Shown here: positions 1 to 64,000 of the stretch, one piece after another
Numbering within the stretch: position 1 is the first letter of the stretch
Layout: each line of letters begins with the position of its first letter
Assembly: GCA_965195285.1 (NCBI GenBank)
Contig: CBDAFS010000061.1
Coordinates: 1 to 64,000, forward strand
Reading direction: 5' to 3'
Length of the DNA stretch: 64,000 nt
Source: an uncultured Aminicenantes bacterium
GTDB lineage: Bacteria; Acidobacteriota; Aminicenantia; UBA2199
Translations under genes and position numbers: made by a program
The notes under the pieces: model-generated
Told to the model about the DNA's origin: nothing
The model's input: only the letters and a program-made list of their open reading frames with translations
The model's database searches: none

Positions 1-1455
1 GGCCAGGGGATTTGTGGGGTGTTCGGTGATATTGATATTAATTTCAGCGTAATCCTTTTTAATGATCCAGGCCTGTTCGGTTTTCCGCACCGCGCTGAGT
101 TCGATGGTGGGCGGATACCCTGCCTGGGTAAAAGTGACCACTACATTGTGGTTGTCCCTCACATTGGTGATCACATAGGGATTGGCGGGAGTTACGCTCT
201 GGCCGTTGTCCGTAACGGCACCGATCCGGTAACCCGGATCCGGACTGATATTAATCTGTCCATCATCCCCCAGGTCGACCAGCTGGGAGGCCGGCGACAC
301 GCTTCCATTGCCGCCCGAGACCGACGCCCTCACCGGATAGCGGTATCTGGCCCGCCACACCTGACAGCCGGTACTATTATTCGAAACCCCGGCATATAGA
401 TACTGACCAAAAACTTCCATATCATGGATGCCCCAGTTAGCCGTATTCCCAAAACCGCTGGTGCTCACCTGAGCCCAGGATGTACCCCCGTTGTATTCCC
501 AGACCGATGTACCTGGATAACCAAACCAGCCTTCAATGCCGGCAAAGAGCCGGCCGGTATATACCTCCAGGCTATGGGTAGCATAGCTGGTAACCCCAAA
601 ACCGGTGGTATTCACCTGGGTCCAGTCACTTGGAGTGTTATTGTACCGATAAATTTCTGTCCCCCCGGTTGGACTTGCGGCTCCCACATACAGACTGCCA
701 TTGAATGAAGCCATCGCCCGGATGACAATATTATTATTCCCAAATACAATTCCGCTGTTTCCGACCTGGGTCCAGTAGGATAGACTCCCGCTGGATTCCC
801 ACACCTGTCCCCCGGGCATGGGCAGCCCACCGCTGTTTAATGTTCCCACGTAAAAATACCCGTTGTTTACGGCCAGCGACCTGGCCTCCTGATTGGTGTC
901 GCCGAAGCCAGAGGATAACACCCGGGTCCAGGCAGAACCGTCATACCGCCATACCTCGCAGTAATTGACTGTATTTTTGACCCCGGCATACAGGCTGTCC
1001 TGATAAACAATCATGTCCCTCACAGCCAGGTTGTTGCTGTTGCCGAATCCGTCAACATTGACCTGTGTCCACAGTGAACCGTCATACTCAAACACCCGGG
1101 AGGGAATCACCGCCGAGTAAGGTGGGCCATATCCTGTTCCTACATAAAGCTTGTTGTTATACACAGCCATACTCCAGGCGCACCGGTCATTTGGATCACC
1201 CAGTCCGTTGCTTGCCACAGGGACCCAGTTGGTTCCGTCAAAACTCCAGACATCAAAGCCATTAGAACTACCCCCTGTCCCCACATAGAGTTTGCCATCA
1301 TAAACAACCAAGCTGTGGATCATCCGACTGGCCACACCTTCACCGAATCCGCTGCCGGGATCCACCCGTTCCCATGGTCCCAGTTCCTGCGGATGCAGGA
1401 GCATGGAACCGCTAAAAATAAACACGACAACAATGATAATAATTTGAAACCTCAT
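1..1455 (-). CDS. Secreted beta-propeller repeat protein with an InlB B-repeat/Flg_new-like domain; 3' end runs off the window
   Basis: Not in the ORF track (no stop inside the window). Translated by hand: ATG at 1455 after RBS AAGGAGG; signal peptide MRFQIIIIVVVFIFSGSMLLHP; about six ~50-aa repeats (W-x-x-V-x3-GFG...N...SL-x-VY-x-G-x-LY-x-G); then SVSGGNGSVSPASQLVDLGDDGQINISPDPGYRIGAVTDNG...HNVVVTF. The frame is open to base 1. Confidence 0.85.
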   Translation of the reverse strand, partial: MRFQIIIIVVVFIFSGSMLLHPQELGPWERVDPGSGFGEGVASRMIHSLVVYDGKLYVGTGGSSNGFDVWSFDGTNWVPVASNGLGDPNDRCAWSMAVYNNKLYVGTGYGPPYSAVIPSRVFEYDGSLWTQVNVDGFGNSNNLAVRDMIVYQDSLYAGVKNTVNYCEVWRYDGSAWTRVLSSGFGDTNQEARSLAVNNGYFYVGTLNSGGLPMPGGQVWESSGSLSYWTQVGNSGIVFGNNNIVIRAMASFNGSLYVGAASPTGGTEIYRYNNTPSDWTQVNTTGFGVTSYATHSLEVYTGRLFAGIEGWFGYPGTSVWEYNGGTSWAQVSTSGFGNTANWGIHDMEVFGQYLYAGVSNNSTGCQVWRARYRYPVRASVSGGNGSVSPASQLVDLGDDGQINISPDPGYRIGAVTDNGQSVTPANPYVITNVRDNHNVVVTFTQAGYPPTIELSAVRKTEQAWIIKKDYAEININITEHPTNPLA

Positions 1456-1712
1456 AAAATCCTCCTTGATTTGTGAATAAAATATATATAAAAACAGCCG
1501 GATAATTATTTATTCAGGAGGGAAAGAAAGTGAAACTGCCGAGCGGCAGCTGGCGGAATGGGGGAATTATCCATCAACATACAGTTAATATGCAATTTTT
1601 AAAAGCAATTGTCAACGTTGCCTATAAAAAAAATATTAAAATATTATCGCCCTACAATTTGAAAAAAAAAGAGTTTTATGGTATTCATCTTTTTGTTTCC
1701 AGAGGAGGAAAA

Positions 1713-2129
1713 ATGAAAAAATTATTCACATTGTTGACTGTTTTGGTCTTTCTCTCTATGATGTTTGCCTGCGGCGGCGGCAAGTACGCCGATGCCAAGA
1801 AGGTGATGGTAAAACTCATCAGCATCACCAATGATTTTGTCTCGGACCTGGATAAGGCCGATGATGCCGATAGTACTGCGGCGGCCATTAATGCCTATGC
1901 CGATGGAATGTCCGCCCTCTCTCCTGAGATGAAAAAAGTCCAGGAAAAGTACCCGGAAATCAAAGACCAGAAAAACCCGCCTGAAGAATTAAAAGAATTG
2001 GCCGGCCAGATGGAAGAAGTCATGCCCAAGATGATGGCCGCCATGATGAAAGCCGCCAAGTATTCCCAGGATCCGGCAGTCATGGAAGCCCAGAAAAAGC
2101 TCCAGCAGGCCATGGGAGACCTGCGATAA
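1713..2129 (+). CDS. Small helical lipoprotein, hypothetical
   Basis: RBS GGAGG before ATG 1713; signal peptide with lipobox MFAC; the ORF-track start at 1530 is over-extended. Confidence 0.8.
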   Translation: MKKLFTLLTVLVFLSMMFACGGGKYADAKKVMVKLISITNDFVSDLDKADDADSTAAAINAYADGMSALSPEMKKVQEKYPEIKDQKNPPEELKELAGQMEEVMPKMMAAMMKAAKYSQDPAVMEAQKKLQQAMGDLR

Positions 2130-2181
2130 CTTAATACAAGCAAAAAAAACCCGGATTGTTTTACCCTTAAAGAGGTGGCCA

Positions 2182-3183
2182 ATGGCAACGATTTACCATG
2201 ACAAACATGTAGATAAAAAACTGTTGAAAGAGAAAAAAATTGCCATAATCGGTTTCGGCAACCAGGGCCGGGCCCAGGCCCTGAACCTGAAGGACAGCGG
2301 ACTGAATGTTGTGGTCGGGCTCCGGCCAGGCAGCAAAAACCGGAAGGAGGCCGGACAATCCGGACTCCGGGTTCTGACCGTTCCCGAGGCCGTGAACTGG
2401 GCCGACATCATCTCCTTCCAGGTACCTGATGAAATCCAGGGAAGCCTGTACCGGCGTCTTGTGCATCCCCATCTCACCCCGGGAAAGATGCTGCTGTTTT
2501 CCCATGGTTTTGCCATTCACTACGGCCAGATAAAACCTCCCGGGAACGTGGACGTGACCATGATCGCGCCCAAGGGGCCGGGGCACATGCTGAGAAATAA
2601 ATTCATGGAGGGCGAGGGGGTGGCCGCCTTTCTGGCCGTTGAGCAGGATACCACCGGAAAGGCCCGGGACATTGCCCTGGCATATGCGGCCGGCATAGGT
2701 TCGACCCGGGTCGGGGTGCTGGAAACCACCTTTCAGGAAGAAGCGGAAGCCGATTTGTTTGGAGAGCAGGCTGTGATCTGCGGCGGATTGACTTCATTGA
2801 TGAAGGCCGGTTTTGAAACCCTGGTTGAGGCCGGCTTCCAGCCCGAGGTGGCCTATTTTGAATGCATCAACGAACTGAAGCTCACCGTGGAACTGGTTTA
2901 CCTGGGCGGATTGAGTTTCATGAGAAAGTCCATCAGCAACACGGCCGAATACGGCGATTACCTGACCCAGAAAAAACTTGCCACGCCGGAAACCCGGAAG
3001 GCCATGAAGAAGATACTCCGGGACATCAAGGACGGCAGCTTTGCCCGCAGCTGGATGCGGGAAAATCAAAAAGGCATGCCCTTCATGAAGGCCATGAGAA
3101 AGAGCGAGAAACAGCATCCGGCCGTTAAAATCGAATCCTGGTTCCGGAAAAAAATGAGCTGGAAGAAGCGAGAAGTCAGATAA
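2182..3183 (+). CDS. ilvC: Ketol-acid reductoisomerase (class I)
   Basis: IAIIGFGNQGRAQALNLKDSG, FSHGFAIHY, MIAPKGPGH, DLFGEQAVICGG, ISNTAEYG motifs. Confidence 0.97.
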   Translation: MATIYHDKHVDKKLLKEKKIAIIGFGNQGRAQALNLKDSGLNVVVGLRPGSKNRKEAGQSGLRVLTVPEAVNWADIISFQVPDEIQGSLYRRLVHPHLTPGKMLLFSHGFAIHYGQIKPPGNVDVTMIAPKGPGHMLRNKFMEGEGVAAFLAVEQDTTGKARDIALAYAAGIGSTRVGVLETTFQEEAEADLFGEQAVICGGLTSLMKAGFETLVEAGFQPEVAYFECINELKLTVELVYLGGLSFMRKSISNTAEYGDYLTQKKLATPETRKAMKKILRDIKDGSFARSWMRENQKGMPFMKAMRKSEKQHPAVKIESWFRKKMSWKKREVR

Positions 3184-3195
3184 TATGAAAAAGAG

Positions 3196-3366
3196 CTCAG
3201 GTAAAGGCAGAGGTAAAGGTAGAGAAGAAAACTGTTTGCGCAAGCCCTCAAGAGCTCAGGGGAAGTAATAAGTAAAAATAATGTGGGATTTTGGATGTGG
3301 GAGTTAGGATTTGGTGAGTGAAAAGAGGTTATGAAGGAAAAAAGGATCAGGTCTTGTTCTTTGTCA
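3196..3366. repeat. Intergenic repeat mosaic (GGTAAA-type and GGGATTT-type units) ending in a RAYT-end-like site ATCAGGTCTTGTTCTTTGTCA (3346-3366)
   Basis: 3285-3327 resembles the reverse complement of 12567-12610 and 18620-18660; GGTAAAGG units match those at 12419, 17252 and 20628. Confidence 0.6.
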
Positions 3367-3402
3367 GAAAATCGGCAATTATACCAATCAAAGAGGTGAA
3401 AC

Positions 3403-3816
3403 ATGGAAGTGATAAAATTAATATTGATTTTGATGCTGCTGGTGGTTCCTGTGCTGATTCAGGTCGGTTGCACAACGGCTGCCCAGTATGATATCCGGGG
3501 CACCTGGAATGTCAATTTGAGCTATTTTGACGGCACTTCGGATGTTTTCCCCTTCACCTTTACCGGCACCATGGATTCCGGCGTGGTCACTCATACCGAA
3601 GTGCAGTATCCCGGCACCTACTCGGTTTCCGGCTCAAGTGTTGAGTTCATTATTGAGTATGTTATCCTTTATACCCGGTCAACGGAAACCTACGATGGAT
3701 CTTTTGGATCTGCCACAACCATGAGCGGTGATTTCGAATGGGATACCACTCTTTTCTCACAATACCCCGCTCCCCTGGTCTGGGCCTGGGGCACCTGGAG
3801 CGCCACCAAGCAGTAG
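3403..3816 (+). CDS. Small beta-rich lipoprotein, YDIxGTW family (copy 1)
   Basis: Lipobox QVGC; YDIRGTW...GTYSVSG...TMSG...GTWSATK, shared with three other genes in the window. Confidence 0.8.
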   Translation: MEVIKLILILMLLVVPVLIQVGCTTAAQYDIRGTWNVNLSYFDGTSDVFPFTFTGTMDSGVVTHTEVQYPGTYSVSGSSVEFIIEYVILYTRSTETYDGSFGSATTMSGDFEWDTTLFSQYPAPLVWAWGTWSATKQ

Positions 3817-3820
3817 TGGA

Positions 3821-4636
3821 TTATTTCTCTCTGTTTCTAAAAAGTGACCCGATTCCCTCCCCGATAAAATTAAAAGCCAGTATAAGTACAAATAAAACCG
3901 CGCCGGGGACCAGCGCCAGGTGAGGCCGGTCAAACAGATGAAACCTCCCGGCATCAATCAACTGACCCAGGGTTGGTATTTCAGGCCCCAACCCAATCCC
4001 CAAAAAATTTAAACTCGATTCAATCAGAATTACTTCTCCAATTCCTAAAAATGCTTGAATAACTATCAATGGGGAAATAATTGGAAACAAATGAAAAAAA
4101 ACAATTCTAAAAAAAGATGCATTATAAACTTTTGCAGAAATAATAAAATCCATTTTTTTATATTTCAAAGTTTCCCCTCTTACAATTCGTGCATAGAATA
4201 CCCAATTTGAGAATGTAAGAATACATGTGATGGAAAAAAAATTCGCTTTTACAAATATAAAAAAAGTAATTGCTATCAATATTCCTGGAAAGGAAAGAAT
4301 AATATCCACTATCCTCATGATCAATGAATCTATGAAACCACCCATCAAGCCAGCAAGAAGTCCTAGAGTGGCACCAATAAAAACTGAAGACATAACAACC
4401 GAAATCCCAATAAACAGAGAGCAAAAAACCCCATAGAGAACAGACGAAATTAAATCTCTACCTAGATCATCAGTTCCTAACGGAAATTTTGGCGAAATCG
4501 GTTCCAAGCGATAATTTAGATTTATTTGAATTGAGAACTCCAATTCAATCAATGATATGATAATTAATTGGAAAAACAAAAAAAGTATTATCAAACCTAA
4601 TTTTAACTGTGCGTGCTTATTTATGAATAATTTCAT
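3821..4636 (-). CDS. dppC: Peptide/nickel ABC transporter permease (DppC/OppC)
   Basis: FPLGTDDLGRDL, ARIVRGE, ESSLNFLGIG motifs. Confidence 0.9.
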   Translation of the reverse strand: MKLFINKHAQLKLGLIILFLFFQLIIISLIELEFSIQINLNYRLEPISPKFPLGTDDLGRDLISSVLYGVFCSLFIGISVVMSSVFIGATLGLLAGLMGGFIDSLIMRIVDIILSFPGILIAITFFIFVKANFFSITCILTFSNWVFYARIVRGETLKYKKMDFIISAKVYNASFFRIVFFHLFPIISPLIVIQAFLGIGEVILIESSLNFLGIGLGPEIPTLGQLIDAGRFHLFDRPHLALVPGAVLFVLILAFNFIGEGIGSLFRNREK

Positions 4637-5549
4637 AACGCAATTTTGGATTCAAAAAAAAATAAATCAGATCGATTATCAAGTTTAGCAAGAGATAGAT
4701 TATTGTAATAAATATTACTAAACCTTGAATCATAGGGAAATCTCTTCTATTTATTGAATTTATCAATAAACACCCAATTCCTTGCCAGGAAAAAATTACT
4801 TCAGTAATAATGGTCCCGGTTAGTAATGCACCAAATTGTAATCCAATAGTAGTTATTATTGGATTTAAGCAATTTTTTAAAACATGTATAAAAAAGATTC
4901 TACTTTTTGATATACCTTTTGATCTTGCTAATAAAATATAAGGTTTGTTTATTTCTGTAACTATTGCAATTTTTATAATTCTAGTAAGAAATGCTGTCAT
5001 TGATAATCCAAGTGTTATACTAGGAAGTATTAAATATTTAATACCATCAGAACCCGAAACAGGAAACCACCCTAATTTAATAGACAAGATATGAATTAAT
5101 AAAGGTCCTAAAAAAAAATTTGGTATTGCAAGGCCAAAAGAACTCAATAAAGTAATTAATGTGTCCCAAAGAGAATCCTGGTGGAATGCAGCTATAATTC
5201 CTAATAAAAAAGATAAAACAATCGCAACCAAAATAGAGGATATTGAAAGGTAAATAGTATTGGGAAAATAAATAAATATGTTAGTAATTACTTTTTTCCT
5301 ATTGAATATGGATTCCCCGAAATCAATATATAAAAGTGATTTCTGAAAATTTATATACCGAACAAATATAGATTCATTGAGTTCTAATGTTGTTCTCAAT
5401 CTGTGAATATCAGAAAACCTGGCACCTTCGCCTAGAATGTGAATAGCCGGATCTCCGGGAATTAAATTAATTAAAATAAATATTACCGATGAAATTACCC
5501 ATACAAGAAATATAAATATAATTAAACGTTTTAAAATAAAGGTAATCAT
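4617..5549 (-). CDS. dppB: Peptide/nickel ABC transporter permease (DppB/OppB)
   Basis: LIPGDPA, YILLARSKG, ITEVIFSWQGIG, RRDFPMIQG motifs. Confidence 0.9.
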   Translation of the reverse strand: MITFILKRLIIFIFLVWVISSVIFILINLIPGDPAIHILGEGARFSDIHRLRTTLELNESIFVRYINFQKSLLYIDFGESIFNRKKVITNIFIYFPNTIYLSISSILVAIVLSFLLGIIAAFHQDSLWDTLITLLSSFGLAIPNFFLGPLLIHILSIKLGWFPVSGSDGIKYLILPSITLGLSMTAFLTRIIKIAIVTEINKPYILLARSKGISKSRIFFIHVLKNCLNPIITTIGLQFGALLTGTIITEVIFSWQGIGCLLINSINRRDFPMIQGLVIFITIIYLLLNLIIDLIYFFLNPKLRYEIIHK

Positions 5550-5676
5550 CAGTTTTTTATTAAATCTGAAGTTTATAGAAAAAGTAGCATAAATATTTTT
5601 ATTATTAAATTTACTTATTTCTTAATGGTATAAAACTCGGACTTTTGATATAAAATCATTACAATCCACTAAAAAC

Positions 5677-6738
5677 TTATTTAATATCAGTTATTTTCAA
5701 TAGATTGGGATCAAACTTTAATTTAGTATCATCACTTGGCCCAATTCGATTTGCAAGCACCTTTACATATAAAGTATCTTTATTTTTTTCCTCTAGACTA
5801 ATATCAATAATCAGACTTGCATCATATTCAAGGCCATTCAAATTTCTTAATGAATCATCAATATAATCACTTTTTTCAACATTCTTTTTGTTATGTGAAG
5901 AACGTTGAGACCCCAAAATCAGCGGAAAACTCAATTGATTTGAAAACCTTCTCAAATTCTCAGAAATTATTAATAATTGTTCTTCTCTTATCTTATTTTG
6001 ATCATCCTTTCCAATTTCGATTTTTTGAATAAAATCAATAAATACTGCTCCAATTATAAATGGACCTTTAAACAACTTTATGGATTCAATCAAATCATTT
6101 ACATTATAATTGCTCTCAATTATATGAATTCTGCTTGAAACATCCAGAAAATTCATTAAACCTTTATAAGTGAGATCTTCGCTGGCAAATTTCAATAATT
6201 CTGTTTCAGAAGCTGTTTTTAACTTCCATTTCCATATATCAAAATTGGTTTTTAGTCCTTGTTCAATACTATTTTTATCTAATTTTTCTGAATTTGACGA
6301 ATCAAAGGGTTTCTCTCCAGCAAGGTTAATGAATTTTATCTCACACTCTTTTTTTGCTTCCTGGTAATTGTAGTATAAAAAATGTTTTCCTTTATAAATT
6401 TGAGTCATATTGTAAAGAATATTCATCATAAAAAGAGATTTCCCTTGTTTCGAAGGTCCGGTCACGATTGTGATGGCACCATTTGGAATATTTATTACTT
6501 CATCAAGTTCTTTAAAACCAGTTTTTAAACTCCCTGGTATTCTTTTTATTTCGTTAATGAGCCTTGATAAATCAAAAGGGACAGCATCCTTTAAAAAATT
6601 TCGATTTATTTTAACCAATTCCGCATCTGTTCTCCCTGGAAACATGGTTTTTAACATCTGAGTTTGATCTTCTTGAGTGAATTCTTTATCATTAATCAGT
6701 TGGGTTATATCTTGTTGATCCTCTTTTTTTTCGGACAT
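5677..6738 (-). CDS. DnaB-like (SF4/RecA-fold) ATPase lacking the DnaB N-terminal domain
   Basis: LKTGFKELD, Walker A TGPSKQGKS, Walker B VFIDFIQ, LGSQRS, LEYDASLII, KVLANRIGP. Confidence 0.75.
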   Translation of the reverse strand: MSEKKEDQQDITQLINDKEFTQEDQTQMLKTMFPGRTDAELVKINRNFLKDAVPFDLSRLINEIKRIPGSLKTGFKELDEVINIPNGAITIVTGPSKQGKSLFMMNILYNMTQIYKGKHFLYYNYQEAKKECEIKFINLAGEKPFDSSNSEKLDKNSIEQGLKTNFDIWKWKLKTASETELLKFASEDLTYKGLMNFLDVSSRIHIIESNYNVNDLIESIKLFKGPFIIGAVFIDFIQKIEIGKDDQNKIREEQLLIISENLRRFSNQLSFPLILGSQRSSHNKKNVEKSDYIDDSLRNLNGLEYDASLIIDISLEEKNKDTLYVKVLANRIGPSDDTKLKFDPNLLKITDIK

Positions 6739-6870
6739 TTCTTCTCCTTCTAAAAAAATTATGCTACCATATTAAAATTACTAACTCAAGAACAACATTT
6801 TTAAAAAATCATGATTTATTAATATATGAAGTAAACAACAATTATACATTTTTCAAGAAAACTCATTGTA

Positions 6871-9800
6871 TTAATCTTCCTTCTTAATTTTATATTTTTT
6901 TATTAAATCAAAGAGATAAACACGGCTAATTTTTAATTGTTCAGCAGTTTGTACTTTACTCCAATTTTTCTTATTTAGCGCATGCATAATAAAGGATTTC
7001 TCAAATTCTGCTTTAGCATTTTTTAAACTCATATCGAATTTTTTATTAAGAAAAGAGTTATCATCTAAATCAGGATAGAAAGTTATTAACCTTTTAATAT
7101 GAGATTCCAATTCCCTTATATTTCCTTGCCATCTAAATGATTTAAAATGTTCAATAATTCCATTAAGTTCAATTTCATCTTCAATTACAAATCCATATTT
7201 TTTAAAAAAATGTTGAATTAATAACGAAATATCCTCCATTCTTTCTCTCAATGATGGTACCATAATCGTTAAATCCTGTATCCTGAAATATAAATCTTCT
7301 CGGAATTGATTTCTATTAATTAATTCAGATAAATTTTTATTAGTAGCAGAAATCAATCTAATATCAACTTTATGAATAGTATTATCTCCAAGTCGTCTTA
7401 TTTCATTTTCCTGCAAAACTCTTAATAACTTTCCCTGTAAGTATAAAGGTATATCACCTATTTCATCTAAAAACAATGTTCCCATATTTGCAGACTCAAT
7501 TAATCCTATTCTATTTTCATTTGCACCTGTGAAAGCTCCTTTTTTATATCCAAATAATTCGGCTTCCAATAAATTATCTGGGATAGCTGAATAATTCACT
7601 GGAACAAAAGAATTATTTGATCTTTTACTCAATAAATGGACAGCTTTGGCAACCAATTCTTTTCCGCTACCACTTTCTCCAGTAATTAGCAGAGAAAAAT
7701 CTACCTTACTAACTTTTACTATTTTTTTTTTCAATATTTTTATTGGTATTGATTCTCCAATAATAAAATTGAGTTTTCTCTTGTAAGCATACTCATACTC
7801 ATAAAATCTTGAAAATAATGATCCGAATTTAAAAAATAAATCATTGAAATTTTCATATATATCAACATTGTAATAGCGTTCTGTATTAAACGCAATCAAC
7901 AAAATCGCAAAAATGTTTTCCGACATATTCCAAAAATAGACCTTAGTATTCTTATAAGGGAAAAAAAATCTCTCTGGAGATTGCATTTCTTTCTGGATTT
8001 CCTTAAGAGTCAGATTCAGTGGATCAGCACGAAGAATTGTTTGTGATATAATTTCCTGACTTAATTCCTCATATTTACTTGAATCTGAAAAGTTGAAAAT
8101 AGGTTCTTTATTTTTAAAAATCTTTAGTTTAATAAAATTGATTGCAATTTTTTTTGTTAATTCATTCAAGAAACTTGAAAAGAAATCTTCAGGAATTTTC
8201 CAATTTAGATATTTGCCAACTAATTCTACGCTTTTAAAAAAATCATTAATCGAATTTTGTTCATCAATTTTTTTTTTTATCGTTATTATCTTTTGAGTAA
8301 ATGTTCTTTTATTTCTTAGAAAAAAATAATACATTTCAATAAATATTTCTCTTTCATTTGTTTTTAAACCTTCATAATCATCAAGAATATTAAAAAAAAC
8401 CCAGTAATATTCATAATAATAATAATTCTTTTTTCTCTTGCTAAGTTCCTTTGATAATAGCTTTAATTCTTTTAAATATTTATTCAGGCAAAGCTTTTCA
8501 ATAATAATTGCAATTAAATTAAATCTTGAATTTTTTGATTCTAGTGCTTTTACATCATTAATTAATAAACTTGATTTTCCCACAAAATATTTTGAGCTTA
8601 CTTTCTCAAATATTGAAAATATTATTCTTTGATCATGATTTAATTGTTTCCAATATTTCTTTATAACTGAAAAATTAAAGGGGTGTAAATTTTGAATAAA
8701 ATTTATAATTAATTTTAAAAATACACATTCAATAATTCCATTTAAATGGTTATTACTTAAGAAAATTTTCAATGATCTTTCAACAAACTCTAATGAAGTG
8801 GGATAATTTCTCCTAAGATATTCAAGGTGTCCAACGTTATATAAATCTATCGCCAGAGAGGTTATGAGCTTCTTATCTCTATCATATTTTAAGATTGACT
8901 TAAGATAAATTTCTGCCTCTGTCCAATTTCCTTTAATTTTATTTATTTCTACCAAATTGGATTCAACTAAAATTTCTCCATTTGAATTTTTATGCGCTCT
9001 AAATACCTTCAACGCTTTAAAGTACCAAAATTCAGCTCTAGAAAAATCATCCAACCTTAGATAAAAATTTCCAATATCAACCCCAATAAATGCAGAAAGC
9101 AAATCATAATTTCTAATTTCACACTTTATATAAATATTTTTGTAAATTTTTTCAGCTGAATTATAGTCACCTTCTTCCCTAAGTAATTTTGCCAAATGAG
9201 TGTAAGCTTCTAACTCATCACTATAGCAATTCTCCTGCTTTAGATAATCTATGGTCTCATTCAATAAATTTTTTGCTTTTTCAAACTCTCCATTATAAAT
9301 TAGGCGATCACTTAACTGTAAGTTTGAAAGGCAAATGTAATATTCATTTTTTATTCTTCTTAAATATAAATCTGCGGAGTTAAAATCTGAAGTTTTTTCA
9401 AAAAATACAAATTTTAAATAACAATATTCATCTCTTAAACATATTGAAATTTTCTTTTCCAATTTAATTAAAATACTTTCCATTTTAATATATTCTTTTT
9501 CTAATTTATAAATAAAAGCTAATTTCAAATAAAAAAATAAATGATCTCTCGTTTTAAACTTCTGAATTATAAGTTTTGCTGCCTTCAAATCCCTCTCATT
9601 TATCATCATAATTGTCAATAATTTCAATAATTCAATGTCATCTGATAGGGAATTGATATTATTTAATAAAATACTTTTTATTTCTTCAAAATATTTATAT
9701 TCATCATTATTATCAAAAAATAATTTATCTGATAAGATCACTTTAATCTCATGATAATTTTTGATTTTTATCAAGTACTTAATTTTTACATATGAAGAAT

Positions 9801-11049
9801 TCATGTGATCAAGAAATTTTCTCAATATTTTTAACTCTTCATTGAATGTGATCTTAATACCTTTTATAACACTTGAATTTCTTAATGAAACAAATGTGGA
9901 ATTTGAATGAATATATTTTTTACTTATTAAATGATCTATACTATTAATCTCATTTTTATTAAATATTAAGTGCAATATTTTAATTGGAATTGGAATAAAA
10001 ATAATTAAAAATATTTTCAGAATATTAATTTCACTTTTACTTAGTATAGTATTTCTCTCTTTATAATTTTTTATAAAATACTTTTTAAGTAAATTTTCTG
10101 GCTTTTCATTTAATATAAGATCAAAATCAAGAAAATCATTATTATTAAAGATAATAAGAGTGATATTGGTTAGATTTGAATAATCCATCAAATATTTGAC
10201 AAATTCAATATCTTTTCTATTTTCAAAAGTATCAATTAGTAGCACAATTGACTTAAAAATCGATTTGCTTAAATAAATATCAATTAATTCAACAATACTA
10301 TCAAAATCATCTATTTCATTTATTTTATTAAAAAAGAATTTACATACAACCTTTTGAAGAGAATCAGATTTTCCAATTTTATTTAGTAGAAAAACATCAG
10401 CATGAAGTAAATGCTGAACAATATTTGTTTCAATAATTTTTTTTTGGATTTTGTTTTCTGTTTTTACTAGTATTTTTAAATTTGTTTTATTTTGGGAATG
10501 ATCAAATTCAAATAGATTCAATATATTTGATGCAAAATCACTATATTTATAGAAATAATAACTATTTTCATCAAATCGTTGTTTGTTTAATATACTTTTA
10601 AATATTTCATAATAGTTATCATGATTCAAGTCTTTAAAAAATTTATTGGTAATTAATAAATCAAATATATAACTTAATTTAATCTCACATTTTTTTTCAA
10701 TACAAATCGGAAATTTTAAATTTTCATACTGGTAGATAAATTTTTCAAAATTAATAAAATCAATAGCAAGTTTTTTTGCAATTTCATATATAATTATAAA
10801 TTGAATAAACAACTTCTTAATTTTCGATTCTTTTAGATTTCCAATTACAATTGATTTTGAGGTGTTTAGCCTTTCCAGCCAAATAATAATTTCAAAGTTA
10901 TTGTTTGTGTAATGAATAACTTTCTGAAATAAATTAGAGTGCATATCAAATATTAAATTTATTCTACTAAGTAAAGACTCTGAAAATGGCAATACAAGTT
11001 TATAGAAATTTTTTTCTGAGTAAATATCTTTAAAGTTTTGCTTTTCCAT
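6871..11049 (-). CDS. Large sigma54-dependent enhancer-binding protein with TPR region, AAA+ domain and Fis HTH
   Basis: ITGESGSGKELVA, GAFTGA, LFLDEIGD, FREDLYFR, WQGNIRELE, C-terminal TAEQLKISRVYL; TPR-like helices at about aa 570-790. Confidence 0.9.
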   Translation of the reverse strand: MEKQNFKDIYSEKNFYKLVLPFSESLLSRINLIFDMHSNLFQKVIHYTNNNFEIIIWLERLNTSKSIVIGNLKESKIKKLFIQFIIIYEIAKKLAIDFINFEKFIYQYENLKFPICIEKKCEIKLSYIFDLLITNKFFKDLNHDNYYEIFKSILNKQRFDENSYYFYKYSDFASNILNLFEFDHSQNKTNLKILVKTENKIQKKIIETNIVQHLLHADVFLLNKIGKSDSLQKVVCKFFFNKINEIDDFDSIVELIDIYLSKSIFKSIVLLIDTFENRKDIEFVKYLMDYSNLTNITLIIFNNNDFLDFDLILNEKPENLLKKYFIKNYKERNTILSKSEINILKIFLIIFIPIPIKILHLIFNKNEINSIDHLISKKYIHSNSTFVSLRNSSVIKGIKITFNEELKILRKFLDHMNSSYVKIKYLIKIKNYHEIKVILSDKLFFDNNDEYKYFEEIKSILLNNINSLSDDIELLKLLTIMMINERDLKAAKLIIQKFKTRDHLFFYLKLAFIYKLEKEYIKMESILIKLEKKISICLRDEYCYLKFVFFEKTSDFNSADLYLRRIKNEYYICLSNLQLSDRLIYNGEFEKAKNLLNETIDYLKQENCYSDELEAYTHLAKLLREEGDYNSAEKIYKNIYIKCEIRNYDLLSAFIGVDIGNFYLRLDDFSRAEFWYFKALKVFRAHKNSNGEILVESNLVEINKIKGNWTEAEIYLKSILKYDRDKKLITSLAIDLYNVGHLEYLRRNYPTSLEFVERSLKIFLSNNHLNGIIECVFLKLIINFIQNLHPFNFSVIKKYWKQLNHDQRIIFSIFEKVSSKYFVGKSSLLINDVKALESKNSRFNLIAIIIEKLCLNKYLKELKLLSKELSKRKKNYYYYEYYWVFFNILDDYEGLKTNEREIFIEMYYFFLRNKRTFTQKIITIKKKIDEQNSINDFFKSVELVGKYLNWKIPEDFFSSFLNELTKKIAINFIKLKIFKNKEPIFNFSDSSKYEELSQEIISQTILRADPLNLTLKEIQKEMQSPERFFFPYKNTKVYFWNMSENIFAILLIAFNTERYYNVDIYENFNDLFFKFGSLFSRFYEYEYAYKRKLNFIIGESIPIKILKKKIVKVSKVDFSLLITGESGSGKELVAKAVHLLSKRSNNSFVPVNYSAIPDNLLEAELFGYKKGAFTGANENRIGLIESANMGTLFLDEIGDIPLYLQGKLLRVLQENEIRRLGDNTIHKVDIRLISATNKNLSELINRNQFREDLYFRIQDLTIMVPSLRERMEDISLLIQHFFKKYGFVIEDEIELNGIIEHFKSFRWQGNIRELESHIKRLITFYPDLDDNSFLNKKFDMSLKNAKAEFEKSFIMHALNKKNWSKVQTAEQLKISRVYLFDLIKKYKIKKED

Positions 11050-11273
11050 TGCCTAAAATATACTAATTTTTATAATTGAATAACTTTTTTTAAATTTCTT
11101 TACATTCATTTTTGTTAATTAAATTATTTTAAAAAGTACTAAATATTAATGTCAATATAATTATTTTTATAATTTCTTTTTTTAGGCTACCGCCACTTAT
11201 TCGACCCTAACTTAATCTATCTTTTTTTAAGAATTAAACTTTAAATAATATTTTCTCAAATTCTTTCCATTAT

Positions 11274-11597
11274 TTAAGTAATATCTCCAACAAATTCATG
11301 ATTTGAAAAACATGTAACTTCTAGTTCACCATTATAAAGAGTTTTATGATTTTCAAGAAGACCTATATTTGAAATAAAAAAGATACCAGTTCCATTAGGT
11401 AATGTAGATCCATTTCCCTTTTTACTACAAACAGAAATCAATGAACACTCACCTGATTGTAGAAAAGATGGTTGAGCTAAAAGGATTATAAGTGCATTTT
11501 CATCTTGGACATAAGATAGTGATTTGATGTAATACAAAAATAGTATTATTAAGATAATTGAAACTATTATGTTTTTTATTCTAGTAACTATTTTCAT
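11274..11597 (-). pseudogene. Probable decayed or truncated secreted Ig-like (Big_1/invasin-type) protein
   Basis: Hydrophobic N-terminus, then AQPSFLQSGECSLISVCSKKGNGSTLPNGTGIFFISNIG...NGELEVTC, resembling Big_1 strands; stops after ~107 aa; the downstream sequence is stop-rich. Confidence 0.45.
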
Positions 11598-11647
11598 CCA
11601 ACTTAAACACTTACCATTCAATAAAAACAAGTTCAAGACCCAATATT

Positions 11648-11995
11648 CTACTTTTTTTTTAAAATTCTGTAGTGATGTGGATTTAGTCCATATATTTTTT
11701 TGAATTTGGTCCTGAATTGCTGGCATTTTTTAATTCCGATTTTTTGAGAAATTTGAGTAATGGTAAGATCTTGTCTTGTTTTCAAAAGTGTTTGGGCTTG
11801 CAAAATGCGTACAAAATTAATGTATTCCGACAGTAAAAATTTGGTACCTTTTTTAAATTTTCTCGATAAATAGCAATGATTTACCTCAAATTTACTTGCA
11901 ATCTTGTATACAGTTATTTCAGAAAGTTCAGTTAAATTCATGGTAAGAATATAATCAATAACCCTTGGGACCATATCATTCTTATTCATTTTCAC
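11648..11995 (-). CDS. Stand-alone AraC-family HTH regulator (MarA/SoxS-sized)
   Basis: IASKFEVNHCYLSRKFKK, LTITQISQKIG...FRTKFKKIYGLNPHHYR; GTG start 8 nt after AAGGAG. Confidence 0.85.
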   Translation of the reverse strand: MKMNKNDMVPRVIDYILTMNLTELSEITVYKIASKFEVNHCYLSRKFKKGTKFLLSEYINFVRILQAQTLLKTRQDLTITQISQKIGIKKCQQFRTKFKKIYGLNPHHYRILKKK

Positions 11996-12096
11996 TTAAG
12001 AATCTCCTTACACCAACATAATACAAAACTCCAATTCATATATCCGATTCGATATTTAATATTTTCCCCCTTTTAAAAAGTGGAAAAGTTATATAA

Positions 12097-12112
12097 AGCA
12101 ATTTTGATGCCA
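12097..12112 (-). promoter_or_regulatory. Sigma54 (-24/-12) promoter
   Basis: Minus strand reads TGGCATCAAAATTGCT, matching TGGCAC-N5-TTGC(A/T), ~100 bp upstream of the araC gene. Confidence 0.75.
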
Positions 12113-12265
12113 GGGGTGGGATTTGGGTGAAAGGGTGATTCTACAAGGCTTTGGGAAATTTGGTTAGAAAAAAGTGTTTATTTGAATGTTGCGTTTTGGA
12201 TCATGACAAAAATTATAAACCGACAAAACCCTTTGATATCAATAGTTTCGGGGATTGTTCAATTT

Positions 12266-12282
12266 TGTCTTGTTTTAAGACA
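12266..12282. promoter_or_regulatory. Candidate upstream activator sequence for the sigma54 promoter
   Basis: Inverted repeat TGTCTT-N5-AAGACA, ~155 bp upstream of the -24 element. Confidence 0.45.
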
Positions 12283-12457
12283 GGGTTTTGGGGAAATCCC
12301 GGTTTCTCTTACCCAATGGTCATGAAACTATTTTTAAAATTGTAGCACTTTGAAACATAGAGAAATCTAAATCAAAATGTCAAGGCCTGGCACTGAAGAT
12401 CAGAATGTCTGCACCTGAGGTTAAGGTAAAGGTTGAGGTGAAGTGAAAAACAGACAT

Positions 12458-12537
12458 GTAGAGGCAAGCGGCGGCTTGCCCTCAATATTGCACAAATATC
12501 GATATTTCAAGCCGGGCGAATTGCCATTCGCCCCTAC
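12458..12537. repeat. GTAG-type REP doublet (REPIN-like), copy 1
   Basis: GTAG-AGGCAAGC-GGCG-GCTTGCCC ... GGGCGAAT-TGCC-ATTCGCCC-CTAC; 77/80 identical to 18834-18913. Confidence 0.85.
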
Positions 12538-12677
12538 TGCAATCCTCTCACGACTAACGATTTATGCCTTTTGATTCACTCAACCCCCAGATCCCATATC
12601 CCAAATCCCTCTTAACCTTTGCCTGTTATTGAGATCAACAAACAAAAACTTGTTTGTCAACCCCTGTCCCCGATAAT

Positions 12678-14129
12678 TTACTGCTGGCTGTGGGTAAAAT
12701 ATATGATGCTTCCGGCTTTGGTAGTTAAATAAATATTACCTTCATAATCCAGAGTGATATCTCCGTAACCTGGCGGTATCTGAAGCGGAATTGAAGGCTC
12801 CCAGGTTGATCCACGATCAATTGAACGACGGTAAAAAGCTCCACCACCGGAGCGATAGTAATAAAGGTTGACATTTCCTGCGTCATCTACGGCCAGTGCG
12901 GCCTGCAGAAAATAACTCGTATGATCTGCCAGGCTCATTACCCCCTGCCAGTTAAGTCCGCCGTTATCGGATCTCCTGAACAAAATATGATATATATTGT
13001 TAATTTGTTCCTCCCAAATGATATATACAGCTCCCAACCTATCAACAGCAATATCAGGATATCTGAACTCAACATCGTTGAAAGACAACATAATCGGATT
13101 TCCCCAACTTACTCCAAAGTCCGGAGAATGGTTAAAAAATATCTGGCTGGAATTAGAAGTAAGACTAGAATCAAGCCATACTACAGAAACCCTTCCACCG
13201 GTATCCACAGCCATTCTCTCCAGTCTGGAATGTTCGGGAGTATTGCTTATATTTACAGGTGCGCTCCAGCTACTTCCAGCATCGTCAGAATGAATAAAAA
13301 AGATATTGCACTCAGCAGTCAACATATAGCTGTTGAATACCACCGCAATTTTGTCAATATTATAGTTGTAAAGTCCAATATCGGAGTATTTGGCATAAAT
13401 GGCAAAATTCCAGGTTAAATTAATCAGAGAACTCCAGGAATCACCCCGGTCAGTGGAGCGCAAAAAATATAGATCATAGAGGCCGTCTGAGGATGTTTGT
13501 CTGGCATAAACGATATTAATATTCGATGTATCAACTGCAATCGCGGGATAAAAGTTTCCCAAATTGCAAGGCTGGGGTAGCTCATGCATCTTAATCCAGG
13601 TTAATCCTAAATCTTCAGATCGAATAAAATACACATAACCTTCAAGGTCAACCGGATCACATTCACCCCAGACAATATTTATATTTTTTTCAAGATCAAC
13701 ATCGATTTTTCCGTTTCTACTGATTGGACAATTCTGAGAAACCTGATCCGAGACCTTAAAATAATTGGGGAAATCATGCAGAAGCTTGACATTGAAATAT
13801 AATGTACCGGATTTTTTACCGCTGACAGTGTCCCAGGCCACAACCGGAATGGACACTCCTCCGGTGGCAATATCCTGGAGAAAGATCCGGCACTGTAACT
13901 CTTCCTCGCTCATGACGACCGTTGATTTCTGGATTCCGTTAAAAACAATAACCGTGCTTTCTGTAAAATTTGCTCCGGTTGCTGTCAGAGTAAAATCGGG
14001 CATATGGTATACCTTGGTGTCCGGTGTTAAAGATGACAAGGTCAGCACCGTATTTGGACAACTAACCAGAATTAACAATAAACCCAATCCAATAATAGAC
14101 AATACAGCTTTATGCATTTTTCGCTTCAT
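12678..14129 (-). CDS. Lipoprotein with IPT/TIG-like domain and BNR/Asp-box (sialidase-fold) beta-propeller, paralog A
   Basis: Lipobox LVSC; FTLTATGANF...VIVFNG; six Asp-boxes (RSEDLGLTW, RSTDRGDSW, HSDDAGSSW, HSPDFGVSW, RSDNGGLNW, RSIDRGSTW). Confidence 0.85.
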   Translation of the reverse strand: MKRKMHKAVLSIIGLGLLLILVSCPNTVLTLSSLTPDTKVYHMPDFTLTATGANFTESTVIVFNGIQKSTVVMSEEELQCRIFLQDIATGGVSIPVVAWDTVSGKKSGTLYFNVKLLHDFPNYFKVSDQVSQNCPISRNGKIDVDLEKNINIVWGECDPVDLEGYVYFIRSEDLGLTWIKMHELPQPCNLGNFYPAIAVDTSNINIVYARQTSSDGLYDLYFLRSTDRGDSWSSLINLTWNFAIYAKYSDIGLYNYNIDKIAVVFNSYMLTAECNIFFIHSDDAGSSWSAPVNISNTPEHSRLERMAVDTGGRVSVVWLDSSLTSNSSQIFFNHSPDFGVSWGNPIMLSFNDVEFRYPDIAVDRLGAVYIIWEEQINNIYHILFRRSDNGGLNWQGVMSLADHTSYFLQAALAVDDAGNVNLYYYRSGGGAFYRRSIDRGSTWEPSIPLQIPPGYGDITLDYEGNIYLTTKAGSIIYFTHSQQ

Positions 14130-14196
14130 TTTGATTCCCCCTATATAAATATTAAGTTAATTCCTGTTTGTTTCAAAAAAAATATATCCTGCACTC

Positions 14197-14266
14197 CACC
14201 TTTATCTTTACCTTTACCTGAGATTTAGGTCATAGAGCATGATATCATTTGTCAAGGCCTGACCTT
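14197..14266 (+). repeat. ~70-bp direct repeat, second copy at 17130-17201
   Basis: CCTTTATCTTTACCTTTACCTGAGATT...AGAGCAT...CATTTGTCAAGGCCTG occurs upstream of both IPT-BNR paralogs. Confidence 0.8.
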
Positions 14267-14271
14267 GATAT

Positions 14272-15366
14272 CTAATAAGGCTTAAAGGCGATGCCTAAGA
14301 TTTTATCCGGTGATGCCGGAAATGTGGTGACCAGTGACCAGTTTATCCCGTCAATGGAATCCATAACCAACCCCTCACCGGAAGCAGTATACCCGATTGC
14401 AACAAATTTGTTTCCTCCAAAAACAACATCATTTATACCAAAACCACCTGCGATAGCTGGGGCAGTTCCTTCCTGCCAGGTAATCCCTCCATTAAGGGAA
14501 TACCAGACCAATCCTTGCCCAGTAATCACCCATTTTCCATTGCCATAGGCCACTCCCATCAAATGTTCAACTAAATCTGTTGCCGGAGTTGCTGCTGTCC
14601 AGCCGGCTCCATTGTCTGAATAAACAATGGTCGCAAACATTCCAACCGCAACAAAGCGGCCGTTTCCATATCCTACTCCCCATAAGGTCTCAGAGGTCCT
14701 TCCTGAAGAAGCCCCATACCAGTTATCCCCTCCGTCCTGGGACCAGATAATATTGTGTACGATTACCGGGGGATTAATGTCCGGTGGCTGAGGATCTACA
14801 TCGCCCACCGCCACAAAACGGCTTACGCTATTTCCCTGTATAACCACTGTACCGAAAGCGACCATATTTAAATCCGTTGTTGTTTGGGTATCCGAAGCCA
14901 GAGTCCAGTCAACCCCGCCGTTGGTAGAAAAATAAGCCATACCGTCAGTCCCAACCGCCACGTAATGGGCGACCCAGGGCTGGGTCCAGGTATTGCTTTC
15001 TCCGCCGGCAATACCCCAAAAAACTCCACACCCATAAGTATTTCCCCGGGTCCAGGTCATGCCATCCTCAGAAAAATACACACCCTTATCTGAACCCACC
15101 GCAACAAAGCGGTCATAATAATAGGTTATATTGGTTAAAGACGAATCGTTAACATAATAACTATTGGTACTATCCCAGACCGTCCCATCTTCCGAGCTTT
15201 GCAGTACGCCGCTATCAACATTGATTTGACCGGAAACACCGCTAACAATGACAAAATGGACTTCAAAATCATCCCCCGGATCGCAGGCTGAAAATAAAAA
15301 ACAACAGGTCACACTAAAAACGATTAGAATATACTTAATAAAACCGTAATTTTTAATTTTTCCCAT
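14272..15366 (-). CDS. Lipoprotein with WD40/YVTN/BNR-like (Ycf48-like) beta-propeller repeats
   Basis: Lipobox FSAC; repeats such as VGYGNGRFVAVG...YSDNGAGWT and SEDGMTWT. Confidence 0.85.
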   Translation of the reverse strand: MGKIKNYGFIKYILIVFSVTCCFLFSACDPGDDFEVHFVIVSGVSGQINVDSGVLQSSEDGTVWDSTNSYYVNDSSLTNITYYYDRFVAVGSDKGVYFSEDGMTWTRGNTYGCGVFWGIAGGESNTWTQPWVAHYVAVGTDGMAYFSTNGGVDWTLASDTQTTTDLNMVAFGTVVIQGNSVSRFVAVGDVDPQPPDINPPVIVHNIIWSQDGGDNWYGASSGRTSETLWGVGYGNGRFVAVGMFATIVYSDNGAGWTAATPATDLVEHLMGVAYGNGKWVITGQGLVWYSLNGGITWQEGTAPAIAGGFGINDVVFGGNKFVAIGYTASGEGLVMDSIDGINWSLVTTFPASPDKILGIAFKPY

Positions 15367-15594
15367 ATTTCCCTCCCTTTCTTTTTATTATAAATAAAAT
15401 AAAGCAATTTTTCAACAAGAATGAAATAGACGCCACTCCTTTATTGAATAAAAAAGCAGCGACCGTCCCACACCCTCACATCCCATGTTTGTCAAGGCCT
15501 GGCCCTGCTGGGTGAATGAGTCAATGGGCGGATGGGTTAAAACTGAGGTTAAGTTCAATGAGCACGATTCTATTTGTCAAGCCCTGACCCTTTT

Positions 15595-17061
15595 TTACTG
15601 CTGGCTGTATATAAAATAGATGGAGTTACCGCTCACGATAGTCAAATAAATATTTCCTTCATCATCCAGAGTGATGTCACCGCTGCCCGGTGGCGGCAAC
15701 GGCATAGAGATCGCCGGTTCCCAGTTTCTGCCGCGATCAATTGAACGCCTGAAAAAACAGCCGTCGCTATTGTAGTAATACAAATTTACATTTCCGGCAG
15801 TGTCGGCGGCAATGACTGCCTGCATCGAATTACTCGAATTTTCTGCAAGGCTCACCGGTGCTGTCCAGGTATTGCCGTCATCATCCGAATGTCTAAATGA
15901 AACAGTGTATATATTATTATCTCCTTTCTGTTCCACCCATACCGCATAAACACACCCGGGCTCTCCGACTTCGACATCGGGGTATCTGAATTCAACAGGG
16001 TTGTAAGACAGCAACATCGGATTTCCCCAGGTTGCTCCAAAATCCGGAGAATGATTAAAGAATGTTTCTTTAGAATTAGTACCGGAAATATTATCCAGCC
16101 ACACCACATAAATTTCTCCCCCGGTATCTACAGCCATTCTTTCCAGCCTGGAATGTTCCGCAGTATCGTTTACTTTTACCGGCAAACTCCACGAAGCTCC
16201 GCTGTTACTGGAATGGACAAAATAGATGTCGCATTGGGCACTCCACATATAGCTGTTGAATACCACCGCTATATTTTCAACATTATTGTATTCGCTAATT
16301 TTAATATCGGAATATTTGGCATAACTTGTATATCCCGATGTCACATTCAGGGGAACGGTCCAGTGGATTCCCTCCCCCTCCTGGGAGCGCAAAAAATACA
16401 GGTCATAGGTGCCGTCTGAGGTTGTCTGCTTGGCATAAACGATATTAATATTCAACGATCTGTCAACTGCAATCGCAGGATAAAAGTTGCCCAAATTCGC
16501 AGGCTGGGGTATCTCCTGGCTATTGATCCAGGTTAATCCTAAATCTTCCGAACGAATAAAATAGACATAACCTTCCCCATCAGGCGGTTGGCCTTCCTCC
16601 CAGACAACGTTGACGTTTTTTTCATAATCCACTGCAATTTTAGCGCTGCGAGTGATAGGGCAATATTGGGAAAGGCTTGAGCTTGCCCGTACAGGACCGG
16701 AAAACGTATGCACCTGCTCGACCCTAAAGTACAAGGTATTGGATTCATTACCGCTGACTGTATCTCTTACCACAACCTGGAGGGACGCCCCCCCGATGGC
16801 AATATCCTGGGGATAGATCTGGCAATTTAACTCTGTGCTGCTCACAAAGACCGTTGTTTTCTGGATTCCGTCAAAAACAATAACCGTATCCGATGAAAAA
16901 TCAGTCCCGGTAGCTGTCAGGGTAAATTCGGGCATATGGTATACCTTTGTGTCCGGTGTCAACAATGACAGGGTCGGCACCGGATTGGGACAATTTATCA
17001 AAACAATAACCAAACTCAACCAGAATAAAGATAGAAAAATCTTTTTAATTTTTGTTTTCAT
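15595..17061 (-). CDS. Lipoprotein with IPT/TIG-like domain and BNR/Asp-box beta-propeller, paralog B
   Basis: Colinear with 12678-14129 over its whole length (LTPDTKVYHMP, GYVYFIRSEDLGLTWI, EHSRLERMAVDTGG, final SQQ). Confidence 0.85.
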   Translation of the reverse strand: MKTKIKKIFLSLFWLSLVIVLINCPNPVPTLSLLTPDTKVYHMPEFTLTATGTDFSSDTVIVFDGIQKTTVFVSSTELNCQIYPQDIAIGGASLQVVVRDTVSGNESNTLYFRVEQVHTFSGPVRASSSLSQYCPITRSAKIAVDYEKNVNVVWEEGQPPDGEGYVYFIRSEDLGLTWINSQEIPQPANLGNFYPAIAVDRSLNINIVYAKQTTSDGTYDLYFLRSQEGEGIHWTVPLNVTSGYTSYAKYSDIKISEYNNVENIAVVFNSYMWSAQCDIYFVHSSNSGASWSLPVKVNDTAEHSRLERMAVDTGGEIYVVWLDNISGTNSKETFFNHSPDFGATWGNPMLLSYNPVEFRYPDVEVGEPGCVYAVWVEQKGDNNIYTVSFRHSDDDGNTWTAPVSLAENSSNSMQAVIAADTAGNVNLYYYNSDGCFFRRSIDRGRNWEPAISMPLPPPGSGDITLDDEGNIYLTIVSGNSIYFIYSQQ

Positions 17062-17366
17062 TCTTTCCTCCCCAATGAATAATAATAATGTAAATCCTAT
17101 ATAATAACAACAATAAAACGTTCTTCACTTTACCTTTATCTTTACCTTTACCTGAGATTAAGGATCACAGAGCATAAAACCATTTGTCAAGGCCTGGCCC
17201 CAGAAGAGGTCGATGGGTGAATGAGTCAATGAGTGGATGGGTTAAAACTGAGGTTAAGGTAAAGGCTGAGGTGAAGTAAGAAATCGATTCGTAACTCCAA
17301 TTCAGTACTTGAATTTTTTTTATTGAAATGATATAAAGAAATCAGAGAATAACTTGGGAGGGGAAA

Positions 17367-18380
17367 ATGAATTTAAAATTTTTCGTAGTTGTAATTTTGA
17401 GCTTTTTATTGATATGCTGCTCAACAATTGATTCGGAAGAGAATGATGAACCACAGGTGTCAACATCAAAGGTTGTGGTATTTGATAATTTTGATCCGGA
17501 TTACAACAATCCGCCATTCGGGGATAAAGTAACCATCATGAACACAGATGGGCTTGTCGAAAACACAATTACCGGATTCAATAATTGCCAGAATGTCGGC
17601 GGTAACCGGGTACTATCGGTTTCCGATGATGGTCAGAGCTTTGTCGTCTGCGAAATGGTGACCTACAGCGATCAAAAAATATCCAAGTATGATATTTCCG
17701 GAAACCTGATTCTCAGTATCCCAGGAAATTTCACCTCGGTCAGTATGCATGACAACTTCATATATGCGTTCAGCGGCCATACCATTTCTGTATACACGAT
17801 GTACAAAATTGATGCATCCGGCAATATTATTATCCAAAATGAAGTGGGGCAATTTGACCATGTTGTCGATCCGATAAACGAGGTTTTGTGGACCGTTGGC
17901 GGCCTAATCTTAAAAGCAGATCTGAATCTGAATGAACTGATGAGGACTGATCCCATAAACTGGTGTGCCGTCTCGGTTGATGTGAATACGGATGGTTCGA
18001 TATGGGTGGCTGAAAGAAAACATCCTGAAGTGGCAGGAAGCGAGAACAGGTTATTGAAGATTTCCCCCTCTGGCGAAACCCTTCAGGTAATTGATCAGGA
18101 TTCATATCCGATGTGTATACGCGTCAATAAATCCACCGGTAATTTCTGGGCAACCGGAGAATTTGGACTAAAAAAATTCGATCCGCTCGGCAATGAAATC
18201 ATTTCAATTACCGAACTTAGAGGCTTTACCATTGCCATTGATCCTTTTGACAATTCAATTTGGGTAGGATGTTGGGGTAATGTTCGGCACTATTCCAGTG
18301 ACGGTTTGCAACTTGGTATTTATACCGATGGATTTTCAATTGATGATCAGAAACGGGTAGGCATAGCCGTCTCCAATTGA
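17367..18380 (+). CDS. Lipoprotein with NHL/YVTN-like beta-propeller
   Basis: Signal peptide ending LLICC; repeats such as AVSVDVNTDGSIWVAE and IAIDPFDNSIWVG. Confidence 0.75.
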   Translation: MNLKFFVVVILSFLLICCSTIDSEENDEPQVSTSKVVVFDNFDPDYNNPPFGDKVTIMNTDGLVENTITGFNNCQNVGGNRVLSVSDDGQSFVVCEMVTYSDQKISKYDISGNLILSIPGNFTSVSMHDNFIYAFSGHTISVYTMYKIDASGNIIIQNEVGQFDHVVDPINEVLWTVGGLILKADLNLNELMRTDPINWCAVSVDVNTDGSIWVAERKHPEVAGSENRLLKISPSGETLQVIDQDSYPMCIRVNKSTGNFWATGEFGLKKFDPLGNEIISITELRGFTIAIDPFDNSIWVGCWGNVRHYSSDGLQLGIYTDGFSIDDQKRVGIAVSN

Positions 18381-18390
18381 TAAAATGATG

Positions 18391-18412
18391 ATCAGGTCTT
18401 TCATTATTGACA
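18391..18412 (+). repeat. RAYT left-end-like site ATCAGGTCTTTCATTATTGACA
   Basis: TCAGgTCTTTCATTAT matches the RAYT inverted repeat TCAGtTCTTTCATTAT at 15/16; 10 bp after the stop at 18380. Confidence 0.7.
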
Positions 18413-18833
18413 TGAGTGGCTGAGAGCTGAGAGGATAAGAAGTTCTGAAGTCAAGAACAAAACAACTTGTTATTCAGTTGTAATTCAATAGTAACTCATA
18501 GTAATTCAGTTGTCATAAATAGTTTTTACAATAGAATTACCATGAATAACGCGAGTGCAACGAGCAAATTACCACGAATTACCATTCACGGCTTACGCCT
18601 TACGACTCACGATTTTTGCTTCTTGATTCACAAGCCCCCAACCCCTAAATCCCAAATCCCGCTTTACCTTTACCTCAGATTAAGGGGGGTAGTCATTAGG
18701 GTCGGTTCTTGAATCTTGAATTTGATTCAATTTGTCAAGGCCTGGCACTTTGGGTAAATGGGAACATGAGTCAATGGGTGGATGGGTTAAGGACTAGGAA
18801 AAGGTATAGGTTTAGGTAAAGAGAAATTGAAAT

Positions 18834-18913
18834 GTAGGGGCAAGCGGCGGCTTGCCCTCAATATTGCATAAATATCGATATTTCAAGCCGGGCGAATTAC
18901 CATTCGCCCCTAC
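18834..18913. repeat. GTAG-type REP doublet (REPIN-like), copy 2
   Basis: GTAGGGGCAAGCGGCGGCTTGCCC...GGGCGAATTACCATTCGCCCCTAC. Confidence 0.85.
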
Positions 18914-19031
18914 AGCTTCTCATCAACACATCTACCCATCTTCCAATTCACGAGTCAGCAAAATATCATTGCTGGGTGCAGGTGGCTTGATGCTGAGGTA
19001 AAGGCAAATGTAAAGTAAAATCGCCCTCTTC

Positions 19032-19466
19032 TTAGATTTTTGTTGCTGTCCAGGTTCCTGATTCAGCACCACCACAACCGACTCCTCCTGTATAACTTAT
19101 TGTCATTGTTCCATTCATGGAGGTGTCAGAGATTGAAGTTCCATCCCAGATCCAAACAACATGACAGGGTTCATCATTATAAAAATCCCAATTTACCTGA
19201 ACCGTGTTGCAATCGCTAACCGTGTAGATACCTGCATTGCCCTCGACGTATTTCATTCCGCTGACAGTACCGCCGGTTGAACTTCCGGAAAAGGTAAGAG
19301 TATGATTATCAGGCCAAACTTCTGCATCATCCCAATCCCAGAGCACAGTAACATTCCAGGTTCCGGTAATATCGAATGTACAGTCATCGGCAGTTGAACA
19401 ACCCGGATGATAAACCAACCCTAAAAAAACAATAAAATAGAGTAAAACCCTAAGCGTTAATTTCAT
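19032..19466 (-). CDS. Small beta-rich lipoprotein, YDIxGTW family (copy 2)
   Basis: RBS GGAGGAGG before ATG 19466; signal peptide ending HPGC; FDITGTW...SMNG...GTWTATK. Confidence 0.8.
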   Translation of the reverse strand: MKLTLRVLLYFIVFLGLVYHPGCSTADDCTFDITGTWNVTVLWDWDDAEVWPDNHTLTFSGSSTGGTVSGMKYVEGNAGIYTVSDCNTVQVNWDFYNDEPCHVVWIWDGTSISDTSMNGTMTISYTGGVGCGGAESGTWTATKI

Positions 19467-19738
19467 TTCTCCTCCTCCAGGCAATAATTTGATTACCTGC
19501 AAACACATTCCAAAATACTTACAATCCTATTTTAATTAATCAACAATAATTTTTCAAGTACAGAAAAACAGAATCGCCAATGGTCAATGGGGTCAGTGAA
19601 TCTCCTACTTCTATATATTTATTACGTTTTTCTAAAAATAAATGGATAAAGAAATCCGGGTAGAAGTAACCTTGACAATCCGGGATTAAAGGTGATAATG
19701 ATTATCTTATATCAAATCAATAACGGAGGAAAACTGAA

Positions 19739-20185
19739 ATGCCTTTATATATCCTTTATGCGGTTTTGGCCGGGATTGCCTGGGGTGTTGGCGGTTATTT
19801 TGAAAAAACGGGTTTAAAGGAAATCGGACTTCCGCCAATTGTCGGAATCGCCCTGCGGACAGCAGTTGCCCTGATTATCCTGGGACTGCTTTCCATTCCT
19901 GCCTGGCAAGCCATAAACAAATCCGCGGGCATCAAATCCTGGCTGATGATTATCATCGGGGGCGGGATTATTGCCGGCAGCCTGGGAATGTGGTGTTTTT
20001 ATTCCTCCCTGTCGCTCTCGGATAACCTGGGAATCACACTGGCCATTGCCTTTGCCTTCTCCCCCATTGCCGGGACCGTCACCGGCCTGCTCAAGGGCAA
20101 TCAGCACATGGATCTGAAAACCGGCCTGGGACTGATTTCAATTGTTTTCGGGATTATCCTCATCCAGCTCTCCCATAAAACATAG
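19739..20185 (+). CDS. EamA/DMT-family small membrane transporter (single repeat)
   Basis: Five hydrophobic segments; AWGVGGYFEKTGL...ALRT pattern. Confidence 0.8.
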   Translation: MPLYILYAVLAGIAWGVGGYFEKTGLKEIGLPPIVGIALRTAVALIILGLLSIPAWQAINKSAGIKSWLMIIIGGGIIAGSLGMWCFYSSLSLSDNLGITLAIAFAFSPIAGTVTGLLKGNQHMDLKTGLGLISIVFGIILIQLSHKT

Positions 20186-20511
20186 AATCCCATCAGACCA
20201 TATCTAACTTTATTTGGCCTGCATTGCAAAAGTAAAGGCATGGCACCATTAGCTAAATGAGTCTATGGGTCAATGGGTGGACGGGGGAGAAATTGTAATA
20301 GATCCGTTTGTTGACGTCCTGCCTTCCCCATCTACCCATTCACTCTTCTTCCCATTTACGAGTTAAAGATTCAGTACAATAAAACCATTATGTAAAGGCA
20401 TGTCCCCCCAGAGGTCGATGGGGGAATGAGTCAATGAGTAAATGGGTTAATGGGTGAATGAGTTAAGGACCAGGAAAAGGTATAGGTTAAGGTAAAGTGA
20501 AAAATGGACAG

Positions 20512-20558
20512 GTAGGGGCAAACGGCGGGTTGACGGGCGAATTGCCATTCGCCCCTAC
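20512..20558. repeat. GTAG-type REP doublet, internally deleted copy 3
   Basis: GTAGGGGCAAACGGCGGGTTGAC joined to GGGCGAATTGCCATTCGCCCCTAC. Confidence 0.75.
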
Positions 20559-20703
20559 AGCCTCCCATCAACTCATCTTCTCATCTACTAGTTAGAAGAA
20601 TTCTGCTGCTGGAAGCTGGTGGCTGAGGTAAAGGTAAAGGTAAAGTAACATTTATCCTTATGCTCCATCTTCAAGCTGCAAAACACATGACCTGATTGCT
20701 TTT

Positions 20704-20961
20704 TTATTTCTTATAGATAATCTTGAAAATAAACAAGGTGAGGGCCAGTAAGAATTCGATTATTCCGAAAACAGCCAGCGGTACAATCCTATTCACTATC
20801 CCATAAACCACCCATAGAGACAATCCGGACATCAATATGACGGTCCAGACCGTGGAAATATCCCTGGCCGATCTTGTTCTCCAGGTTTTTATTACCTGTG
20901 GAGACAAGGAGACAGCTACCAAAAAACCGGCAATATACCCAACAATCTCAATCTTATACAT
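20704..20961 (-). CDS. SemiSWEET / PQ-loop (MtN3) sugar transporter
   Basis: 85 aa; SLSPQVIKTWRTRSARDIS and LWVVYG motifs. Confidence 0.88.
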   Translation of the reverse strand: MYKIEIVGYIAGFLVAVSLSPQVIKTWRTRSARDISTVWTVILMSGLSLWVVYGIVNRIVPLAVFGIIEFLLALTLFIFKIIYKK

Positions 20962-21154
20962 TGTTTTAATTCCCCTTTTTTGTGTAATCCTCAATTTCGG
21001 CTTATTTCCACTCATTATACCAGACTGTAAGTTTGGAATCTAATAAAATATTGTCAAGGGATACCAGATTTAATTTTTTTAGCAAAACCCTATTTGTTAA
21101 GGCCTGTCCCCTTCTTGCTTTTGACAAAATCACATTTTTCATTTATATAGTTAA

Positions 21155-21949
21155 ATGGAATCCTTTTTTATTTTAAAAGTCCTGGTATCCTTCATTGCAG
21201 CCGGGATATGGATCGGCAGCGTCACCCTCATTGCCGAAAGACTCGGCAGCAAACGGGGCGGCCTCATAGCCAACCTCCCCTCCACTGTCCTGATTGCTCT
21301 GGTATTTGTGGGACTGGTCAACGATGCCGGATTTGCTGCCCTGGCCACCCGGGCCGTACCGGTCGGAATGACCATTGATACAATTTTTTTGATGGTGTTT
21401 ATCATCCTGCTGAAGAAAAGTCTGGTGACAGCCGTGCTGCTTTCCCTCTCAACCTGGATGGTTCTGGCATATACAGCCGGACAGATTCATTGCAGCAGCA
21501 TGGTCTTCACTATCCTTGTTTATTTTCTGGTGGCAATAACCTCATTTTTAATTCTGGAATACAGATTTGAAATCCCGTCCAAAGGAAAAAGTCGGAAAAA
21601 ATTCACTCCTATAAATTCCATGGTGAGGGCCCTGTTTGCCGGCAGTGTGGTGGCCGGTACCACCATCATCTCTGCCTTTGCCGGCACCTACTGGGTCGGA
21701 CTGTTTTCCACTTTTCCGGCTGTCATGCTATCCACCATGGTTATTTTAACACTGAATCAGGGTAAGGCCTTTGCCCGGGCAACCGGAAAAGTCATGATCC
21801 TGGCTTCAACCAATATTATCATCTATGCCCTGGGTGTATCCATCACCTACCCTTTGCTGGGCATTACCCTCGGAACCATTATTTCCTTTGTTTTCTCATT
21901 CTTCTGGGTATTGTTGCTGCACCCGCTGATCAATAAAATCATCAAATAA
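21155..21949 (+). CDS. Polytopic membrane protein (DUF3147-like, internally duplicated)
   Basis: IAERLGSKRGGLIANLPS and the second-half GLFSTFPAV; about eight TM segments. Confidence 0.65.
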   Translation: MESFFILKVLVSFIAAGIWIGSVTLIAERLGSKRGGLIANLPSTVLIALVFVGLVNDAGFAALATRAVPVGMTIDTIFLMVFIILLKKSLVTAVLLSLSTWMVLAYTAGQIHCSSMVFTILVYFLVAITSFLILEYRFEIPSKGKSRKKFTPINSMVRALFAGSVVAGTTIISAFAGTYWVGLFSTFPAVMLSTMVILTLNQGKAFARATGKVMILASTNIIIYALGVSITYPLLGITLGTIISFVFSFFWVLLLHPLINKIIK

Positions 21950-21998
21950 TAATTTGTATTTGTTTGAAAATCATATATATTATTTAGTGGAGGGAAAC

Positions 21999-22406
21999 AT
22001 GAAAAGGAAATTATGGATTATGTTAATGATTATTCCCTTGCTGGCATTCCTGTTTCAGGCCGGATGCAAAACCGAGGAAGAGACCATAACCGAAGCCCAG
22101 TATGACATCACCGGCACCTGGCAGGTGACTACAACCTGGACATCACTGGATGTAACCCTGGCTAATCCTCCCGGCACCTATGCCATTACTTTCGAGGGAA
22201 GTGTTACCAACGGGATATTTTCAACCAGCAATAATGAAACCGGAATCTATCTGGTAATCGGTACGGTGGTTCAATGGATATTTTCTTATGGCGCTGTTTA
22301 CACCGGAAATTTTACCGATGACTCCACAATGACGGGTGAAATGGTAGGCAATTACGGTGCCACCGGCACCTGGAATGCCGTCAAATCAAACCAGAGTACA
22401 TTATAA
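21999..22406 (+). CDS. Small beta-rich lipoprotein, YDIxGTW family (copy 3)
   Basis: RBS GGAGG; lipobox QAGC; CKTEEE...YDITGTW...TMTG...GTWNAVK. Confidence 0.8.
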   Translation: MKRKLWIMLMIIPLLAFLFQAGCKTEEETITEAQYDITGTWQVTTTWTSLDVTLANPPGTYAITFEGSVTNGIFSTSNNETGIYLVIGTVVQWIFSYGAVYTGNFTDDSTMTGEMVGNYGATGTWNAVKSNQSTL

Positions 22407-24545
22407 TCCCATTTCTTTTAAAATATGCCCGGCATTGGCAAACTTTTCAGTGATAAACATTACAAAACGGATGTCCACCGAGATGGTTCTCTGTAATTGT
22501 TCATCGTATTGCCAGTCACTATTCATGGCCTCATAATTCCCGTCAAAGGCAATTCCGACCAGTTCACCCCGGGCATTGAGTACCGGGCTGCCGCTGTTTC
22601 CACCGGTAATATCACAGACATGCAGAAAGGCAACCGGGATATCATTCACATTCGCTGCAGCCCATTTTCCAAAATCCTTTTTGGCATAGAGGTCTTTGAG
22701 TTTATCCGGTACGATAAAGGGATCTTTACCGGTTTCCTTTTCCAGAATCCCCCCTATCAGGGTAAACGGATCATGGTATACCGCATCACGGGGTGAATAT
22801 CCTTCAACCTTTCCATAGGTGAAGCGGATGGTCCGGTTGGCATCCGGGTACATCCCAGCGCCCTTCCAGGCATACAGGGCTTCGATGTACTGTTTTCTCA
22901 GGGCGGTTATCCTGGCCCCGAAAGCTTCATTCCTCTTCTTAATGACCTCGCATTCCGGATAAATACGGCGGGCCAGATCCAGTAACGGATCATTCAGGGC
23001 TTCGATTTCCTTGGAACTTTTTTGGAACAGTGTTTTGACAAATTCCACATCCTTTAATTTGGTTTTCGCATAGGCGGCTTCGATGAATTGATCGATGCTG
23101 ATATCCCTGTTTTTGAAAATGAAATCCAGTCCCTTGATCCGTTTGGCTTCATCCAGTTCGGCCATGAGCTTCAATGATCTTTTCAGCAGGGCCTTATCTG
23201 CCGGTTCATAGTAACTCAGGTACCTGAAATGCAAACGGTCGGCCTTACGTTTGATATCCCTTTCGGAAAAATAGGGGTCGCGGTCTGCCAGCGGTTTTTC
23301 CCGTTCCCGGATAATATAATATAGAGATTTGGCAATACCGGCCATGTCACCGCTCAGGTAATCAAAAAGGCCCAGGGCATCGTCATGATCGCGGTTGGCC
23401 TGAAGCCCCTGGTACAGGGCTCTGATATCGGTTAAAATATGGCCATATTTCTTCTGGAGCTTTTTATCTGCTTTTAAAAAGTTGGACAGCTGGTTTTCAA
23501 ACAGTAATTTTTTGTCCAGAAACCGGCTCTTTTTCATTCCGTCTACCCGTCCCTGGAAATTTTTAAGCCCATTGTTCAACCCCTTGATGAAGTTGGCCAC
23601 TTTCATCCGGGCATTGATCGAATCCTGGGCAAAAGATTCCAGGATATCAATAGTTTCCTGAAAGAGTTTAATGGAACGGGGATAGGAAAAACTAAAATTG
23701 TAATCGACTGAATTCGAGGTCCGGTAGCGGGTGGTACCGCCTGGATAACCGATGATAAAGGTCATGTCCCCTTTCTGGAGTCCCCGGGCAGCCACCTTCA
23801 GCCAGAATTTGGATTTATAGGGAATATTTGCTTCATGGAATTTCCGTCCGGTACCGTCAGGAGCCATGTAGATACGCATGAAAGAAAAATCACCGGTATG
23901 ACGGGGCCACATCCAGTTGTCGATATCACCTCCATAATTACCGATGGCTGCAGGCGGAACATAAACCACACGGACATCATCAAATCGCTTGTGCACAAAC
24001 AGGATATACTGTTTACCATTAAACATCTCCGCCACTTTGGCCGAGATATCCGTATGCTCCTTCTCAATTTCATCGGTAATGGCCTTGATATGGCGATCAA
24101 TGGCCTTCTGTCTTTTCTCCGGGTCCCCGATCTTTTGAAACGCCAAGAATTCAGAAGTAACTTCCCTCATGTCCTCCAGAATATAAGCTGAATATCCAGG
24201 CGCTTCTATCTCTTCTTCTCTGGTTTTGGCCAGGTAGCCACTGGTAATCAGATCGGTCTCCTTAATCCGGGCAGATGCCCGCTGAACAGCCGTAAAGGCC
24301 ACATGGTGGTTGGTCAATAACAAACCATCCGAAGATACCAGTTCGGCAGTACCCCCTCCCAGCAGGACAATGGCCTGAGTAAGGCAGGGCTTGTCCGGAC
24401 TGTATATCTGTTCAACCGGGACCTGGATACCCTTGCTGCCCAGGTCAAGGCCTTTCAACTGGGTTAATAACCACATTCCTTCCTCTGCACAGATAAAAAC
24501 ACTGAGGATAAAAATTAATAGCAGTATGATAACACTTTTCTTCAT
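22401..24545 (-). CDS. S46 dipeptidyl-peptidase (DPP7-like)
   Basis: EEGMWL, LTNHHVA, DNWMWPRHTGDF, DITGGNSGSPV, AFDGNYEA. Confidence 0.93.
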   Translation of the reverse strand: MKKSVIILLLIFILSVFICAEEGMWLLTQLKGLDLGSKGIQVPVEQIYSPDKPCLTQAIVLLGGGTAELVSSDGLLLTNHHVAFTAVQRASARIKETDLITSGYLAKTREEEIEAPGYSAYILEDMREVTSEFLAFQKIGDPEKRQKAIDRHIKAITDEIEKEHTDISAKVAEMFNGKQYILFVHKRFDDVRVVYVPPAAIGNYGGDIDNWMWPRHTGDFSFMRIYMAPDGTGRKFHEANIPYKSKFWLKVAARGLQKGDMTFIIGYPGGTTRYRTSNSVDYNFSFSYPRSIKLFQETIDILESFAQDSINARMKVANFIKGLNNGLKNFQGRVDGMKKSRFLDKKLLFENQLSNFLKADKKLQKKYGHILTDIRALYQGLQANRDHDDALGLFDYLSGDMAGIAKSLYYIIREREKPLADRDPYFSERDIKRKADRLHFRYLSYYEPADKALLKRSLKLMAELDEAKRIKGLDFIFKNRDISIDQFIEAAYAKTKLKDVEFVKTLFQKSSKEIEALNDPLLDLARRIYPECEVIKKRNEAFGARITALRKQYIEALYAWKGAGMYPDANRTIRFTYGKVEGYSPRDAVYHDPFTLIGGILEKETGKDPFIVPDKLKDLYAKKDFGKWAAANVNDIPVAFLHVCDITGGNSGSPVLNARGELVGIAFDGNYEAMNSDWQYDEQLQRTISVDIRFVMFITEKFANAGHILKEMGL

Positions 24546-24646
24546 GTTTTCTCCTTTTTTTTTTCATGTAAAGGTGTAGTATACACCAAGCGTGGAGTAG
24601 TCTAACATCAAACCAATACATTTTTTCTTTGTTCGGGTGAATTGGT

Positions 24647-25018
24647 TCAAGTGTAGGGAAGGTAAGGAGACAGGCTGACCCTGATTTTTTTAATATCACC
24701 GGCTTTCAGATTGGTTCTGCTGCCAACCACCTTGCATTTCCATATTTTCTGGTCTTTGAACTGTAAAGCCAGATGTTTTACCTGATAGCCGCTTTTCCAC
24801 AACAGCTTGTCCCCACGGAAACACCTGAAGATGATGAAGTGGTTTTCCGGGATTTCCTCCCGGGGTTCGATCAAGCAATAAATCACATCTCCCTCGGTTT
24901 TCAGGGAGACCTTGGCCAGATCGGTTAGTTTTTTTTCAGCGTCCAGTTTAACCCCGCAACCGGAAAGCAAGAGTGAAAAACAAATCATAGCTGCAACCAA
25001 TACCCGAGTGGCATTCAT
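24647..25018 (-). CDS. Hypothetical lipoprotein
   Basis: RBS GGAGG before ATG 25018; lipobox LSGC. Confidence 0.6.
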   Translation of the reverse strand: MNATRVLVAAMICFSLLLSGCGVKLDAEKKLTDLAKVSLKTEGDVIYCLIEPREEIPENHFIIFRCFRGDKLLWKSGYQVKHLALQFKDQKIWKCKVVGSRTNLKAGDIKKIRVSLSPYLPYT

Positions 25019-25047
25019 GACCCCTCCGTGGGATGGTTTATCCGCCA

Positions 25048-26526
25048 TCATGACTGCAGGCCATTTAGAGCTGCAGCAAAGTTTTCAAAATATGCACTCT
25101 GGGGAAAAAGGCTCTGAAAGATCGACGGTGCGATCGCCAGGGTATCCTCGGCTGACAGGCAGTATTCCATCTTTTGAAAACGGCTGCGGTATTCGGCGAC
25201 GTCCTCCCCTCGGGAGCGGTTGTGGATTACCACATCGGCCAGCATCCGGCTCAGTTCATCAAAATCGCCTTCCTTCATGCCGAACCGAGTCATTTCCGAA
25301 ACTCCCATCCGGATACCACTGGGATGATAGAAGGTTTCATCATCCGGCAGGGCTTGGTAATTGGTCACAATGTTATTTTTCTCCAGCCGGTTGGCGATTT
25401 CTTTTCCATCTCCGTGATCCGATACCCGAATCACCACCTGATGGGTTGTGGTGAAACCATCATCTTCACCGCCCTCTACCGCAATACCGTTTTGGGCCAG
25501 AGCAGCTGCAAAGGCCCGGGCATTGGAAACCACCTGTTTCTGATACTGGTCTTTAAAATGGTTCATCTCCATGGTGGCAACCAGAAAAGCCAGCAGGGTT
25601 CCCAGGTGATGATTGCTAGTAGAGCCGGGGAAAGCCCGGGAATTTATTTCCAGCCAGAGTTTCCGCAAAGGGCTCTCCTTGGGCATATTGGCAGCAATGA
25701 CACCCCTTTGGGGCCCGAAAAAAGTCTTATGGGTAGAGCCTGTGACCAGGTCAGCCCCTTCGGCCAGCGGGTCCTGGAAATGGGGACCCAGAATGCCCAT
25801 CACATGGGCGGCATCATACATGATGACCGGCCGGTAGCCATCGGTATTCTGAACCAGGTCATGCAGTTGGGCAATGGGCTCCGGATGCAAAAACATGCTT
25901 TTCCCGAATACCACCAGCGGCGGCCGGTGCTGGTCCACCAGGTCCAGCATCTGGTCGGCGTCTATCTTATAGGAATTGCTTTCAACCAGGGGAAAATTAA
26001 CGACATCTCCTTCCACATAATTGAACAGGGCTCCAAAAGGCTGGGCACTCAGGTGTCCGCCGTAATTCAGATGGTTGTTCATAACGGTCGCCATTCGAGC
26101 CGTATCGGTTAAGCGGGGAAATCCTTCCTTGGCCCGGCTCAAAAATTTAACCATGGCTTTAAATACCACTTCGTTGGCCATCTGGCCGCTGATAGGGCGG
26201 ACCTCTACTTCAGAAGCACGGATATATTTGCCAAACTCCTTTTTTAGTTTCTCTTCGACCTCAAATATCAGATCGGTTCCCTGATAGTAGTAAATTTGAT
26301 TGCCTTTCAGGACACCGGCACCGCTCAGGGCTTCCCGCTCTTTTTTCATGGCAGTTTTATGCTCGGCATAGCGGCCCGAGGGATCACTGATCTCACAGAG
26401 TTTTACCAGCAGAGTGGGTGTATTTTCTGAAGGAATCAGATTGAAACACCTCCTCTGGCGCCAGAGATTGTTTTCCACCACCTTCTGGCCCAGATCCTGC
26501 AAATCTTTCTTTAAATCATTCATCAT
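25048..26526 (-). CDS. glyA: Serine hydroxymethyltransferase (divergent)
   Basis: NLIPSEN, SGQMAN, GGHLS, YDAAHVMG, TGSTHKTFFGPQRG (PLP lysine), SGIRMG. Confidence 0.88.
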   Translation of the reverse strand: MMNDLKKDLQDLGQKVVENNLWRQRRCFNLIPSENTPTLLVKLCEISDPSGRYAEHKTAMKKEREALSGAGVLKGNQIYYYQGTDLIFEVEEKLKKEFGKYIRASEVEVRPISGQMANEVVFKAMVKFLSRAKEGFPRLTDTARMATVMNNHLNYGGHLSAQPFGALFNYVEGDVVNFPLVESNSYKIDADQMLDLVDQHRPPLVVFGKSMFLHPEPIAQLHDLVQNTDGYRPVIMYDAAHVMGILGPHFQDPLAEGADLVTGSTHKTFFGPQRGVIAANMPKESPLRKLWLEINSRAFPGSTSNHHLGTLLAFLVATMEMNHFKDQYQKQVVSNARAFAAALAQNGIAVEGGEDDGFTTTHQVVIRVSDHGDGKEIANRLEKNNIVTNYQALPDDETFYHPSGIRMGVSEMTRFGMKEGDFDELSRMLADVVIHNRSRGEDVAEYRSRFQKMEYCLSAEDTLAIAPSIFQSLFPQSAYFENFAAALNGLQS

Positions 26527-26660
26527 TCGTCTCCGTTATTGGTTTGGATGATTTATCTCACCATGATCAATCTGTAATATAAACCAGAAACAGGTATAAT
26601 ACAAGACCTCAGCAGGTGTTTGCTGCCCGCATATAATGTTTTAGACCCGACCGTTTTTTT

Positions 26661-27248
26661 CTACCGGCAGCGTTTCCAATCCGTACTGTGGTATAAGGAT
26701 TCGAGTTCTTTCCAGAAATCATTCATGTCACAGGTCATAATCAGCAGGGCCTGGGTATTGTCATCCTGATCCTGGATATATTTGGGGGTCAGGCATTCCT
26801 CTCTGAAACCCAGTTTCTTCAAGATTTTAACCGCCCCGGTCTGGGGTTTCATCATCTTGGCAATCACTTTCTTCACATCGTGCTGTGCTGCTATCAGGTA
26901 AAGTTCACGGTTCATGATCAAACCCAGCCCTCTTCGCTGATACGGGCTGGATACGATTACCCTTAATTCGGCATGATGCTTATTTATCCAGTCATCAACA
27001 TGAAGCTCCAGGGCCCCGCTTGCAACAATTTGACCATCTTTTAAAGCCACGATCCGAAAAAAATTACCACTGCGGATCTGCTTGATTCTTTCCTTTATCA
27101 GATTATCATCGGTTACATTGATTCTCAGATATTTCCGGTCGTTTGGAGGCAGTGAACGGAAAAACTTCATGTAATTCTCCAGATCATCCATGGTGATATT
27201 TCGAACGGTGATTTCAGCACCATCCTTTAAAATTTCCTTTTTATCCAT
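26661..27248 (-). CDS. GNAT-family N-acetyltransferase
   Basis: RBS AGGAGGT before ATG 27248; VSSPYQRRGLG acetyl-CoA-binding motif; LKKLGF. Confidence 0.85.
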   Translation of the reverse strand: MDKKEILKDGAEITVRNITMDDLENYMKFFRSLPPNDRKYLRINVTDDNLIKERIKQIRSGNFFRIVALKDGQIVASGALELHVDDWINKHHAELRVIVSSPYQRRGLGLIMNRELYLIAAQHDVKKVIAKMMKPQTGAVKILKKLGFREECLTPKYIQDQDDNTQALLIMTCDMNDFWKELESLYHSTDWKRCR

Positions 27249-27471
27249 AACAACTACCTCCTTGTTAATCCACTTCAATTCAGATTGGATCAATTTGAAA
27301 TGTTGAATCGCAATAAACAACAGAAAACCAGTCCCCAGTCTATAAAAAATATAATATGATAAACTCATACTGTCAACTTTTTTTCTTTCAACATATTCAT
27401 GAAATTATTAAAACCAGGAGTTTGATCTGATGACTTGCGGATCTGGAGCCAGAAGAATAACCGGTGAGGAA

Positions 27472-30400
27472 TCAGGAAGTTGTGACCCGACTGCTCAGTT
27501 CATTGTGAATTTCAGCCACATTCCGGAATTTGGGATTTTTTTTCATGATTTCTCTTACAATACTCAGGGCGGCCTTAAAATCCTCTTTCATCTTATAGGT
27601 GACCACCAGCTCATACTTGATGGCCAGATATTCTTCTTCCAACCGATCAGGCGCCTCGAGTGCTTTGAAAAGCCAGCTGACCGCATCATCATATATGCCC
27701 TTTTCTCTGAAACAGATTCCCAGCAGACCTGCTGAGTCAAAGTATTTAAGGGGATGCTTGGCTGAGATCTGAAACTCATGAATGGCTTCTTCGATCAATC
27801 CCATCTCTTTATAGGCGATACCCAGATTATAACGGGTATCGTAATCTTCCTGTCCGATCTTTTCCTCTACTCCACGCTTAAATTCATCGAAGATCTCCAT
27901 CATGTTTTTTTCAACGGTGGAGGTTCTCTGTTTTTCAACTTCCCCCACCCAGAACTCAATGGAATCCAGTTCGTCCCTGGAAACCTTTTCTATCTCAAAA
28001 AAGTCATCATCATCCAGCAACAGTGCGCCTTCGAAAACGTCATCCCTCCTGTCTAAAGCAATATCCGACTGATCCATGTCCTGAAAGGTTGAATCAATCT
28101 GGACCTCGAATTCCGTTTTGGCAGATTTCTCGGTTGGGGCAGCTTTGCTGCCCTCTTCCAGAATACTTTCAATATCCAGGAGTTCGTTCTCAACCGACTT
28201 TTCCTTTTCCTCACTCAATTCGATAAAACCGGGACCGGAGGGTTCTTTGGAAACGATCTTGTTGTCTTCACCCAGTTCGAACAAATCTTCACTGGATGAT
28301 AAAAAACCGCTATCGGTCGTTTCTTTTGACTCCACTGAAGGCGACTGAATGATCTTGTCCTTGTCGATTTCGAACAGAGGCAGATCATCCGCTTCTTCGG
28401 GTTCATCCATTTCGATTTCAATATTAAGATCGTCAATATCCGCATGTTCGGATTCTTTCACCTTAATATCTTCCTCACGGTCCAGTTTGTTTTTCGCTGT
28501 CATGCTTTTGGAATCTTCTTGCTCCTGAATCATCTGACTCTCTTCAACCAGGGATGATTTAATGTTAAAAAGACCATCGTGGCTTTCAAAAGATTCCTGG
28601 ACCCCATTCATACGCACCTGCTTGAGTTTTTCCATCCTCTCAACCAGTCCCTGGTTATCGGGATAGGACTCCCTCAGTTTTTCAATCAGTTTTTCTGCGT
28701 CTCCAAAATAGCCATCATTTATATAAAAATCAAGTTCGGTAAAAACAGAGGAAAGGTTGGTTGAGTCCTCTTTTTCAACCCCGCTGTCAGAGTCAGATTT
28801 CAAATCCTCAGGCTCGAGTTCAGGGGGTGCCGGTTTTTTTTTTGTTCCCAGCATGCTGTCTTCCTCAGAAAGCACCAGTATATCCTTGAGATCATCCATT
28901 TCGTCCGGCATGCCAATCTCTTTCAGGCTGGGATCACTGATTTCGTTCATGTTGTCCTTCAAATCCTCTTTATCAAAAACAATATCAATACTGGTTTTTT
29001 CCTCCCCCGCATATTCAGCCAGTCTGACATCATCCGGTCTGAAGGTGTATAATTTTTCCAGCAATTTCTTAAACTCATCTTGATTATCTTTCGATTTGTA
29101 GATTTTCAACAGATCAATGCCCCCAGCCATCAGGGAATCAACATCATTGGAAATCTGATAGACGTCGAATAATTTCAAATGAACATCAATATTGTTGGGG
29201 AAGGTGGAGGCCGTCTTTTTTAAAATATCAATGGCTTTATCGTAATCGCTCTCGGTAATGGCTTCCTCGACCACCCTGAGGTTGAAATTGATAAGCTCCC
29301 TCTCACGTTCACCCTCACTTTCCTCATCGTACGGGGCAGCTTCCTTTCCGGTGATCCGGGCCAATTGTTCCTGATAGGTAAAAGAAGAATCGGATAGCTC
29401 AATAAGTTCTTCCAAGATTTTGATCAGTTCCTCTTTCATCTCCTTTTGCTCATAGACCGGAATCAGAGATTCGTAAAGAGCGATCAGATTGTTCTGCTTA
29501 CCACTGATCTTGAAAATAGAGGCCAGTTTTTTCAGCGCCGGGATATAGGAGTTGTTGCTTGCGATAATAAATCGAAGCATTGAAGTGGCATCCTCGTATT
29601 TTTTTTCTTTAACATGGGTTTCCACCACCGGGAGAAACAATTCATAGGTTTTGTCATACTCATTTCGCTGCATATAAACCCGTCCCAATTTCATGACAAT
29701 TTCGGTTTCACCGGTACTGAGTTCAGTAACTTTTTTTAATATTTTTTCGGCTTCGTCTATTTGATTGTTCCTGAAATACAATTCACCAAGTGATTTCAAC
29801 AGGTCAACATTCTTGAATAAATCCGAGCCCAGGCTTTTCAGCAGTTCAATGGCTGCTTTGTCATTTCCCCTGCTGGTGTAACAATTAATGAGCTTTTCGA
29901 CCACCTTGATACTTTTTATTTGTCGGGAGGTGCTCAGAAGTAATTCTTCCGCTTTTTGAAAATCCTTTTTATGCATCAGAATATCGGCAGCAGTTATATA
30001 TTCAATGACCGCATTATCTTCCAGTCCTTCCCTGCAATAATTATCCGCCAGCAATAGCCTCATCTTTATGTTGTTTCGATCAAACTCGAGTATTTTTTTA
30101 TACATGTCCAGGGCTTTTTTATGATTGTTCTTTCTTTTGTTTTCCTCGGCAAGATCGAGATAGATTTGTTTGGCTTCAATGATCAGGCCCTGCTTGGTAT
30201 ACAATTCGGCCAGTTTGACCGAAACCCCTTCATAATTTGGGTTGATCCGGGTTATACGCTTATACATGGCAATGGCTTTGGCAAAAAAGCCCTCTTTTAA
30301 AAAATAATCCGCGATCCATTCAAATTGATCGACCGCTCCGGGGAGATTATTCTGTTTGAGTTGCAGATCCCCGATAATTCTTCTGATTTCCAGATCATTG

Positions 30401-30510
30401 GGTTTGATACCCAGTATTTTTTTGTATTCCTTTATGGCTGAATCAATTTTTCCCTGGCGGAATAATTTATTGGCGGTTTTTAAAATAACTAATCTATTTT
30501 CCTTTGCCAT
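27472..30510 (-). CDS. Large TPR protein with acidic linker (SgmX-like / pilus-motility type)
   Basis: N-terminal TPR array (AKAIAMYKRI), long D/E-rich linker, C-terminal FDEFKRGV...DYDTRYNLGIAYKEMGLIEEAI. Confidence 0.75.
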   Translation of the reverse strand: MAKENRLVILKTANKLFRQGKIDSAIKEYKKILGIKPNDLEIRRIIGDLQLKQNNLPGAVDQFEWIADYFLKEGFFAKAIAMYKRITRINPNYEGVSVKLAELYTKQGLIIEAKQIYLDLAEENKRKNNHKKALDMYKKILEFDRNNIKMRLLLADNYCREGLEDNAVIEYITAADILMHKKDFQKAEELLLSTSRQIKSIKVVEKLINCYTSRGNDKAAIELLKSLGSDLFKNVDLLKSLGELYFRNNQIDEAEKILKKVTELSTGETEIVMKLGRVYMQRNEYDKTYELFLPVVETHVKEKKYEDATSMLRFIIASNNSYIPALKKLASIFKISGKQNNLIALYESLIPVYEQKEMKEELIKILEELIELSDSSFTYQEQLARITGKEAAPYDEESEGERERELINFNLRVVEEAITESDYDKAIDILKKTASTFPNNIDVHLKLFDVYQISNDVDSLMAGGIDLLKIYKSKDNQDEFKKLLEKLYTFRPDDVRLAEYAGEEKTSIDIVFDKEDLKDNMNEISDPSLKEIGMPDEMDDLKDILVLSEEDSMLGTKKKPAPPELEPEDLKSDSDSGVEKEDSTNLSSVFTELDFYINDGYFGDAEKLIEKLRESYPDNQGLVERMEKLKQVRMNGVQESFESHDGLFNIKSSLVEESQMIQEQEDSKSMTAKNKLDREEDIKVKESEHADIDDLNIEIEMDEPEEADDLPLFEIDKDKIIQSPSVESKETTDSGFLSSSEDLFELGEDNKIVSKEPSGPGFIELSEEKEKSVENELLDIESILEEGSKAAPTEKSAKTEFEVQIDSTFQDMDQSDIALDRRDDVFEGALLLDDDDFFEIEKVSRDELDSIEFWVGEVEKQRTSTVEKNMMEIFDEFKRGVEEKIGQEDYDTRYNLGIAYKEMGLIEEAIHEFQISAKHPLKYFDSAGLLGICFREKGIYDDAVSWLFKALEAPDRLEEEYLAIKYELVVTYKMKEDFKAALSIVREIMKKNPKFRNVAEIHNELSSRVTTS

Positions 30511-31102
30511 TTTTCCATTTAAAACTTTTTCGATGAAAATAAGTTTTCGCCCTTAATGATATCATATTTAAATGTTTTTGGGTAGGATATCCCTTATTAT
30601 TTTCAAATTGGAAATCAGGGAAAAACCTTGAAAAATCGACCATTAATTGATCCCGGAACACCTTTGCGATGATGGAGGCCGCTGCAATGGACAAACTGAT
30701 ATTATCCCCTTTTATAATACCCCTGCCCTTGATTTTCAGAAAATCCGGGTTCAGGCTATCCACCAGCACATAATCGGGCCTGACATGCATCTTTTTAATT
30801 GCCATCTGCATTGATTTTTTTGTGGCCTCAACAATGTTGATCCGGTCGATATCATCATTCCAGCACCAGCCAATCGAGTAATCCAGTGAGTCCCGGTAAA
30901 TATCAGAAGCCATTTTAATTCTTTTGGCGGGGCTCAATTTTTTTGAGTCTTTTATTTCAAAATTCAACCGTTCTGGATTTAAAATGACTGCCCCGGAGAC
31001 CACCGGACCGAACATGGCTCCCCTCCCCACTTCATCAAGGCCGCATATATATCTGTATTTTAATTTCTGTAATCCGCTTTCAATCTCATAATCGCACATC
31101 AC
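30494..31102 (-). CDS. rnhB: Ribonuclease HII
   Basis: [32 protein letters not shown]. Confidence 0.95.
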
Positions 31103-31644
31103 CTCAGTTCTTTAAGCCGCGCGGCCTTTCCTTTTAGCTTTCTGAGATAATATAATTTGGCTCTTCTGACTTTGGAATGTCTTTTAACTTCTATTTTTTG
31201 AATCAACTCGGAATTCAATGGAAAAATTCTCTCAACGGAGATCCCGAATGATGTCTTCCGGACAGTTATGGTTTTTGAAATTCCGGAATTTTTCAGGGCG
31301 ATAACCGTCCCCTCATAGACCTGGATTCTCTCTTTCCCGCCTTCAATTACCCGGTAGGACACACGGATAATATCTCCGGGTTTCAATTCGGGAAGGTCTT
31401 TCCGGGTTTCCGCAAAATAATCCACCACAGTGGATTCTTCCGGCACCTCTTTCTTCTCTATTTCGGTTTCCGGCTTCTCTTCTTCGGTTTTTACTTCCTT
31501 TATTTCTTCTTTATTTTCGGCTTTTTCCGGTTCCTTTTCAGAAGCGGTTCCCACATCCCCTTTGACTTGCATATCCTGCACAGACTCACTTGCGTTCTGC
31601 TCCGGCTGGCTTTTGGCCTCGATATCTTTCTTTTCTGTCGCCAT
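31099..31644 (-). CDS. rplS: 50S ribosomal protein L19 with an acidic N-terminal extension
   Basis: PGDIIRV...[12 protein letters not shown]...VERIFP...[10 protein letters not shown]; ATG 31644 after GAGGAG. Confidence 0.93.
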
Positions 31645-31773
31645 TCTTTTTCTCCTCAACAAAATTTAGATCGGTTTTCTATTTTACACCTTTTCGGTCA
31701 AATTTTCAATAGCTGCCCGCTTTTCCCCGGATATATTTGACTCAGAAGCTGGTTTTTGCTATAAGTAAGGGAT

Positions 31774-33282
31774 ATGAAAAAGGCAATTCCACTGGTACTC
31801 ATTCTCGGTTTTGCAGTTTTTTTTTTGACTTCGGATTCCGATGCCCAATGGCAGCACCAGCTGGATAAATACAGGCAGATTTACAAACTTCTGAAAGAAA
31901 ATTGCCCGGAGACGCCGGATACCAGGAAAATTGTCTTTGCCTCCATACACGGATTGCTGAAAACCCTGGATCCCCATTCATATTTTCTGGATCCCCCCAT
32001 GTTGAGATCCATGATGGAAGACCAACAGGGGAATTATTATGGAATCGGGATCCGCATTACCAAATACGAAGACCGGCTGACCATCCTATCCCTAATCAAA
32101 GATACCCCGGCATTCAAACATGGGCTTCAGCCCGGCGATGTAATCACCGAAATCGAGAGCCAATCCACAGCCAGCCTGCCCCTGGACCAGATTGTCAGGA
32201 AGCTCAGAGGACCCAAAAGCAGCCAGGTTAGCCTCAAAGTTCAACGCCAGGGAATTAACAAACCCCTCCTGTTCCGCATAAAGAGAGCTGAAATTCCCCT
32301 GAATTCCATATCATATTCACTATCCCACCCCACCAGTTCTGAGATCGGCTATATCAGCATCCGGACTTTTGGCAAGACAACGGCTAATGAATTCAGTTCC
32401 AATCTAAACCATCTGATCCGCCAACAGGGCGTGCAGGGGCTGATCCTGGATTTAAGAGGAAATTCAGGTGGATTGCTTCAAGCAGCCATAAAAATTTCCG
32501 ATTTTTTTCTGGAAAAAGGAAAAACCGTGGTGTCCATCAAGGGAAGGAATCGAGAGCAGAAATTTCTGGCCGCTAAAGACAGCCAGTTTGAGGGATTTCC
32601 CCTGGTTATTCTGATCAACCGGCAGAGCGCCAGCGCATCTGAAATCGTGGCCTCGGCCCTGAAAGACCACCATAAAGCCACCATCATCGGAAGCCGTTCC
32701 TGGGGAAAGGGCCTGGTGGAAACCGTACACCAACTGCCGCTGAATTGCGCCATGGCCTTGACCAGTGCCAAATATTATACCCCCGAAAATAAAAGCCTGC
32801 AAAGGGATTACCGTGAATACGATCAGTATTTCTCCATTTTGCAGGACGATGGCTATGACCATAACACCAGTCTTCAGGGAGGTGTATTCCCGGATATCCT
32901 GATCAAAGATGACCGGTATCCCCCCTCGATCACCGAGCTCATTTCCAAGGGGATTTTCTTTCAGTTTTCCCGAAAATTAATGACCGTCGGGATCCCAATC
33001 AGCAAAAATTTTTCCATTGATGCCACTATCACTGGAAAATTCAAAAAATTCCTGAAGGAAAAGCAAATTCAGTTCCCCCCGGAATTATTTAAAAAACATA
33101 TGGAAATGATTCAATACGAAATAAAAAGGGACATACTTACCCATCAATTCTCAGCCCTGGAAGGTGTGAAGGTGTTTTTGGAAAGAGACCCGGTCATCCG
33201 GAAAGCTGCCGGGGTACTCATGAAAAAATTAGAAAAAGGAGCCCGAACATGGAGAAAACAGACGGTTTTGTCAAGCAAATAA
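31774..33282 (+). CDS. ctpA: C-terminal processing protease (S41, PDZ)
   Basis: LDPHS, GIGI, LILDLRGNSGG, SASASEIVA, SWGKG. Confidence 0.9.
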   Translation: MKKAIPLVLILGFAVFFLTSDSDAQWQHQLDKYRQIYKLLKENCPETPDTRKIVFASIHGLLKTLDPHSYFLDPPMLRSMMEDQQGNYYGIGIRITKYEDRLTILSLIKDTPAFKHGLQPGDVITEIESQSTASLPLDQIVRKLRGPKSSQVSLKVQRQGINKPLLFRIKRAEIPLNSISYSLSHPTSSEIGYISIRTFGKTTANEFSSNLNHLIRQQGVQGLILDLRGNSGGLLQAAIKISDFFLEKGKTVVSIKGRNREQKFLAAKDSQFEGFPLVILINRQSASASEIVASALKDHHKATIIGSRSWGKGLVETVHQLPLNCAMALTSAKYYTPENKSLQRDYREYDQYFSILQDDGYDHNTSLQGGVFPDILIKDDRYPPSITELISKGIFFQFSRKLMTVGIPISKNFSIDATITGKFKKFLKEKQIQFPPELFKKHMEMIQYEIKRDILTHQFSALEGVKVFLERDPVIRKAAGVLMKKLEKGARTWRKQTVLSSK

Positions 33283-34697
33283 CCAAGAAATCCGAAGATT
33301 TTTCAAGATGGTATACAGATGTAATCAAGATGGCCAAGCTTGCCGATTATGCCCCCATAAAGGGAGTAATGGTTATTCGACCTTATGGATACGAAATCTG
33401 GGAACTCATTCGGAACCAACTGGACAAAATGTTTAAGGATACGGGCCATCAGAATGCCTATTTTCCCCTGTTAATTCCGGAGAGTTTATTAAAAAAGGAA
33501 GCCGAACACGTAGAGGGCTTCGCTCCCGAAGTGGCCTGGGTAACCATCGGAGGCAGTGAACCGCTGGAGGAAAGACTGGCCATCAGGCCCACCTCCGAAG
33601 CCATTATCTGTTTCATGTATGCCAAGTGGATAAAATCATGGAGAGACCTCCCCCTGAAAATCAACCAGTGGGCCAATATCGTTCGCTGGGAAAAGGTCAC
33701 CCGGCCCTTTTTAAGAACCACTGAGTTTTTGTGGCAGGAAGGTCACACCGCCCATGCCAGCTGTGAGGAAGCAGAAGAAGAAACCCTGTCCATTCTGGAA
33801 ATTTATAAAACCTTTATTGAAAAATATCTGGCCATTCCGGTTATCACCGGGCTCAAATCTGATAGTGAAAAATTCGCCGGGGCTTTAAAAACCTATTGTG
33901 TGGAAACGTTAATGCCGGACGGAAAAGCCCTGCAGGCAGGCACATCACATCACCTGGGACAAAATTTTTCCAAGGCCTTCGGAATTCGTTTTGAAAATAA
34001 AAACCAGGAACTCGAATATGCCTGGCAGACATCATGGGGCGTAACCACCCGGCTCATCGGTGCGCTGGTCATGGTTCATGGAGATGATTCCGGACTGATT
34101 CTTCCCCCGGAGATCTCTCCGGTCCAGACGGTCATCATCCCCATCTCCAGGGGAGACTGGAAAGAGACCATCCTTCCCCAGGCAGAAAGTATCTACCATG
34201 AATTAAAACAGAATAATATCCGGGTTATCCTGGATGATCGAGACACCTATACACCGGGATGGAAATTCTCCGAATGGGAGGTGAAGGGCGTCCCGGTCCG
34301 CCTGGAACTGGGGCCAAAGGATTTGGAGAAAAAGCAGGTGGTGCTGGTGAACCGGATAAATCGAGATAAAAAGTTTGTTCCTGTGAAAAATCTGGTCGAA
34401 ACTCTGAAAAAATTATTGGACGACATTCAATCGGAATTGCTGTCAAGGGCCCGGGATTTTAATGCATCACAAACCCATATCGCCAGAACCGAAAACGAAA
34501 TCATCGATATCATCGAAACCCGAAGAGGACTGGTCAAAACCGCCTGGTGCGGATCATCCCAATGCGAAATTCCGATTAAAGAAAAGGCATCTGCCACCAT
34601 TCGGGCAATTCTGGACCAGCAGGACAGCCAGTTCGAAAAATGCGCCATTTGCGGCAAAGCCCCCCGCTACACGGTCATTTTTGCCAAATCCTACTAA
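33249..34697 (+). CDS. proS: Proline--tRNA ligase, archaeal/eukaryotic type
   Basis: KEAEHVEGFAPE, IRPTSE, FLWQEGHT, QTSWGVTTR, C-terminal FAKSY. Confidence 0.96.
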   Translation: MEKTDGFVKQITKKSEDFSRWYTDVIKMAKLADYAPIKGVMVIRPYGYEIWELIRNQLDKMFKDTGHQNAYFPLLIPESLLKKEAEHVEGFAPEVAWVTIGGSEPLEERLAIRPTSEAIICFMYAKWIKSWRDLPLKINQWANIVRWEKVTRPFLRTTEFLWQEGHTAHASCEEAEEETLSILEIYKTFIEKYLAIPVITGLKSDSEKFAGALKTYCVETLMPDGKALQAGTSHHLGQNFSKAFGIRFENKNQELEYAWQTSWGVTTRLIGALVMVHGDDSGLILPPEISPVQTVIIPISRGDWKETILPQAESIYHELKQNNIRVILDDRDTYTPGWKFSEWEVKGVPVRLELGPKDLEKKQVVLVNRINRDKKFVPVKNLVETLKKLLDDIQSELLSRARDFNASQTHIARTENEIIDIIETRRGLVKTAWCGSSQCEIPIKEKASATIRAILDQQDSQFEKCAICGKAPRYTVIFAKSY

Positions 34698-34818
34698 ATA
34701 AAATGATCTCGAGGATCCTTCTCTTTGCTGATCAAGAGGTTATTTTCAATAGAATGTCCATTAAAAAAAATTAAGTGTATGTTATTGAAAAAAAATATTT
34801 TAATGATATAATTTAATT

Positions 34819-35346
34819 ATGATTATTCAATGCCCAAACTGTAATGCCAAATATAATGTCCCGGACAACAAGATTCAGGGCAAATCAAAAATGAAATGTT
34901 CGAGATGTTATACCATATTTTCACCCGATCAAGTTAAAGAAGATTCAGCCAGTAAGAAAGATACAGCCAAAATCATGCAGAAGAATGTTGGCGATTCGTT
35001 GTGGACCAATGAAAATCTGGTGTTGCCTGAAGATAAAAAAATTTCACTGGCCATCATCAAAGGAGCCCGGGCAGGATTTATTTACCATATCGAGAAACCC
35101 TATATTTTAATCGGCAGGGGGAAAGTCGACCTGATCATTCCGGATAAGGAGATCTCCAGGAAACATCTGGCCATAGAAGTCAGGGATGACAAAATATTTC
35201 TCCGGGACCTGGGTAGCACCAATGGCACTTTTATCAACGACAAAAAAGTTTCCATAACCGAAATAAAAGACCAGAGTGAATTCAAAGTCGGTCAGACAAC
35301 CCTCATGCTCATCACCACCCCCAAGGATAAGAGTTTCGGTAAATAA
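34819..35346 (+). CDS. Zinc-ribbon (MJ0042-type) + FHA domain protein
   Basis: CPNC...KCSRC; IGRG...ISRKH...DLGSTNGTF. Confidence 0.9.
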   Translation: MIIQCPNCNAKYNVPDNKIQGKSKMKCSRCYTIFSPDQVKEDSASKKDTAKIMQKNVGDSLWTNENLVLPEDKKISLAIIKGARAGFIYHIEKPYILIGRGKVDLIIPDKEISRKHLAIEVRDDKIFLRDLGSTNGTFINDKKVSITEIKDQSEFKVGQTTLMLITTPKDKSFGK

Positions 35347-35348
35347 AA

Positions 35349-36971
35349 TTGTGGCGAAAAACTAAGCTTCTTGTAAATTTTATCGCCACCTCCCTTATTT
35401 TCAATTATTTCATTTCCATTTTGGTACTGTTACTGAATCCCCACGCGGTACTGACCTACCCGGATTTCATTAATTTATACATTTATCTTTTCATATTCTA
35501 CGGCCCCTTTTGGTTTGTGATCATTGGGCTGCTCTTTTTAATCATTCAGTTTTTTTCAGAAAAGAAATACATCATCGGTATTTTTTCCCCCCCCACCATT
35601 ACCTACTTTTTATCTTTTACCGTACTGATTATTTCTTTTGTGCTGTATCTGAATTATGTGTACTATTTTTCATTCTTCACCGATGGGGTCAAAACCAAAT
35701 TTATTCAGATCCTGCTAATAAACCTCATATTAATTGTAACCAGCATCCTGTTCATGGTAATGAATAAAGTCAATAAAAAATGGATTCAGATACTCTTCTT
35801 GCTGATACTGTTCTTAAATATCATTACCTCCTTTAACTCAATTGTGGTCAACAATTTCTATATGAAGAGTGCCATTCTGAAAAAACCTACCGGTCAAAAA
35901 CCCAACCCCCGCAAGATACGAATCGTGATTATGGATGGGCTGTCTTTGAATTTTTTGATCTCCCTTTCTTCGGAACAGAAATTACTGAATTTCAATTACC
36001 TTCTGAAAAACGGAGTCAGAAGTCGAATAACATCCTTCAAACCCAATTTCGAACTGGCCTTGTTGAATTCCACCCTGACCGGATGTGAGCCATCCCAATA
36101 TGCCTTCCACTCCCATAATCGCTTTAAAATCTCGGACCTTAATTATGAGTTTAATATTTTTCCCCGTTATGTGTTCTTCAGATATTCCTCGGTGCTGGGA
36201 TTCACTACATTTTACAAAAAGGACAATCCCACAGTAAAAGATTATATTATCAAGAATTACCGCACCCATAATTATCAGATCCAGCCCTTAATCGGACACC
36301 AGTATGTCCCTGTCTATTCAAAAAAATTACTAAAACAAAACAGTCTTTTCATTCATTTGTTTTCGGACATTCTGGAGGGGCTGAATCCAAAGTACGAGAT
36401 CATCAGAAAAGCCTTTTTTTTGGACGAATACATGAAAAACCGAATCCCCGGATTAAAGGATTCCGAGAAATATTATTCCATTACCCGTCTGAAGGGGCTG
36501 GATACCATCAGTAAATATTTTTATCAGTACTACATCCCCCAGATATTCGGTAATATCGATGAAAAAGAAATCAACCAGTATGGCTGGATCATCAATAATT
36601 ATTATGAGTATTACGATTCCATCATTGGCAATTTGATCAGTTCAACCGGCGAAAATGAACTGCTGGTGATTCTGAGTTTTTTCGAGTATGAACCGCTCCC
36701 GATATGGAGAAGAATCATGGTCAATCTGTTCGGAGACCAGGATATTTATGTATACAAGTCCCTGAATTCCAAGGGAACACTGTTGATGTACGAAAAAAAT
36801 GCACTAAAAAAAGACTACCCCCTGAAAACCATTACCATATTTGATATTTTCCCCACCCTCATTTATTACTCCGGTTTTCAGTTGTCTCCGGATCTGAAAG
36901 GAGAGGTGATCCGGGAAATATTCAACGACGAATTCATCCTCAACAATCCCATTGATTTTCAAACCAATTGA
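35349..36971 (+). CDS. Membrane protein with a degenerate alkaline-phosphatase-superfamily domain
   Basis: About five N-terminal TM segments; IVIMDGLS; IFDIFPTL...LKGEVI tail typical of the NPP/sulfatase fold. Confidence 0.7.
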   Translation: MWRKTKLLVNFIATSLIFNYFISILVLLLNPHAVLTYPDFINLYIYLFIFYGPFWFVIIGLLFLIIQFFSEKKYIIGIFSPPTITYFLSFTVLIISFVLYLNYVYYFSFFTDGVKTKFIQILLINLILIVTSILFMVMNKVNKKWIQILFLLILFLNIITSFNSIVVNNFYMKSAILKKPTGQKPNPRKIRIVIMDGLSLNFLISLSSEQKLLNFNYLLKNGVRSRITSFKPNFELALLNSTLTGCEPSQYAFHSHNRFKISDLNYEFNIFPRYVFFRYSSVLGFTTFYKKDNPTVKDYIIKNYRTHNYQIQPLIGHQYVPVYSKKLLKQNSLFIHLFSDILEGLNPKYEIIRKAFFLDEYMKNRIPGLKDSEKYYSITRLKGLDTISKYFYQYYIPQIFGNIDEKEINQYGWIINNYYEYYDSIIGNLISSTGENELLVILSFFEYEPLPIWRRIMVNLFGDQDIYVYKSLNSKGTLLMYEKNALKKDYPLKTITIFDIFPTLIYYSGFQLSPDLKGEVIREIFNDEFILNNPIDFQTN

Positions 36972-37015
36972 GGCGGATATTTGCAAATAACCCGGTTATA
37001 GACTAAACTCATGGG

Positions 37016-38428
37016 TTGATGAAAACCATATGCGTTGTCCTGATTATTTTGGGTTTGCTGTGCAGTTGCCAAAAAAGCAGCCTGGTTCCGGAAATCACGC
37101 CCAATCTTGCTGCCAAGCCCGTTCACAGCCTGAAAGAAAAGCGGCGTATTTTCCAGCTGGGTCAATTCAAAACCGGCCTGATTTTTGTGACCCCCAAAAA
37201 TGAAATACAGCGTTTTGATCCCCGGACCCAGACCCTGGACACCATATTCCAGTTTCGACAACCGGTAGAACAACGGTTTTTTCTGGACCGCCATCTGCTC
37301 ATTATAAAAAACAAAAAGGGACCTGAATGGTCGATTCTGGACCTGGAATCCCAAAATATTTTAAAGACCGTACAGGGTTTCCCCGTGGATCAAATAATCG
37401 GAAGCAAAAACCAGCTTATCTGCTTCCAAAAAAACAGCCGGCTGGTTATTCTCGATTATCAGGACCTCAACCTTATTCATGAAATCCCTCTGGAAGCCGA
37501 AAAGGTATTCAACTGCAAATTTAAGGGCCCTGAGATTTTGATACTGACCAGTAAAAAATTGTACATCTATAACCGGAAAAAGAATCATCTGAATTCCCAT
37601 ATCCTCCAGAACCTGCCGGCTTCCGGATTTCTGCTCTGGGATGAGCATATATATTACGGATCAATCAATCGGGAGCTGATAAAATTTGCCCTGAAAACCC
37701 GGAAAGTAAAATGGAAAATAAAACTGGCCATGACCCTGAAAGTAAAACCACAACAAATGGGCAAGTTTATTGTTTTCAGTCCGGAGGATAACAATATTTT
37801 CTTTTTCAATCGGAATGGAACCCTGCACTGGTGGGAAAAGCTGGAAGCCACCCGTATGCTCCCTCCGATTATCATGAGGGAAAATGTGGCAGTCTTTCTG
37901 TTAAACGGGAACTTAAAGTTTTTCAACCCGAAAACCCGCAAAGTCCAGAAATTCAGTTTGAAAACCAGCCTGGACAGTAATCCGGTATACCTTGAGAATT
38001 ACCTTTACTATCTATCCCACAAAAAAAATAAAAAAGCTCAAAAAATATCCAGAGTCGGCAACATATACCAGGTTAAAGTCAAAACAGACCCTGAACATAT
38101 AAAACCCCTGGGACAATCCATTCAATTTAATTTAAACCCCATAAACCTGGTCAACCCGGTCCTGGAGGTTAAGATACTGGATCAGGCGGACCTGATTGTT
38201 TTTCAAAAAACCATCAAACACAGTGACATCATGTCCTTTGTCTGGATCCCGAAAGCAGCCGGAAAATACAAACTGGTCCTGGAAATCAAGGCCAAAAACA
38301 AAAAACAGATGACCATCAATCAGAATGTCAAAATTACGGACATCGAAACAATGATCCGCAGCAGCCAGCAACAAAACATTTTCGAATGCCCATTTGATTT
38401 ATTCAATGTCAAATCCGCCTCCCAATGA
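37016..38428 (+). CDS. Lipoprotein with PQQ-like (BamB-type) beta-propeller
   Basis: Lipobox LCSC; IYYGS...KVKWK and GTLHWW repeats. Confidence 0.7.
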   Translation: MMKTICVVLIILGLLCSCQKSSLVPEITPNLAAKPVHSLKEKRRIFQLGQFKTGLIFVTPKNEIQRFDPRTQTLDTIFQFRQPVEQRFFLDRHLLIIKNKKGPEWSILDLESQNILKTVQGFPVDQIIGSKNQLICFQKNSRLVILDYQDLNLIHEIPLEAEKVFNCKFKGPEILILTSKKLYIYNRKKNHLNSHILQNLPASGFLLWDEHIYYGSINRELIKFALKTRKVKWKIKLAMTLKVKPQQMGKFIVFSPEDNNIFFFNRNGTLHWWEKLEATRMLPPIIMRENVAVFLLNGNLKFFNPKTRKVQKFSLKTSLDSNPVYLENYLYYLSHKKNKKAQKISRVGNIYQVKVKTDPEHIKPLGQSIQFNLNPINLVNPVLEVKILDQADLIVFQKTIKHSDIMSFVWIPKAAGKYKLVLEIKAKNKKQMTINQNVKITDIETMIRSSQQQNIFECPFDLFNVKSASQ

Positions 38429-39351
38429 CTTCATTAATAAAATACCTTAAGGAAAAGGATATACCCCATTTTAAAGACCGGGACATAAGTCCCTACCTGT
38501 CTATGCGGGTGGGCGGGAAAGTAAAACTGATCATCATTGTAAAATCATACCCGGATTTGAAAGAACTGGTGGCCAGGATAGCTGAACACGAATGCCCTTT
38601 TGTGTTGATCGGAGGGGGCAGCAATGTGGTATTTTCCAGTAAGTATTCCCCGATTGCGGTCATTATCAACCGGTCATCTGAAATATCAGAGCAGGAAGAA
38701 AACCTGATCCGGGTCAATTCCGGGGTTTTGAATCAACAGTTGATCAGCTGGTGTATCCGCAACCGTTTTTCAGGCCTGGAATTCCTGGCCGGCATCCCGG
38801 GAACAGTTGGCGGTGCAGCTGCAGTCAATGCCGGTGCCTTTCAAAAATCCATGGCCGATGTTCTTAAAAAAGCAGAGATTCTGGATACCCGAAATCAGCT
38901 TCGAGTTGTGACACCGGATTATTTTCAATACAGTTACCGGAATTCGGTTTTCAGGACCGGAAACCAGACCATCCTTAACCTTTTCTTCCGTTTGCAGTCT
39001 GACCGGCCCGATGATATCCAAAACCGAGTCAAGGCCAACATCACATATCGAAAGAAATACCATCCGCCTTACAGCCAGTATACCGCCGGATGCTTTTTCA
39101 AGAACCCGCTGGTCGAAAATCAAAGAATGTCTGCCGGTAAAATCATCGAAGACCTGGATTTCAAGGGCCGTCATTTCGACAACTTACGGATTTCAGATGA
39201 ACACGCCAATTTTCTGATCAACAAGGGACAGGCGCGCTTAGAGGACATCAAGGAAGTTGAAAGCGAAATTGTTCAGGCGGTTTCCCGGGGAAAAGGCATC
39301 CAGCTGGAAAGAGAAGTCATTTATATCACCGCCAGCGGAGAGAAACAATAG
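38425..39351 (+). CDS. murB: UDP-N-acetylenolpyruvoylglucosamine reductase
   Basis: IGGGSNV, GLEFLAGIPGTVGGA, YSYRNS, AGCFFKNP, HANFLIN, LEREV. Confidence 0.95.
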   Translation: MTSLIKYLKEKDIPHFKDRDISPYLSMRVGGKVKLIIIVKSYPDLKELVARIAEHECPFVLIGGGSNVVFSSKYSPIAVIINRSSEISEQEENLIRVNSGVLNQQLISWCIRNRFSGLEFLAGIPGTVGGAAAVNAGAFQKSMADVLKKAEILDTRNQLRVVTPDYFQYSYRNSVFRTGNQTILNLFFRLQSDRPDDIQNRVKANITYRKKYHPPYSQYTAGCFFKNPLVENQRMSAGKIIEDLDFKGRHFDNLRISDEHANFLINKGQARLEDIKEVESEIVQAVSRGKGIQLEREVIYITASGEKQ

Positions 39352-39365
39352 CAGGAACAACAGTC

Positions 39366-40310
39366 ATGCCCCGGATGATTTTTATATTTCTGGACGGAGT
39401 GGGTATCGGAAAATCAGAACCCGGCAACCCCTTTCACCGGGCCGGATCCTCCTATCTTCCGTTTTTTGGCCAGAATCTTTGCTGGCCGGACCAAACCCCG
39501 GTTAAACCCATCGACCCCCTCTTTGGCATACCAGGCTTTCCCCAGAGTGCAACCGGTCAGACCACTCTTTATACCGGAAAAGAAGTCCCCGTATTGTTGA
39601 ATCGCCACCAGGGCACGACCCCCAACAAATTCATGAGAAAAATCATCCGGGAATACAACCTCATCTCCCTGCTTAAAAACAAACGGATCAAGGCCACTTT
39701 TATCAATGCCTACCCGGTTTTTTCTCGGTTCTTCAATTCCGGTCACATCAACATCAAAGCGGATGGCCGGTTGGAATTCTCCAGGGAATTTCCGGAACTC
39801 TTTAAAAAACGAATATCGGTAACCAGTTGCATGATGATCAGCAGCCGGATCAAACCCTTTGATGAAGGGGATATCCTGGCGGAAAAATCCATTTACCAGG
39901 ATTATTCCAACCGGGAATTGACCAAAAGGGGGTTATCCCTGCCGGAATTCACTCCCGAAAAGGCGGCCGAAATTCTTTTCAAACAATCCCGGCAATACGA
40001 TTTCATGCTGTACGAATATTTTCAAACCGATATCTACGCCCACCGCAAATCCATATCCGAGTGTACCGATCTTATAAAAAAATTGAACCGGCTCATTGAA
40101 AGACTGGTTAACCTGCTGGATAAACGAACCGACACACTGCTGATCACCAGTGACCATGGAAACCTGGAAGACTGCAGCGTACACACCCATACCCTGAACC
40201 CGGTTCCTCTGGTCGTCTGGGGAAAGGGAAGCCAAAAACTCAGGGGAGCCATTTCCACCATTGCCGATGTGACACCGGCAATTGCCAGGTTGTTCTCTAT
40301 TTACAGCTGA
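39366..40310 (+). CDS. Metalloenzyme of the alkaline-phosphatase superfamily (iPGM/phosphopentomutase-like)
   Basis: FLDGVGIG, PQSATGQ, TDIYAH, ITSDHGNLED, HTLNPVP. Confidence 0.85.
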   Translation: MPRMIFIFLDGVGIGKSEPGNPFHRAGSSYLPFFGQNLCWPDQTPVKPIDPLFGIPGFPQSATGQTTLYTGKEVPVLLNRHQGTTPNKFMRKIIREYNLISLLKNKRIKATFINAYPVFSRFFNSGHINIKADGRLEFSREFPELFKKRISVTSCMMISSRIKPFDEGDILAEKSIYQDYSNRELTKRGLSLPEFTPEKAAEILFKQSRQYDFMLYEYFQTDIYAHRKSISECTDLIKKLNRLIERLVNLLDKRTDTLLITSDHGNLEDCSVHTHTLNPVPLVVWGKGSQKLRGAISTIADVTPAIARLFSIYS

Positions 40311-40715
40311 CTATTTTTTCTTTTCCACCAGCTCCATCAAGACTCCGGACAGGTCTCCCGGATGGGCAAAAATAATTTTGGAATCAGACGCTCCCTTCCC
40401 GGTTTCCGAATTCAATAAACGGATGTGGTTTTTTTTAAAAACCGCTACCTGACCCTCCAGGTCATCGACCTCATAGGCGATGTGATGGATGCCCCCCCCC
40501 CGTTTCTTTAAAAAGTTGGAAACCGGAGAATCTGGGGCCAGTGGTTCCACCAGCTCGATGTGAACACCCCCGATATCAAAGAGGGCCACCCGGACCTTCT
40601 GCTCCTGCACCACCTCGGTTCCCAGAAAAGTCAATCCCAGTATGCCCCGGTATTTTTTGATTTCCTTTTCCAAGTCTTTGACCACTATGGCCAGGTGATC
40701 AATTTTTTTGATCAT
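40311..40715 (-). CDS. mce: Methylmalonyl-CoA epimerase
   Basis: IDHLAIVV, QKVRVA, IELVEP, GIHHIAYEV, FAHP...GVLMELVE; RBS GGAGG before ATG 40715. Confidence 0.9.
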   Translation of the reverse strand: MIKKIDHLAIVVKDLEKEIKKYRGILGLTFLGTEVVQEQKVRVALFDIGGVHIELVEPLAPDSPVSNFLKKRGGGIHHIAYEVDDLEGQVAVFKKNHIRLLNSETGKGASDSKIIFAHPGDLSGVLMELVEKKK

Positions 40716-40872
40716 GAATTCCTCCAAATGATGCCGGCCCGGATGATCCGGGAATTGAAATAGAAAATTATTTGATATTTTTCGGAAAGGTTTGGTTTTT
40801 AAAAAAAATGGGGGAAAGCCGACGCTTCCTCCCAAATTTTTCATTACTTGATAATAAAGACAGGAAAAACGT

Positions 40873-41247
40873 TTACATTTTTGAGGCAATCCAGGTGCCG
40901 GTACTGCTGGCCCAGCTTATCATCGTGCCGTTCATAGAAGTTAACGAAGTGAAGGAACCCGTATAAGTGGTACCACTGGTATAAATAAACGTAACCGATT
41001 GTCCACTTACAGAATACGTCCCATTGTGACCTTCATCATTGGTCCAGGTTCCACTTGTCAGAGATCCGACAAACGTGTCAATCATGGTGCCCGGAGCAGG
41101 CATATTACTGGCAGCTGACCATGTGTAAGTGATAGCCCAGGTTCCCCGGATATCATACACGATTTCTTCTTCAGTTTTACAACTGTTAAAAAACAATAAA
41201 CCAATCAGACAAAAACTGATTAACGCCACTGAAAAAAATCTCTTCAT
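40873..41247 (-). CDS. Small beta-rich lipoprotein, YDIxGTW family (copy 4)
   Basis: Lipobox FNSC; CKTEEE...YDIRGTW...GTYSVSG...SMNG...GTWIASK. Confidence 0.82.
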   Translation of the reverse strand: MKRFFSVALISFCLIGLLFFNSCKTEEEIVYDIRGTWAITYTWSAASNMPAPGTMIDTFVGSLTSGTWTNDEGHNGTYSVSGQSVTFIYTSGTTYTGSFTSLTSMNGTMISWASSTGTWIASKM

Positions 41248-41315
41248 AATTTCCTCCTTTACTCTATGCTCAAATACTTAACATACTGAAATTAAAACAT
41301 CAAGGAAAAATTTTT

Positions 41316-42878
41316 TTATTTAATTACCTGTTTGACCGTATCGATAATGGTCCCATCCACCCATTTGATTGCGGCGATGGTTTTATTTCCCAGTTTGGGC
41401 CTGGCCGGGGCTCCCCCGCTGATTTTCTCGGCTTCCTGTTTCAAATCCTCTATGGATTTAATGGGCAGATTACTGCCGGAAACCGCCTTCATCAGATCCT
41501 CTCTCCGGGGATTGATGGCAATTCCCCGCTCGGTAACCACCACATCAATCAACTCACCCGGCCCCACCAGGGTGGTGACCCGATCCACCACCACCGGGAT
41601 CCGGTCCCGGAAGAGCGGCAGAGGCAGGATGACATTTCGCCCGAAAAGACAATTCTGCCAGCCCCCGATGCCATGCAGCAGTCTGCCGTCGGAATGGGTC
41701 ACCACATTGGCATTGAAATCCACATCCACTTCGGTAGCGCCCAGTATGGCAATATCCACCATGCTGGCAAAATTTCCCTTGCCGTGATAATTGTAACTGG
41801 TAAAGGGGCTGGTATCCTGGTGAGCCGGATTCTCTCTCATGGAGCGGACCCCATCCAGGTCAAAGGTCTGTCCATCCAGTATATAATCGGTTAATCCCTC
41901 TTCCAGCATTCCGGTCAGATACTTTGTTGAACCACCCCTCATGAAGCGGGCCTTGATCCCGCTTTCTTTCATGATGTCCCTTAAAAATGCGGTAAAAGCC
42001 AAGGCGGTCCCTCCGGCTCCGGACTGGACAGAAAATCCCTCCTTGACCAGTCCGGCTTCCTGAACAAACCGGGCCGTCATCTCCGCGATCAAAAGCCGGT
42101 CCGGACTCCGGGTCAGCTGGGTGGTTCCCGAAACGATCTTCCGGGGATCGCCGATAGACTCCAGTTCAACCACAAAATCAACATGATTACCCTGGATCTG
42201 CCAGGGGATGCAGGGGAATGGCTCCACATGATCGGTAACCACCACTACCTGGTCGGCATACTGGGAATCAGCCAGGGCAAAGCCCAGCAATCCGCAGGCA
42301 GCGGGACCCCGCAGGCCATTGGCATTTCCAAATGGATCAGCACAGGGTGCTGAAATAACAGCGATATCAATATGGACTTCCCCGTCCTGAACAGCCTGGT
42401 AACGGCCACCATGAGAGCGGAGTATGGCTACTCCCTTCATTTTGCCTTCGGAGCAGTAATCACCCAAGGGACCGTTCATGCTGCCTTCAATATGATGGAC
42501 CACCCCGCTTTCCAGATGCCGGATAATGGGGGCATGAATGGGGAATGATGCACTGGGAAACCATCTCAGTTTCTTAACTCCCAGTTCTGCGGCCGCATCA
42601 AAGATCAGGTTGGGCATATAGTCACCGTTGCGCAGGTGGTGGTGGGTGGAGATGGTCATCCCATCTTTGATTCCGCATTTCTTCAGGGCCTCTTTTATGG
42701 AGGCCACCCGCTTGTCACCGTTTTCGGGATAATTGGCACAGGAACGTATGGGAGGCGCCGCCTTTTTTCCCCTTGGCTTGTATTGACCCACTCCCCGGTA
42801 AGCCTTATGCTTTTCACCATTGATCTCTATCAGGACCTCCCGTCCGGCAGCATTTATTTCGGTTTTCTTACTTAACAT
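41316..42878 (-). CDS. citF: Citrate (or citramalate) lyase alpha subunit / CoA-transferase
   Basis: DGMTISTHHHLRNGD, RSHGGR, QSGAGG, ILGATEVDVDFNANV, VVTERGIAINP. Confidence 0.92.
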   Translation of the reverse strand: MLSKKTEINAAGREVLIEINGEKHKAYRGVGQYKPRGKKAAPPIRSCANYPENGDKRVASIKEALKKCGIKDGMTISTHHHLRNGDYMPNLIFDAAAELGVKKLRWFPSASFPIHAPIIRHLESGVVHHIEGSMNGPLGDYCSEGKMKGVAILRSHGGRYQAVQDGEVHIDIAVISAPCADPFGNANGLRGPAACGLLGFALADSQYADQVVVVTDHVEPFPCIPWQIQGNHVDFVVELESIGDPRKIVSGTTQLTRSPDRLLIAEMTARFVQEAGLVKEGFSVQSGAGGTALAFTAFLRDIMKESGIKARFMRGGSTKYLTGMLEEGLTDYILDGQTFDLDGVRSMRENPAHQDTSPFTSYNYHGKGNFASMVDIAILGATEVDVDFNANVVTHSDGRLLHGIGGWQNCLFGRNVILPLPLFRDRIPVVVDRVTTLVGPGELIDVVVTERGIAINPRREDLMKAVSGSNLPIKSIEDLKQEAEKISGGAPARPKLGNKTIAAIKWVDGTIIDTVKQVIK

Positions 42879-44091
42879 CGCTATTCCTCCAATCCTCGGG
42901 AATCAGACCCCCGGCCCGGGCCAGATCAATGATTCGCTGAGCCCGCTTAACCACCGGGGGATCTATCATTTTACTACCCAGCGAAACCACTCCTAGACCT
43001 TTCTTTTCAGCCTCCTCAAAGGCCAGAACAATCTTTTTGGCCCGGTCGATCTCCTCTGACTTCGGGGCAAAAGCCTCATGCACCACTGCAATCTGCCGGG
43101 GATGGATACAGCCTTTACCGTCAAACCCAAGGGCTTTGGCTTCCAGCACACTGTTTCGCAAGCCTTCCATGTCATCCACATCGGAAAACACGGTATCAAT
43201 GGCCTGGATACCGGCTGCCCGGGCGGCATTCACCAGCATGGAGCGGGCAAAAAAACTTTCCCGACCTTCCGGGGTCCGTTGAACCCCGATATCGGCCGTA
43301 TAGTCTTCCAGGCCGATGGCCAGGGCTACATTTCGCTTTGAAGCCGTGGCAATCAAATAGGCATTTAATACCCCCAACCCGCTCTCTATGATGGGCATGA
43401 AAAATATGTCATGCTTCAGGTCTTTTTCCTTTTCCAGAATTTCATCGATCTTCTTTTCAATATCATAAATCTGAATCGGGGTTTCCACCTTGGGAATCAG
43501 GATCAAATCAATTTTCTGGGGAACAATGGCTTCCAGGTCCTCTAATCCCAGGGGAAGCTGGTTGATGCGAACCATTCGTTCACAACCCATAAAGTCAACC
43601 GACCTCAATGCATTTCGCACCAATAACCGGGCATCAGCTTTTTTCGAGGGGGGCACGGAATCCTCAAGATCGAGGATCAGTCCATCCGGCTGATGTATGG
43701 CCGCATTGATAAAGAGTTTGGGCTGGTCGCCGGGCAGATACAGCCTGGATCGCCTGAATCGGTCCCGGGCACTGGATTGGGCAGGATAATTCCACTCGGG
43801 TAAATAGAATTTCCCCCGATCAAGACCCAGCCGGTTAACGGCTGATTCCAGCCTGGCCATGATCACAAAGGGAAGGGCTCCCGAGTCTTCAATTTCTATT
43901 TCCGCATGGTTAATTCCGAAAAATGCCGCCATATCGTTAACCAGTTTTTTAATGGCTTCACCGTATAGCACATCTACTTTACTCTTCAACTTAATCTGGA
44001 CTCCACCGTCCGGAACCGGTTTCAACTGGATCCAGCAGTCAGATCGAACCCGATCTCCACGGTTCCCGGCTTCTGCGATTTCAACACTCAT
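42868..44091 (-). CDS. citE: Fused citrate-lyase ACP (CitD) and citryl-CoA lyase (CitE)
   Basis: N-terminal AGNRGDRVRSDC...DSGALPFVIMARLESAV (CitD-like), then RRSRLYLPG, DLEDSV, GLEDYTADIG, GKGCIHPRQ, MIDPPV. Confidence 0.9.
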   Translation of the reverse strand: MSVEIAEAGNRGDRVRSDCWIQLKPVPDGGVQIKLKSKVDVLYGEAIKKLVNDMAAFFGINHAEIEIEDSGALPFVIMARLESAVNRLGLDRGKFYLPEWNYPAQSSARDRFRRSRLYLPGDQPKLFINAAIHQPDGLILDLEDSVPPSKKADARLLVRNALRSVDFMGCERMVRINQLPLGLEDLEAIVPQKIDLILIPKVETPIQIYDIEKKIDEILEKEKDLKHDIFFMPIIESGLGVLNAYLIATASKRNVALAIGLEDYTADIGVQRTPEGRESFFARSMLVNAARAAGIQAIDTVFSDVDDMEGLRNSVLEAKALGFDGKGCIHPRQIAVVHEAFAPKSEEIDRAKKIVLAFEEAEKKGLGVVSLGSKMIDPPVVKRAQRIIDLARAGGLIPEDWRNSDVK

Positions 44092-44117
44092 AAAAACCTC
44101 CTGCAACAACCTTTATA

Positions 44118-44714
44118 TTATATAACCACATTTAAATTCGTTCCCTTTATTTTCCGGCTGATATAGTATGATTTAAAAAATGTCAACTGTGAATTCTTGG
44201 ATTTGATGAAAATTTCCACAAAAGAACTGCGCCAGTCTCTCTGGTTTTCCTCAAAGGCTTCGGCGGAACTGGCCCGGTAGCCCAGCTGGGATGTCAGTTT
44301 TATCAGAGTACTTTCACTCCCGGGTTTCAATGAATCGCTGAAGGTCATTTTAAATCCTTCTCCAATAATTTTTCCAGTATCCATGAACCTGAAAACCCCT
44401 AAAAAAAATACATGCTTCAGTTCAGATTCCCCGATATTCCGGACCTGGAAGTTGATTTCCGGAACCAGGATAATCCCCTTGAAGTCATCATCATCAATTT
44501 CCTTTTTCACCACCCACTGACTGGAAATATTAAAAACTTCAATTGAGGATTTCAACACTTCCATGGACACGTTTTTTTCCAGGATGTCGTTTTTAAACAA
44601 CAAAAATATGAGAATAAACAACACCGCCACCCCGAAAAACAACCAGGAATTGGATCTGAAACTTCCGGGTTTTAAATAATCATTCAGAACATTCTGATTG
44701 CTTTTATTACTCAT
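44118..44714 (-). CDS. Hypothetical membrane-anchored protein
   Basis: One N-terminal TM segment followed by a beta-rich domain. Confidence 0.65.
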   Translation of the reverse strand: MSNKSNQNVLNDYLKPGSFRSNSWLFFGVAVLFILIFLLFKNDILEKNVSMEVLKSSIEVFNISSQWVVKKEIDDDDFKGIILVPEINFQVRNIGESELKHVFFLGVFRFMDTGKIIGEGFKMTFSDSLKPGSESTLIKLTSQLGYRASSAEAFEENQRDWRSSFVEIFIKSKNSQLTFFKSYYISRKIKGTNLNVVI

Positions 44715-44965
44715 GACAACCCATGCCTCCTTGCAGGCCGGAAACCTCTCAGTCTTTAATTAGCGAGCATTTATTATATCATATTCAACCCTATTGACCA
44801 ATAATTATCAAACCACAATCAATGCCTCCGGCTCTTCCTTGACCCTGCCGGGTGCCCTTCCCAGGGTTTACAAAAACCACCGATATGTTACAATAGATAT
44901 TTGAGAAAATAACAAAGTGAAATTTTTCATCAGTGACATATTATATCAAAGGGGGCTATGCATAG

Positions 44966-46180
44966 ATGGCTTTTCTTATCTTCTTTTTACTGCTGACCGT
45001 AACCATACTGTATTACCTGTTTGAAGTTAGTTTTAAGAGCTTTTCCAGAGTTTCCATGGCCGGTTTGATGGAAGACATTCGAAGCCGGTGGATCCATAAA
45101 TTTCATTTTGTGGAAAAATACGATCTGGTTTTGAATTCCCTGGGCGCATTTTCTTTTTTCATGCAGCTCACCCTTTTCATCTATTCATTTCTATTTCTGG
45201 AACGGTTTTTATACAATCCGATTCACCGGATCACTCTGTTGATTTTCGCTTTTTTGTTCACCTTTAACTTTCTGCTCTACACCATCGCCTATTTCTTCCG
45301 GGAGATCATTATAAAAAAATTGATTTTCCTCTACCCCCTGCCCTGGTTTTTCTTCTCCCCCGCCAATATTATCTTCTCTTTTTTTCTGAAACGAAGCCCG
45401 GAAGAAAGAAACGACAGCCAGGATGAACTCAGCGAAAAGGAATTGGAAGTCTTCATCGAAGAGGGAACCAAAGAAGGATTGATTGAATCAGAAGACAAGG
45501 AAATGCTCACCAGTATTCTTGAATTCGGCGATACCCTGGTAAAGGAAATCATGACCCCCCGGGTAGATATGATATACATTCCCATTGATATCGGCCTGAA
45601 TGAACTGGTCCAGATGATCAACGACAAAAAAAAATCGCGTTATCCGGTCATATCCGGACGAGTCGATAACATCGAAGGCATCATTTTATCCAAGGATGTC
45701 TTCAACTATCTGGATAAACCTGACTTCGACATTAAAAGTATTATCAGAAAGGCATTCTTTATCCCGGAGACCATGCGGATACTGGAATTGCTCAAGACTC
45801 TGCAAAAGTCCAGACTGAAATTCGCCATTGTGGTAGACGAATTCGGAGGTGTTTCCGGGTTGGTGACCATGGAAGATATCATCGAGGAAATCGTCGGAGA
45901 GATTCAGGATGAATACGATGAGGATGTCGAACAAATCAGGAAGGAAAAAGATTATTTCATTGTCACTGGCGATACTGATATTTTTGAGCTGGGGGAAACC
46001 CTGAAAATCAAGATAGATGAGGATGAAGACTATCAGACCGTGGGCGGTTTCATCAGCTATAAACTGGGACGGATACCCAACCAATTGGATAAAATCACCC
46101 TCCATAACTATCAATTGCAGGTCATTGAAATGGAGAAAAATCGAATCATAAAAGTTAAAATTACCAATCAGGATCTCTAG
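44966..46180 (+). CDS. Hemolysin/CorC-family (CNNM-CBS-CorC) membrane protein
   Basis: VKEIMTPRVDM, SRYPV, AIVVDEFGGVSGLVTMEDIIEEIVGEIQDEYD. Confidence 0.92.
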   Translation: MAFLIFFLLLTVTILYYLFEVSFKSFSRVSMAGLMEDIRSRWIHKFHFVEKYDLVLNSLGAFSFFMQLTLFIYSFLFLERFLYNPIHRITLLIFAFLFTFNFLLYTIAYFFREIIIKKLIFLYPLPWFFFSPANIIFSFFLKRSPEERNDSQDELSEKELEVFIEEGTKEGLIESEDKEMLTSILEFGDTLVKEIMTPRVDMIYIPIDIGLNELVQMINDKKKSRYPVISGRVDNIEGIILSKDVFNYLDKPDFDIKSIIRKAFFIPETMRILELLKTLQKSRLKFAIVVDEFGGVSGLVTMEDIIEEIVGEIQDEYDEDVEQIRKEKDYFIVTGDTDIFELGETLKIKIDEDEDYQTVGGFISYKLGRIPNQLDKITLHNYQLQVIEMEKNRIIKVKITNQDL

Positions 46181-46213
46181 CAGTAAACCAGCCCCTTCAA
46201 GGATTCAATCAAC

Positions 46214-47098
46214 ATGAAAAGTAACCAAAAACAACATTCCGGATATGTGGCGCTTATCGGCAGGACCAATGTGGGAAAATCAACTTTTTTAAACCACATA
46301 TTAAAAACCAAAGTATCTATCGTCTCCCACTCCCCTCAAACCACCCGGGAACAGATTCTGGGAATTAAAACCACTTCCAGGGGGCAGATCATATTTTTTG
46401 ATTCTCCCGGCATACACAAACCCCATTTCAAATTGAATGAAAAGATGATGAAGGCGGTCCACCATTCCCTCATGGATGCCGATATCATTCTTTATTTTTT
46501 GGAAATCGGGGATAAACGAGAGGATGCGTTCATTTTGAATTTGCTTAAGGAACTGAATAAAACAACCCTTCTGGTAATCAACAAAATCGATAAGATCAAT
46601 AAAGCCAGGGTGCTCAGTCAGATAGATAAGCTCAAGGATCTGTATACCTGGAGTGAGATCGTTCCCCTATCAGCCCTGAAAGGGGATAACGTTGATAGGC
46701 TCGAGGACCTGATATTCGAGTACCTGCCCGAAAATGATCATCTGTTTTCCCCTGAGGAATTCACCCGCCAGTCAGAAAAATTCTATATAGCCGAACTGAT
46801 CCGGGAAAAAATACTGAATCTGTCACGAGATGAACTCCCTTTTACCACCAGTGTTAAAGTTGAGGAGATTACGGAAAAGGACAAAGTCTTCTATATCCGG
46901 GCAGAAATTTATGTGGAATCCCTGTCCCAGAAAAAAATCATTGTCGGTAAACACGGAACCCTGGTCAAACAGATCGGTGAAACCGCCAGAATCGATATTG
47001 AAGACTATTTTGACAAAAAAGTGTTCCTGGATCTGTTTGTGAAGGTGGTTCCCAACTGGCGCAATTCACCCCATGTCCTGAAGGACATTTTTGATTGA
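46214..47098 (+). CDS. era: GTPase Era
   Basis: GRTNVGKST, PQTTR, DSPG, NKID, KH domain ending VKVVPNWR. Confidence 0.96.
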   Translation: MKSNQKQHSGYVALIGRTNVGKSTFLNHILKTKVSIVSHSPQTTREQILGIKTTSRGQIIFFDSPGIHKPHFKLNEKMMKAVHHSLMDADIILYFLEIGDKREDAFILNLLKELNKTTLLVINKIDKINKARVLSQIDKLKDLYTWSEIVPLSALKGDNVDRLEDLIFEYLPENDHLFSPEEFTRQSEKFYIAELIREKILNLSRDELPFTTSVKVEEITEKDKVFYIRAEIYVESLSQKKIIVGKHGTLVKQIGETARIDIEDYFDKKVFLDLFVKVVPNWRNSPHVLKDIFD

Positions 47099-47126
47099 CA
47101 ATTCAGAAAATGGAAAATGAGGAAAA

Positions 47127-48063
47127 TGGGGTCAGTTCTTTCATTATAGCGTTTTTTTTAGTATACTTGCTTCATGGCTAGACCATTAAGAATTGAATTC
47201 CCCGGTGCTGTGTACCATATTACAACCAGAGGTAATGAAAAAAAGGCAATATTCAGGAATGATCGGGATCGAGAAAGATTTATTGAAATTCTATCACTGG
47301 TTGTTAAGAGATTTAAATGGATATGTCATTCATACTGTTTAATGGACAATCACTATCATCTATTAATTGAGACACCAACAGCAAATTTATCGAGAGGTAT
47401 GAAGCAGTTAAATGGGATTTATACCCAGAGTTTTAATCGTATACATAACAGAGTTGGACATTTGTTTCAAGGTAGATATAAATCGATTTTAATAGAGAAG
47501 GAATCATATCTGCTTGTATTGAGTAGATATATGGTGTTAAATCCAGTGAGAGCAGGTGATGTAAATCATCCGGGAGAATGGCCCTGGAGCAGTTATGGTG
47601 CAATAATTGAAGAAGTGAAAAAACCTGATTTTTTAACTGTTGATTGGATATTGTCACAGTTTTCCTCAGACAAAAAAAAGGCTGTGGAAGAATATGAACT
47701 ATTTATCATATCAGGTTATAAGACAGGGTTTCCATATAATGAATTAGTCGGACAAATTTTATTGGGTAGTGAAGGGTTTATAAAGAAGGTGAATGGTTAT
47801 GTAAGTCAAGAATCAAGAAATAATATGAAAGAGGTGCCCAGAGAACAACAACTCAGTATATCGACAACACTGGATGAAATATTTCAGAAGAATACGAGAA
47901 AAGGTGTCACAAGGAATAAGATAATCTGCGAGATATATCACAATAACGATTTTACAATGAAGGAAATCGGTGATTATTTAGGATTGCACTACACGACTAT
48001 TAGTAGAATTATAAACAGTTATGAGAAGAAGAAAAAAATGCTATAATGAAAGAACTGACCCCA
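47127..48063 (+). mobile_element. RAYT-like Y1 HUH transposase element bounded by perfect 24-bp terminal inverted repeats
   Basis: TGGGGTCAGTTCTTTCATTATAGC (47127-47150) and GCTATAATGAAAGAACTGACCCCA (48040-48063); visibly more AT-rich than its flanks; no obvious target duplication. Confidence 0.85.
47174..48046 (+). CDS. rayT: REP-associated tyrosine transposase (RAYT, Y1_Tnp) with C-terminal HTH
   Basis: MARPLRIEFPGAVYHITTRGN, HUH motif LMDNHYHLL, GHLFQGRYKS, catalytic Tyr in SRYMVLNPVRAG, WSSY; HTH TMKEIGDYLGLHYTTISR. Confidence 0.92.
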   Translation: MARPLRIEFPGAVYHITTRGNEKKAIFRNDRDRERFIEILSLVVKRFKWICHSYCLMDNHYHLLIETPTANLSRGMKQLNGIYTQSFNRIHNRVGHLFQGRYKSILIEKESYLLVLSRYMVLNPVRAGDVNHPGEWPWSSYGAIIEEVKKPDFLTVDWILSQFSSDKKKAVEEYELFIISGYKTGFPYNELVGQILLGSEGFIKKVNGYVSQESRNNMKEVPREQQLSISTTLDEIFQKNTRKGVTRNKIICEIYHNNDFTMKEIGDYLGLHYTTISRIINSYEKKKKML

Positions 48064-48074
48064 AAGTTTAAGTC

Positions 48075-48659
48075 ATGATGGTATCAAACCGGAAACGATT
48101 TGTCTTTGTGCACATCCCCAAGACCGGGGGATCCTCCATATTCCGGGCCCTGAGTCCCTACAATGACGCACCGGATACCGACGAAAACCGGCATCTTGAA
48201 CTGGTTGAAATCTACAACAAGTATGGGTACCTGGCCGGAGATAGTGACGGCTCAGCCGGTGAACTGAAAAAATATTTCAAATTTGCCTTTGTCAGAAACC
48301 CATGGGACCGGGTGGTTTCCATGTATTGCTACCGGCTGAGCAATCGGGAAATTCCCCCAGACTTGCCCTTTTCAGAATTTGTTCTGAAGCGCCGCCAGTA
48401 TCCCTTCGGGATACACCGGGAACAGGTTAAATTGATCGAAGATCAAGACGGAAAAATCGCCCTGGATTTCATCGGCCGGCTTGAAAATCTTGAAAAAGAC
48501 TGGTCAACTCTTCAATCCCGGCTCGGGATCAGTTCCGGACTTCCCCACCTGAAACAAACCTCACACCGGCATTATCAAACCTATTACAACCGGGAATTAA
48601 GGGACGAAATCGCTGATCTGTACCCCCGGGATATCGAGACCTTCGGATACTGCTTCTGA
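48075..48659 (+). CDS. Sulfotransferase family 2 protein
   Basis: FVHIPKTGGSS (5'-PSB), FVRNPWDRVVSMY (3'-PB), FIGRLENL, DIETFGY. Confidence 0.9.
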   Translation: MMVSNRKRFVFVHIPKTGGSSIFRALSPYNDAPDTDENRHLELVEIYNKYGYLAGDSDGSAGELKKYFKFAFVRNPWDRVVSMYCYRLSNREIPPDLPFSEFVLKRRQYPFGIHREQVKLIEDQDGKIALDFIGRLENLEKDWSTLQSRLGISSGLPHLKQTSHRHYQTYYNRELRDEIADLYPRDIETFGYCF

Positions 48660-48786
48660 ATACCGGTTTCCAGACCCGACCCATGCTTCAATCTTAACCG
48701 CTTTTAAACATTCAAAACCATTTAGAAAGCTTGACTAAATCGGAAAAATGAGAGAGAATACTGGATTATTACTTTGGGAGTCGGAT

Positions 48787-51570
48787 ATGTCGGAGCAAAA
48801 CAAACCAAATTGGAAAAACACCTTGAATCTGCCTGAGACTGCTTTCCCCATGAAAGCACAACTGAATCAGAAGGAACCCCAGATTTTAAAGAAATGGGAA
48901 GACCTGAACATATATGAAAAAATCCTGGAAAAACGCCAGCATAATCCGCTATACATATTGCATGATGGTCCTCCCTACGCGAATGGCAACATCCACCTGG
49001 GACATGCCATGAACAAAATATTAAAGGATTTTGTTATCAAGTCAAAATCAATGGAGGGATTCCGGGCCCCCTATGTTCCGGGCTGGGATTGTCACGGCCT
49101 CCCCATTGAACACAAAGTCGATCAGCAGTTGGGTTCAAAAAAAGCGGAGTTGGACGTACTTGAAATCCGTCAAAGATGTAAAGAATATGCTGAAAAATAC
49201 CTGGAAATACAGAAAAAGGAATTTGTCAGGCTGGGAATTTTCGGTGATTGGGAAAATCCCTATACCACCCTCGATTATTCATACGAGTCAACTGTTATCC
49301 AGTATTTCAATTCTTTTGTAAAAAATAACAGTGTGTATCGCAGAAAGAGACCGGTTTACTGGTGTACTTCCTGTACTACTGCACTGGCTGAAGCTGAAGT
49401 TGAATATACCGATCACGCCTCTTCATCAATATATGTTAAATTTCAATTGAAAGATATCCCGGATTTCCTCAATGAATTTAGGCATAAGGAGATCTTTATA
49501 TTAATCTGGACCACTACCCCCTGGACCATACCAGCCAATCTGGCCATTGCCGTTCATCCTGATTTTGACTATTCGCTTTTCGAGATGAACGGTGAATACT
49601 ACATCACTGCCAGCCGGCTGGTTCCCGTTCTCAGTGATCTGGTGGACCGCCCCCATAAAAAGCTCAAGAAATTCAAGGGCAGCCAGATGAAGGGATTGAA
49701 CACCACCCATCCCCTGTATGACCGCCATTCGGTAATCATCACAACGGATTACGTCATACTGGATCAGGGAACTGGCTGCGTCCACACTGCCCCGGGACAT
49801 GGAGAGGAAGACTATTGGGCCGGACTGGAATACAAACTCGATATCTATTCACCGGTGGGTCCCACCGGAGCCTTTGATGCAACCACGGGAAAATATGAGG
49901 GGAAAAATATTTTTGATGCCAACCCTGAAATCATCCGGGATTTGGAAGCCAATAACCGTCTCATCCGGGAAGATAAAATCGATCACTCCTACCCCCATTG
50001 CTGGAGATGTAAAAAACCGGTTATTTTCAGGGCCACCGAACAATGGTTCATCGCCATGGATAAGGCTGAGTTGAGATCCAAGGCTCTAAAAGAAATCAAA
50101 CAGGTGAAATGGCTGCCGGACTGGGGTGAAGACCGGATTTTTAAAATGGTTGAAACCAGGCCTGACTGGTGTATATCCAGACAGCGGGACTGGGGAGTTC
50201 CCATCCCGGTTTTTTATTGCAAACAATGTGAGCAACCACTGCTCAAGCCGGAAGTTATTGAACGGGTCGAATCCATATTCAAGAAACATGGTTCAAATAG
50301 CTGGTATGACCGGGATGTATCCGAATTCATATCAGAATCCACAACCTGTGCGAATTGCGGTCACGGTTCATTTGAAAAGGGTTTTGATATTATGGACGTA
50401 TGGTTCGAATCCGGGTCATCATTCGGCATTCTGGACAAATACCCCGGACATCAATTCCCATCGGATATGTATCTGGAGGGGGGTGACCAGTACCGAGGCT
50501 GGTTTCATTCATCCCTGCTGGTTGCGGTGAGCGCCAGAGGTACTTCACCCTATAAAACCGTCATCACACATGGTTTCACCCTTGACTCAGAGGGGCGGGC
50601 CATGTCCAAATCAATGGGCAATGTGATAGAGCCTCAGAGCATCATCAAGGAAAAAGGAGCCGAGATACTCAGGCTTTGGGTGGCCATGGTCAACTACCGG
50701 GAAGATATAAAACTGGGTGATGATTTACTTATAAAAATCACCGAAAGCTACCGCAATATCCGCAATCGCTGGAGATTCATGTTAGGAGTTCTATCTGACT
50801 TTAAACCCGGAGAACACTCGGCCGAGGACGATAAGTTGGGACAATTGGACCATTTCATCCTCCATAAATGGCAGCAGGTCAAAGAAAAAATTCTGAAAGC
50901 CTACCAGAATTACGAATATCATGTAATCTACCACACCATTTCAAATTTTTTCACCATTGAATTAAGTTCCTTCTATTTGAATCTAATGAAAGACAACCTA
51001 TACTGCAACCTTCGGAATTCCGTCCAACGAAGAGCCACCCAGACCACCATTTTCAAGCTATTGAAAGAATCGCTTCTACTGCTGGCCCCCATCATGTCAT
51101 TTACCTCAGAGGAAGCCTGGGAGTGTTTACCGAAATTTCCGGATCAAGAAGCCTCCATCCACCTGCATCTGTTTCCGGAAACGGAAGAAAAGTATCTGAA
51201 GGGAATTGATGATAATAAATGGGAGCAGATCACTTCCTTACGGAATAAAATTTACAAAGAAATCGAAGCTTCCCGAAACCAGAAAACCATCGGTGAGTCA
51301 CTTGAAGCAGAAGTAACTCTGGATCTTGACCCTGAACCGTATGACCTGGTAGCCGATAATCTGGAGTTGTTCAAGGAAATTCTGGGAGTGGCAGCAGTCC
51401 ATATCACCAAATCGGATAGACAAAAAATTTCCATCCGAAAATCAAAAGGCATCAAATGCCCTCGCTGCTGGAACTGGTATGATAATGTGAATGCTGCCAG
51501 CCAGGAACCCCAACTCTGTAAAAGATGTGAGCGGGTGGTAAAGGAGATGAATATTGAGCCTGAATCTTAA
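48787..51570 (+). CDS. ileS: Isoleucine--tRNA ligase (type 1)
   Basis: LHDGPPYANGNIHLGH, GWDCHGLPIE, WTTTPWT, WCISRQR, AMSKS, C-terminal zinc finger CPRCW; ATG 48787 after GGGAG. Confidence 0.97.
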   Translation: MSEQNKPNWKNTLNLPETAFPMKAQLNQKEPQILKKWEDLNIYEKILEKRQHNPLYILHDGPPYANGNIHLGHAMNKILKDFVIKSKSMEGFRAPYVPGWDCHGLPIEHKVDQQLGSKKAELDVLEIRQRCKEYAEKYLEIQKKEFVRLGIFGDWENPYTTLDYSYESTVIQYFNSFVKNNSVYRRKRPVYWCTSCTTALAEAEVEYTDHASSSIYVKFQLKDIPDFLNEFRHKEIFILIWTTTPWTIPANLAIAVHPDFDYSLFEMNGEYYITASRLVPVLSDLVDRPHKKLKKFKGSQMKGLNTTHPLYDRHSVIITTDYVILDQGTGCVHTAPGHGEEDYWAGLEYKLDIYSPVGPTGAFDATTGKYEGKNIFDANPEIIRDLEANNRLIREDKIDHSYPHCWRCKKPVIFRATEQWFIAMDKAELRSKALKEIKQVKWLPDWGEDRIFKMVETRPDWCISRQRDWGVPIPVFYCKQCEQPLLKPEVIERVESIFKKHGSNSWYDRDVSEFISESTTCANCGHGSFEKGFDIMDVWFESGSSFGILDKYPGHQFPSDMYLEGGDQYRGWFHSSLLVAVSARGTSPYKTVITHGFTLDSEGRAMSKSMGNVIEPQSIIKEKGAEILRLWVAMVNYREDIKLGDDLLIKITESYRNIRNRWRFMLGVLSDFKPGEHSAEDDKLGQLDHFILHKWQQVKEKILKAYQNYEYHVIYHTISNFFTIELSSFYLNLMKDNLYCNLRNSVQRRATQTTIFKLLKESLLLLAPIMSFTSEEAWECLPKFPDQEASIHLHLFPETEEKYLKGIDDNKWEQITSLRNKIYKEIEASRNQKTIGESLEAEVTLDLDPEPYDLVADNLELFKEILGVAAVHITKSDRQKISIRKSKGIKCPRCWNWYDNVNAASQEPQLCKRCERVVKEMNIEPES

Positions 51571-52045
51571 GAAAAAATTCTTCGCGATGACCGGTTTTAT
51601 CATCATACTGGATCAGATCACCAAATATTTGATTAAAACCAGCTTTGACCTCTACGAAAGGGTGGATATCATAGAGGGTTTCTTCCAGCTTAAATATGTG
51701 ACAAATTCGGGAGCTGTCTGGGGAATTTTTTCCCGTACTCCCCATGCCTTCATCCCAAAAATCATCACCGGCCTGTCCATCATTGCCCTAATCATTGTGA
51801 TATATTACTTTTTAAAAATCGACGCCTCCTGCAGAATGGAGCTGCTCGCCTTATCATTTATCATGGGAGGAGCTCTGGGAAACAATATCGATCGAATCAG
51901 CCAGGGATTCGTGGTAGATTTTCTGGAGTTCTTTATCTCCAAATACCACTGGCCGACCTTCAATGTGGCTGATTTTTTCATATCCTCTGGGGTCATACTG
52001 CTGATCTTTTCATTCTGGAGAAGCAAATGTCCCTCCCTAAAATAA
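51554..52045 (+). CDS. lspA: Lipoprotein signal peptidase
   Basis: DQITK, NSGAVWG, GALGNNIDR, VVDFL, FNVAD. Confidence 0.95.
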   Translation: MSLNLKKKFFAMTGFIIILDQITKYLIKTSFDLYERVDIIEGFFQLKYVTNSGAVWGIFSRTPHAFIPKIITGLSIIALIIVIYYFLKIDASCRMELLALSFIMGGALGNNIDRISQGFVVDFLEFFISKYHWPTFNVADFFISSGVILLIFSFWRSKCPSLK

Positions 52046-52060
52046 ATTAAGGAGAAAATC

Positions 52061-52873
52061 ATGTGTCCAGTTCTTTTAAAAATCGGACCGGTTACCATCC
52101 ATACCTACGGTTTCATGTTTGCCTTGGGAATTCTGTCAGCTATGTTACTGAGTTTAAGGATGGCCAAGAAACAGAAAATTGACAGCAAAATTATGGTTGA
52201 CCTGTTGTTCTACACCGTCATTGTCGGATTGCTGGGAGCCAAGCTGTTTCTATTCATCAGCGAAATGAACTTTTACCTGAAACATCCAGGACAGATAAAA
52301 ACCCTGATTACCTCCGGTGGCACTTTTTATGGGGGATTGATTCTGGCCATTTTCTTTGCCATCTGGTATATCAAGCGCCATCAGCTGAATTTTAAAATAA
52401 TCGCCGACATTGTTGCCCCAACCATTGCCCTGGCTCATTTTTTCGGCCGGTTGGGATGTTTCTCGGCTGGATGCTGCTATGGAAGACCTGCCGGTGATTC
52501 GATACTGGGAGTCAAGTTCACCAATCTCTACGCCCACAATCATACCGGTGTTCCGCTGAACACACCCATTTTCCCCACCCAGTTAATAGAGTCCATTTTG
52601 AACCTGCTCAATTTCATCATCCTTTTTATTCTGTTTAAAAAGAAAAAATTTCATGGCCAGATTTTCTCCCTCTATATTTTTAATTATTCGATAATTCGAT
52701 TTTTTATCGAATATTTCCGGGGAGATTCTGACCGGGGCTACGTATTCGGGGGCATGACCCATCCTTTTTCCAGTCTTTCAGTACCCCAATTGATCAGCAT
52801 TATCGGCTTGACCGTTTCAGTCATTCTGTATATAAATTACAGGAAGAAAGGTGTTCAAAAAACAGAAGGTTAG
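52061..52873 (+). CDS. lgt: Prolipoprotein diacylglyceryl transferase
   Basis: TYG, GGTFYGG, GRLGCFSAGCCYG, PTQLIE, RFFIEYFRGD. Confidence 0.95.
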   Translation: MCPVLLKIGPVTIHTYGFMFALGILSAMLLSLRMAKKQKIDSKIMVDLLFYTVIVGLLGAKLFLFISEMNFYLKHPGQIKTLITSGGTFYGGLILAIFFAIWYIKRHQLNFKIIADIVAPTIALAHFFGRLGCFSAGCCYGRPAGDSILGVKFTNLYAHNHTGVPLNTPIFPTQLIESILNLLNFIILFILFKKKKFHGQIFSLYIFNYSIIRFFIEYFRGDSDRGYVFGGMTHPFSSLSVPQLISIIGLTVSVILYINYRKKGVQKTEG

Positions 52874-53834
52874 AGCCCAAAAACCGTATACCCGGATTGA
52901 CCGATTTTTGAGCGAAACCCTTTCTCATTTATCCAGAACCCAGATCGAAAAACTGATTAAAAACCACCGGGTCTGGTTAAATCAAAAACCGGTAATCAAA
53001 AAAAACACCGAAATCGCCACTCATGATTATGTGGAGATTGAATTTCCCCAGACAATACCCACTCCCCGGTCTGGATGGGAAGCCGGATTTACACCCACTA
53101 TTCAATTAAGTAAATTATTCGAAGATGACCATCTGTTGATCATCGATAAACCTTCCGGAATACCGGTCCATCCGGGTGCCGGACCAGTCCGGGAAACCAT
53201 ACTGGATATATTCCGCCATGAATATCCACTGGTTGAAGAAATGAAAAATACCGATAGGCCGGGTATTGTCCACCGCCTTGATAAGGAAACTTCAGGGGTA
53301 TTGATATTAGCCAAAGATGAAGCCACCCTGAAGCGAATGCAAAATAAATTCAAAAACAGGCAGATCAATAAAAAATACCTGGCTCTGGTTTCCGGAAAAA
53401 TGAGACACCGAAACGGTCTGATTGACGCCCCGATTATCAGGCATCCGAAACAGAGAAAGAAATTCACGGTTCCAGGCCCGCGTTCGAAAAACCAGGCCAG
53501 AGAAGCCATAACCAAGTTCTCGGTTTTATTGGAGTTTTCCGACATTTCATTCCTTCAGCTGATGCCATCAACCGGTCGAACCCATCAGATCCGGGTCCAT
53601 CTTTCCCATTATGGCCATCCCATACTGGGAGACTCCTTATACGGTAAAAAGGATCAATTCGGTCGTCTGGCCCTCCACGCCTCATCAATTGAATTCACCC
53701 ACCCCCTTTCCGGAAATCACCTGACCGTTGAGGCCTCCATGCCCGCCTTGTTCAGAAAATATATCCAGACCGAAATTAAAAAGAAAAAATATCTGGAAAA
53801 CCACCGGAAGTATACCCCTGATATTTCTAAATAA
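52851..53834 (+). CDS. rluD: RluA/RluD-family 23S rRNA pseudouridine synthase
   Basis: S4 domain; RPGIVHRLDKETSG, TGRTHQIRVH, GDSLYG. Confidence 0.9.
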   Translation: MFKKQKVRAQKPYTRIDRFLSETLSHLSRTQIEKLIKNHRVWLNQKPVIKKNTEIATHDYVEIEFPQTIPTPRSGWEAGFTPTIQLSKLFEDDHLLIIDKPSGIPVHPGAGPVRETILDIFRHEYPLVEEMKNTDRPGIVHRLDKETSGVLILAKDEATLKRMQNKFKNRQINKKYLALVSGKMRHRNGLIDAPIIRHPKQRKKFTVPGPRSKNQAREAITKFSVLLEFSDISFLQLMPSTGRTHQIRVHLSHYGHPILGDSLYGKKDQFGRLALHASSIEFTHPLSGNHLTVEASMPALFRKYIQTEIKKKKYLENHRKYTPDISK

Positions 53835-53923
53835 TCGGGATCGCCGGTTGAAACAAACAAAATTGTCAAACGAAACCAATTGAAAGTAAATTGAATCTAT
53901 TATATAATAACCATCAAAAAAAT

Positions 53924-54907
53924 ATGAAATACAAACTGATATATCTGGTTTTTTTGCTGGTATTGTCAAGCTGGGATTGTGCGGATGAATCCAGTAAAGA
54001 AAAAAAGGCCAAAGCAAAGAGGGAGGCAGAAATTCAGGCCCAGGAAACCAGGGCCAGGGAACTGGACCGGAAAATCGTCCTGTCTATAAACAATAAGAAC
54101 TTCTCTAACCAGGACCTGAAGAAATTCATAGAGAACCAGTACTCCAACATTAATTCGCTGCAGAACAACAATCAATTACTCTCAAGAATATTTGATATGT
54201 ATATCAAGCAGGAACTCATTCTCCAAAAAATTGAATCGGTAAAAGTGAAAATTGATGACATTGAAATCAAAGAATTTCTGGATACGGTTCAAATCGATGA
54301 ATATTTTCAGCCTGAACTGATAAAGGACAATATTAAAATACAGAAATATCTCTACTTTTCTCTCTATAACAACATCACTGCCTCAGAAAATGAGATTAGA
54401 CGTTATTACAACCGCTACAAAGCTGAATTTAAAAAAAATGATGAAGTTCTGCTGCATCAAATCTTCGTGAAGGACAAGGACAAGTCAACCCAAATCAGTG
54501 GCATTCTTAAAAATTTTCCCGTAAAATTTGAAGAAACCGCCCGACAACAATCAGAAGCCCCGGAAGCAAAAGATAATGGTTTGATGGGGTACTTTGAGAG
54601 GGGAACCCTGCCCAAAGAAATGGAAAATGTGGTATTTTCTCTTAAGATCAATGAAATCAGCCCGGTGGTCGAATCACCATACGGGTTTCATATATTCAAG
54701 ATTACCAAGAGAAAAAACAAGCGAACCCCGTATCTCTCAGTGGTAAAAGAAGAGATAAGAAAGAAAATCCTGGCAGAAAAAATGAGAACTGCCTTCGAAA
54801 GGTTTTTTAACAACCTAAAACAAAATGCACAAATAAAAATATTTCACCAAAATCTGTTTTTTAACTATTTACCTGCCAAAGGAGAAAAAAATGATGAAAT
54901 TAGCTAG
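53924..54907 (+). CDS. Parvulin-type peptidyl-prolyl isomerase (PrsA/SurA-like)
   Basis: HQIFV, FEETARQQS, GLMGYF, EISPVVESPYGFHIFK. Confidence 0.85.
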   Translation: MKYKLIYLVFLLVLSSWDCADESSKEKKAKAKREAEIQAQETRARELDRKIVLSINNKNFSNQDLKKFIENQYSNINSLQNNNQLLSRIFDMYIKQELILQKIESVKVKIDDIEIKEFLDTVQIDEYFQPELIKDNIKIQKYLYFSLYNNITASENEIRRYYNRYKAEFKKNDEVLLHQIFVKDKDKSTQISGILKNFPVKFEETARQQSEAPEAKDNGLMGYFERGTLPKEMENVVFSLKINEISPVVESPYGFHIFKITKRKNKRTPYLSVVKEEIRKKILAEKMRTAFERFFNNLKQNAQIKIFHQNLFFNYLPAKGEKNDEIS

Positions 54908-55856
54908 TTTAATACTTATTCTGATCATCCATATGCTGAGTTTTTCAGTTCTGCATTCAGAGGTCGTGGAGGAAATTGTTGCAGTCATCAACGAGGAAAC
55001 CATCACCTTTTCCGAATATCAAAATGCCAAAAACAGCATGATCAAGCAATTGCAGGCTCAGTACAAGGGAGAAGCACTGCAGAAGGCCATTCAAGAAATG
55101 AAATCTACATTATTAAATCAATTAATCGAACATAAATTAATTTTATCCAAAGCCAAAGAGAAAAATTATGATGTGGAAAATGAAATCAAGATGATCATCG
55201 AGGAGATCAAGAAACAAAACAACCTTAAAACCGATGAAGATCTCAGAAGGGCCTTGCAGACTGAAGGTATCACCATGGAGGAATTCAAACAGCAACAGAA
55301 AATTGTCCGCATGCAGCAGCGAATGATTTATGAGGAAATCACCTCCCATATCAAGATCGATAGCCCCGAAATAATGGAATACTATAAAAAAAACCTGGCT
55401 GACTACACCAAGCCCATGGAAATTTCTCTCAATTGTATTTTTCTGAAAAAAGAATATTATTTTGATAAGCATGCCCTGCTAAATAAGCGAAATGAAATCT
55501 CGGCAAAATTGAACACCGCTGATTTCAAGGCTATAGCCGAAACCTACTCCGAACTGGAAGGGGCTGAAAATAAAATATTTCTGGGAAATTTCAAGCAGGG
55601 TGAACTCGATGAAAACATTGAAAAAGCCTCTTTAAAACTCAAGCTTAATGAGCTTTCCCCCTGGATTGAAACCGAAAACGGATGGTATATCATTCAATTG
55701 ATTGACAAAAAAGAACCGGAGCTGGTGAACTACGAGCAAGTCAGGGAAAAAATAAAAAACAACCTGATTCAGGAAAAACAGGAAGTTGAATTGCAGATAT
55801 TCATTGAAAAACTCAAAAAGGAAAGTTATATCAAAATTTACAGAAAAAGCAATTGA
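54891..55856 (+). CDS. SurA-like periplasmic chaperone / PPIase
   Basis: VVEEIVAVINEETIT (SurA N-terminal domain); LSPWIETENGWYII. Confidence 0.85.
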   Translation: MMKLASLILILIIHMLSFSVLHSEVVEEIVAVINEETITFSEYQNAKNSMIKQLQAQYKGEALQKAIQEMKSTLLNQLIEHKLILSKAKEKNYDVENEIKMIIEEIKKQNNLKTDEDLRRALQTEGITMEEFKQQQKIVRMQQRMIYEEITSHIKIDSPEIMEYYKKNLADYTKPMEISLNCIFLKKEYYFDKHALLNKRNEISAKLNTADFKAIAETYSELEGAENKIFLGNFKQGELDENIEKASLKLKLNELSPWIETENGWYIIQLIDKKEPELVNYEQVREKIKNNLIQEKQEVELQIFIEKLKKESYIKIYRKSN

Positions 55857-55885
55857 ACCCTGTGATATCCCTGTAATACCCCGGC

Positions 55886-56713
55886 TTATTTTTTAACTTT
55901 GGAGATCTTTTTCAGATAATTCCGGGCTTCGACAATATAAGGTTCGATAAAATGCGTTTCCGATATACTGGGTGGATTCTCGACCACAAAAGTAAATTCC
56001 TGTTTGGCCAGACCATATTCATCCTTTTTAAAATAAAGCAACCCCAGATAATAATGAGAGTACAGCATGGAATTGTCTGCTATCACGGCCTTCTTAAAAC
56101 AACCCAAGGCCTTGCGTCTGCTGCCGACCGGCCAGGGAGCCACTTCATATAATTTCCCCAGAGAGCGATATCCCAGGGCACCGTCATATTTTTCATCAAT
56201 CTCAATGAGCTGATTGGCCAGTTTCTTATAGCGTCCGGCTGCCCCTTTGAAAATCGCTTTCAAAATCCCGAAACTGGCCGAATAATATCCGTATGCAACC
56301 AGGGCCGCTCCGACCGCCTCCTTGCTTTTGGAATCAATTGTTAAGGCCTGGCAGGCATAGTCATAAGCAATCTTACCCAACTTATCCAGAATTGGTTTAT
56401 ACTCATCCTTTTCCTTGATCAGGGCTGCAGTTTTGATATCGATAATGGCAATATAGGCATTGGCCAGTTTGTACAGAATTTCCGGATTCCTGGGATTCTT
56501 TTTTAACAACCGCTCATACCCTTTTATAGCCTTTTCACTGTTTTCAATGTTTTTCTCTTTCATCAGCTCATCCAGGGAGTCAAGAGAAATTTCAGCGGGA
56601 TCTGAAGTTTCCTCCGGAAATAAAAATAGATTTCCGATACCGGAAAAAATCAGTAAAAAAAAGCAAACCATTGCAGGAAAATAAATCCATTTTTCAGGAA
56701 TGCTGTTCTTCAT
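55886..56713 (-). CDS. Exported TPR protein
   Basis: N-terminal hydrophobic segment; TPR repeats; LGKLYEVAPWPVG. Confidence 0.75.
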   Translation of the reverse strand: MKNSIPEKWIYFPAMVCFFLLIFSGIGNLFLFPEETSDPAEISLDSLDELMKEKNIENSEKAIKGYERLLKKNPRNPEILYKLANAYIAIIDIKTAALIKEKDEYKPILDKLGKIAYDYACQALTIDSKSKEAVGAALVAYGYYSASFGILKAIFKGAAGRYKKLANQLIEIDEKYDGALGYRSLGKLYEVAPWPVGSRRKALGCFKKAVIADNSMLYSHYYLGLLYFKKDEYGLAKQEFTFVVENPPSISETHFIEPYIVEARNYLKKISKVKK

Positions 56714-56800
56714 AATGCCTCCTTTAATTTTCCACATCCTGTCATTAACTTCTGCTCACAGCCGGAAATGGAAAGTCAAACGCATTTGGAATCCGTTGAA

Positions 56801-57247
56801 TCATAGATGAAAAAAAACACCTGCTCCAAAGCGTATTCTATTTCGGTCAGAAAAATTTTGGAACCGGATATCGACCCTGACTGAAAACAAACTGGCAAAA
56901 TATAAATACACGCCTCCGCCTATTGAAGTGAAAAATTCATACTGGTCAAAATCAAAACTCAGTTTTTCAAACTGGGTGCCAATCCCAACAGCGGCAAACG
57001 GAGCCAGTTTTCCGAACTTGTGGCGAACTTTCAGAGCTGCGGTCAGCACATTTAAGTCCGACTCGCTCAGGGGACCAAATTCCAGCTCCATCTTTAAAAA
57101 TGGAATAAACAATCCGAATCCCCCGGAAAGGCCATAATTGAATTCAGAGGGATTGGTCATTTTCCCTCCGATCAATCCCAGTTCTACAGACAATAGGTTA
57201 AGGGAAAAAAATAAAATAAAAACACTCAGAATGAACCGTTTATTCAT
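56801..57247 (-). CDS. Small outer-membrane beta-barrel protein
   Basis: Signal peptide, alternating beta-strands, PFAAVGIG, C-terminal GVFFHL. Confidence 0.75.
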   Translation of the reverse strand: MNKRFILSVFILFFSLNLLSVELGLIGGKMTNPSEFNYGLSGGFGLFIPFLKMELEFGPLSESDLNVLTAALKVRHKFGKLAPFAAVGIGTQFEKLSFDFDQYEFFTSIGGGVYLYFASLFSVRVDIRFQNFSDRNRIRFGAGVFFHL

Positions 57248-58608
57248 TCATAACCTGCTTTTTGAAACAAAGGCCTGCCATAATAATCAATTTCGATTCT
57301 CCGGATTCCGTTCTTTACAAATAATGAAAATTTCTTTTGAGATATGGGAAGCATGATACCATCATTGATTATCTTTTCTATAATTTTAGAAATATGTTCA
57401 ATCAGCAATTCTTCATTTTTTAAAAATCTCAATTCATCCAGCTCATTTAATAATTTTAAATAACCTTCATCAAATCGTGAAAATATCATCTCCTGCAGAA
57501 TCTTCTGGATTTTCTCATCCAAGGTCATCCGTCGGCTGAAGATTTTTTCCTGCAACAGATATTTTACTGGAGTATTGTTCAAATACTCAACCATTTGATT
57601 TTCACTAATGTAAATGGTTTCCAGCGGAACCCCTTTCCGGCCTAAAAATTCATTGAAATCAGCAGCATCGCTGTTCAATGAGGAAAAAATATAGAGATTG
57701 ATTTTGGAGTACTTTAGAATCGATCTCATTCGCCAGTTGGATAGCCCCTTGATATTGATAGCTATCGGTGATTCATCATCCGAGGTCAATGAATTCAGCG
57801 CCCCGGATCCCCTGGATTCATAAAACTGTTTGAGCAGTGTAAACAGGGCGATTTTTGTATTTTTACCCACCGTACCCTGGGGAAAAGTAATGTATACATT
57901 CTGGTAAATCCCGGAATTGAATTCCTGATACCCATAATCTTTGAATGCACCGGGTTCAGCCAAAAAAACATCGGCATTCACTTCATCGGTAAACATCACT
58001 TTTACCGAATCCAGATAGGTTCTTCCACCGGGGTAAAACTTATTGGGCTTCAAAATAATATATTTACCCTTAACCCATTCGTGGGGATAAAAAATTCCTG
58101 AGAACGATTGACGGCCCGAAACCAGGATAAGCTCCGGGACGGTTAGCAAACCCACAATATCTTCCCGGTCATATAACAACTCAATATAAACTGTATTTTT
58201 CCCGGTTCTTATGTTTTTGATGATCTTCCTCAACTGCTTGGCGGTAAACAGGTTTTTATTTAAGAACAGATTCAAGGAGACCATGATCTCTTTTTCGGTA
58301 ACCCGGCTCCCATCAGAAAAGCCAAGGCCTTCCTTTACATGCAAAACCAGGGTTTTGGAGTTCCTGTCATAGTCATGGGAGTGAAACACATGGGAAAATA
58401 TCTGGCCATCGGATTTCAGATAAAAGAAATTCTCATAGATCAGAGCATAAAAAATGATGTTGGAGTAGTTGGATGATAAAAAGGTAAAAGAAGCCGGTTC
58501 ATTCAGGCGGATGCCAACCTCTCCGCCGTATGGGATTTTGATGGAAAAAGAAACCAATACAGTCAACAAAATGAGCATTACTTTTTTTTGAATCCCCATG
58601 TATGTCAT
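57244..58608 (-). CDS. Divergent family-5 ABC substrate-binding-like protein
   Basis: YGGEVGI, LIYENF, FSDGSRVT, EWVKGKYIILKPN...GRTYLDSV. Confidence 0.6.
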   Translation of the reverse strand: MTYMGIQKKVMLILLTVLVSFSIKIPYGGEVGIRLNEPASFTFLSSNYSNIIFYALIYENFFYLKSDGQIFSHVFHSHDYDRNSKTLVLHVKEGLGFSDGSRVTEKEIMVSLNLFLNKNLFTAKQLRKIIKNIRTGKNTVYIELLYDREDIVGLLTVPELILVSGRQSFSGIFYPHEWVKGKYIILKPNKFYPGGRTYLDSVKVMFTDEVNADVFLAEPGAFKDYGYQEFNSGIYQNVYITFPQGTVGKNTKIALFTLLKQFYESRGSGALNSLTSDDESPIAINIKGLSNWRMRSILKYSKINLYIFSSLNSDAADFNEFLGRKGVPLETIYISENQMVEYLNNTPVKYLLQEKIFSRRMTLDEKIQKILQEMIFSRFDEGYLKLLNELDELRFLKNEELLIEHISKIIEKIINDGIMLPISQKKFSLFVKNGIRRIEIDYYGRPLFQKAGYE

Positions 58609-59987
58609 CCTCTGAATTTTTCTGCTTCCGGATCGATCCGGCTTTCCTCACCCTTTCGCCAAAATTCCAAATAGAAACCGGTATCATTTTTTTGAACCCT
58701 CTTGATCAAGATCCAAAATCCCCGGAAAGTTTTCCATCGTCCCGCGGATATGAAAAGAATTTCACCGGGAATCCTGTTCTGATAAACCAGATTTCGACTC
58801 CCATTTTCGATTTTATAAAAAAAGAGAGTATCAGTTCCCCTTGAATAATCGCTAATAGCGAGCCAATCCCCTCCCAGTGCGTTCAGGCATGACCCGCGTT
58901 TGGTGTTTTCCTTGGTCCTCTCTTCAAAATCAGAAGCAAAAAAACGGTACCGGTATTTTTTATCGATCATGTGAATGGACATCAGTGTACCCTTATCAGA
59001 GGCGAAATCCAGTGCATAAAATTCCGGAATCTTTTTTTCAAAAATTTTACCGTCTTTAAAATCGGAACTCTCCATGGCCTTCAGGAAGATTTTATTGACA
59101 AAATAATTCTTGCCCAGATCATATTTTGATCCGGCCAGATAATATTGCTGGTTAACCTGGATAAGGCGGAAGGGTACAAACTCAACAGTGGAAAAGGCTT
59201 CCCATTGATCGTTCCGGAACCGGAACACCTGTGAACGGGGGGAAAAATTGCCTCCTGCGGTAAGAAATAAATTTTCCTTAATTCCAAAAACAGAAAGCTT
59301 TCCTTCAAATTCCAAAACCGGATAATATGGCCTTCCCCACTGAAGAGGGAGAGAAGATACTTTGACCAGCTGATTGTTATCCAGCTTGAACACCTCAATC
59401 CGTTCCGGATAATAAAAAAAATACTGATGTTCTCCCGATGGAACCTGAATGGTTTTTATATCCAAGAGTCCCTGGCGGGCATCCATTTCAATAACTTTGG
59501 AAAAGCCCAGGGATCTGAAGCCCAATTCCCTGATGTTTAAAATCCGCTTTTCACCTGCATTCAAGCGGACCTCCTTATACTGAACGTATACAATTTTATC
59601 CAGGGTTTTTGAAAAAACCACCAAGCCGGCTCCCAGTTTCTCTCTGTTTCTGATCAACTTGACATAGAGCAAATAATTAAGACCGGATACATTGCCGAGG
59701 TTGAATTCACCCCGGTTTTGGTTAAAATTGATCATTAAATCCGTAAATCGGATCCGAGCATCAGATTCCAATTTGGAAACCAACAGCTGATAAAATTTAT
59801 GGGCAGTCATATCAGATAAACCGGAAAAATTATCAAAGGTCACGATTGAGGCACGGACAAGATTCTCGCGGGAAAAAAATTCATGAATACCTTTGGCTGA
59901 ACTGGCAGCCAGATGATCCAGGCCCTGACCGAAGATGATTCCGGACAAAAAGATAACCAGGCCGCAAAATAACGTCTTTTTTTTCAT
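58605..59987 (-). CDS. Hypothetical exported protein
   Basis: Signal peptide; long ORF in operon context. Confidence 0.7.
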   Translation of the reverse strand: MKKKTLFCGLVIFLSGIIFGQGLDHLAASSAKGIHEFFSRENLVRASIVTFDNFSGLSDMTAHKFYQLLVSKLESDARIRFTDLMINFNQNRGEFNLGNVSGLNYLLYVKLIRNREKLGAGLVVFSKTLDKIVYVQYKEVRLNAGEKRILNIRELGFRSLGFSKVIEMDARQGLLDIKTIQVPSGEHQYFFYYPERIEVFKLDNNQLVKVSSLPLQWGRPYYPVLEFEGKLSVFGIKENLFLTAGGNFSPRSQVFRFRNDQWEAFSTVEFVPFRLIQVNQQYYLAGSKYDLGKNYFVNKIFLKAMESSDFKDGKIFEKKIPEFYALDFASDKGTLMSIHMIDKKYRYRFFASDFEERTKENTKRGSCLNALGGDWLAISDYSRGTDTLFFYKIENGSRNLVYQNRIPGEILFISAGRWKTFRGFWILIKRVQKNDTGFYLEFWRKGEESRIDPEAEKFRG

Positions 59988-60001
59988 CTCAACAATGTTT
60001 A

Positions 60002-61078
60002 TTAGTTCTTTTTCAACTGGATATGAAGATTCAGTTTGATTTTGATTTCATCTTCATTTGGAGGTATTTTGATTTCAATCGGGATATCAAAATCTTTCAT
60101 ATCCGAGTCCAGAACAATTTTGGCTGCAATTTCCCTCTGATCGTTCCTGTTATCTCCGATTTTTTTTTCAACCGTTTTCAGGGCATCGATTTTACTATCT
60201 GCCAGAAGCCCATCCTCTATCCTCACTTCCGGTATGTCGAGTTTCGAGTCGCTGCTTTCCATAATGCTCTCAATATCCAGATTGAACACATCATCGCTCT
60301 TTTGCAAATCCTCTTTATCAGATGATTCCTCATCAAGTATTTCAGATAACTCAAAAACCTCTTCTTTCTCGGTATCTTCCTGTATATCGGAATCGGAAGC
60401 CTGAAAATCCTTCAGCATCCCTTCTTTCTTGGTCGCTTTTGATGTAATCTCCTCTCTTGAGAACATGACGGTCTTGTCCTTTTGAAATACAGATAATTTG
60501 TTTTTCAAATGAATGATAACCATCTTTATGCTGGCATGAAGTCCTTCCAGAATATTTTCACCGGTGGTGGCCACAGTGGGAAAAAAGGATTTGTTTTCAG
60601 GATTCAAATCCTTGTTCAGTTCCTCCAGGGGGAGAATTTCTTTCAAATCCCTCTTGTTGTACTGAAGGATGATAGGAATCTCCATGGACGGTATCTTGTT
60701 CAATTCGAGGTTCTTCTTCATATTATTGTAACTCTCAATATTTTGTTCCCTAATGGTCACCTGGGAATCCGCTACAAATACAATCCCATCAGCTCCCTGA
60801 AGGACCAGCTTCCGGGTGGTATCATAGGAAACCTGGCCCGGGACCGTATACAGTTGAATTTTAATTGAGTAATCACCCAGCTTTCCGATTTCAATGGGCA
60901 GGAAATCAAAAAATAGGGTCCGGTCACCATCCGTATCCAGGGTGATCAATTTTCCCTTGTTACCGAACTCCGGACAGGAGTAAATATATCTCAAGCAGGT
61001 GGTTTTTCCGCTCAGGGCAGGTCCGTAATAGACGATTTTGACGGTAATTTCTTTATTATTATAGTTTACAAATGCCAT
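60002..61078 (-). CDS. mglA: MglA-like small GTPase with an acidic C-terminal extension
   Basis: KIVYYGPALSGKTT, DRTLFFDFLP, LYTVPGQV, RKLVLQGADGIVFVADSQ, QYNKRDL. Confidence 0.88.
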   Translation of the reverse strand: MAFVNYNNKEITVKIVYYGPALSGKTTCLRYIYSCPEFGNKGKLITLDTDGDRTLFFDFLPIEIGKLGDYSIKIQLYTVPGQVSYDTTRKLVLQGADGIVFVADSQVTIREQNIESYNNMKKNLELNKIPSMEIPIILQYNKRDLKEILPLEELNKDLNPENKSFFPTVATTGENILEGLHASIKMVIIHLKNKLSVFQKDKTVMFSREEITSKATKKEGMLKDFQASDSDIQEDTEKEEVFELSEILDEESSDKEDLQKSDDVFNLDIESIMESSDSKLDIPEVRIEDGLLADSKIDALKTVEKKIGDNRNDQREIAAKIVLDSDMKDFDIPIEIKIPPNEDEIKIKLNLHIQLKKN

Positions 61079-61080
61079 GG

Positions 61081-61581
61081 CTAAAAAGGATCACTGTTAC
61101 TTTCATCATAGGGGAATTCATTAATATCCTTTTCTGGCGGGGATTGAGTTTGATCCTGTGGCGAGGAATGGCCGGGATCCTGCTCCGGACTGGATGACTG
61201 GTCATCTCGCTGACTACCTGAATAAGAGGTTGATCTATCTGATTTTTCCAGAATAACCAGATTGTCAACATGAATCTCTGTGGTTCGCCTGTCCTGGCCG
61301 TTTTTATCCTGCCATTTTCTGGTTTTCAGTCTCCCTTCAATCAGAACCATAGAACCTTTGCTGATATTTTTTTCAATCTTCTGGACATTCCAACCCCAGG
61401 CAACAAGGTTGTGCCATTCGGTAATATCTTTCCATTGCTTGTTTTGATCCATATAGCCTTCATTGGTTGCTATGCTGAATTTGGCTACATCTTTCTCCAG
61501 GCTGGGAATATGGGTGATTTCTGGGTCCTTACCCACTCTCCCCACCAAAATAACTTTGTTCAGGCTTCTTACATGACTCAT
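61081..61581 (-). CDS. ssb: Single-stranded DNA-binding protein
   Basis: LNKVILVGRVGKDPE, TEWHN, EGRLKTRKW, C-terminal DPF. Confidence 0.96.
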   Translation of the reverse strand: MSHVRSLNKVILVGRVGKDPEITHIPSLEKDVAKFSIATNEGYMDQNKQWKDITEWHNLVAWGWNVQKIEKNISKGSMVLIEGRLKTRKWQDKNGQDRRTTEIHVDNLVILEKSDRSTSYSGSQRDDQSSSPEQDPGHSSPQDQTQSPPEKDINEFPYDESNSDPF

Positions 61582-61585
61582 GGTT

Positions 61586-62344
61586 TTATTCCATTATTTC
61601 TCGTACTCTCTGCTGGGCCAGGGATGCTTCTTCAGATAGGGGAAATTTTGAAATCAATCCCTTCAAAACCCCGGCCCCCTCACTCTGTTTTCCCATCTCA
61701 ATCAGGGCAAAACCCCTTTTCAGCATGGCTGCCGGAATTTTATCCCCATCCGAATATTGATTGATTAAGCGTTCAAAAGTATTGGCCGCCTCCTGATACT
61801 TCTTCTGGGCATAATAGCACTCCCCGATCCAATAGAGGGAATTATCAGCGAGACCATTCCGGGGGAACAACTGAATAAACTGATTGAATCCTTTAATGGC
61901 TAATTCGTAATTTTTTTTCAGGTAGTCGGAATACGAAGTGTAGTATATATTCTCCGGTGACTGGAGTAATGATTCCTGCCCGTTCTCAATGTCCAGCCCC
62001 TGGCTGTCCTGAAGATCTTTTCGGGAAAGCATCATCAATCCATCATTGATTTTGGTGATTTTATTTTTTAATTCGTTGATTTCTTCTTTGATAAACTGAA
62101 GGCTCAAATTGAGGCTTTCTCGATTCTGATTAAAATCTGCCTGGTTCTGGGTCAGGGCACTCACCTTGTTATCAATGATCTCAACCCTTCTATCCAGACT
62201 GCTTATCTGCTGTTCGAGCCCCTGGATCACCCGGGTCAGTTTATGGATTTCCGTGATAATTAATTTTGTAGATTTGCTGAGTGAATAACCAGGGGAAAGT
62301 CCAATCCACAGCAGGCATAAAAGGAAAACAACGGATTTTTTCAT
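61586..62344 (-). CDS. cpoB: Tol-Pal system protein CpoB (YbgF)
   Basis: Coiled coil followed by TPRs (LADNSLYWIGECYY, AAMLKRG); adjacent to pal. Confidence 0.9.
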   Translation of the reverse strand: MKKSVVFLLCLLWIGLSPGYSLSKSTKLIITEIHKLTRVIQGLEQQISSLDRRVEIIDNKVSALTQNQADFNQNRESLNLSLQFIKEEINELKNKITKINDGLMMLSRKDLQDSQGLDIENGQESLLQSPENIYYTSYSDYLKKNYELAIKGFNQFIQLFPRNGLADNSLYWIGECYYAQKKYQEAANTFERLINQYSDGDKIPAAMLKRGFALIEMGKQSEGAGVLKGLISKFPLSEEASLAQQRVREIME

Positions 62345-62347
62345 TCT

Positions 62348-62884
62348 CTATTTCTTGATGATAACGAACTCCACCCTCCTGTTCTGATAATGGCTTTCTT
62401 CATCCATACCCTTCATCACCGGTTTGGTCTTGCCATAAGAAATAATCTTAACCCGATCCGGTTTAATTCCCAGCGAAACCAGGTAATTGAGGGCAGATTC
62501 GGCTCTTTTTTCACCCAAAGCCATATTGTATTCAAACGTACCCCTTTCATCACAATGACCTTCCATCAATATGTCAACATTGCCATGTTTCAATAACCAA
62601 TCCGCATTCCTGTGCAGTACGGGTTTCATATTGTCCTTAATATCATATTTATCAAAATCGAAATAGATCCTTTTCAAATAACCTGCCTTATTGGCTTCTT
62701 CCAGTGACCGCTTCTGAAAAAGCTCTTCTTCGGTCAGCACCGGTCTATCTACTTTGGGAACATCCTCATCCACTTTTTCCACGGTCTCCTGAACCGGTTC
62801 GGTCTCGGGTCCCTTTTTCTTACAGGAATCAAAAAATGTCAACAGTGTAAAACCAATAAAAATAATAATAAATAATCTTTTCAT
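62348..62884 (-). CDS. pal: Peptidoglycan-associated lipoprotein
   Basis: IYFDFDK, EGHCDERGTFEYNMALGEKRA, SYGK, QNRRVEF. Confidence 0.95.
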   Translation of the reverse strand: MKRLFIIIFIGFTLLTFFDSCKKKGPETEPVQETVEKVDEDVPKVDRPVLTEEELFQKRSLEEANKAGYLKRIYFDFDKYDIKDNMKPVLHRNADWLLKHGNVDILMEGHCDERGTFEYNMALGEKRAESALNYLVSLGIKPDRVKIISYGKTKPVMKGMDEESHYQNRRVEFVIIKK

Positions 62885-63038
62885 TAAGTCCTCCTTTGTC
62901 GGAGAATTTCTCCTCTGCGGAAATCATTCTCCATCTCCTGCTCTGCAGGAAACCATATTATCATTCAATGCATAATTTTTTAAATGACAATCCAGTTTAC
63001 CTATTTATTTATAATATACAAAACTGCATTTGTCAAAT

Positions 63039-64000
63039 CTATCTAACCTTTTTTTGCCACTCGGGCATTTTATTCTCACCCTTGAATGTAATCTGTCTGA
63101 CATTCGATCCGTCATAGTCCATCAAATACAATTGATAATCACCCCCCCGGGTGGAAGAAAAAACCAGGTGTCTTCCATCCGGCGACCAGGACGGGTTTTC
63201 ATTCCTTCCCGCATTCTCGGTCAGCTTGATAATGGAATTGCTTCTCAGATTGTACACATAGATATCGAACCGGTATTCAACCCTGGAAACATAGGCAATA
63301 CGGGTTCCCTCCGGTGACCAGGACGGTGAATCGTGGTAGGTGCCTTCAAAGGTAATCCTTCTGATATTGGTGCCCTCGGCATCCATAATATAGATCTGGG
63401 GTGTGCCGCTTCTCTGGGAAGTAAACACAATTTCCCGGGCATTTGGACTCCAGTAAGGACTGGTATCAATGATCCGGTTGAAAGTCAGCCTCTTTTCTTT
63501 TCCGGTCTTTATATTCAACAGATAGATTTCGGCATTCCCCGATTTTGTCGAGGTATAGACCACCCGGTCACCTTCCGGAGACCAGTCGGCCGAATAATTT
63601 GTCCCTCTTGAGGAGAGCACCCGCGACTTCCCGGTATATATAGAAAAGGAATAAAGATCCGGATTGTTATTTTTATAGCTGGTATAGAGTATGCCCTCAT
63701 TGTTGATGTTCCAGGAGGGGAAGCAGTCAATATAATCATTATAGGTAATTCGCCGGATTCTTTTTCCGTCATAATCCATGATATAGATTTCTTCGTTTCC
63801 ATCCCGGTTGGATACGAAAACAAGCTTGGAAACGAAAAGGGCCTTTTCACCGAAATATTTCATCATTTCATCGGCTGCCCGATGGGCAATCAACCTGGTG
63901 AATTCCTTCTTACCGCCAAAGTTTCGCCCGAATATGAATTTTTCACTGTTCACTTCATATACTTTGAAGGAGAAAATAATCCTCCCGGCCGGGGAAACTT
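63039..64000 (-). CDS. tolB: Tol-Pal beta-propeller protein TolB (5' end outside the window)
   Basis: PD40 repeats (SPSWSPEG, NPSWSPDGRH); AHRAADE; upstream of pal. Confidence 0.92.
   Translation of the reverse strand, partial: VSPAGRIIFSFKVYEVNSEKFIFGRNFGGKKEFTRLIAHRAADEMMKYFGEKALFVSKLVFVSNRDGNEEIYIMDYDGKRIRRITYNDYIDCFPSWNINNEGILYTSYKNNNPDLYSFSIYTGKSRVLSSRGTNYSADWSPEGDRVVYTSTKSGNAEIYLLNIKTGKEKRLTFNRIIDTSPYWSPNAREIVFTSQRSGTPQIYIMDAEGTNIRRITFEGTYHDSPSWSPEGTRIAYVSRVEYRFDIYVYNLRSNSIIKLTENAGRNENPSWSPDGRHLVFSSTRGGDYQLYLMDYDGSNVRQITFKGENKMPEWQKKVR

Follow-up and report, generated by a model that had tools for sequence, protein, structure and literature searches.

The question raised by this locus is what ten short sequences, all on one strand and all between genes, represent in a single stretch of lipoprotein and small-transporter genes, and how they came to be there. 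The window, that is the whole stretch of DNA analyzed, is 64,000 nt long. A first-pass annotation had read the sites as the punctuation of an integron-like cassette array, in which a RAYT enzyme acting in trans may capture and stack single genes, and had known of no description of this architecture. The ten sites are real, and they are stray copies of the ends of TIRYT elements, piled up in a fast-changing stretch of surface-protein genes.

At three mismatches or fewer, TGTCAAGGCCTGNCCCC matches the 64-kb window nine times (starts at 12378, 12655, 14250, 15490, 15575, 17185, 18733, 20391 and 21095), always on the + strand and between 12378 and 21111. The chance expectation is 0.34, and nine matches were reached in 0 of 100 shuffles. 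The tenth site, AGTAAAGGCATGGCACC at 20231, has four mismatches and is found by a profile of the other nine only at an E value of 7.2. All ten lie between the long ORFs of the window, which agrees with the annotation, and the clustering extends to the genome scale. Here, the exact 12-mer TGTCAAGGCCTG occurs six times in the whole 3.28-Mb genome, five of these in the 12378–21111 array, and the family as a whole, called A-type below, has seven copies at two mismatches or fewer, again with five in the array. In a genome-wide scan with the nine-site profile, which the annotation had called for, nine of the ten best matches fall in the array locus. The features are collected in the table; the composite spacer at 18733..19030 ends 1 bp before the stop codon of 19032–19508(-). 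Rfam and tRNA scans of the window gave no matches, and searches of genome contigs and metagenome contigs found no relatives of the 488-aa protein.

Table. Features of the array and the complete TIRtron of the window; A-type denotes the family of the array motif.
Positions	Strand	Feature	Basis
12378..12394	+	A-type TIR, solo; head of 300-bp composite spacer 12378–12677	motif scan, profile
12655..12671	+	A-type TIR, solo; 6 bp from stop of 12678–14129(-); left edge of duplicated unit	
12678..14129	-	BNR/TIG lipoprotein 1, 483 aa, 61% identical to 15595–17061	
14250..14266	+	A-type TIR, solo; 5 bp from stop of 14272–15366(-); duplicated-unit similarity ends at its last letters	
14272..15366	-	exported Asp-box-like protein, 364 aa, without detectable similarity to neighbours	
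15490..15506	+	solo A-type TIR with 8-mer repeats after it	
15575..15591	+	A-type TIR, solo; 3 bp from stop of 15595–17061(-)	
15595..17061	-	BNR/TIG lipoprotein 2, 488 aa	
17185..17201	+	solo A-type TIR without mismatches, within divergent spacer; then 8-mer and 6-mer repeats	
17367..18380	+	exported protein, 337 aa, without family match	
18389..18405	+	degenerate solo TIR of a different family (GGGTCAGGTCTTTCATT type), reads TGATCAGGTCTTTCATT; 8 bp past stop 18380	
18733..19030	+	composite spacer: A-type TIR 18733–18749, 8-mers, 6-mers, GTAG-tagged hairpin pair 18834–18913, reversed 8-mers, 6-mers	
19032..19508	-	lipoprotein, 158 aa, multi-copy family; G001 homologue in another genome slot	
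19739..20185	+	EamA-domain membrane protein, 148 aa	
20231..20247	+	A-type site, degenerate (4 mismatches); 8-mer repeats alongside	
20391..20650	+	composite spacer: A-type TIR 20391–20407, 8-mers, 6-mers, hairpin element 20512–20558, reversed 8-mers, 6-mers	
20704..21015	-	SemiSWEET transporter, 103 aa	
21095..21111	+	A-type TIR, solo; 9 nt upstream of TTGACA-17-TATATA promoter of 21155–21949(+)	
47128..48062	+	complete TIRtron with TIRs of a different family; 47174–48046 is its TIRYT gene	Y1_Tnp domain

The array motif is the terminal inverted repeat (TIR) of a TIRYT, the Y1-HUH transposase of a “TIRtron”. In two Verrucomicrobiota MAGs (L094 and L110), a Y1_Tnp gene lies between inverted copies of the 16-mer TGTCAAGGCCTGACCCC, and the TIRYT stop codon falls inside the right-hand copy. 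These two loci come from a motif scan of genome contigs that returned at least 120 stretches; 80 loci were examined, and a flanked Y1_Tnp gene was seen at 2 of the 80. The kinship with RAYT-element ends that had been proposed for the sites is borne out by this shared 16-mer, and also by their build, which resembles the ends of the genome's own diverged TIRYT paralogs (TGTCAAG-N4-GTCCCC). A TIRYT flanked by the array motif was found only in other phyla and not in the present genome or the class loci examined: no TIRYT with A-type ends was found in the assembly, and no TIRYT stands beside the A-type sites at 27 loci of the class, each covering about 3 kb or less around the site (17 of 339 genomes; some site rows in overlapping loci, 5 loci cut by a contig end).

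The repeats and TIRYT genes of this genome resemble TIRtrons as given in passages of PMC3733652 and PMC6006769, where a RAYT-like Y1-HUH gene with an HTH tail lies between non-palindromic inverted ends with the tag GGGGWSAS, a genome holds a number of paralogs that differ in their ends, and moderately abundant end families occur as singles, pairs and clusters. Read from the minus strand, the outer ends of three of the ten sites carry the tag exactly (GGGGACAG at 12655, 20391 and 21095). The other seven do not fit the 8-mer: AGGGTCAG at 15575, AAGGTCAG at 14250, GGGGCCAG at 17185, AGGGCCAG at 15490, AGTGCCAG at both 12378 and 18733, and GGTGCCAT at 20231. Since solo, paired and clustered TIRtron repeats were described in 2013 (Di Nocera, De Gregorio and Rocco; passages of PMC3733652), the view that the architecture is undescribed is not supported. 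TIRYTs correspond to TnpA-Y1 subclass 2.1 of Quentin et al. 2018 (PMC6006769). What differs from these known TIRtrons is that the A-type family has no enzyme gene in the genome, and that 9–10 of its copies, every one of them between accessory genes, share a single orientation over 9 kb. The phylum of this genome is not among the TIRtron hosts named in those passages of PMC3733652 and PMC6006769, which describe the end repeats of TIRYT/RAYT-type transposases without a role.

The genome is otherwise rich in such elements. Among 18 TIRYT-like places examined, 13 have ORFs of at least 290 aa and at least 12 have inverted ends of their own (for example TGTCAAGCAACGTCCCC and TGTAAAGCACCGTCCCC). The TIRYTs with ends closest to the array motif are on contigs C12, C26 and C47. 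One TIRYT lies in the window, where the gene at 47174–48046 keeps its HuH and Y...NP motifs, by reading of the sequence, and stands between the arms of a perfect 17-bp inverted repeat (GGGGTCAGTTCTTTCAT at 47128–47144, ATGAAAGAACTGACCCC at 48046–48062). The era-ileS slot around this element differs in content from that of the congener G001, with no definable empty site. The other TIR families have 3–25 copies on 2–16 contigs (11 of 13 other patterns, 8–25 copies on 6–16 contigs) and are dispersed through the genome, whereas the A-type family is clustered. One of them reaches into the array: of the two variant sites that had been reported beyond stop codons, the one at 18389–18405 (TGATCAGGTCTTTCATT) shares 15 of 17 letters with the C3 copy of another TIR family in our reading of the alignments and is a degenerate copy of that family, but the one before 20704 shares only about 7 letters and was not counted. 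The spacing to stop codons claimed for the minus-strand genes 12678, 14272 and 15595 was measured at the same 6, 5 and 3 bp. This closeness is, however, not peculiar to the array. Counted over TIR copies, what lies beyond the outer end is a convergent stop in 93 cases and a co-directional start in 61, and 11 non-A TIR rows (10 places, one counted under two families) have a stop within 12 bp; closeness to stop codons is a general TIR feature, common to the other families.

The sites could also be compared with REP sequences, which they resemble in being short, intergenic and linked with a Y1 transposase that has been domesticated, and in lying mostly after gene ends, often in mosaic clusters (Bertels and Rainey 2011, PMC3116915; Ton-Hoang et al. 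2012, PMC3333891). REPs are GTAG/CGTC hairpins of 20–40 nt, GTAG-tagged and usually in inverted pairs, whereas the array sites are unfolded and all direct. When eight site modules were folded as DNA, six were no better than shuffles (z from -2.7 to +2.0 over the eight) and no common stem appeared; unlike REPs, the sites are not self-complementary. A different module of the same spacers does have the REP form, with two hairpins at 12455–12540 (-17.9 kcal/mol, z -2.9) and GTAG-tagged hairpin pairs within 12458–12537 and 18834–18913. Hairpin, terminator and attC readings of the sites were discarded for want of a terminator-like fold in the site modules.

The likeness to integrons (IntI, attI, attC) lies in single genes parted by a recurring short site of one orientation, with content that varies among relatives. 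In contrast to integrons, the array has no integrase, its genes lie on both strands with their own promoters, and no attC-like imperfect palindrome was found among the eight folded modules. The tyrosine recombinase family PF00589 has six matches in the genome and none on contig C61, and no integron integrase (TIGR02249) scores over cut-off in the genome. Integron cassettes are excised and inserted as units of site plus gene, a movement that is hypothetical for the array. An IS200/IS605-type unit was likewise not seen, with no subterminal hairpins at the sites and no transposase remnant inside the array, where the search for TIRYT sequence gave weak matches only (best E 0.044). A candidate remnant at about 19650–19757(-), in which NHYHL-stop can be read and which several paralogs touch, was not accepted (E 0.44 or worse).

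Comparison within the array and with relatives indicates how the sites accumulated. The paralogous BNR gene pair is duplicated from site to site: similarity between the flanks of the two genes begins at one site core and halts at the last letters of the next site, and the two units are one local duplication. The composite spacers match one another at 68–89% over 118–273 nt, better than anything elsewhere in the genome, and the 300-bp spacers appear from these matches to be local copies. Overall, the array looks like a local amplification. Four independent structural edges lie within a few letters of a site's outer (CCCC) end, namely 14266, 17201, 21116 in the comparison with the congener G003, whose similarity begins there, near the outer end of site 21095, and the exchange 20231->20392 in runs X2 and X3. 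The contigs of these two runs do not cover 12360–14258 at 90% likeness and none joins across it, a gap compatible with either presence or absence of gene 12678–14129 in that population. Two joints that could pass for deletions (14232->18735 and 12389->17221) were rejected, as the letters they carry correspond to a variant module or to the paralogous spacer of contig C1.

We therefore favor, with a probability of roughly 0.6, the reading that the sites are solo TIRtron TIR copies and that their local pile-up is mostly due to ordinary DNA turnover, with recombination and duplication rather than a transposase as the probable builder of the array. The source is a TIRtron, a RAYT-like Y1-HUH tyrosine transposase gene (TIRYT) between non-palindromic ends with the GGGGWSAS tag. 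Diverged TIRYT paralogs are numerous in the genome, and every paralog has a separate family of end copies that are dispersed; the A-type family is one whose own enzyme gene is missing from the assembly. Its copies are parts of mosaic spacers that also contain tandem repeats of 6-mers and 8-mers as well as paired GTAG-tagged hairpins, and the lipoprotein and small-transporter genes around them form a plastic stretch. Turnover may then have acted in two ways, by duplication of whole units from one site to the next and by copying or exchange of 100–300-bp composite spacers, with the short repeats as join points. REP sequences are known to act as join points in such turnover, and work attributed to Shyamala et al. 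in 1990 reportedly found them at the joins of duplications. Several observations count against this reading. Exact identity between sites is short (12–17 nt, or 47 nt at lower identity), which makes them a poor substrate for RecA-type recombination, and no recombination intermediates were observed. In addition, edges at the outer CCCC ends are also expected from a site-specific process, and one gene has TIRs of different families before it in the genomes G000 and G001, where the conserved block ends.

These points bear on the idea that a TIRYT in trans shuffles site-plus-gene units among solo sites, in the manner of an integron without a recombinase. Here, the enzyme would nick one strand at the GGGG end, run to the next identical site of the same orientation and rejoin, yielding a single-stranded circle of one site and one gene; re-entry at any solo site would stack or move units. 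HUH elements of the rolling-circle type (IS91/ISCR and Helitrons) do move neighbouring genes, and an HUH enzyme could carry along the DNA between two site copies by starting at one and stopping at the following one. The enzymes of rolling-circle elements contain two tyrosines or helicase domains, the ori and ter ends of the elements are distinct, and we know of no such gene-moving activity for TIRYTs. The single orientation of the sites, their placement between genes and the duplicated site-to-site unit are all consistent with shuffling, as are the 13 full-length TIRYT ORFs of the genome, with the catalytic motifs retained in the window copy, and members of the small-lipoprotein family that occupy different slots in congeners. 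Further support comes from same-family, same-orientation TIR neighbours 300–4000 bp apart, of which there are nine, five outside the array, against 1.84 on average and 7 at most over 2000 shuffles of family labels, a count uncorrected for local duplication. Elsewhere in the genome, some of these pairs enclose one exported-protein gene each (C26 1168/1789, C15 120075/121249, C31 171969/173210). This excess is why shuffling is retained as a reading, but we consider it quite unlikely. The array locus is absent or different in G001, gene content differs between congeners and several breakpoints do fall at site ends, yet the variable slots are not bracketed by sites as cassettes require: the G003 gene that replaces the 21018–21115 segment has no A-type site at either edge, the moved lipoprotein gene in G001 lies between copies of the comF 3' end instead of TIRs, and the G001 homologue of the bracketed C15 unit has no TIRs. 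Capture and stacking by a RAYT in trans, as first proposed, stays hypothetical, given that no TIRYT with A-type ends exists in the assembly, that no circle or empty-site joint was found among the joints listed for the contigs of four runs (joints with sides under 30 disregarded), and that the two units are one duplication.

For the role of TIRYT/RAYT-type transposases this genome is an unusually rich case, with about 18 paralog loci, at least a dozen end families, one enzyme-less family stacked between variable surface-protein genes, and more single genes between ends of the same family than expected, an excess that can be measured. If shuffling were true, it would be a recombinase-free, HUH-based counterpart of integrons that moves surface-lipoprotein and small-transporter genes among many slots. 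If even part of the bracketing excess is made by an enzyme, uncultured sediment bacteria would have a new way to shuffle genes, and biochemistry would gain a concrete substrate. Otherwise, the locus clearly illustrates how short repeats serve as join points where a surface-protein region is plastic.

Import of the 9-kb stretch, or of its spacers, from a relative with A-type as its dominant TIR family and a matching TIRYT would account for both the clustering and the absent enzyme, and it suits the G001 comparison. We judge it very unlikely, as the G+C content of the array (0.41–0.44) equals the genome mean (0.42), A-type copies are scattered in all three congeners, and the other modules of the spacers are genome-wide families.

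Finally, the sites may be selected regulatory DNA or RNA, either an operator upstream of promoters, bound by a TIRYT tail or another DNA-binding factor, or a 3'-flank barrier or stabiliser of minus-strand messages, so that their spread would reflect co-option and not mobility. A-like sites outside the array do, by reading, precede good sigma-70-type promoters of the same orientation by 5–60 nt (C25:4623, C34:64589, C20:45188 and C41:36154), as does site 21095 in the window, and sites in the congeners are placed likewise (G001 L041, G002 L042, G003 L190). The TIRs of TIRYT genes also sit directly upstream of the gene start, and contigs from RNA libraries span sites 15575 and 18733, which is not proof of transcription. 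Nevertheless, regulation is an unlikely explanation of the array, where five sites adjoin the 3' ends of genes and are not followed by a promoter, no terminator-like fold exists at the sites, and the homologous genes of G001 lack the site. A minus-strand sigma-70 promoter was kept only as a part of this regulatory reading: the sites contain TTGACA, but most copies have no usable -10 after it, only 12383 and 21100 pass the scan, and the genes' own promoters (14176, 15415, 17110 and 19557) are nearer the start. A sigma-54 promoter was set aside, TGGCAC being present in three sites only and GC ten letters after GG in none. As a separate observation, the window encodes a sigma-54 activator of 1392 aa at 6871–11049.

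The 17-bp site repeated across the array (12378-21111) is the solo terminal inverted repeat (TIR) of a TIRtron family, a transposon type in which a gene for a RAYT-like Y1-HUH transposase (TIRYT) is flanked by inverted ends. Di Nocera et al. (2013, PMC3733652) describe RAYT-like genes with long non-REP inverted repeats on both sides, in which GGGGWSAS is often shared, as well as "moderately abundant families of TIRs" that occur as singles, dimers and clusters. In Quentin et al. (2018, PMC6006769), TIRYTs are the same as TnpA-Y1 subclass 2.1, which carries an HTH tail. This TIRtron/TIRYT arrangement is seen at most of the TIRYT places examined in the window's own genome (G000; 3.28 Mb, 62 contigs, G+C 0.42), and solo TIRs are a known kind of repeat.

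The window's RAYT-like protein matches about 19 places in the genome (tblastn), each at 57% identity or less, with full-length paralogs at 32–41%. ORFs of at least 290 aa are present at 13 of the 18 TIRYT places examined, and at least 12 of the 18 have inverted ends of their own, for example GGGGTCAGTTCTTTCAT/ATGAAAGAACTGACCCC, ...TGTCAAGCAACGTCCCC, ...TGTAAAGCACCGTCCCC and ...TGTCAAGCACCGTCACCC. The window's gene (47174-48046) is flanked by perfect 17-bp inverted repeats. The array motif is built like the paralog ends: TGTCAAG, four letters, then GTCCCC. Scanning genome contigs for TGTCAAGGCCTGNCCC returned at least 120 stretches; the 80 loci examined are mostly chance matches or ferredoxin coding sequence, and two of them (L094 and L110, from Verrucomicrobiota MAGs) carry a Y1_Tnp gene between inverted copies of exactly TGTCAAGGCCTGNCCC, the right-hand copy containing the gene's stop codon. 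Therefore, the array motif is a genuine TIRYT end. In Desulfobacterota MAGs, TGTCAAGGCCTGNCCC solos occur at several loci and an inverted doublet at one. None of the 18 TIRYT places examined in the G000 assembly has array-type ends. GGGNCAGGCCTTGACA is present in 17 of 339 genomes of the class, at 27 places, and no TIRYT match lies within these loci, stretches of up to about 3 kb surrounding each site.

At up to three mismatches, TGTCAAGGCCTGNCCCC occurs nine times in the window, always on the plus strand; 0.34 copies are expected from shuffling, and nine was reached in 0 of 100 shuffles. The first-pass annotation had counted ten same-strand sites, and the strand bias is borne out for these nine, while the tenth, at 20231, is weaker, with four mismatches and a profile match of E 7.2. 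The gaps of 6, 5 and 3 bp that it gave between sites and the stops at 12678, 14272 and 15595 are right. The sites are uniformly plus because five of the seven array genes have minus orientation.

Features of the array and of other TIR-bracketed genes (window coordinates unless a G000 contig, C, is named)
Feature	Position	Strand	Remarks
A-type sites	12378, 12655, 14250, 15490, 15575, 17185, 18733, 20391, 21095	+	TGTCAAGGCCTGNCCCC, up to 3 mismatches
Composite spacers	12378-12677, 18733-19030, 20391-20650		about 300 bp
Tandem repeats (examples)	14193-14222, 17121-17156, 20623-20650		
BNR/TIG lipoprotein	12678-14129	-	paralog of 15595-17061, 61% identical
Exported protein, 364 aa	14272-15366	-	unrelated to its neighbours
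BNR/TIG lipoprotein	15595-17061	-	paralog of 12678-14129, 61% identical
Gene without family match	17367-18380	+	
Lipoprotein, 158 aa	19032-19508	-	multi-copy family
EamA-domain protein	19739-20185	+	
SemiSWEET	20704-21015	-	
DUF3147	21155-21949	+	
Lipoprotein, 143 aa	C26		bracketed by same-family TIRs
Exported protein, 341 aa	C15:120 kb		bracketed by same-family TIRs
Lipoprotein, 372 aa	C31:172 kb		bracketed by same-family TIRs

An exact 12-mer of the site has six copies genome-wide, five of them within the array; with one mismatch allowed there are 27, seven in the array. At up to two mismatches, the array's TIR family has seven genome copies (five in the array), and other families have 3–25 copies on 2–16 contigs, with 11 of the 13 other TIR patterns at 8–25 copies on 6–16 contigs. 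Because these other families are spread over many contigs, clustering is the odd feature of the array's family. Closeness to gene ends is not peculiar to it. Stops are found within 12 bp of eleven non-A TIR rows (10 places, one of which is counted for two families). Across all families, the outer (CCCC) end of the TIR faces a convergent stop in 93 cases and a co-directional start in 61; all of these counts rest on crude, self-made ORF calls. Same-strand TIR solos also form a second run at C31:162-171 kb, where each is 2–24 bp away from a minus-strand gene's stop. Beyond the array, the site is often found 5–60 nt upstream of what we read as good promoters, which would suit a regulatory role, an explanation that we consider unlikely. 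The end of the window's TIRtron, ATGAAAGAACTGACCCC, has about 25 copies in G000 and its sister type ATGCAAGACCTGACCCC about 23; REPIN-like inverted doublets of these types, 30–50 bp apart, lie at C49 8975/9023, C54 302/350 and C31 81037/81069.

Each 17-mer heads a larger module, including a 47-nt one (family D6). The site modules gave no fold, and the hairpin element of the spacers folds. Composite spacers comprise the site, 8-mer repeats, 6-mer (GGTAAA) repeats, GTAG-tagged hairpin pair, reversed 8-mers and 6-mers, and their best matches are one another (89% over 118 nt, 68% over 273 nt). At 12458-12537, 18834-18913 and 20512-20558 lie pairs of strong hairpins that carry GTAG at their outer end and CTAC at their other end (GTAGGGGC...GCCCCTAC); they are REP dimers of the classic GTAG-tagged type, and the genome has 22 copies of one arm. 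Many spacers of the genome are filled with tandem 6-mers (GGTAAA and variants; 112 matches of a 14-mer, one mismatch allowed) and ATGGGTGA-like 8-mers, which often flank other modules as inverted arms.

The two BNR units, each a BNR/TIG gene with its adjoining sites, are alike from the site core (12655 / 15575) through gene, promoter and 6-mers as far as the final letters of the following site (14266 / 17201), where the likeness stops. We propose, with a probability of about 0.6, that the array arose mainly from local duplication and from exchange of spacer modules and site-to-site units. Here, spacer modules would be exchanged locally within a plastic surface-protein region and units running from site to site would be duplicated locally. 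REPs are known to behave in this way, and Shyamala and colleagues reportedly described them in 1990 as join points of tandem duplications.

The first-pass annotation had instead proposed that a RAYT acting in trans may capture, stack or shuffle single-gene cassettes there. Such cassette shuffling is mechanistically reasonable, since an HUH enzyme could begin at one site, finish at the next and go back in at a solo. It is also compatible both with the edges at site ends and with an excess of same-family TIR brackets: among 138 TIR-like sites (12 families), nine neighbour pairs 300–4000 bp apart share family and orientation, five of them outside the array locus, whereas 2000 label shuffles, which leave local duplication uncorrected, averaged 1.84 and never exceeded 7. 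The DNA between such pairs usually holds one exported-protein gene. However, no enzyme, junction or clean empty site was found for it, and at the variable slots of two congeners, G003 and G001, the brackets that it predicts are missing; we regard it as quite improbable. No TIRYT remnant was found in the array, no tyrosine recombinase on the window's contig and no integron integrase above cut-off in the genome. Same-orientation TIR solos bracketing accessory genes are not described in the papers found on TIRYT/TIRtron/REPtron, the supplementary tables of PMC3733652 and PMC6006769 aside, nor in those listed for RAYTs together with gene cassettes or integrons, which deal with other matters. A 67-aa open frame at C60:32019-32204 resembles the C-terminal end of the integron-integrase model (98 bits, below cut-off) and may be a tyrosine recombinase fragment. 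The HuH region of several TIRYT paralogs weakly matches 19650-19757 (-) in the window (tblastn, E 0.44 or worse), which reads NHYHL-stop and overlaps the EamA gene's TTGACA-16-GATAAT promoter; this likeness may have arisen by chance or may mark a tiny relic.

Identity is 90–97% in the congener G003 and about 75% in the congener G001. Before SemiSWEET, G003 has a 173-aa paralog of the 158-aa lipoprotein (36% identical, reversed), with no EamA gene adjoining and with spacers of the array's module type on both sides. Its likeness upstream of DUF3147 starts at 21116, 5 nt past the site; a TonB-dependent receptor gene lies there instead, without such a site. ORF 21954-22406 (150 aa) is absent from G003, a clean 425-bp difference from 21975 to 22400; in G001 the ORF is found on the opposite side of the S46 peptidase gene. 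In G001 the array genes are spread over different contigs, without the sites. There, the 158-aa gene's homologue and its promoter follow a comF-like gene and are enclosed by two copies of the 3' end of that comF-like gene. Before the G001 homologue of the C31:172 kb gene stands a TIR of the window's type, in place of the other family found in G000, and the two genomes become similar 2 nt past the G000 TIR; the C15:120 kb gene's homologue in G001 has no TIRs and different neighbours.

Contigs from two sequencing runs of another study (X2, X3) span 14259-17160 and 18469-21349 at about 99% identity and begin or end at site modules. They show an exchange of site 20231 with site 20392, and their 6-mer repeats carry a 42-bp change; this comparison was made at 90% likeness and calls for caution. 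Sites 15575 and 18733 are covered by RNA-library contigs, coverage that is not proof of transcription.

Upstream, 3821-12000 is an 8-kb stretch of 22–28% G+C (genome, 42%) encoding OppB/OppC-like permeases, a DnaB-like protein, a 1392-aa TPR/sigma-54 activator and a 115-aa AraC-type HTH protein. Since G001 has this stretch too, at 66–79% identity, a recent import is excluded. Outside the window (C15:50560-53620 of G000; L036 3780-5460), the slot after a comF-like gene has the look of site-specific insertion repeated at the 3' end of a gene, and no integrase lies close by. In G000 it is an array of a lipoprotein gene (-), a comF 3'-end copy, a complete TIRtron, a near-identical 87-bp copy, a second lipoprotein gene (-) and a diverged copy. 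The counterpart slot in G001 holds other genes, also parted by a 50–75-bp copy of the comF end.

Follow-up and report, generated by a model that had tools for sequence, protein, structure and literature searches.

[quoted passage not shown] Taken as a whole, the evidence is best explained by the element being a TIRtron whose protein belongs to TnpA-Y1 class 2, subclass 2.1, and which acts by the single-stranded DNA (ssDNA) mechanism proposed below, a reading that appears highly probable. In 2013, Di Nocera, De Gregorio and Rocco introduced the names TIRYT and TIRtron and described GGGGWSAS as the motif of the TIRs (BMC Genomics 14:522, PMC3733652). In the available text of Quentin, Siguier, Chandler and Fichant (2018, BMC Genomics 19:475, PMC6006769), TIRYTs are equated with subclass 2.1 of TnpA-Y1, which carries a C-terminal helix-turn-helix (HTH) domain. 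An earlier note on this DNA had proposed a distinct mobile class. As the class was named in 2013, the element adds a member to it, albeit a well-documented one, and opens no class.

The element and its terminal inverted repeats

An inverted-repeat search aligns the two arms over 32 nt with 97% complementarity, and their outer 24 nt (47127-47150 and 48040-48063) are perfect, giving two matches in the window compared with none in 100 shuffles. The stop codon (48044-48046) lies within the right arm, and the tip GGGGTCAG is present at the outer end of each arm. No folding of either single end as ssDNA was found on either strand (MFE −0.7 to −1.1 kcal/mol, z 0.64, −0.01, 0.09, and −0.23), nor is there a direct repeat at the flanks of the element, which read GAGGAAAA before TGGGG on the left and AAGTTTAA after CCCCA on the right. 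The element is poorer in GC (0.32-0.35) than era (0.39-0.44) and than the sulfotransferase gene and ileS (0.40-0.51). The earlier note had described a Y1 HUH transposase gene, AT-rich relative to era and ileS, with perfect 24-bp repeats that extend to about 32 bp with one mismatch, a stop codon inside the right repeat, no hairpin ends and no target duplication, and this description holds in all of these respects. Its placement of the element between era and ileS is correct for the left side only, as the sulfotransferase gene intervenes on the right and ileS starts beyond it, at 48748.

Table 1. Features of the element and its surroundings (window coordinates)
Feature	Position	Strand or arm	Remarks
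Element, arm to arm	47127-48063		937 bp; sole gene is Y1/HUH
Left terminal inverted repeat	47127..47158	+	ends 15 nt 5' of the start codon
Right terminal inverted repeat	48032..48063	-	final 15 nt of the gene, with its stop codon, lie within this arm
TIR tip GGGGTCAG	47128-47135	left arm	fits GGGGWSAS (motif: PMC3733652)
"Stutter" beside the left tip	47106..47131	+	GAAAATG three times, the third after AG, merging into the GGGG tip
TIRYT gene	47174..48046	+	290 aa: RAYT-like Y1/HUH core, linker, C-terminal HTH
HUH motif H60-Y61-H62	47351..47359	+	invariant in 34/34 aligned homologs
Likely catalytic Y119, Y-x-x-x-N-P (RYMVLNP)	47528..47545	+	class 2 context; rule from the available text of PMC6006769
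C-terminal HTH domain	47864..48043	+	residues ~231-290; predicted helices 233-289
era, left neighbour	46214..47098	+	context; terminator-like hairpin 47073-47088
Sulfotransferase gene, right neighbour	48075..48659	+	Pfam Sulfotransfer_2; separate variable gene
Segment missing in the X6 contig	47103..48071		element plus flanking DNA (24 nt on the left, 8 nt on the right)
Degenerate solo TIR-like copy	18388..18413	+	TCAGGTCTTTCATT; 14/14 variant TIR core positions, GGGG tip missing

Since the left arm stops 15 nt short of the start codon and the right arm includes the stop codon, the repeats could be taken for mere operators or terminators, in which case the gene would be regulator-like and passed on vertically, its HTH product a repressor and the other TIR copies the sites of its regulon. 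The DnaA-IV/sigma-4-like HTH of the protein and the intergenic position of the TIR copies are consistent with this notion. It is nevertheless very improbable: the HUH and Y-x-x-x-N-P residues, needless for a pure repressor, are invariant in 34/34 homologs, the gene is not vertically inherited at the era locus, and the copies occur as back-to-back doublets of 51-67 bp and around gene remnants. Furthermore, a promoter scan revealed no sigma-70-like site on the + strand at or around the left TIR, and no more sites in total than in shuffles, a result that is also a point against the TIRtron reading. A 200-nt contig of the metatranscriptome library X14 corresponds to 47613-47812 inside the gene with zero differences, and no claim of expression is made, since contigs of RNA libraries may contain DNA.

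A RAYT-like core with a C-terminal HTH domain

The 290-aa protein matches Pfam Y1_Tnp over residues 13-119 (E 2.3e-14) and only just reaches the cutoff of NCBIfam NF047646, REP-associated tyrosine transposase (80 bits, cutoff 80), while the IS200/IS605 family used for comparison, NF033573, stays below its cutoff (17.7 bits vs 55). Both Y119 and N123 are invariant in 34/34 homologs, P124 is conserved in at least 90%, and 57 residues separate H62 from Y119. Y102 was considered as the catalytic residue and ruled out, as it is F in 12/34 homologs. In class 2, according to the available text of Quentin et al., the tyrosine has a Y-x-x-x-N-P context and lies about 58-67 residues from HuH (PMC6006769).

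A structure model of the protein (pLDDT 86.7) has as its best structural match the E. coli RAYT 4er8_A (Foldseek E 6.9e-7; Z 18.2, rmsd 2.1, 155 residues), and IS200/IS605-type folds are matched at Foldseek E of about 1e-4 (2vhg_A, Z 10.3). A disordered linker (residues 217-229) precedes the HTH domain. The C-terminus resembles domain IV of DnaA (8btg_A, Z 7.5; 1j1v_A, Z 7.1, rmsd 1.9, 59 residues; 3pvp_A, Z 7.0), a likeness that at Z ~7 is middling on the structure tool's own scale, and sigma region 4 structures score below it (Z 5.8-5.9). Pfam gives weak HTH matches only, within residues 249-286 (MarR_2, E 5e-4), and no match of Bac_DnaA_C in the 290-aa protein, and HTH_23 (PF13384) is a precomputed annotation in several homologs. 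A search of the PDB by sequence with the single protein returned nothing under E 0.2, and by profile it returned weak matches only (4er8, E 0.028; HTH proteins, E 0.04-0.8). The HTH of subclass 2.1 is described in the available text of Quentin et al. as DnaA-like, resembling Bac_DnaA_C, HTH_23 or HTH_28 (PMC6006769).

Quentin et al. doubted that this HTH reads the TIR because GGGGWSAS is unlike the DnaA box (PMC6006769, available text), whereas the earlier note had proposed that it binds the TIRs. In Mantel tests, which ignore shared ancestry, on 39 elements (48 minus nine dropped for mis-registered arms), the inner TIR distance follows the HTH distance when the catalytic core is controlled for (partial Mantel r 0.435, p 0.001), compared with 0.017 (p 0.43) in the reverse test of inner TIR against core with the HTH controlled for. 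When an equally divergent middle region serves as the control, the values are 0.37 (p 0.001) vs 0.15 (p 0.031). The inner TIR follows the HTH better than it follows the catalytic core, and this suggests that the HTH reads the inner TIR, lending indirect support to the earlier proposal. In difference to what was considered for subclass 2.1, it is the lineage-specific inner TIR and not the tip that covaries with the HTH here.

The era locus in related strains

The element is foreign to the era-ileS gap. A TIRYT gene is present at the era locus in 0/28 loci of relatives; era directly adjoins ileS in three family-level relatives (G011, G004 and G014), two other genes occupy the gap in a genome of the same genus (G001), and the nearest orthologs, at 51-58% identity, are on other contigs. 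In a contig of sequencing run X6 (record 24, 274 nt, depth 10.7), from a ~96%-identical strain, 47102 is joined to 48072 by 24 unrelated letters that replace the intervening segment, placing era next to the sulfotransferase gene. This empty site is not a clean excision or insertion, and recombination could have swapped the segment. In contigs from X4 and X5 the two arms are fused (47146 or 47150 joined to 48037), and with only 20 letters on the short side these may be doublets from elsewhere. Throughout X4-X6, stretches without contig cover were not counted as absence. The locus is seen full, empty and as a remnant among related strains. The empty site in relatives that the earlier note envisaged does exist, and vertical inheritance of the gene at this locus, which it had raised as a counter-explanation, is contradicted by the relatives.

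The TIR as a dispersed repeat and the TIRYT family of this genome

Copies of the TIR are scattered through the genome, nearly all of them between genes, and some form hairpin doublets without a gene or bound decayed copies of the gene. Genome-wide, there are 16 copies at up to three mismatches (control 0) and 24 at up to five (control 1); the 24 occur singly, in hairpin doublets and at a decayed copy of the gene, and 23/24 lie outside ORFs of at least 100 aa. Back-to-back doublets of 51-67 bp without a gene are found on contigs C31, C49 and C54; the 67-bp doublets C49:8974-9040 and C54:301-367 are homologous end to end, and the former folds at −13 kcal/mol (z −4.5). The decayed gene-bearing copy (C3:1315-1828, 514 bp) is internally deleted and contains stop codons but has the same TIR bounds, and right-end fragments of the element are present on C11 and C20. 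On C24, C26 and C31, TIR copies adjoin other TIR types.

The genome harbors 15 full-length family genes, the products of which are 29-42% identical to that of 47174..48046. Of these genes, 14/15, including 47174..48046, have their own flanking inverted repeats (scores 17.5-29.5, shuffle maximum at most 16), one of the 14 being palindromic, REP-like and adjoining a 223-aa gene. TIRs of the GGGG type accompany 13 of the 15, and each gene's repeat has 3-22 copies at up to four mismatches (controls 0-1). Another inner TIR, for example of the GGGGTGACGGTGC type, is seen in a co-resident lineage. There is a single intact copy of the 47127-48063 lineage and the nearest paralog is 42% identical, so recent transposition within the genome has no support.

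These last properties, one intact copy per lineage and identities of 29-42% between the other full-length genes and this one, are as in RAYTs, for which the available text of Bertels et al. (2017, PMC5581495) gives one intact copy per lineage. They would fit a domesticated, essentially immobile RAYT-type gene that disperses only TIR singles and doublets, in the manner of REPINs, the flanking copies being simply the nearest members of the repeat family. The existence of gene-less doublets that fold as hairpins is in line with such a gene, and domestication of class 2 proteins is discussed by Quentin et al. (PMC6006769, available text). This alternative is unlikely, as the decayed gene-bearing copies (C3, with right ends on C11 and C20) share the same TIR, and the gene is missing at era in 28/28 loci of relatives and in the ~96%-identical strain. 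In addition, element length and TIR-to-gene distance are conserved across homologous loci, and one contig of a homologous lineage contains two 916-bp copies of the unit that are 93.1% identical and have unrelated flanks (49-50% identity). These observations instead point to movement of a TIRtron as a gene-bearing unit.

Tip-plus-flank duplications like the stutter beside the left tip are also found at other TIR copies. The duplicated unit outside many ends consists of a few flank bases plus the tip heptamer, and is strictly direct and recurrent. No fixed target word was found outside the tips, where there is an A/purine-rich bias with a weak A-T just before GGGG. A genome-wide search for tip-to-tip, circle-junction-like arrangements gave four loose-pattern matches, none beside TIR sequence.

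The earlier note also took the element for the likely engine of an array at 12-21 kb. Outside the element, the window has no TIR copy at up to three mismatches, and the rest of the contig has none at up to five. The array consists of paralogous genes with GTAG-tagged palindromes, a GGCCTTGACAAAT motif and hexamer-based repeats, and its sole tie to the element's family is the degenerate, tip-less copy at 18388-18413. Being built of other repeat families, the array does not have the element as its engine, and this claim is abandoned.

Homologous loci in other DNA

The homolog search yielded at least 8000 scored homologs. Among 80 metagenome loci inspected for flanking repeats, 69 were evaluable; inverted repeats at the flanks are significant in 54 of these and fall below the strict threshold in 15. 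GGGGWSAS is present in 37/54 of the significant repeats and GGGWSA in 50/54. In 73/84 loci, GGTCAGGTCTT occurs as a pair in inverted orientation with a spacing of 850-1350 bp, and 11/84 lack this anchor pair. Homologs, both in this genome and elsewhere, thus bear inverted repeats, and the lack of repeats in homologs that the earlier note had allowed for is not what is found. Comparison of these loci shows, at the level of sequence, that the TIR tip is conserved together with the gene across distant homologs. The element makes no target duplication: none was found in 69 elements, in which matches at k = 2-7 equal those of shuffled partners.

Classical DDE insertion sequences and MITEs are characterized by a target-site duplication and a DDE transposase. 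The TIRs of 25-32 nt and their short gene-less derivatives do resemble such an IS/MITE pair, as if the TIRs belonged to a miniature inverted-repeat element that depends on an unrelated DDE transposase for its movement, with the Y1 gene as a passenger. This is scarcely credible, given that duplications are absent from the 69 elements and from 47127-48063, where the only gene is Y1/HUH. Moreover, in 73/84 loci from many metagenomes the Y1 gene is found together with this TIR tip, 14/15 family genes of this genome have a repeat of their own, and the inner TIR follows the HTH domain of the Y1 protein itself.

The left flank of one locus (L108) has a 14-nt identity with the left flank of the 47127 element (E 0.085 in a small set). 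The idea that L108 shares the era locus was rejected, as it lacks era, lies in GC-rich DNA and is behind a different gene.

Relation to known systems

Classical RAYT genes (REPtrons) have palindromic REP units with a GTAG tag on either side, while the arms here are not self-complementary and lack a GTAG tag. The E. coli RAYT (TnpA-REP, PDB 4ER8), the REP/BIME and REPINs of which were reportedly treated by Bertels and Rainey in 2011, shares with the element its catalytic fold, a gene set between oppositely oriented copies of an intergenic repeat that is scattered through the genome, doublets that fold as hairpins, and one gene copy per lineage. It differs from the element, which has a non-palindromic, untagged repeat unit and an extra HTH domain, and the whole gene-bearing unit of which appears to move. 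IS200/IS605 elements lack TIRs, carry a subterminal hairpin at each end and encode a TnpA with Y-x-x-x-Q. The HUH/Y1 fold and the absence of a target duplication are common to these (IS608, ISDra2 TnpA) and the element, but the latter has TIRs instead of hairpins, Y-x-x-x-N-P instead of Y-x-x-x-Q, and no tnpB.

With TIRtrons, there is no difference in kind. The element shares a RAYT-like HUH/Y1 gene between long non-palindromic inverted repeats, the GGGGWSAS TIR, a short fixed distance to the gene or overlap with its 3' end, and a moderately abundant TIR family of singles, dimers and groups. In the available text of Di Nocera et al., GGGGWSAS is found in many but not all TIRtrons and the TIR family is dispersed in some members (PMC3733652). 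The genome is unusually rich, with its 15 full-length genes compared with three in their example of K. versatilis (PMC3733652). The present data add to the TIRtron record an empty-site polymorphism, the tip-plus-flank duplications, and the finding that none of 69 elements has a target duplication; the string "duplicat" is absent from the main text of PMC3733652. Common to the element and subclass 2.1 are Y-x-x-x-N-P, a serine near the tyrosine (LSRY), a protein among the longest of the family, the C-terminal HTH, and the absence of a REP beside the gene.

Proposed mechanism and implications

No biochemistry of TIRYTs was found in the literature that uses this name, and where and on which strand the enzyme cuts, and on what substrate, is therefore inferred. 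TIRYT would act on ssDNA, for instance the lagging-strand template, where the left and right arms, whether of an element or of a doublet, could anneal into one long stem that substitutes for the hairpin of REP and IS200. The HUH/Y119 center would then cut and rejoin at the conserved GGGGWSAS tip, while the HTH tail may read the lineage-specific inner TIR and so confer its own specificity on each co-resident lineage. As the left TIR is 15 nt from the start codon, self-regulation of the gene through binding to this arm is probable.

A more far-reaching notion is that TIRtrons are active, autonomous ssDNA transposons with a mechanism undescribed for HUH/Y1, in which the non-palindromic arms anneal to form a panhandle or, in doublets, a hairpin, the tip is nicked, the DnaA-IV-like HTH reads the inner TIR, and the tip-plus-flank duplications are either footprints left when the DNA is cut and rejoined or additional binding sites. 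This is put forward tentatively, as a possibility open to considerable doubt. If true, reading by the HTH would let about a dozen orthogonal lineages share one 3.3-Mb genome.

Within the Y1/HUH superfamily, TIRYTs form one of the largest branches, with at least 8000 homologs and, in the available text of Quentin et al., an occurrence of subclass 2.1 in 14.9% of strains (PMC6006769). With its many co-resident lineages, each with its own TIRs, and its gene-less doublets, the genome is a convenient natural test bed for this family, and it offers a testable division of labour, in which the tip would serve catalysis and the inner TIR the HTH.

Anatomy and affiliation of the element

The element at 47127-48063 (937 bp) is a real, well-supported TIRtron, a gene for a RAYT-like Y1/HUH tyrosine transposase (TIRYT) held between terminal inverted repeats (TIRs); such units were reported in 2013 and given a class in 2018. 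The two arms form the one strong inverted repeat returned by a search of 46500-48700, and their outer 24 nt are perfect and recur nowhere else in the window even with 3 mismatches allowed (0 in 100 shuffles). The stop codon of the gene (48044-48046) falls inside the right arm. An earlier note had described this anatomy from the sequence, with perfect 24-nt repeats, an extension to about 32 nt and a stop in the right repeat, and all of it is confirmed, as are the lack of hairpin ends and of a target duplication: single-stranded folding of each end alone, on both strands, gave no fold (z-scores −0.23 to 0.64), and no direct repeat is seen across the flanks at 47127/48063. GC content is 0.32-0.35 within the element versus 0.39-0.51 in neighboring genes, bearing out its AT-richness. 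The element had also been placed between era and ileS; era is indeed its left neighbor, but a sulfotransferase gene separates it from ileS.

Features of the element, its surroundings and its relatives in the same genome (C, contigs of that genome; other coordinates refer to the window)
Feature	Location	Strand	Remarks
Left TIR arm	47127-47158		32 nt, 97% complementary to right arm
Right TIR arm	48032-48063		32 nt, 97% complementary to left arm
TIRYT ORF	47174..48046	+	290 aa, one ORF between arms
Sulfotransferase gene	48075-48659		right neighbor of element
ileS	48748-51570		beyond sulfotransferase gene
Back-to-back TIR doublet	C31:81036-81086		51 nt
TIR doublet, two copies	C49:8974-9040 and C54:301-367		67 bp, homologous across arms and spacer
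TIR-bounded gene remnant	C3:1315-1828		514 bp, internal deletion and stop codons
Right-end fragments of element	on C11 and C20

Di Nocera, De Gregorio and Rocco (2013, PMC3733652) describe RAYT-like genes between long TIRs unrelated to REPs, and their paper is the source of the names TIRYT (gene) and TIRtron (unit). According to it, GGGGWSAS is common to many TIRs, some TIRs overlap gene ends, and some form moderately abundant families whose copies are single, dimeric or grouped. The TIR here starts GGGGTCAG, which fits GGGGWSAS. Quentin et al. (2018, PMC6006769) assigned 20 of 26 of the 2013 examples to TnpA-Y1 subclass 2.1, characterized by a C-terminal helix-turn-helix (HTH; Bac_DnaA_C, HTH_23 or HTH_28) and no REP nearby. 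The new mobile class proposed in the earlier note had thus already been named and classified. A full-text literature search found no biochemical work on TIRYTs or TIRtrons.

The TIRYT protein

The protein matches Pfam Y1_Tnp (E 2.3e-14), with weak HTH matches at residues 249-286. It scores 80 bits against NCBIfam NF047646 ("REP-associated tyrosine transposase"), exactly the cutoff of 80, and 17.7 bits against the IS200 model, far under the cutoff of 55. A homolog search scored at least 8000 proteins, the best among the matches listed being 88% identical; where listed homologs carry a name it is "REP element-mobilizing transposase RayT" or "transposase", and some have precomputed HTH_23 or HTH_38 domains. 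The catalytic motifs are intact: H60-Y61-H62 and Y119 do not vary across 34 aligned homologs, Y119 standing within R-Y-x-x-L-N-P, and the class-2 catalytic tyrosine context given by Quentin et al. (PMC6006769) is Y-x-x-x-N-P. Y102 was ruled out as the catalytic residue because it is F in 12 of the 34. The fold is likewise that of a RAYT. The structure closest to the AlphaFold model (pLDDT 86.7, pTM 0.79) is 4er8_A, the E. coli RAYT with a REP hairpin (Foldseek E 6.9e-7; Z 18.2, rmsd 2.1 over 155 residues), followed by the TnpA proteins of IS608 and ISDra2. Beyond a linker modeled as disordered (217-229), the last 60 residues resemble DnaA domain IV (8btg_A, Z 7.5; 1j1v_A, Z 7.1; 3pvp_A, Z 7.0), a Z of about 7 being middling on the comparison tool's own scale; sigma region 4 scores lower (Z 5.8-5.9).

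Inverted repeats as a family trait

Flanking inverted repeats are a trait of the family and not a peculiarity of this element. Counting this one, the genome has 15 full-length family genes; the others are 29-42% identical to it, and 14 of the 15 are each flanked by an inverted repeat of their own (scores 17.5-29.5 versus a shuffle maximum of at most 16); the sole exception, with none detected, is C30:32191-33075. These repeats are of the types GGGGTCA[AG]..., GGGGTGACGGTGC... and GGGGACGGTGC..., and each recurs 3-22 times in the genome when up to 4 mismatches are allowed (controls 0-1). One of the 14, the gene at C8:11353-12024, resembles a REPtron, as it encodes a 223-aa protein without the HTH tail and is flanked by a palindromic REP-like repeat, AAATAGG...CCTATTT, present in 11-14 copies.

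TIRYT homologs occur in 25 of 30 related genomes, and most of those examined carry GGGGTCA-type TIRs. The TIR is thus conserved with the gene, and the same holds in metagenomes: among 80 loci encoding 46-55%-identical proteins, 54 of the 69 with evaluable flanks passed a strict inverted-repeat test, and an inverted GGTCAGGTCTT pair 850-1350 bp apart is found in 73 of 84 loci when four from relatives are added. The repeats first noted on one element are therefore not missing from its homologs, and the elements are usually 900-945 bp long. No target duplication was found in 69 elements, matches at k = 2-7 being equal to those of shuffled partners. One contig carries two 916-bp units, 93.1% identical, in unrelated flanks, and therefore whole units of this clade get copied.

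Presence and absence at the era locus

A CBS-domain gene and era are syntenic across relatives, and a TIRYT lies beside era in none of their 28 era loci, which argues against the vertical inheritance here that the earlier note had weighed. The closest orthologs (58, 56, 54 and 51% identity) are on other contigs. Empty sites, proposed there as a check, were found: in three family-level relatives (G011, G004, G014) ileS directly follows era, and a public DNA run (X6) yields a contig of 274 nt (depth 10.7, 6 differences in 163 nt) that reads era to 47102, then 24 other letters, then 48072 at the sulfotransferase gene start. Clean excision would not yield this allele, because the replacement also takes in flanking sequence, 24 nt on the left of the TIRs and 8 nt on the right. 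The site is thus polymorphic in the public runs, with three states. The full state is indicated by word content in X1 (1.00 of the sampled words of the window) and X3 (0.96), and the remnant state by a contig from a metatranscriptome library (X14) that has era, the same spacer and about 50 last nt of the element (48014-48063, 6 differences), continuing into unrelated DNA after 48063. In a same-genus genome (G001, C75), era and ileS are separated by two other genes, which lie on the opposite strand. Compared with the loci of these four relatives (L085, L035, L038 and L039), the gap 47099-48747 is variable, and it holds here the TIRtron and the GC-richer sulfotransferase gene.

Dispersed TIR copies and other repeats

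The TIR is dispersed in its own genome. Allowing up to 3 mismatches, the 24-mer is found 16 times and a reversed-pattern control not at all; with up to 5 allowed, the counts are 24 and 1. The conserved block spans about 26 nt (GGGGTCAG.TCTT.CATT.TA.CATT); on the outer side it stops abruptly at the first G, beyond which the sequence is A-rich and shows no fixed word. All but one of the 24 copies lie outside ORFs of at least 100 aa, often 16-43 nt behind a gene. Some are solos; the C49 doublet folds at −13 kcal/mol (z −4.5), and the N-terminal part of the C3 remnant is 61% identical to the TIRYT, the only intact gene of its lineage here. A variant tip, GGGGTCAGGTCTTGCATT, occurs on some solo or doublet copies (C31:81036-81086, C55:110558, C26:1146); it is the TIR of a 58%-identical TIRYT with one in-frame TAA in a same-genus genome (L057, G002:C137), and no intact gene with this TIR type was found in the own genome. 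The TIR also stands within a few bases of GGGGACGGTGC-type TIRs of other lineages (C26:1146-1169, C24:7327, C31:162086 and 170044), matching what Di Nocera et al. (PMC3733652) call "grouped", and such sites may mark insertion hot spots.

The suggestion that the element is the engine of the 12-21 kb array was not upheld. The array, with paralogous genes at 12678-14129 and 15595-17061 (about 76% identical), has intergenic repeats of other kinds: palindromes with a GTAG tag (for example GGGCGAATTGCCATTCGCCCCTAC, which occurs 20 times in the genome), the motif GGCCTTGACAAAT, with 32 copies, and the hexamer-based GAGGTTAAGGTAAAGG (72 matches); none of the repeat families compared matches this TIR, and the sole TIR-like sequence is a degenerate copy without tip (18388-18413). 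The palindromes, of the classical REP kind, form inverted doublets at 12455-12540, 18831-18916 and 20510-20560, laid out as GTAGAGGCAAGC...GCTTGCCCTC, spacer, GGGCGAAT...ATTCGCCCCTAC, one with 20 genomic copies, and therefore the genome also has a REP/REPIN-type family. CAGGCCTTGACAAAT, which contains TTGACA and has 32 copies genome-wide, recurs 5' of minus-strand array genes (12375, 14247, 15487, 15572, 17182, 18730, 21092, 56336; minus strand); it has the look of a common promoter element or of a remote TIR relative (GG[TC]CAGGCCTTGACA).

Tip-plus-flank duplications

Among 65 elements with 40-nt flanks, GGGTCA recurs in 8 left flanks and TGACCC in 10 right flanks (chance about 0.56 per category), always direct relative to the adjacent tip and never inverted. 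In many of these, 6-12 flank bases plus GGGGTCA are duplicated in tandem (L163 at both ends, L139, L168, L169), the unit sometimes including 12-20 nt of tip; further such loci are L103, L094, L125, L117, L158, L142 and L096. By reading of sequences, about 11 of 18 direct pairs in the own genome are of this type, with four iterations on C15 (about 155-189, minus strand); other sites are C18:138, C23:1428, C53:37644 and C55:71763, 80770, 110543 and 112274. An X4 contig has a 25-nt duplication of right tip and flank behind 48043, and the left flank 47106-47131 repeats GAAAATG up into the tip, in three copies of which the last follows AG. Di Nocera et al. do not use the string "duplicat" in their main text (PMC3733652). 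These duplications may be cleavage/rejoining footprints, slippage at bound protein, or extra binding sites. Many elements have purine-rich, SD-like flanks, and because some inverted repeats run about 10 nt past GGGG, the true termini may lie outside the tip. Just outside its left tip, an element at a GC-rich, unrelated locus (L108:498-516) shares 14 nt (AAAATGAGGAAAAT) with window 47104-47127 (E 0.085, small set).

The HTH and the inner TIR

The earlier note had proposed that the HTH binds the TIRs. Within 39 elements with well-registered arms, from 48 with an intact ORF, Mantel comparison of inner-TIR (positions 14-25) and HTH distances gave r 0.594, and r 0.435 (p 0.001, shared ancestry uncorrected) with the core controlled; inner TIR versus core, HTH controlled, gave r 0.017 (p 0.43). 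Against an equally divergent middle region, the HTH retained r 0.37 (p 0.001) and the middle region r 0.15 (p 0.031), ancestry again uncorrected. This covariation gives indirect support, short of proof, to a reading of the variable inner TIR by the HTH. It does answer the objection of Quentin et al. (PMC6006769), which concerned the GGGGWSAS tip only. The enzyme would, like its relatives, act on single-stranded DNA, the two arms (or a doublet) annealing to form a stem in place of the hairpin of REPs or IS200; DNA would be cut and joined at the conserved tip, and the HTH would recognize the variable inner TIR.
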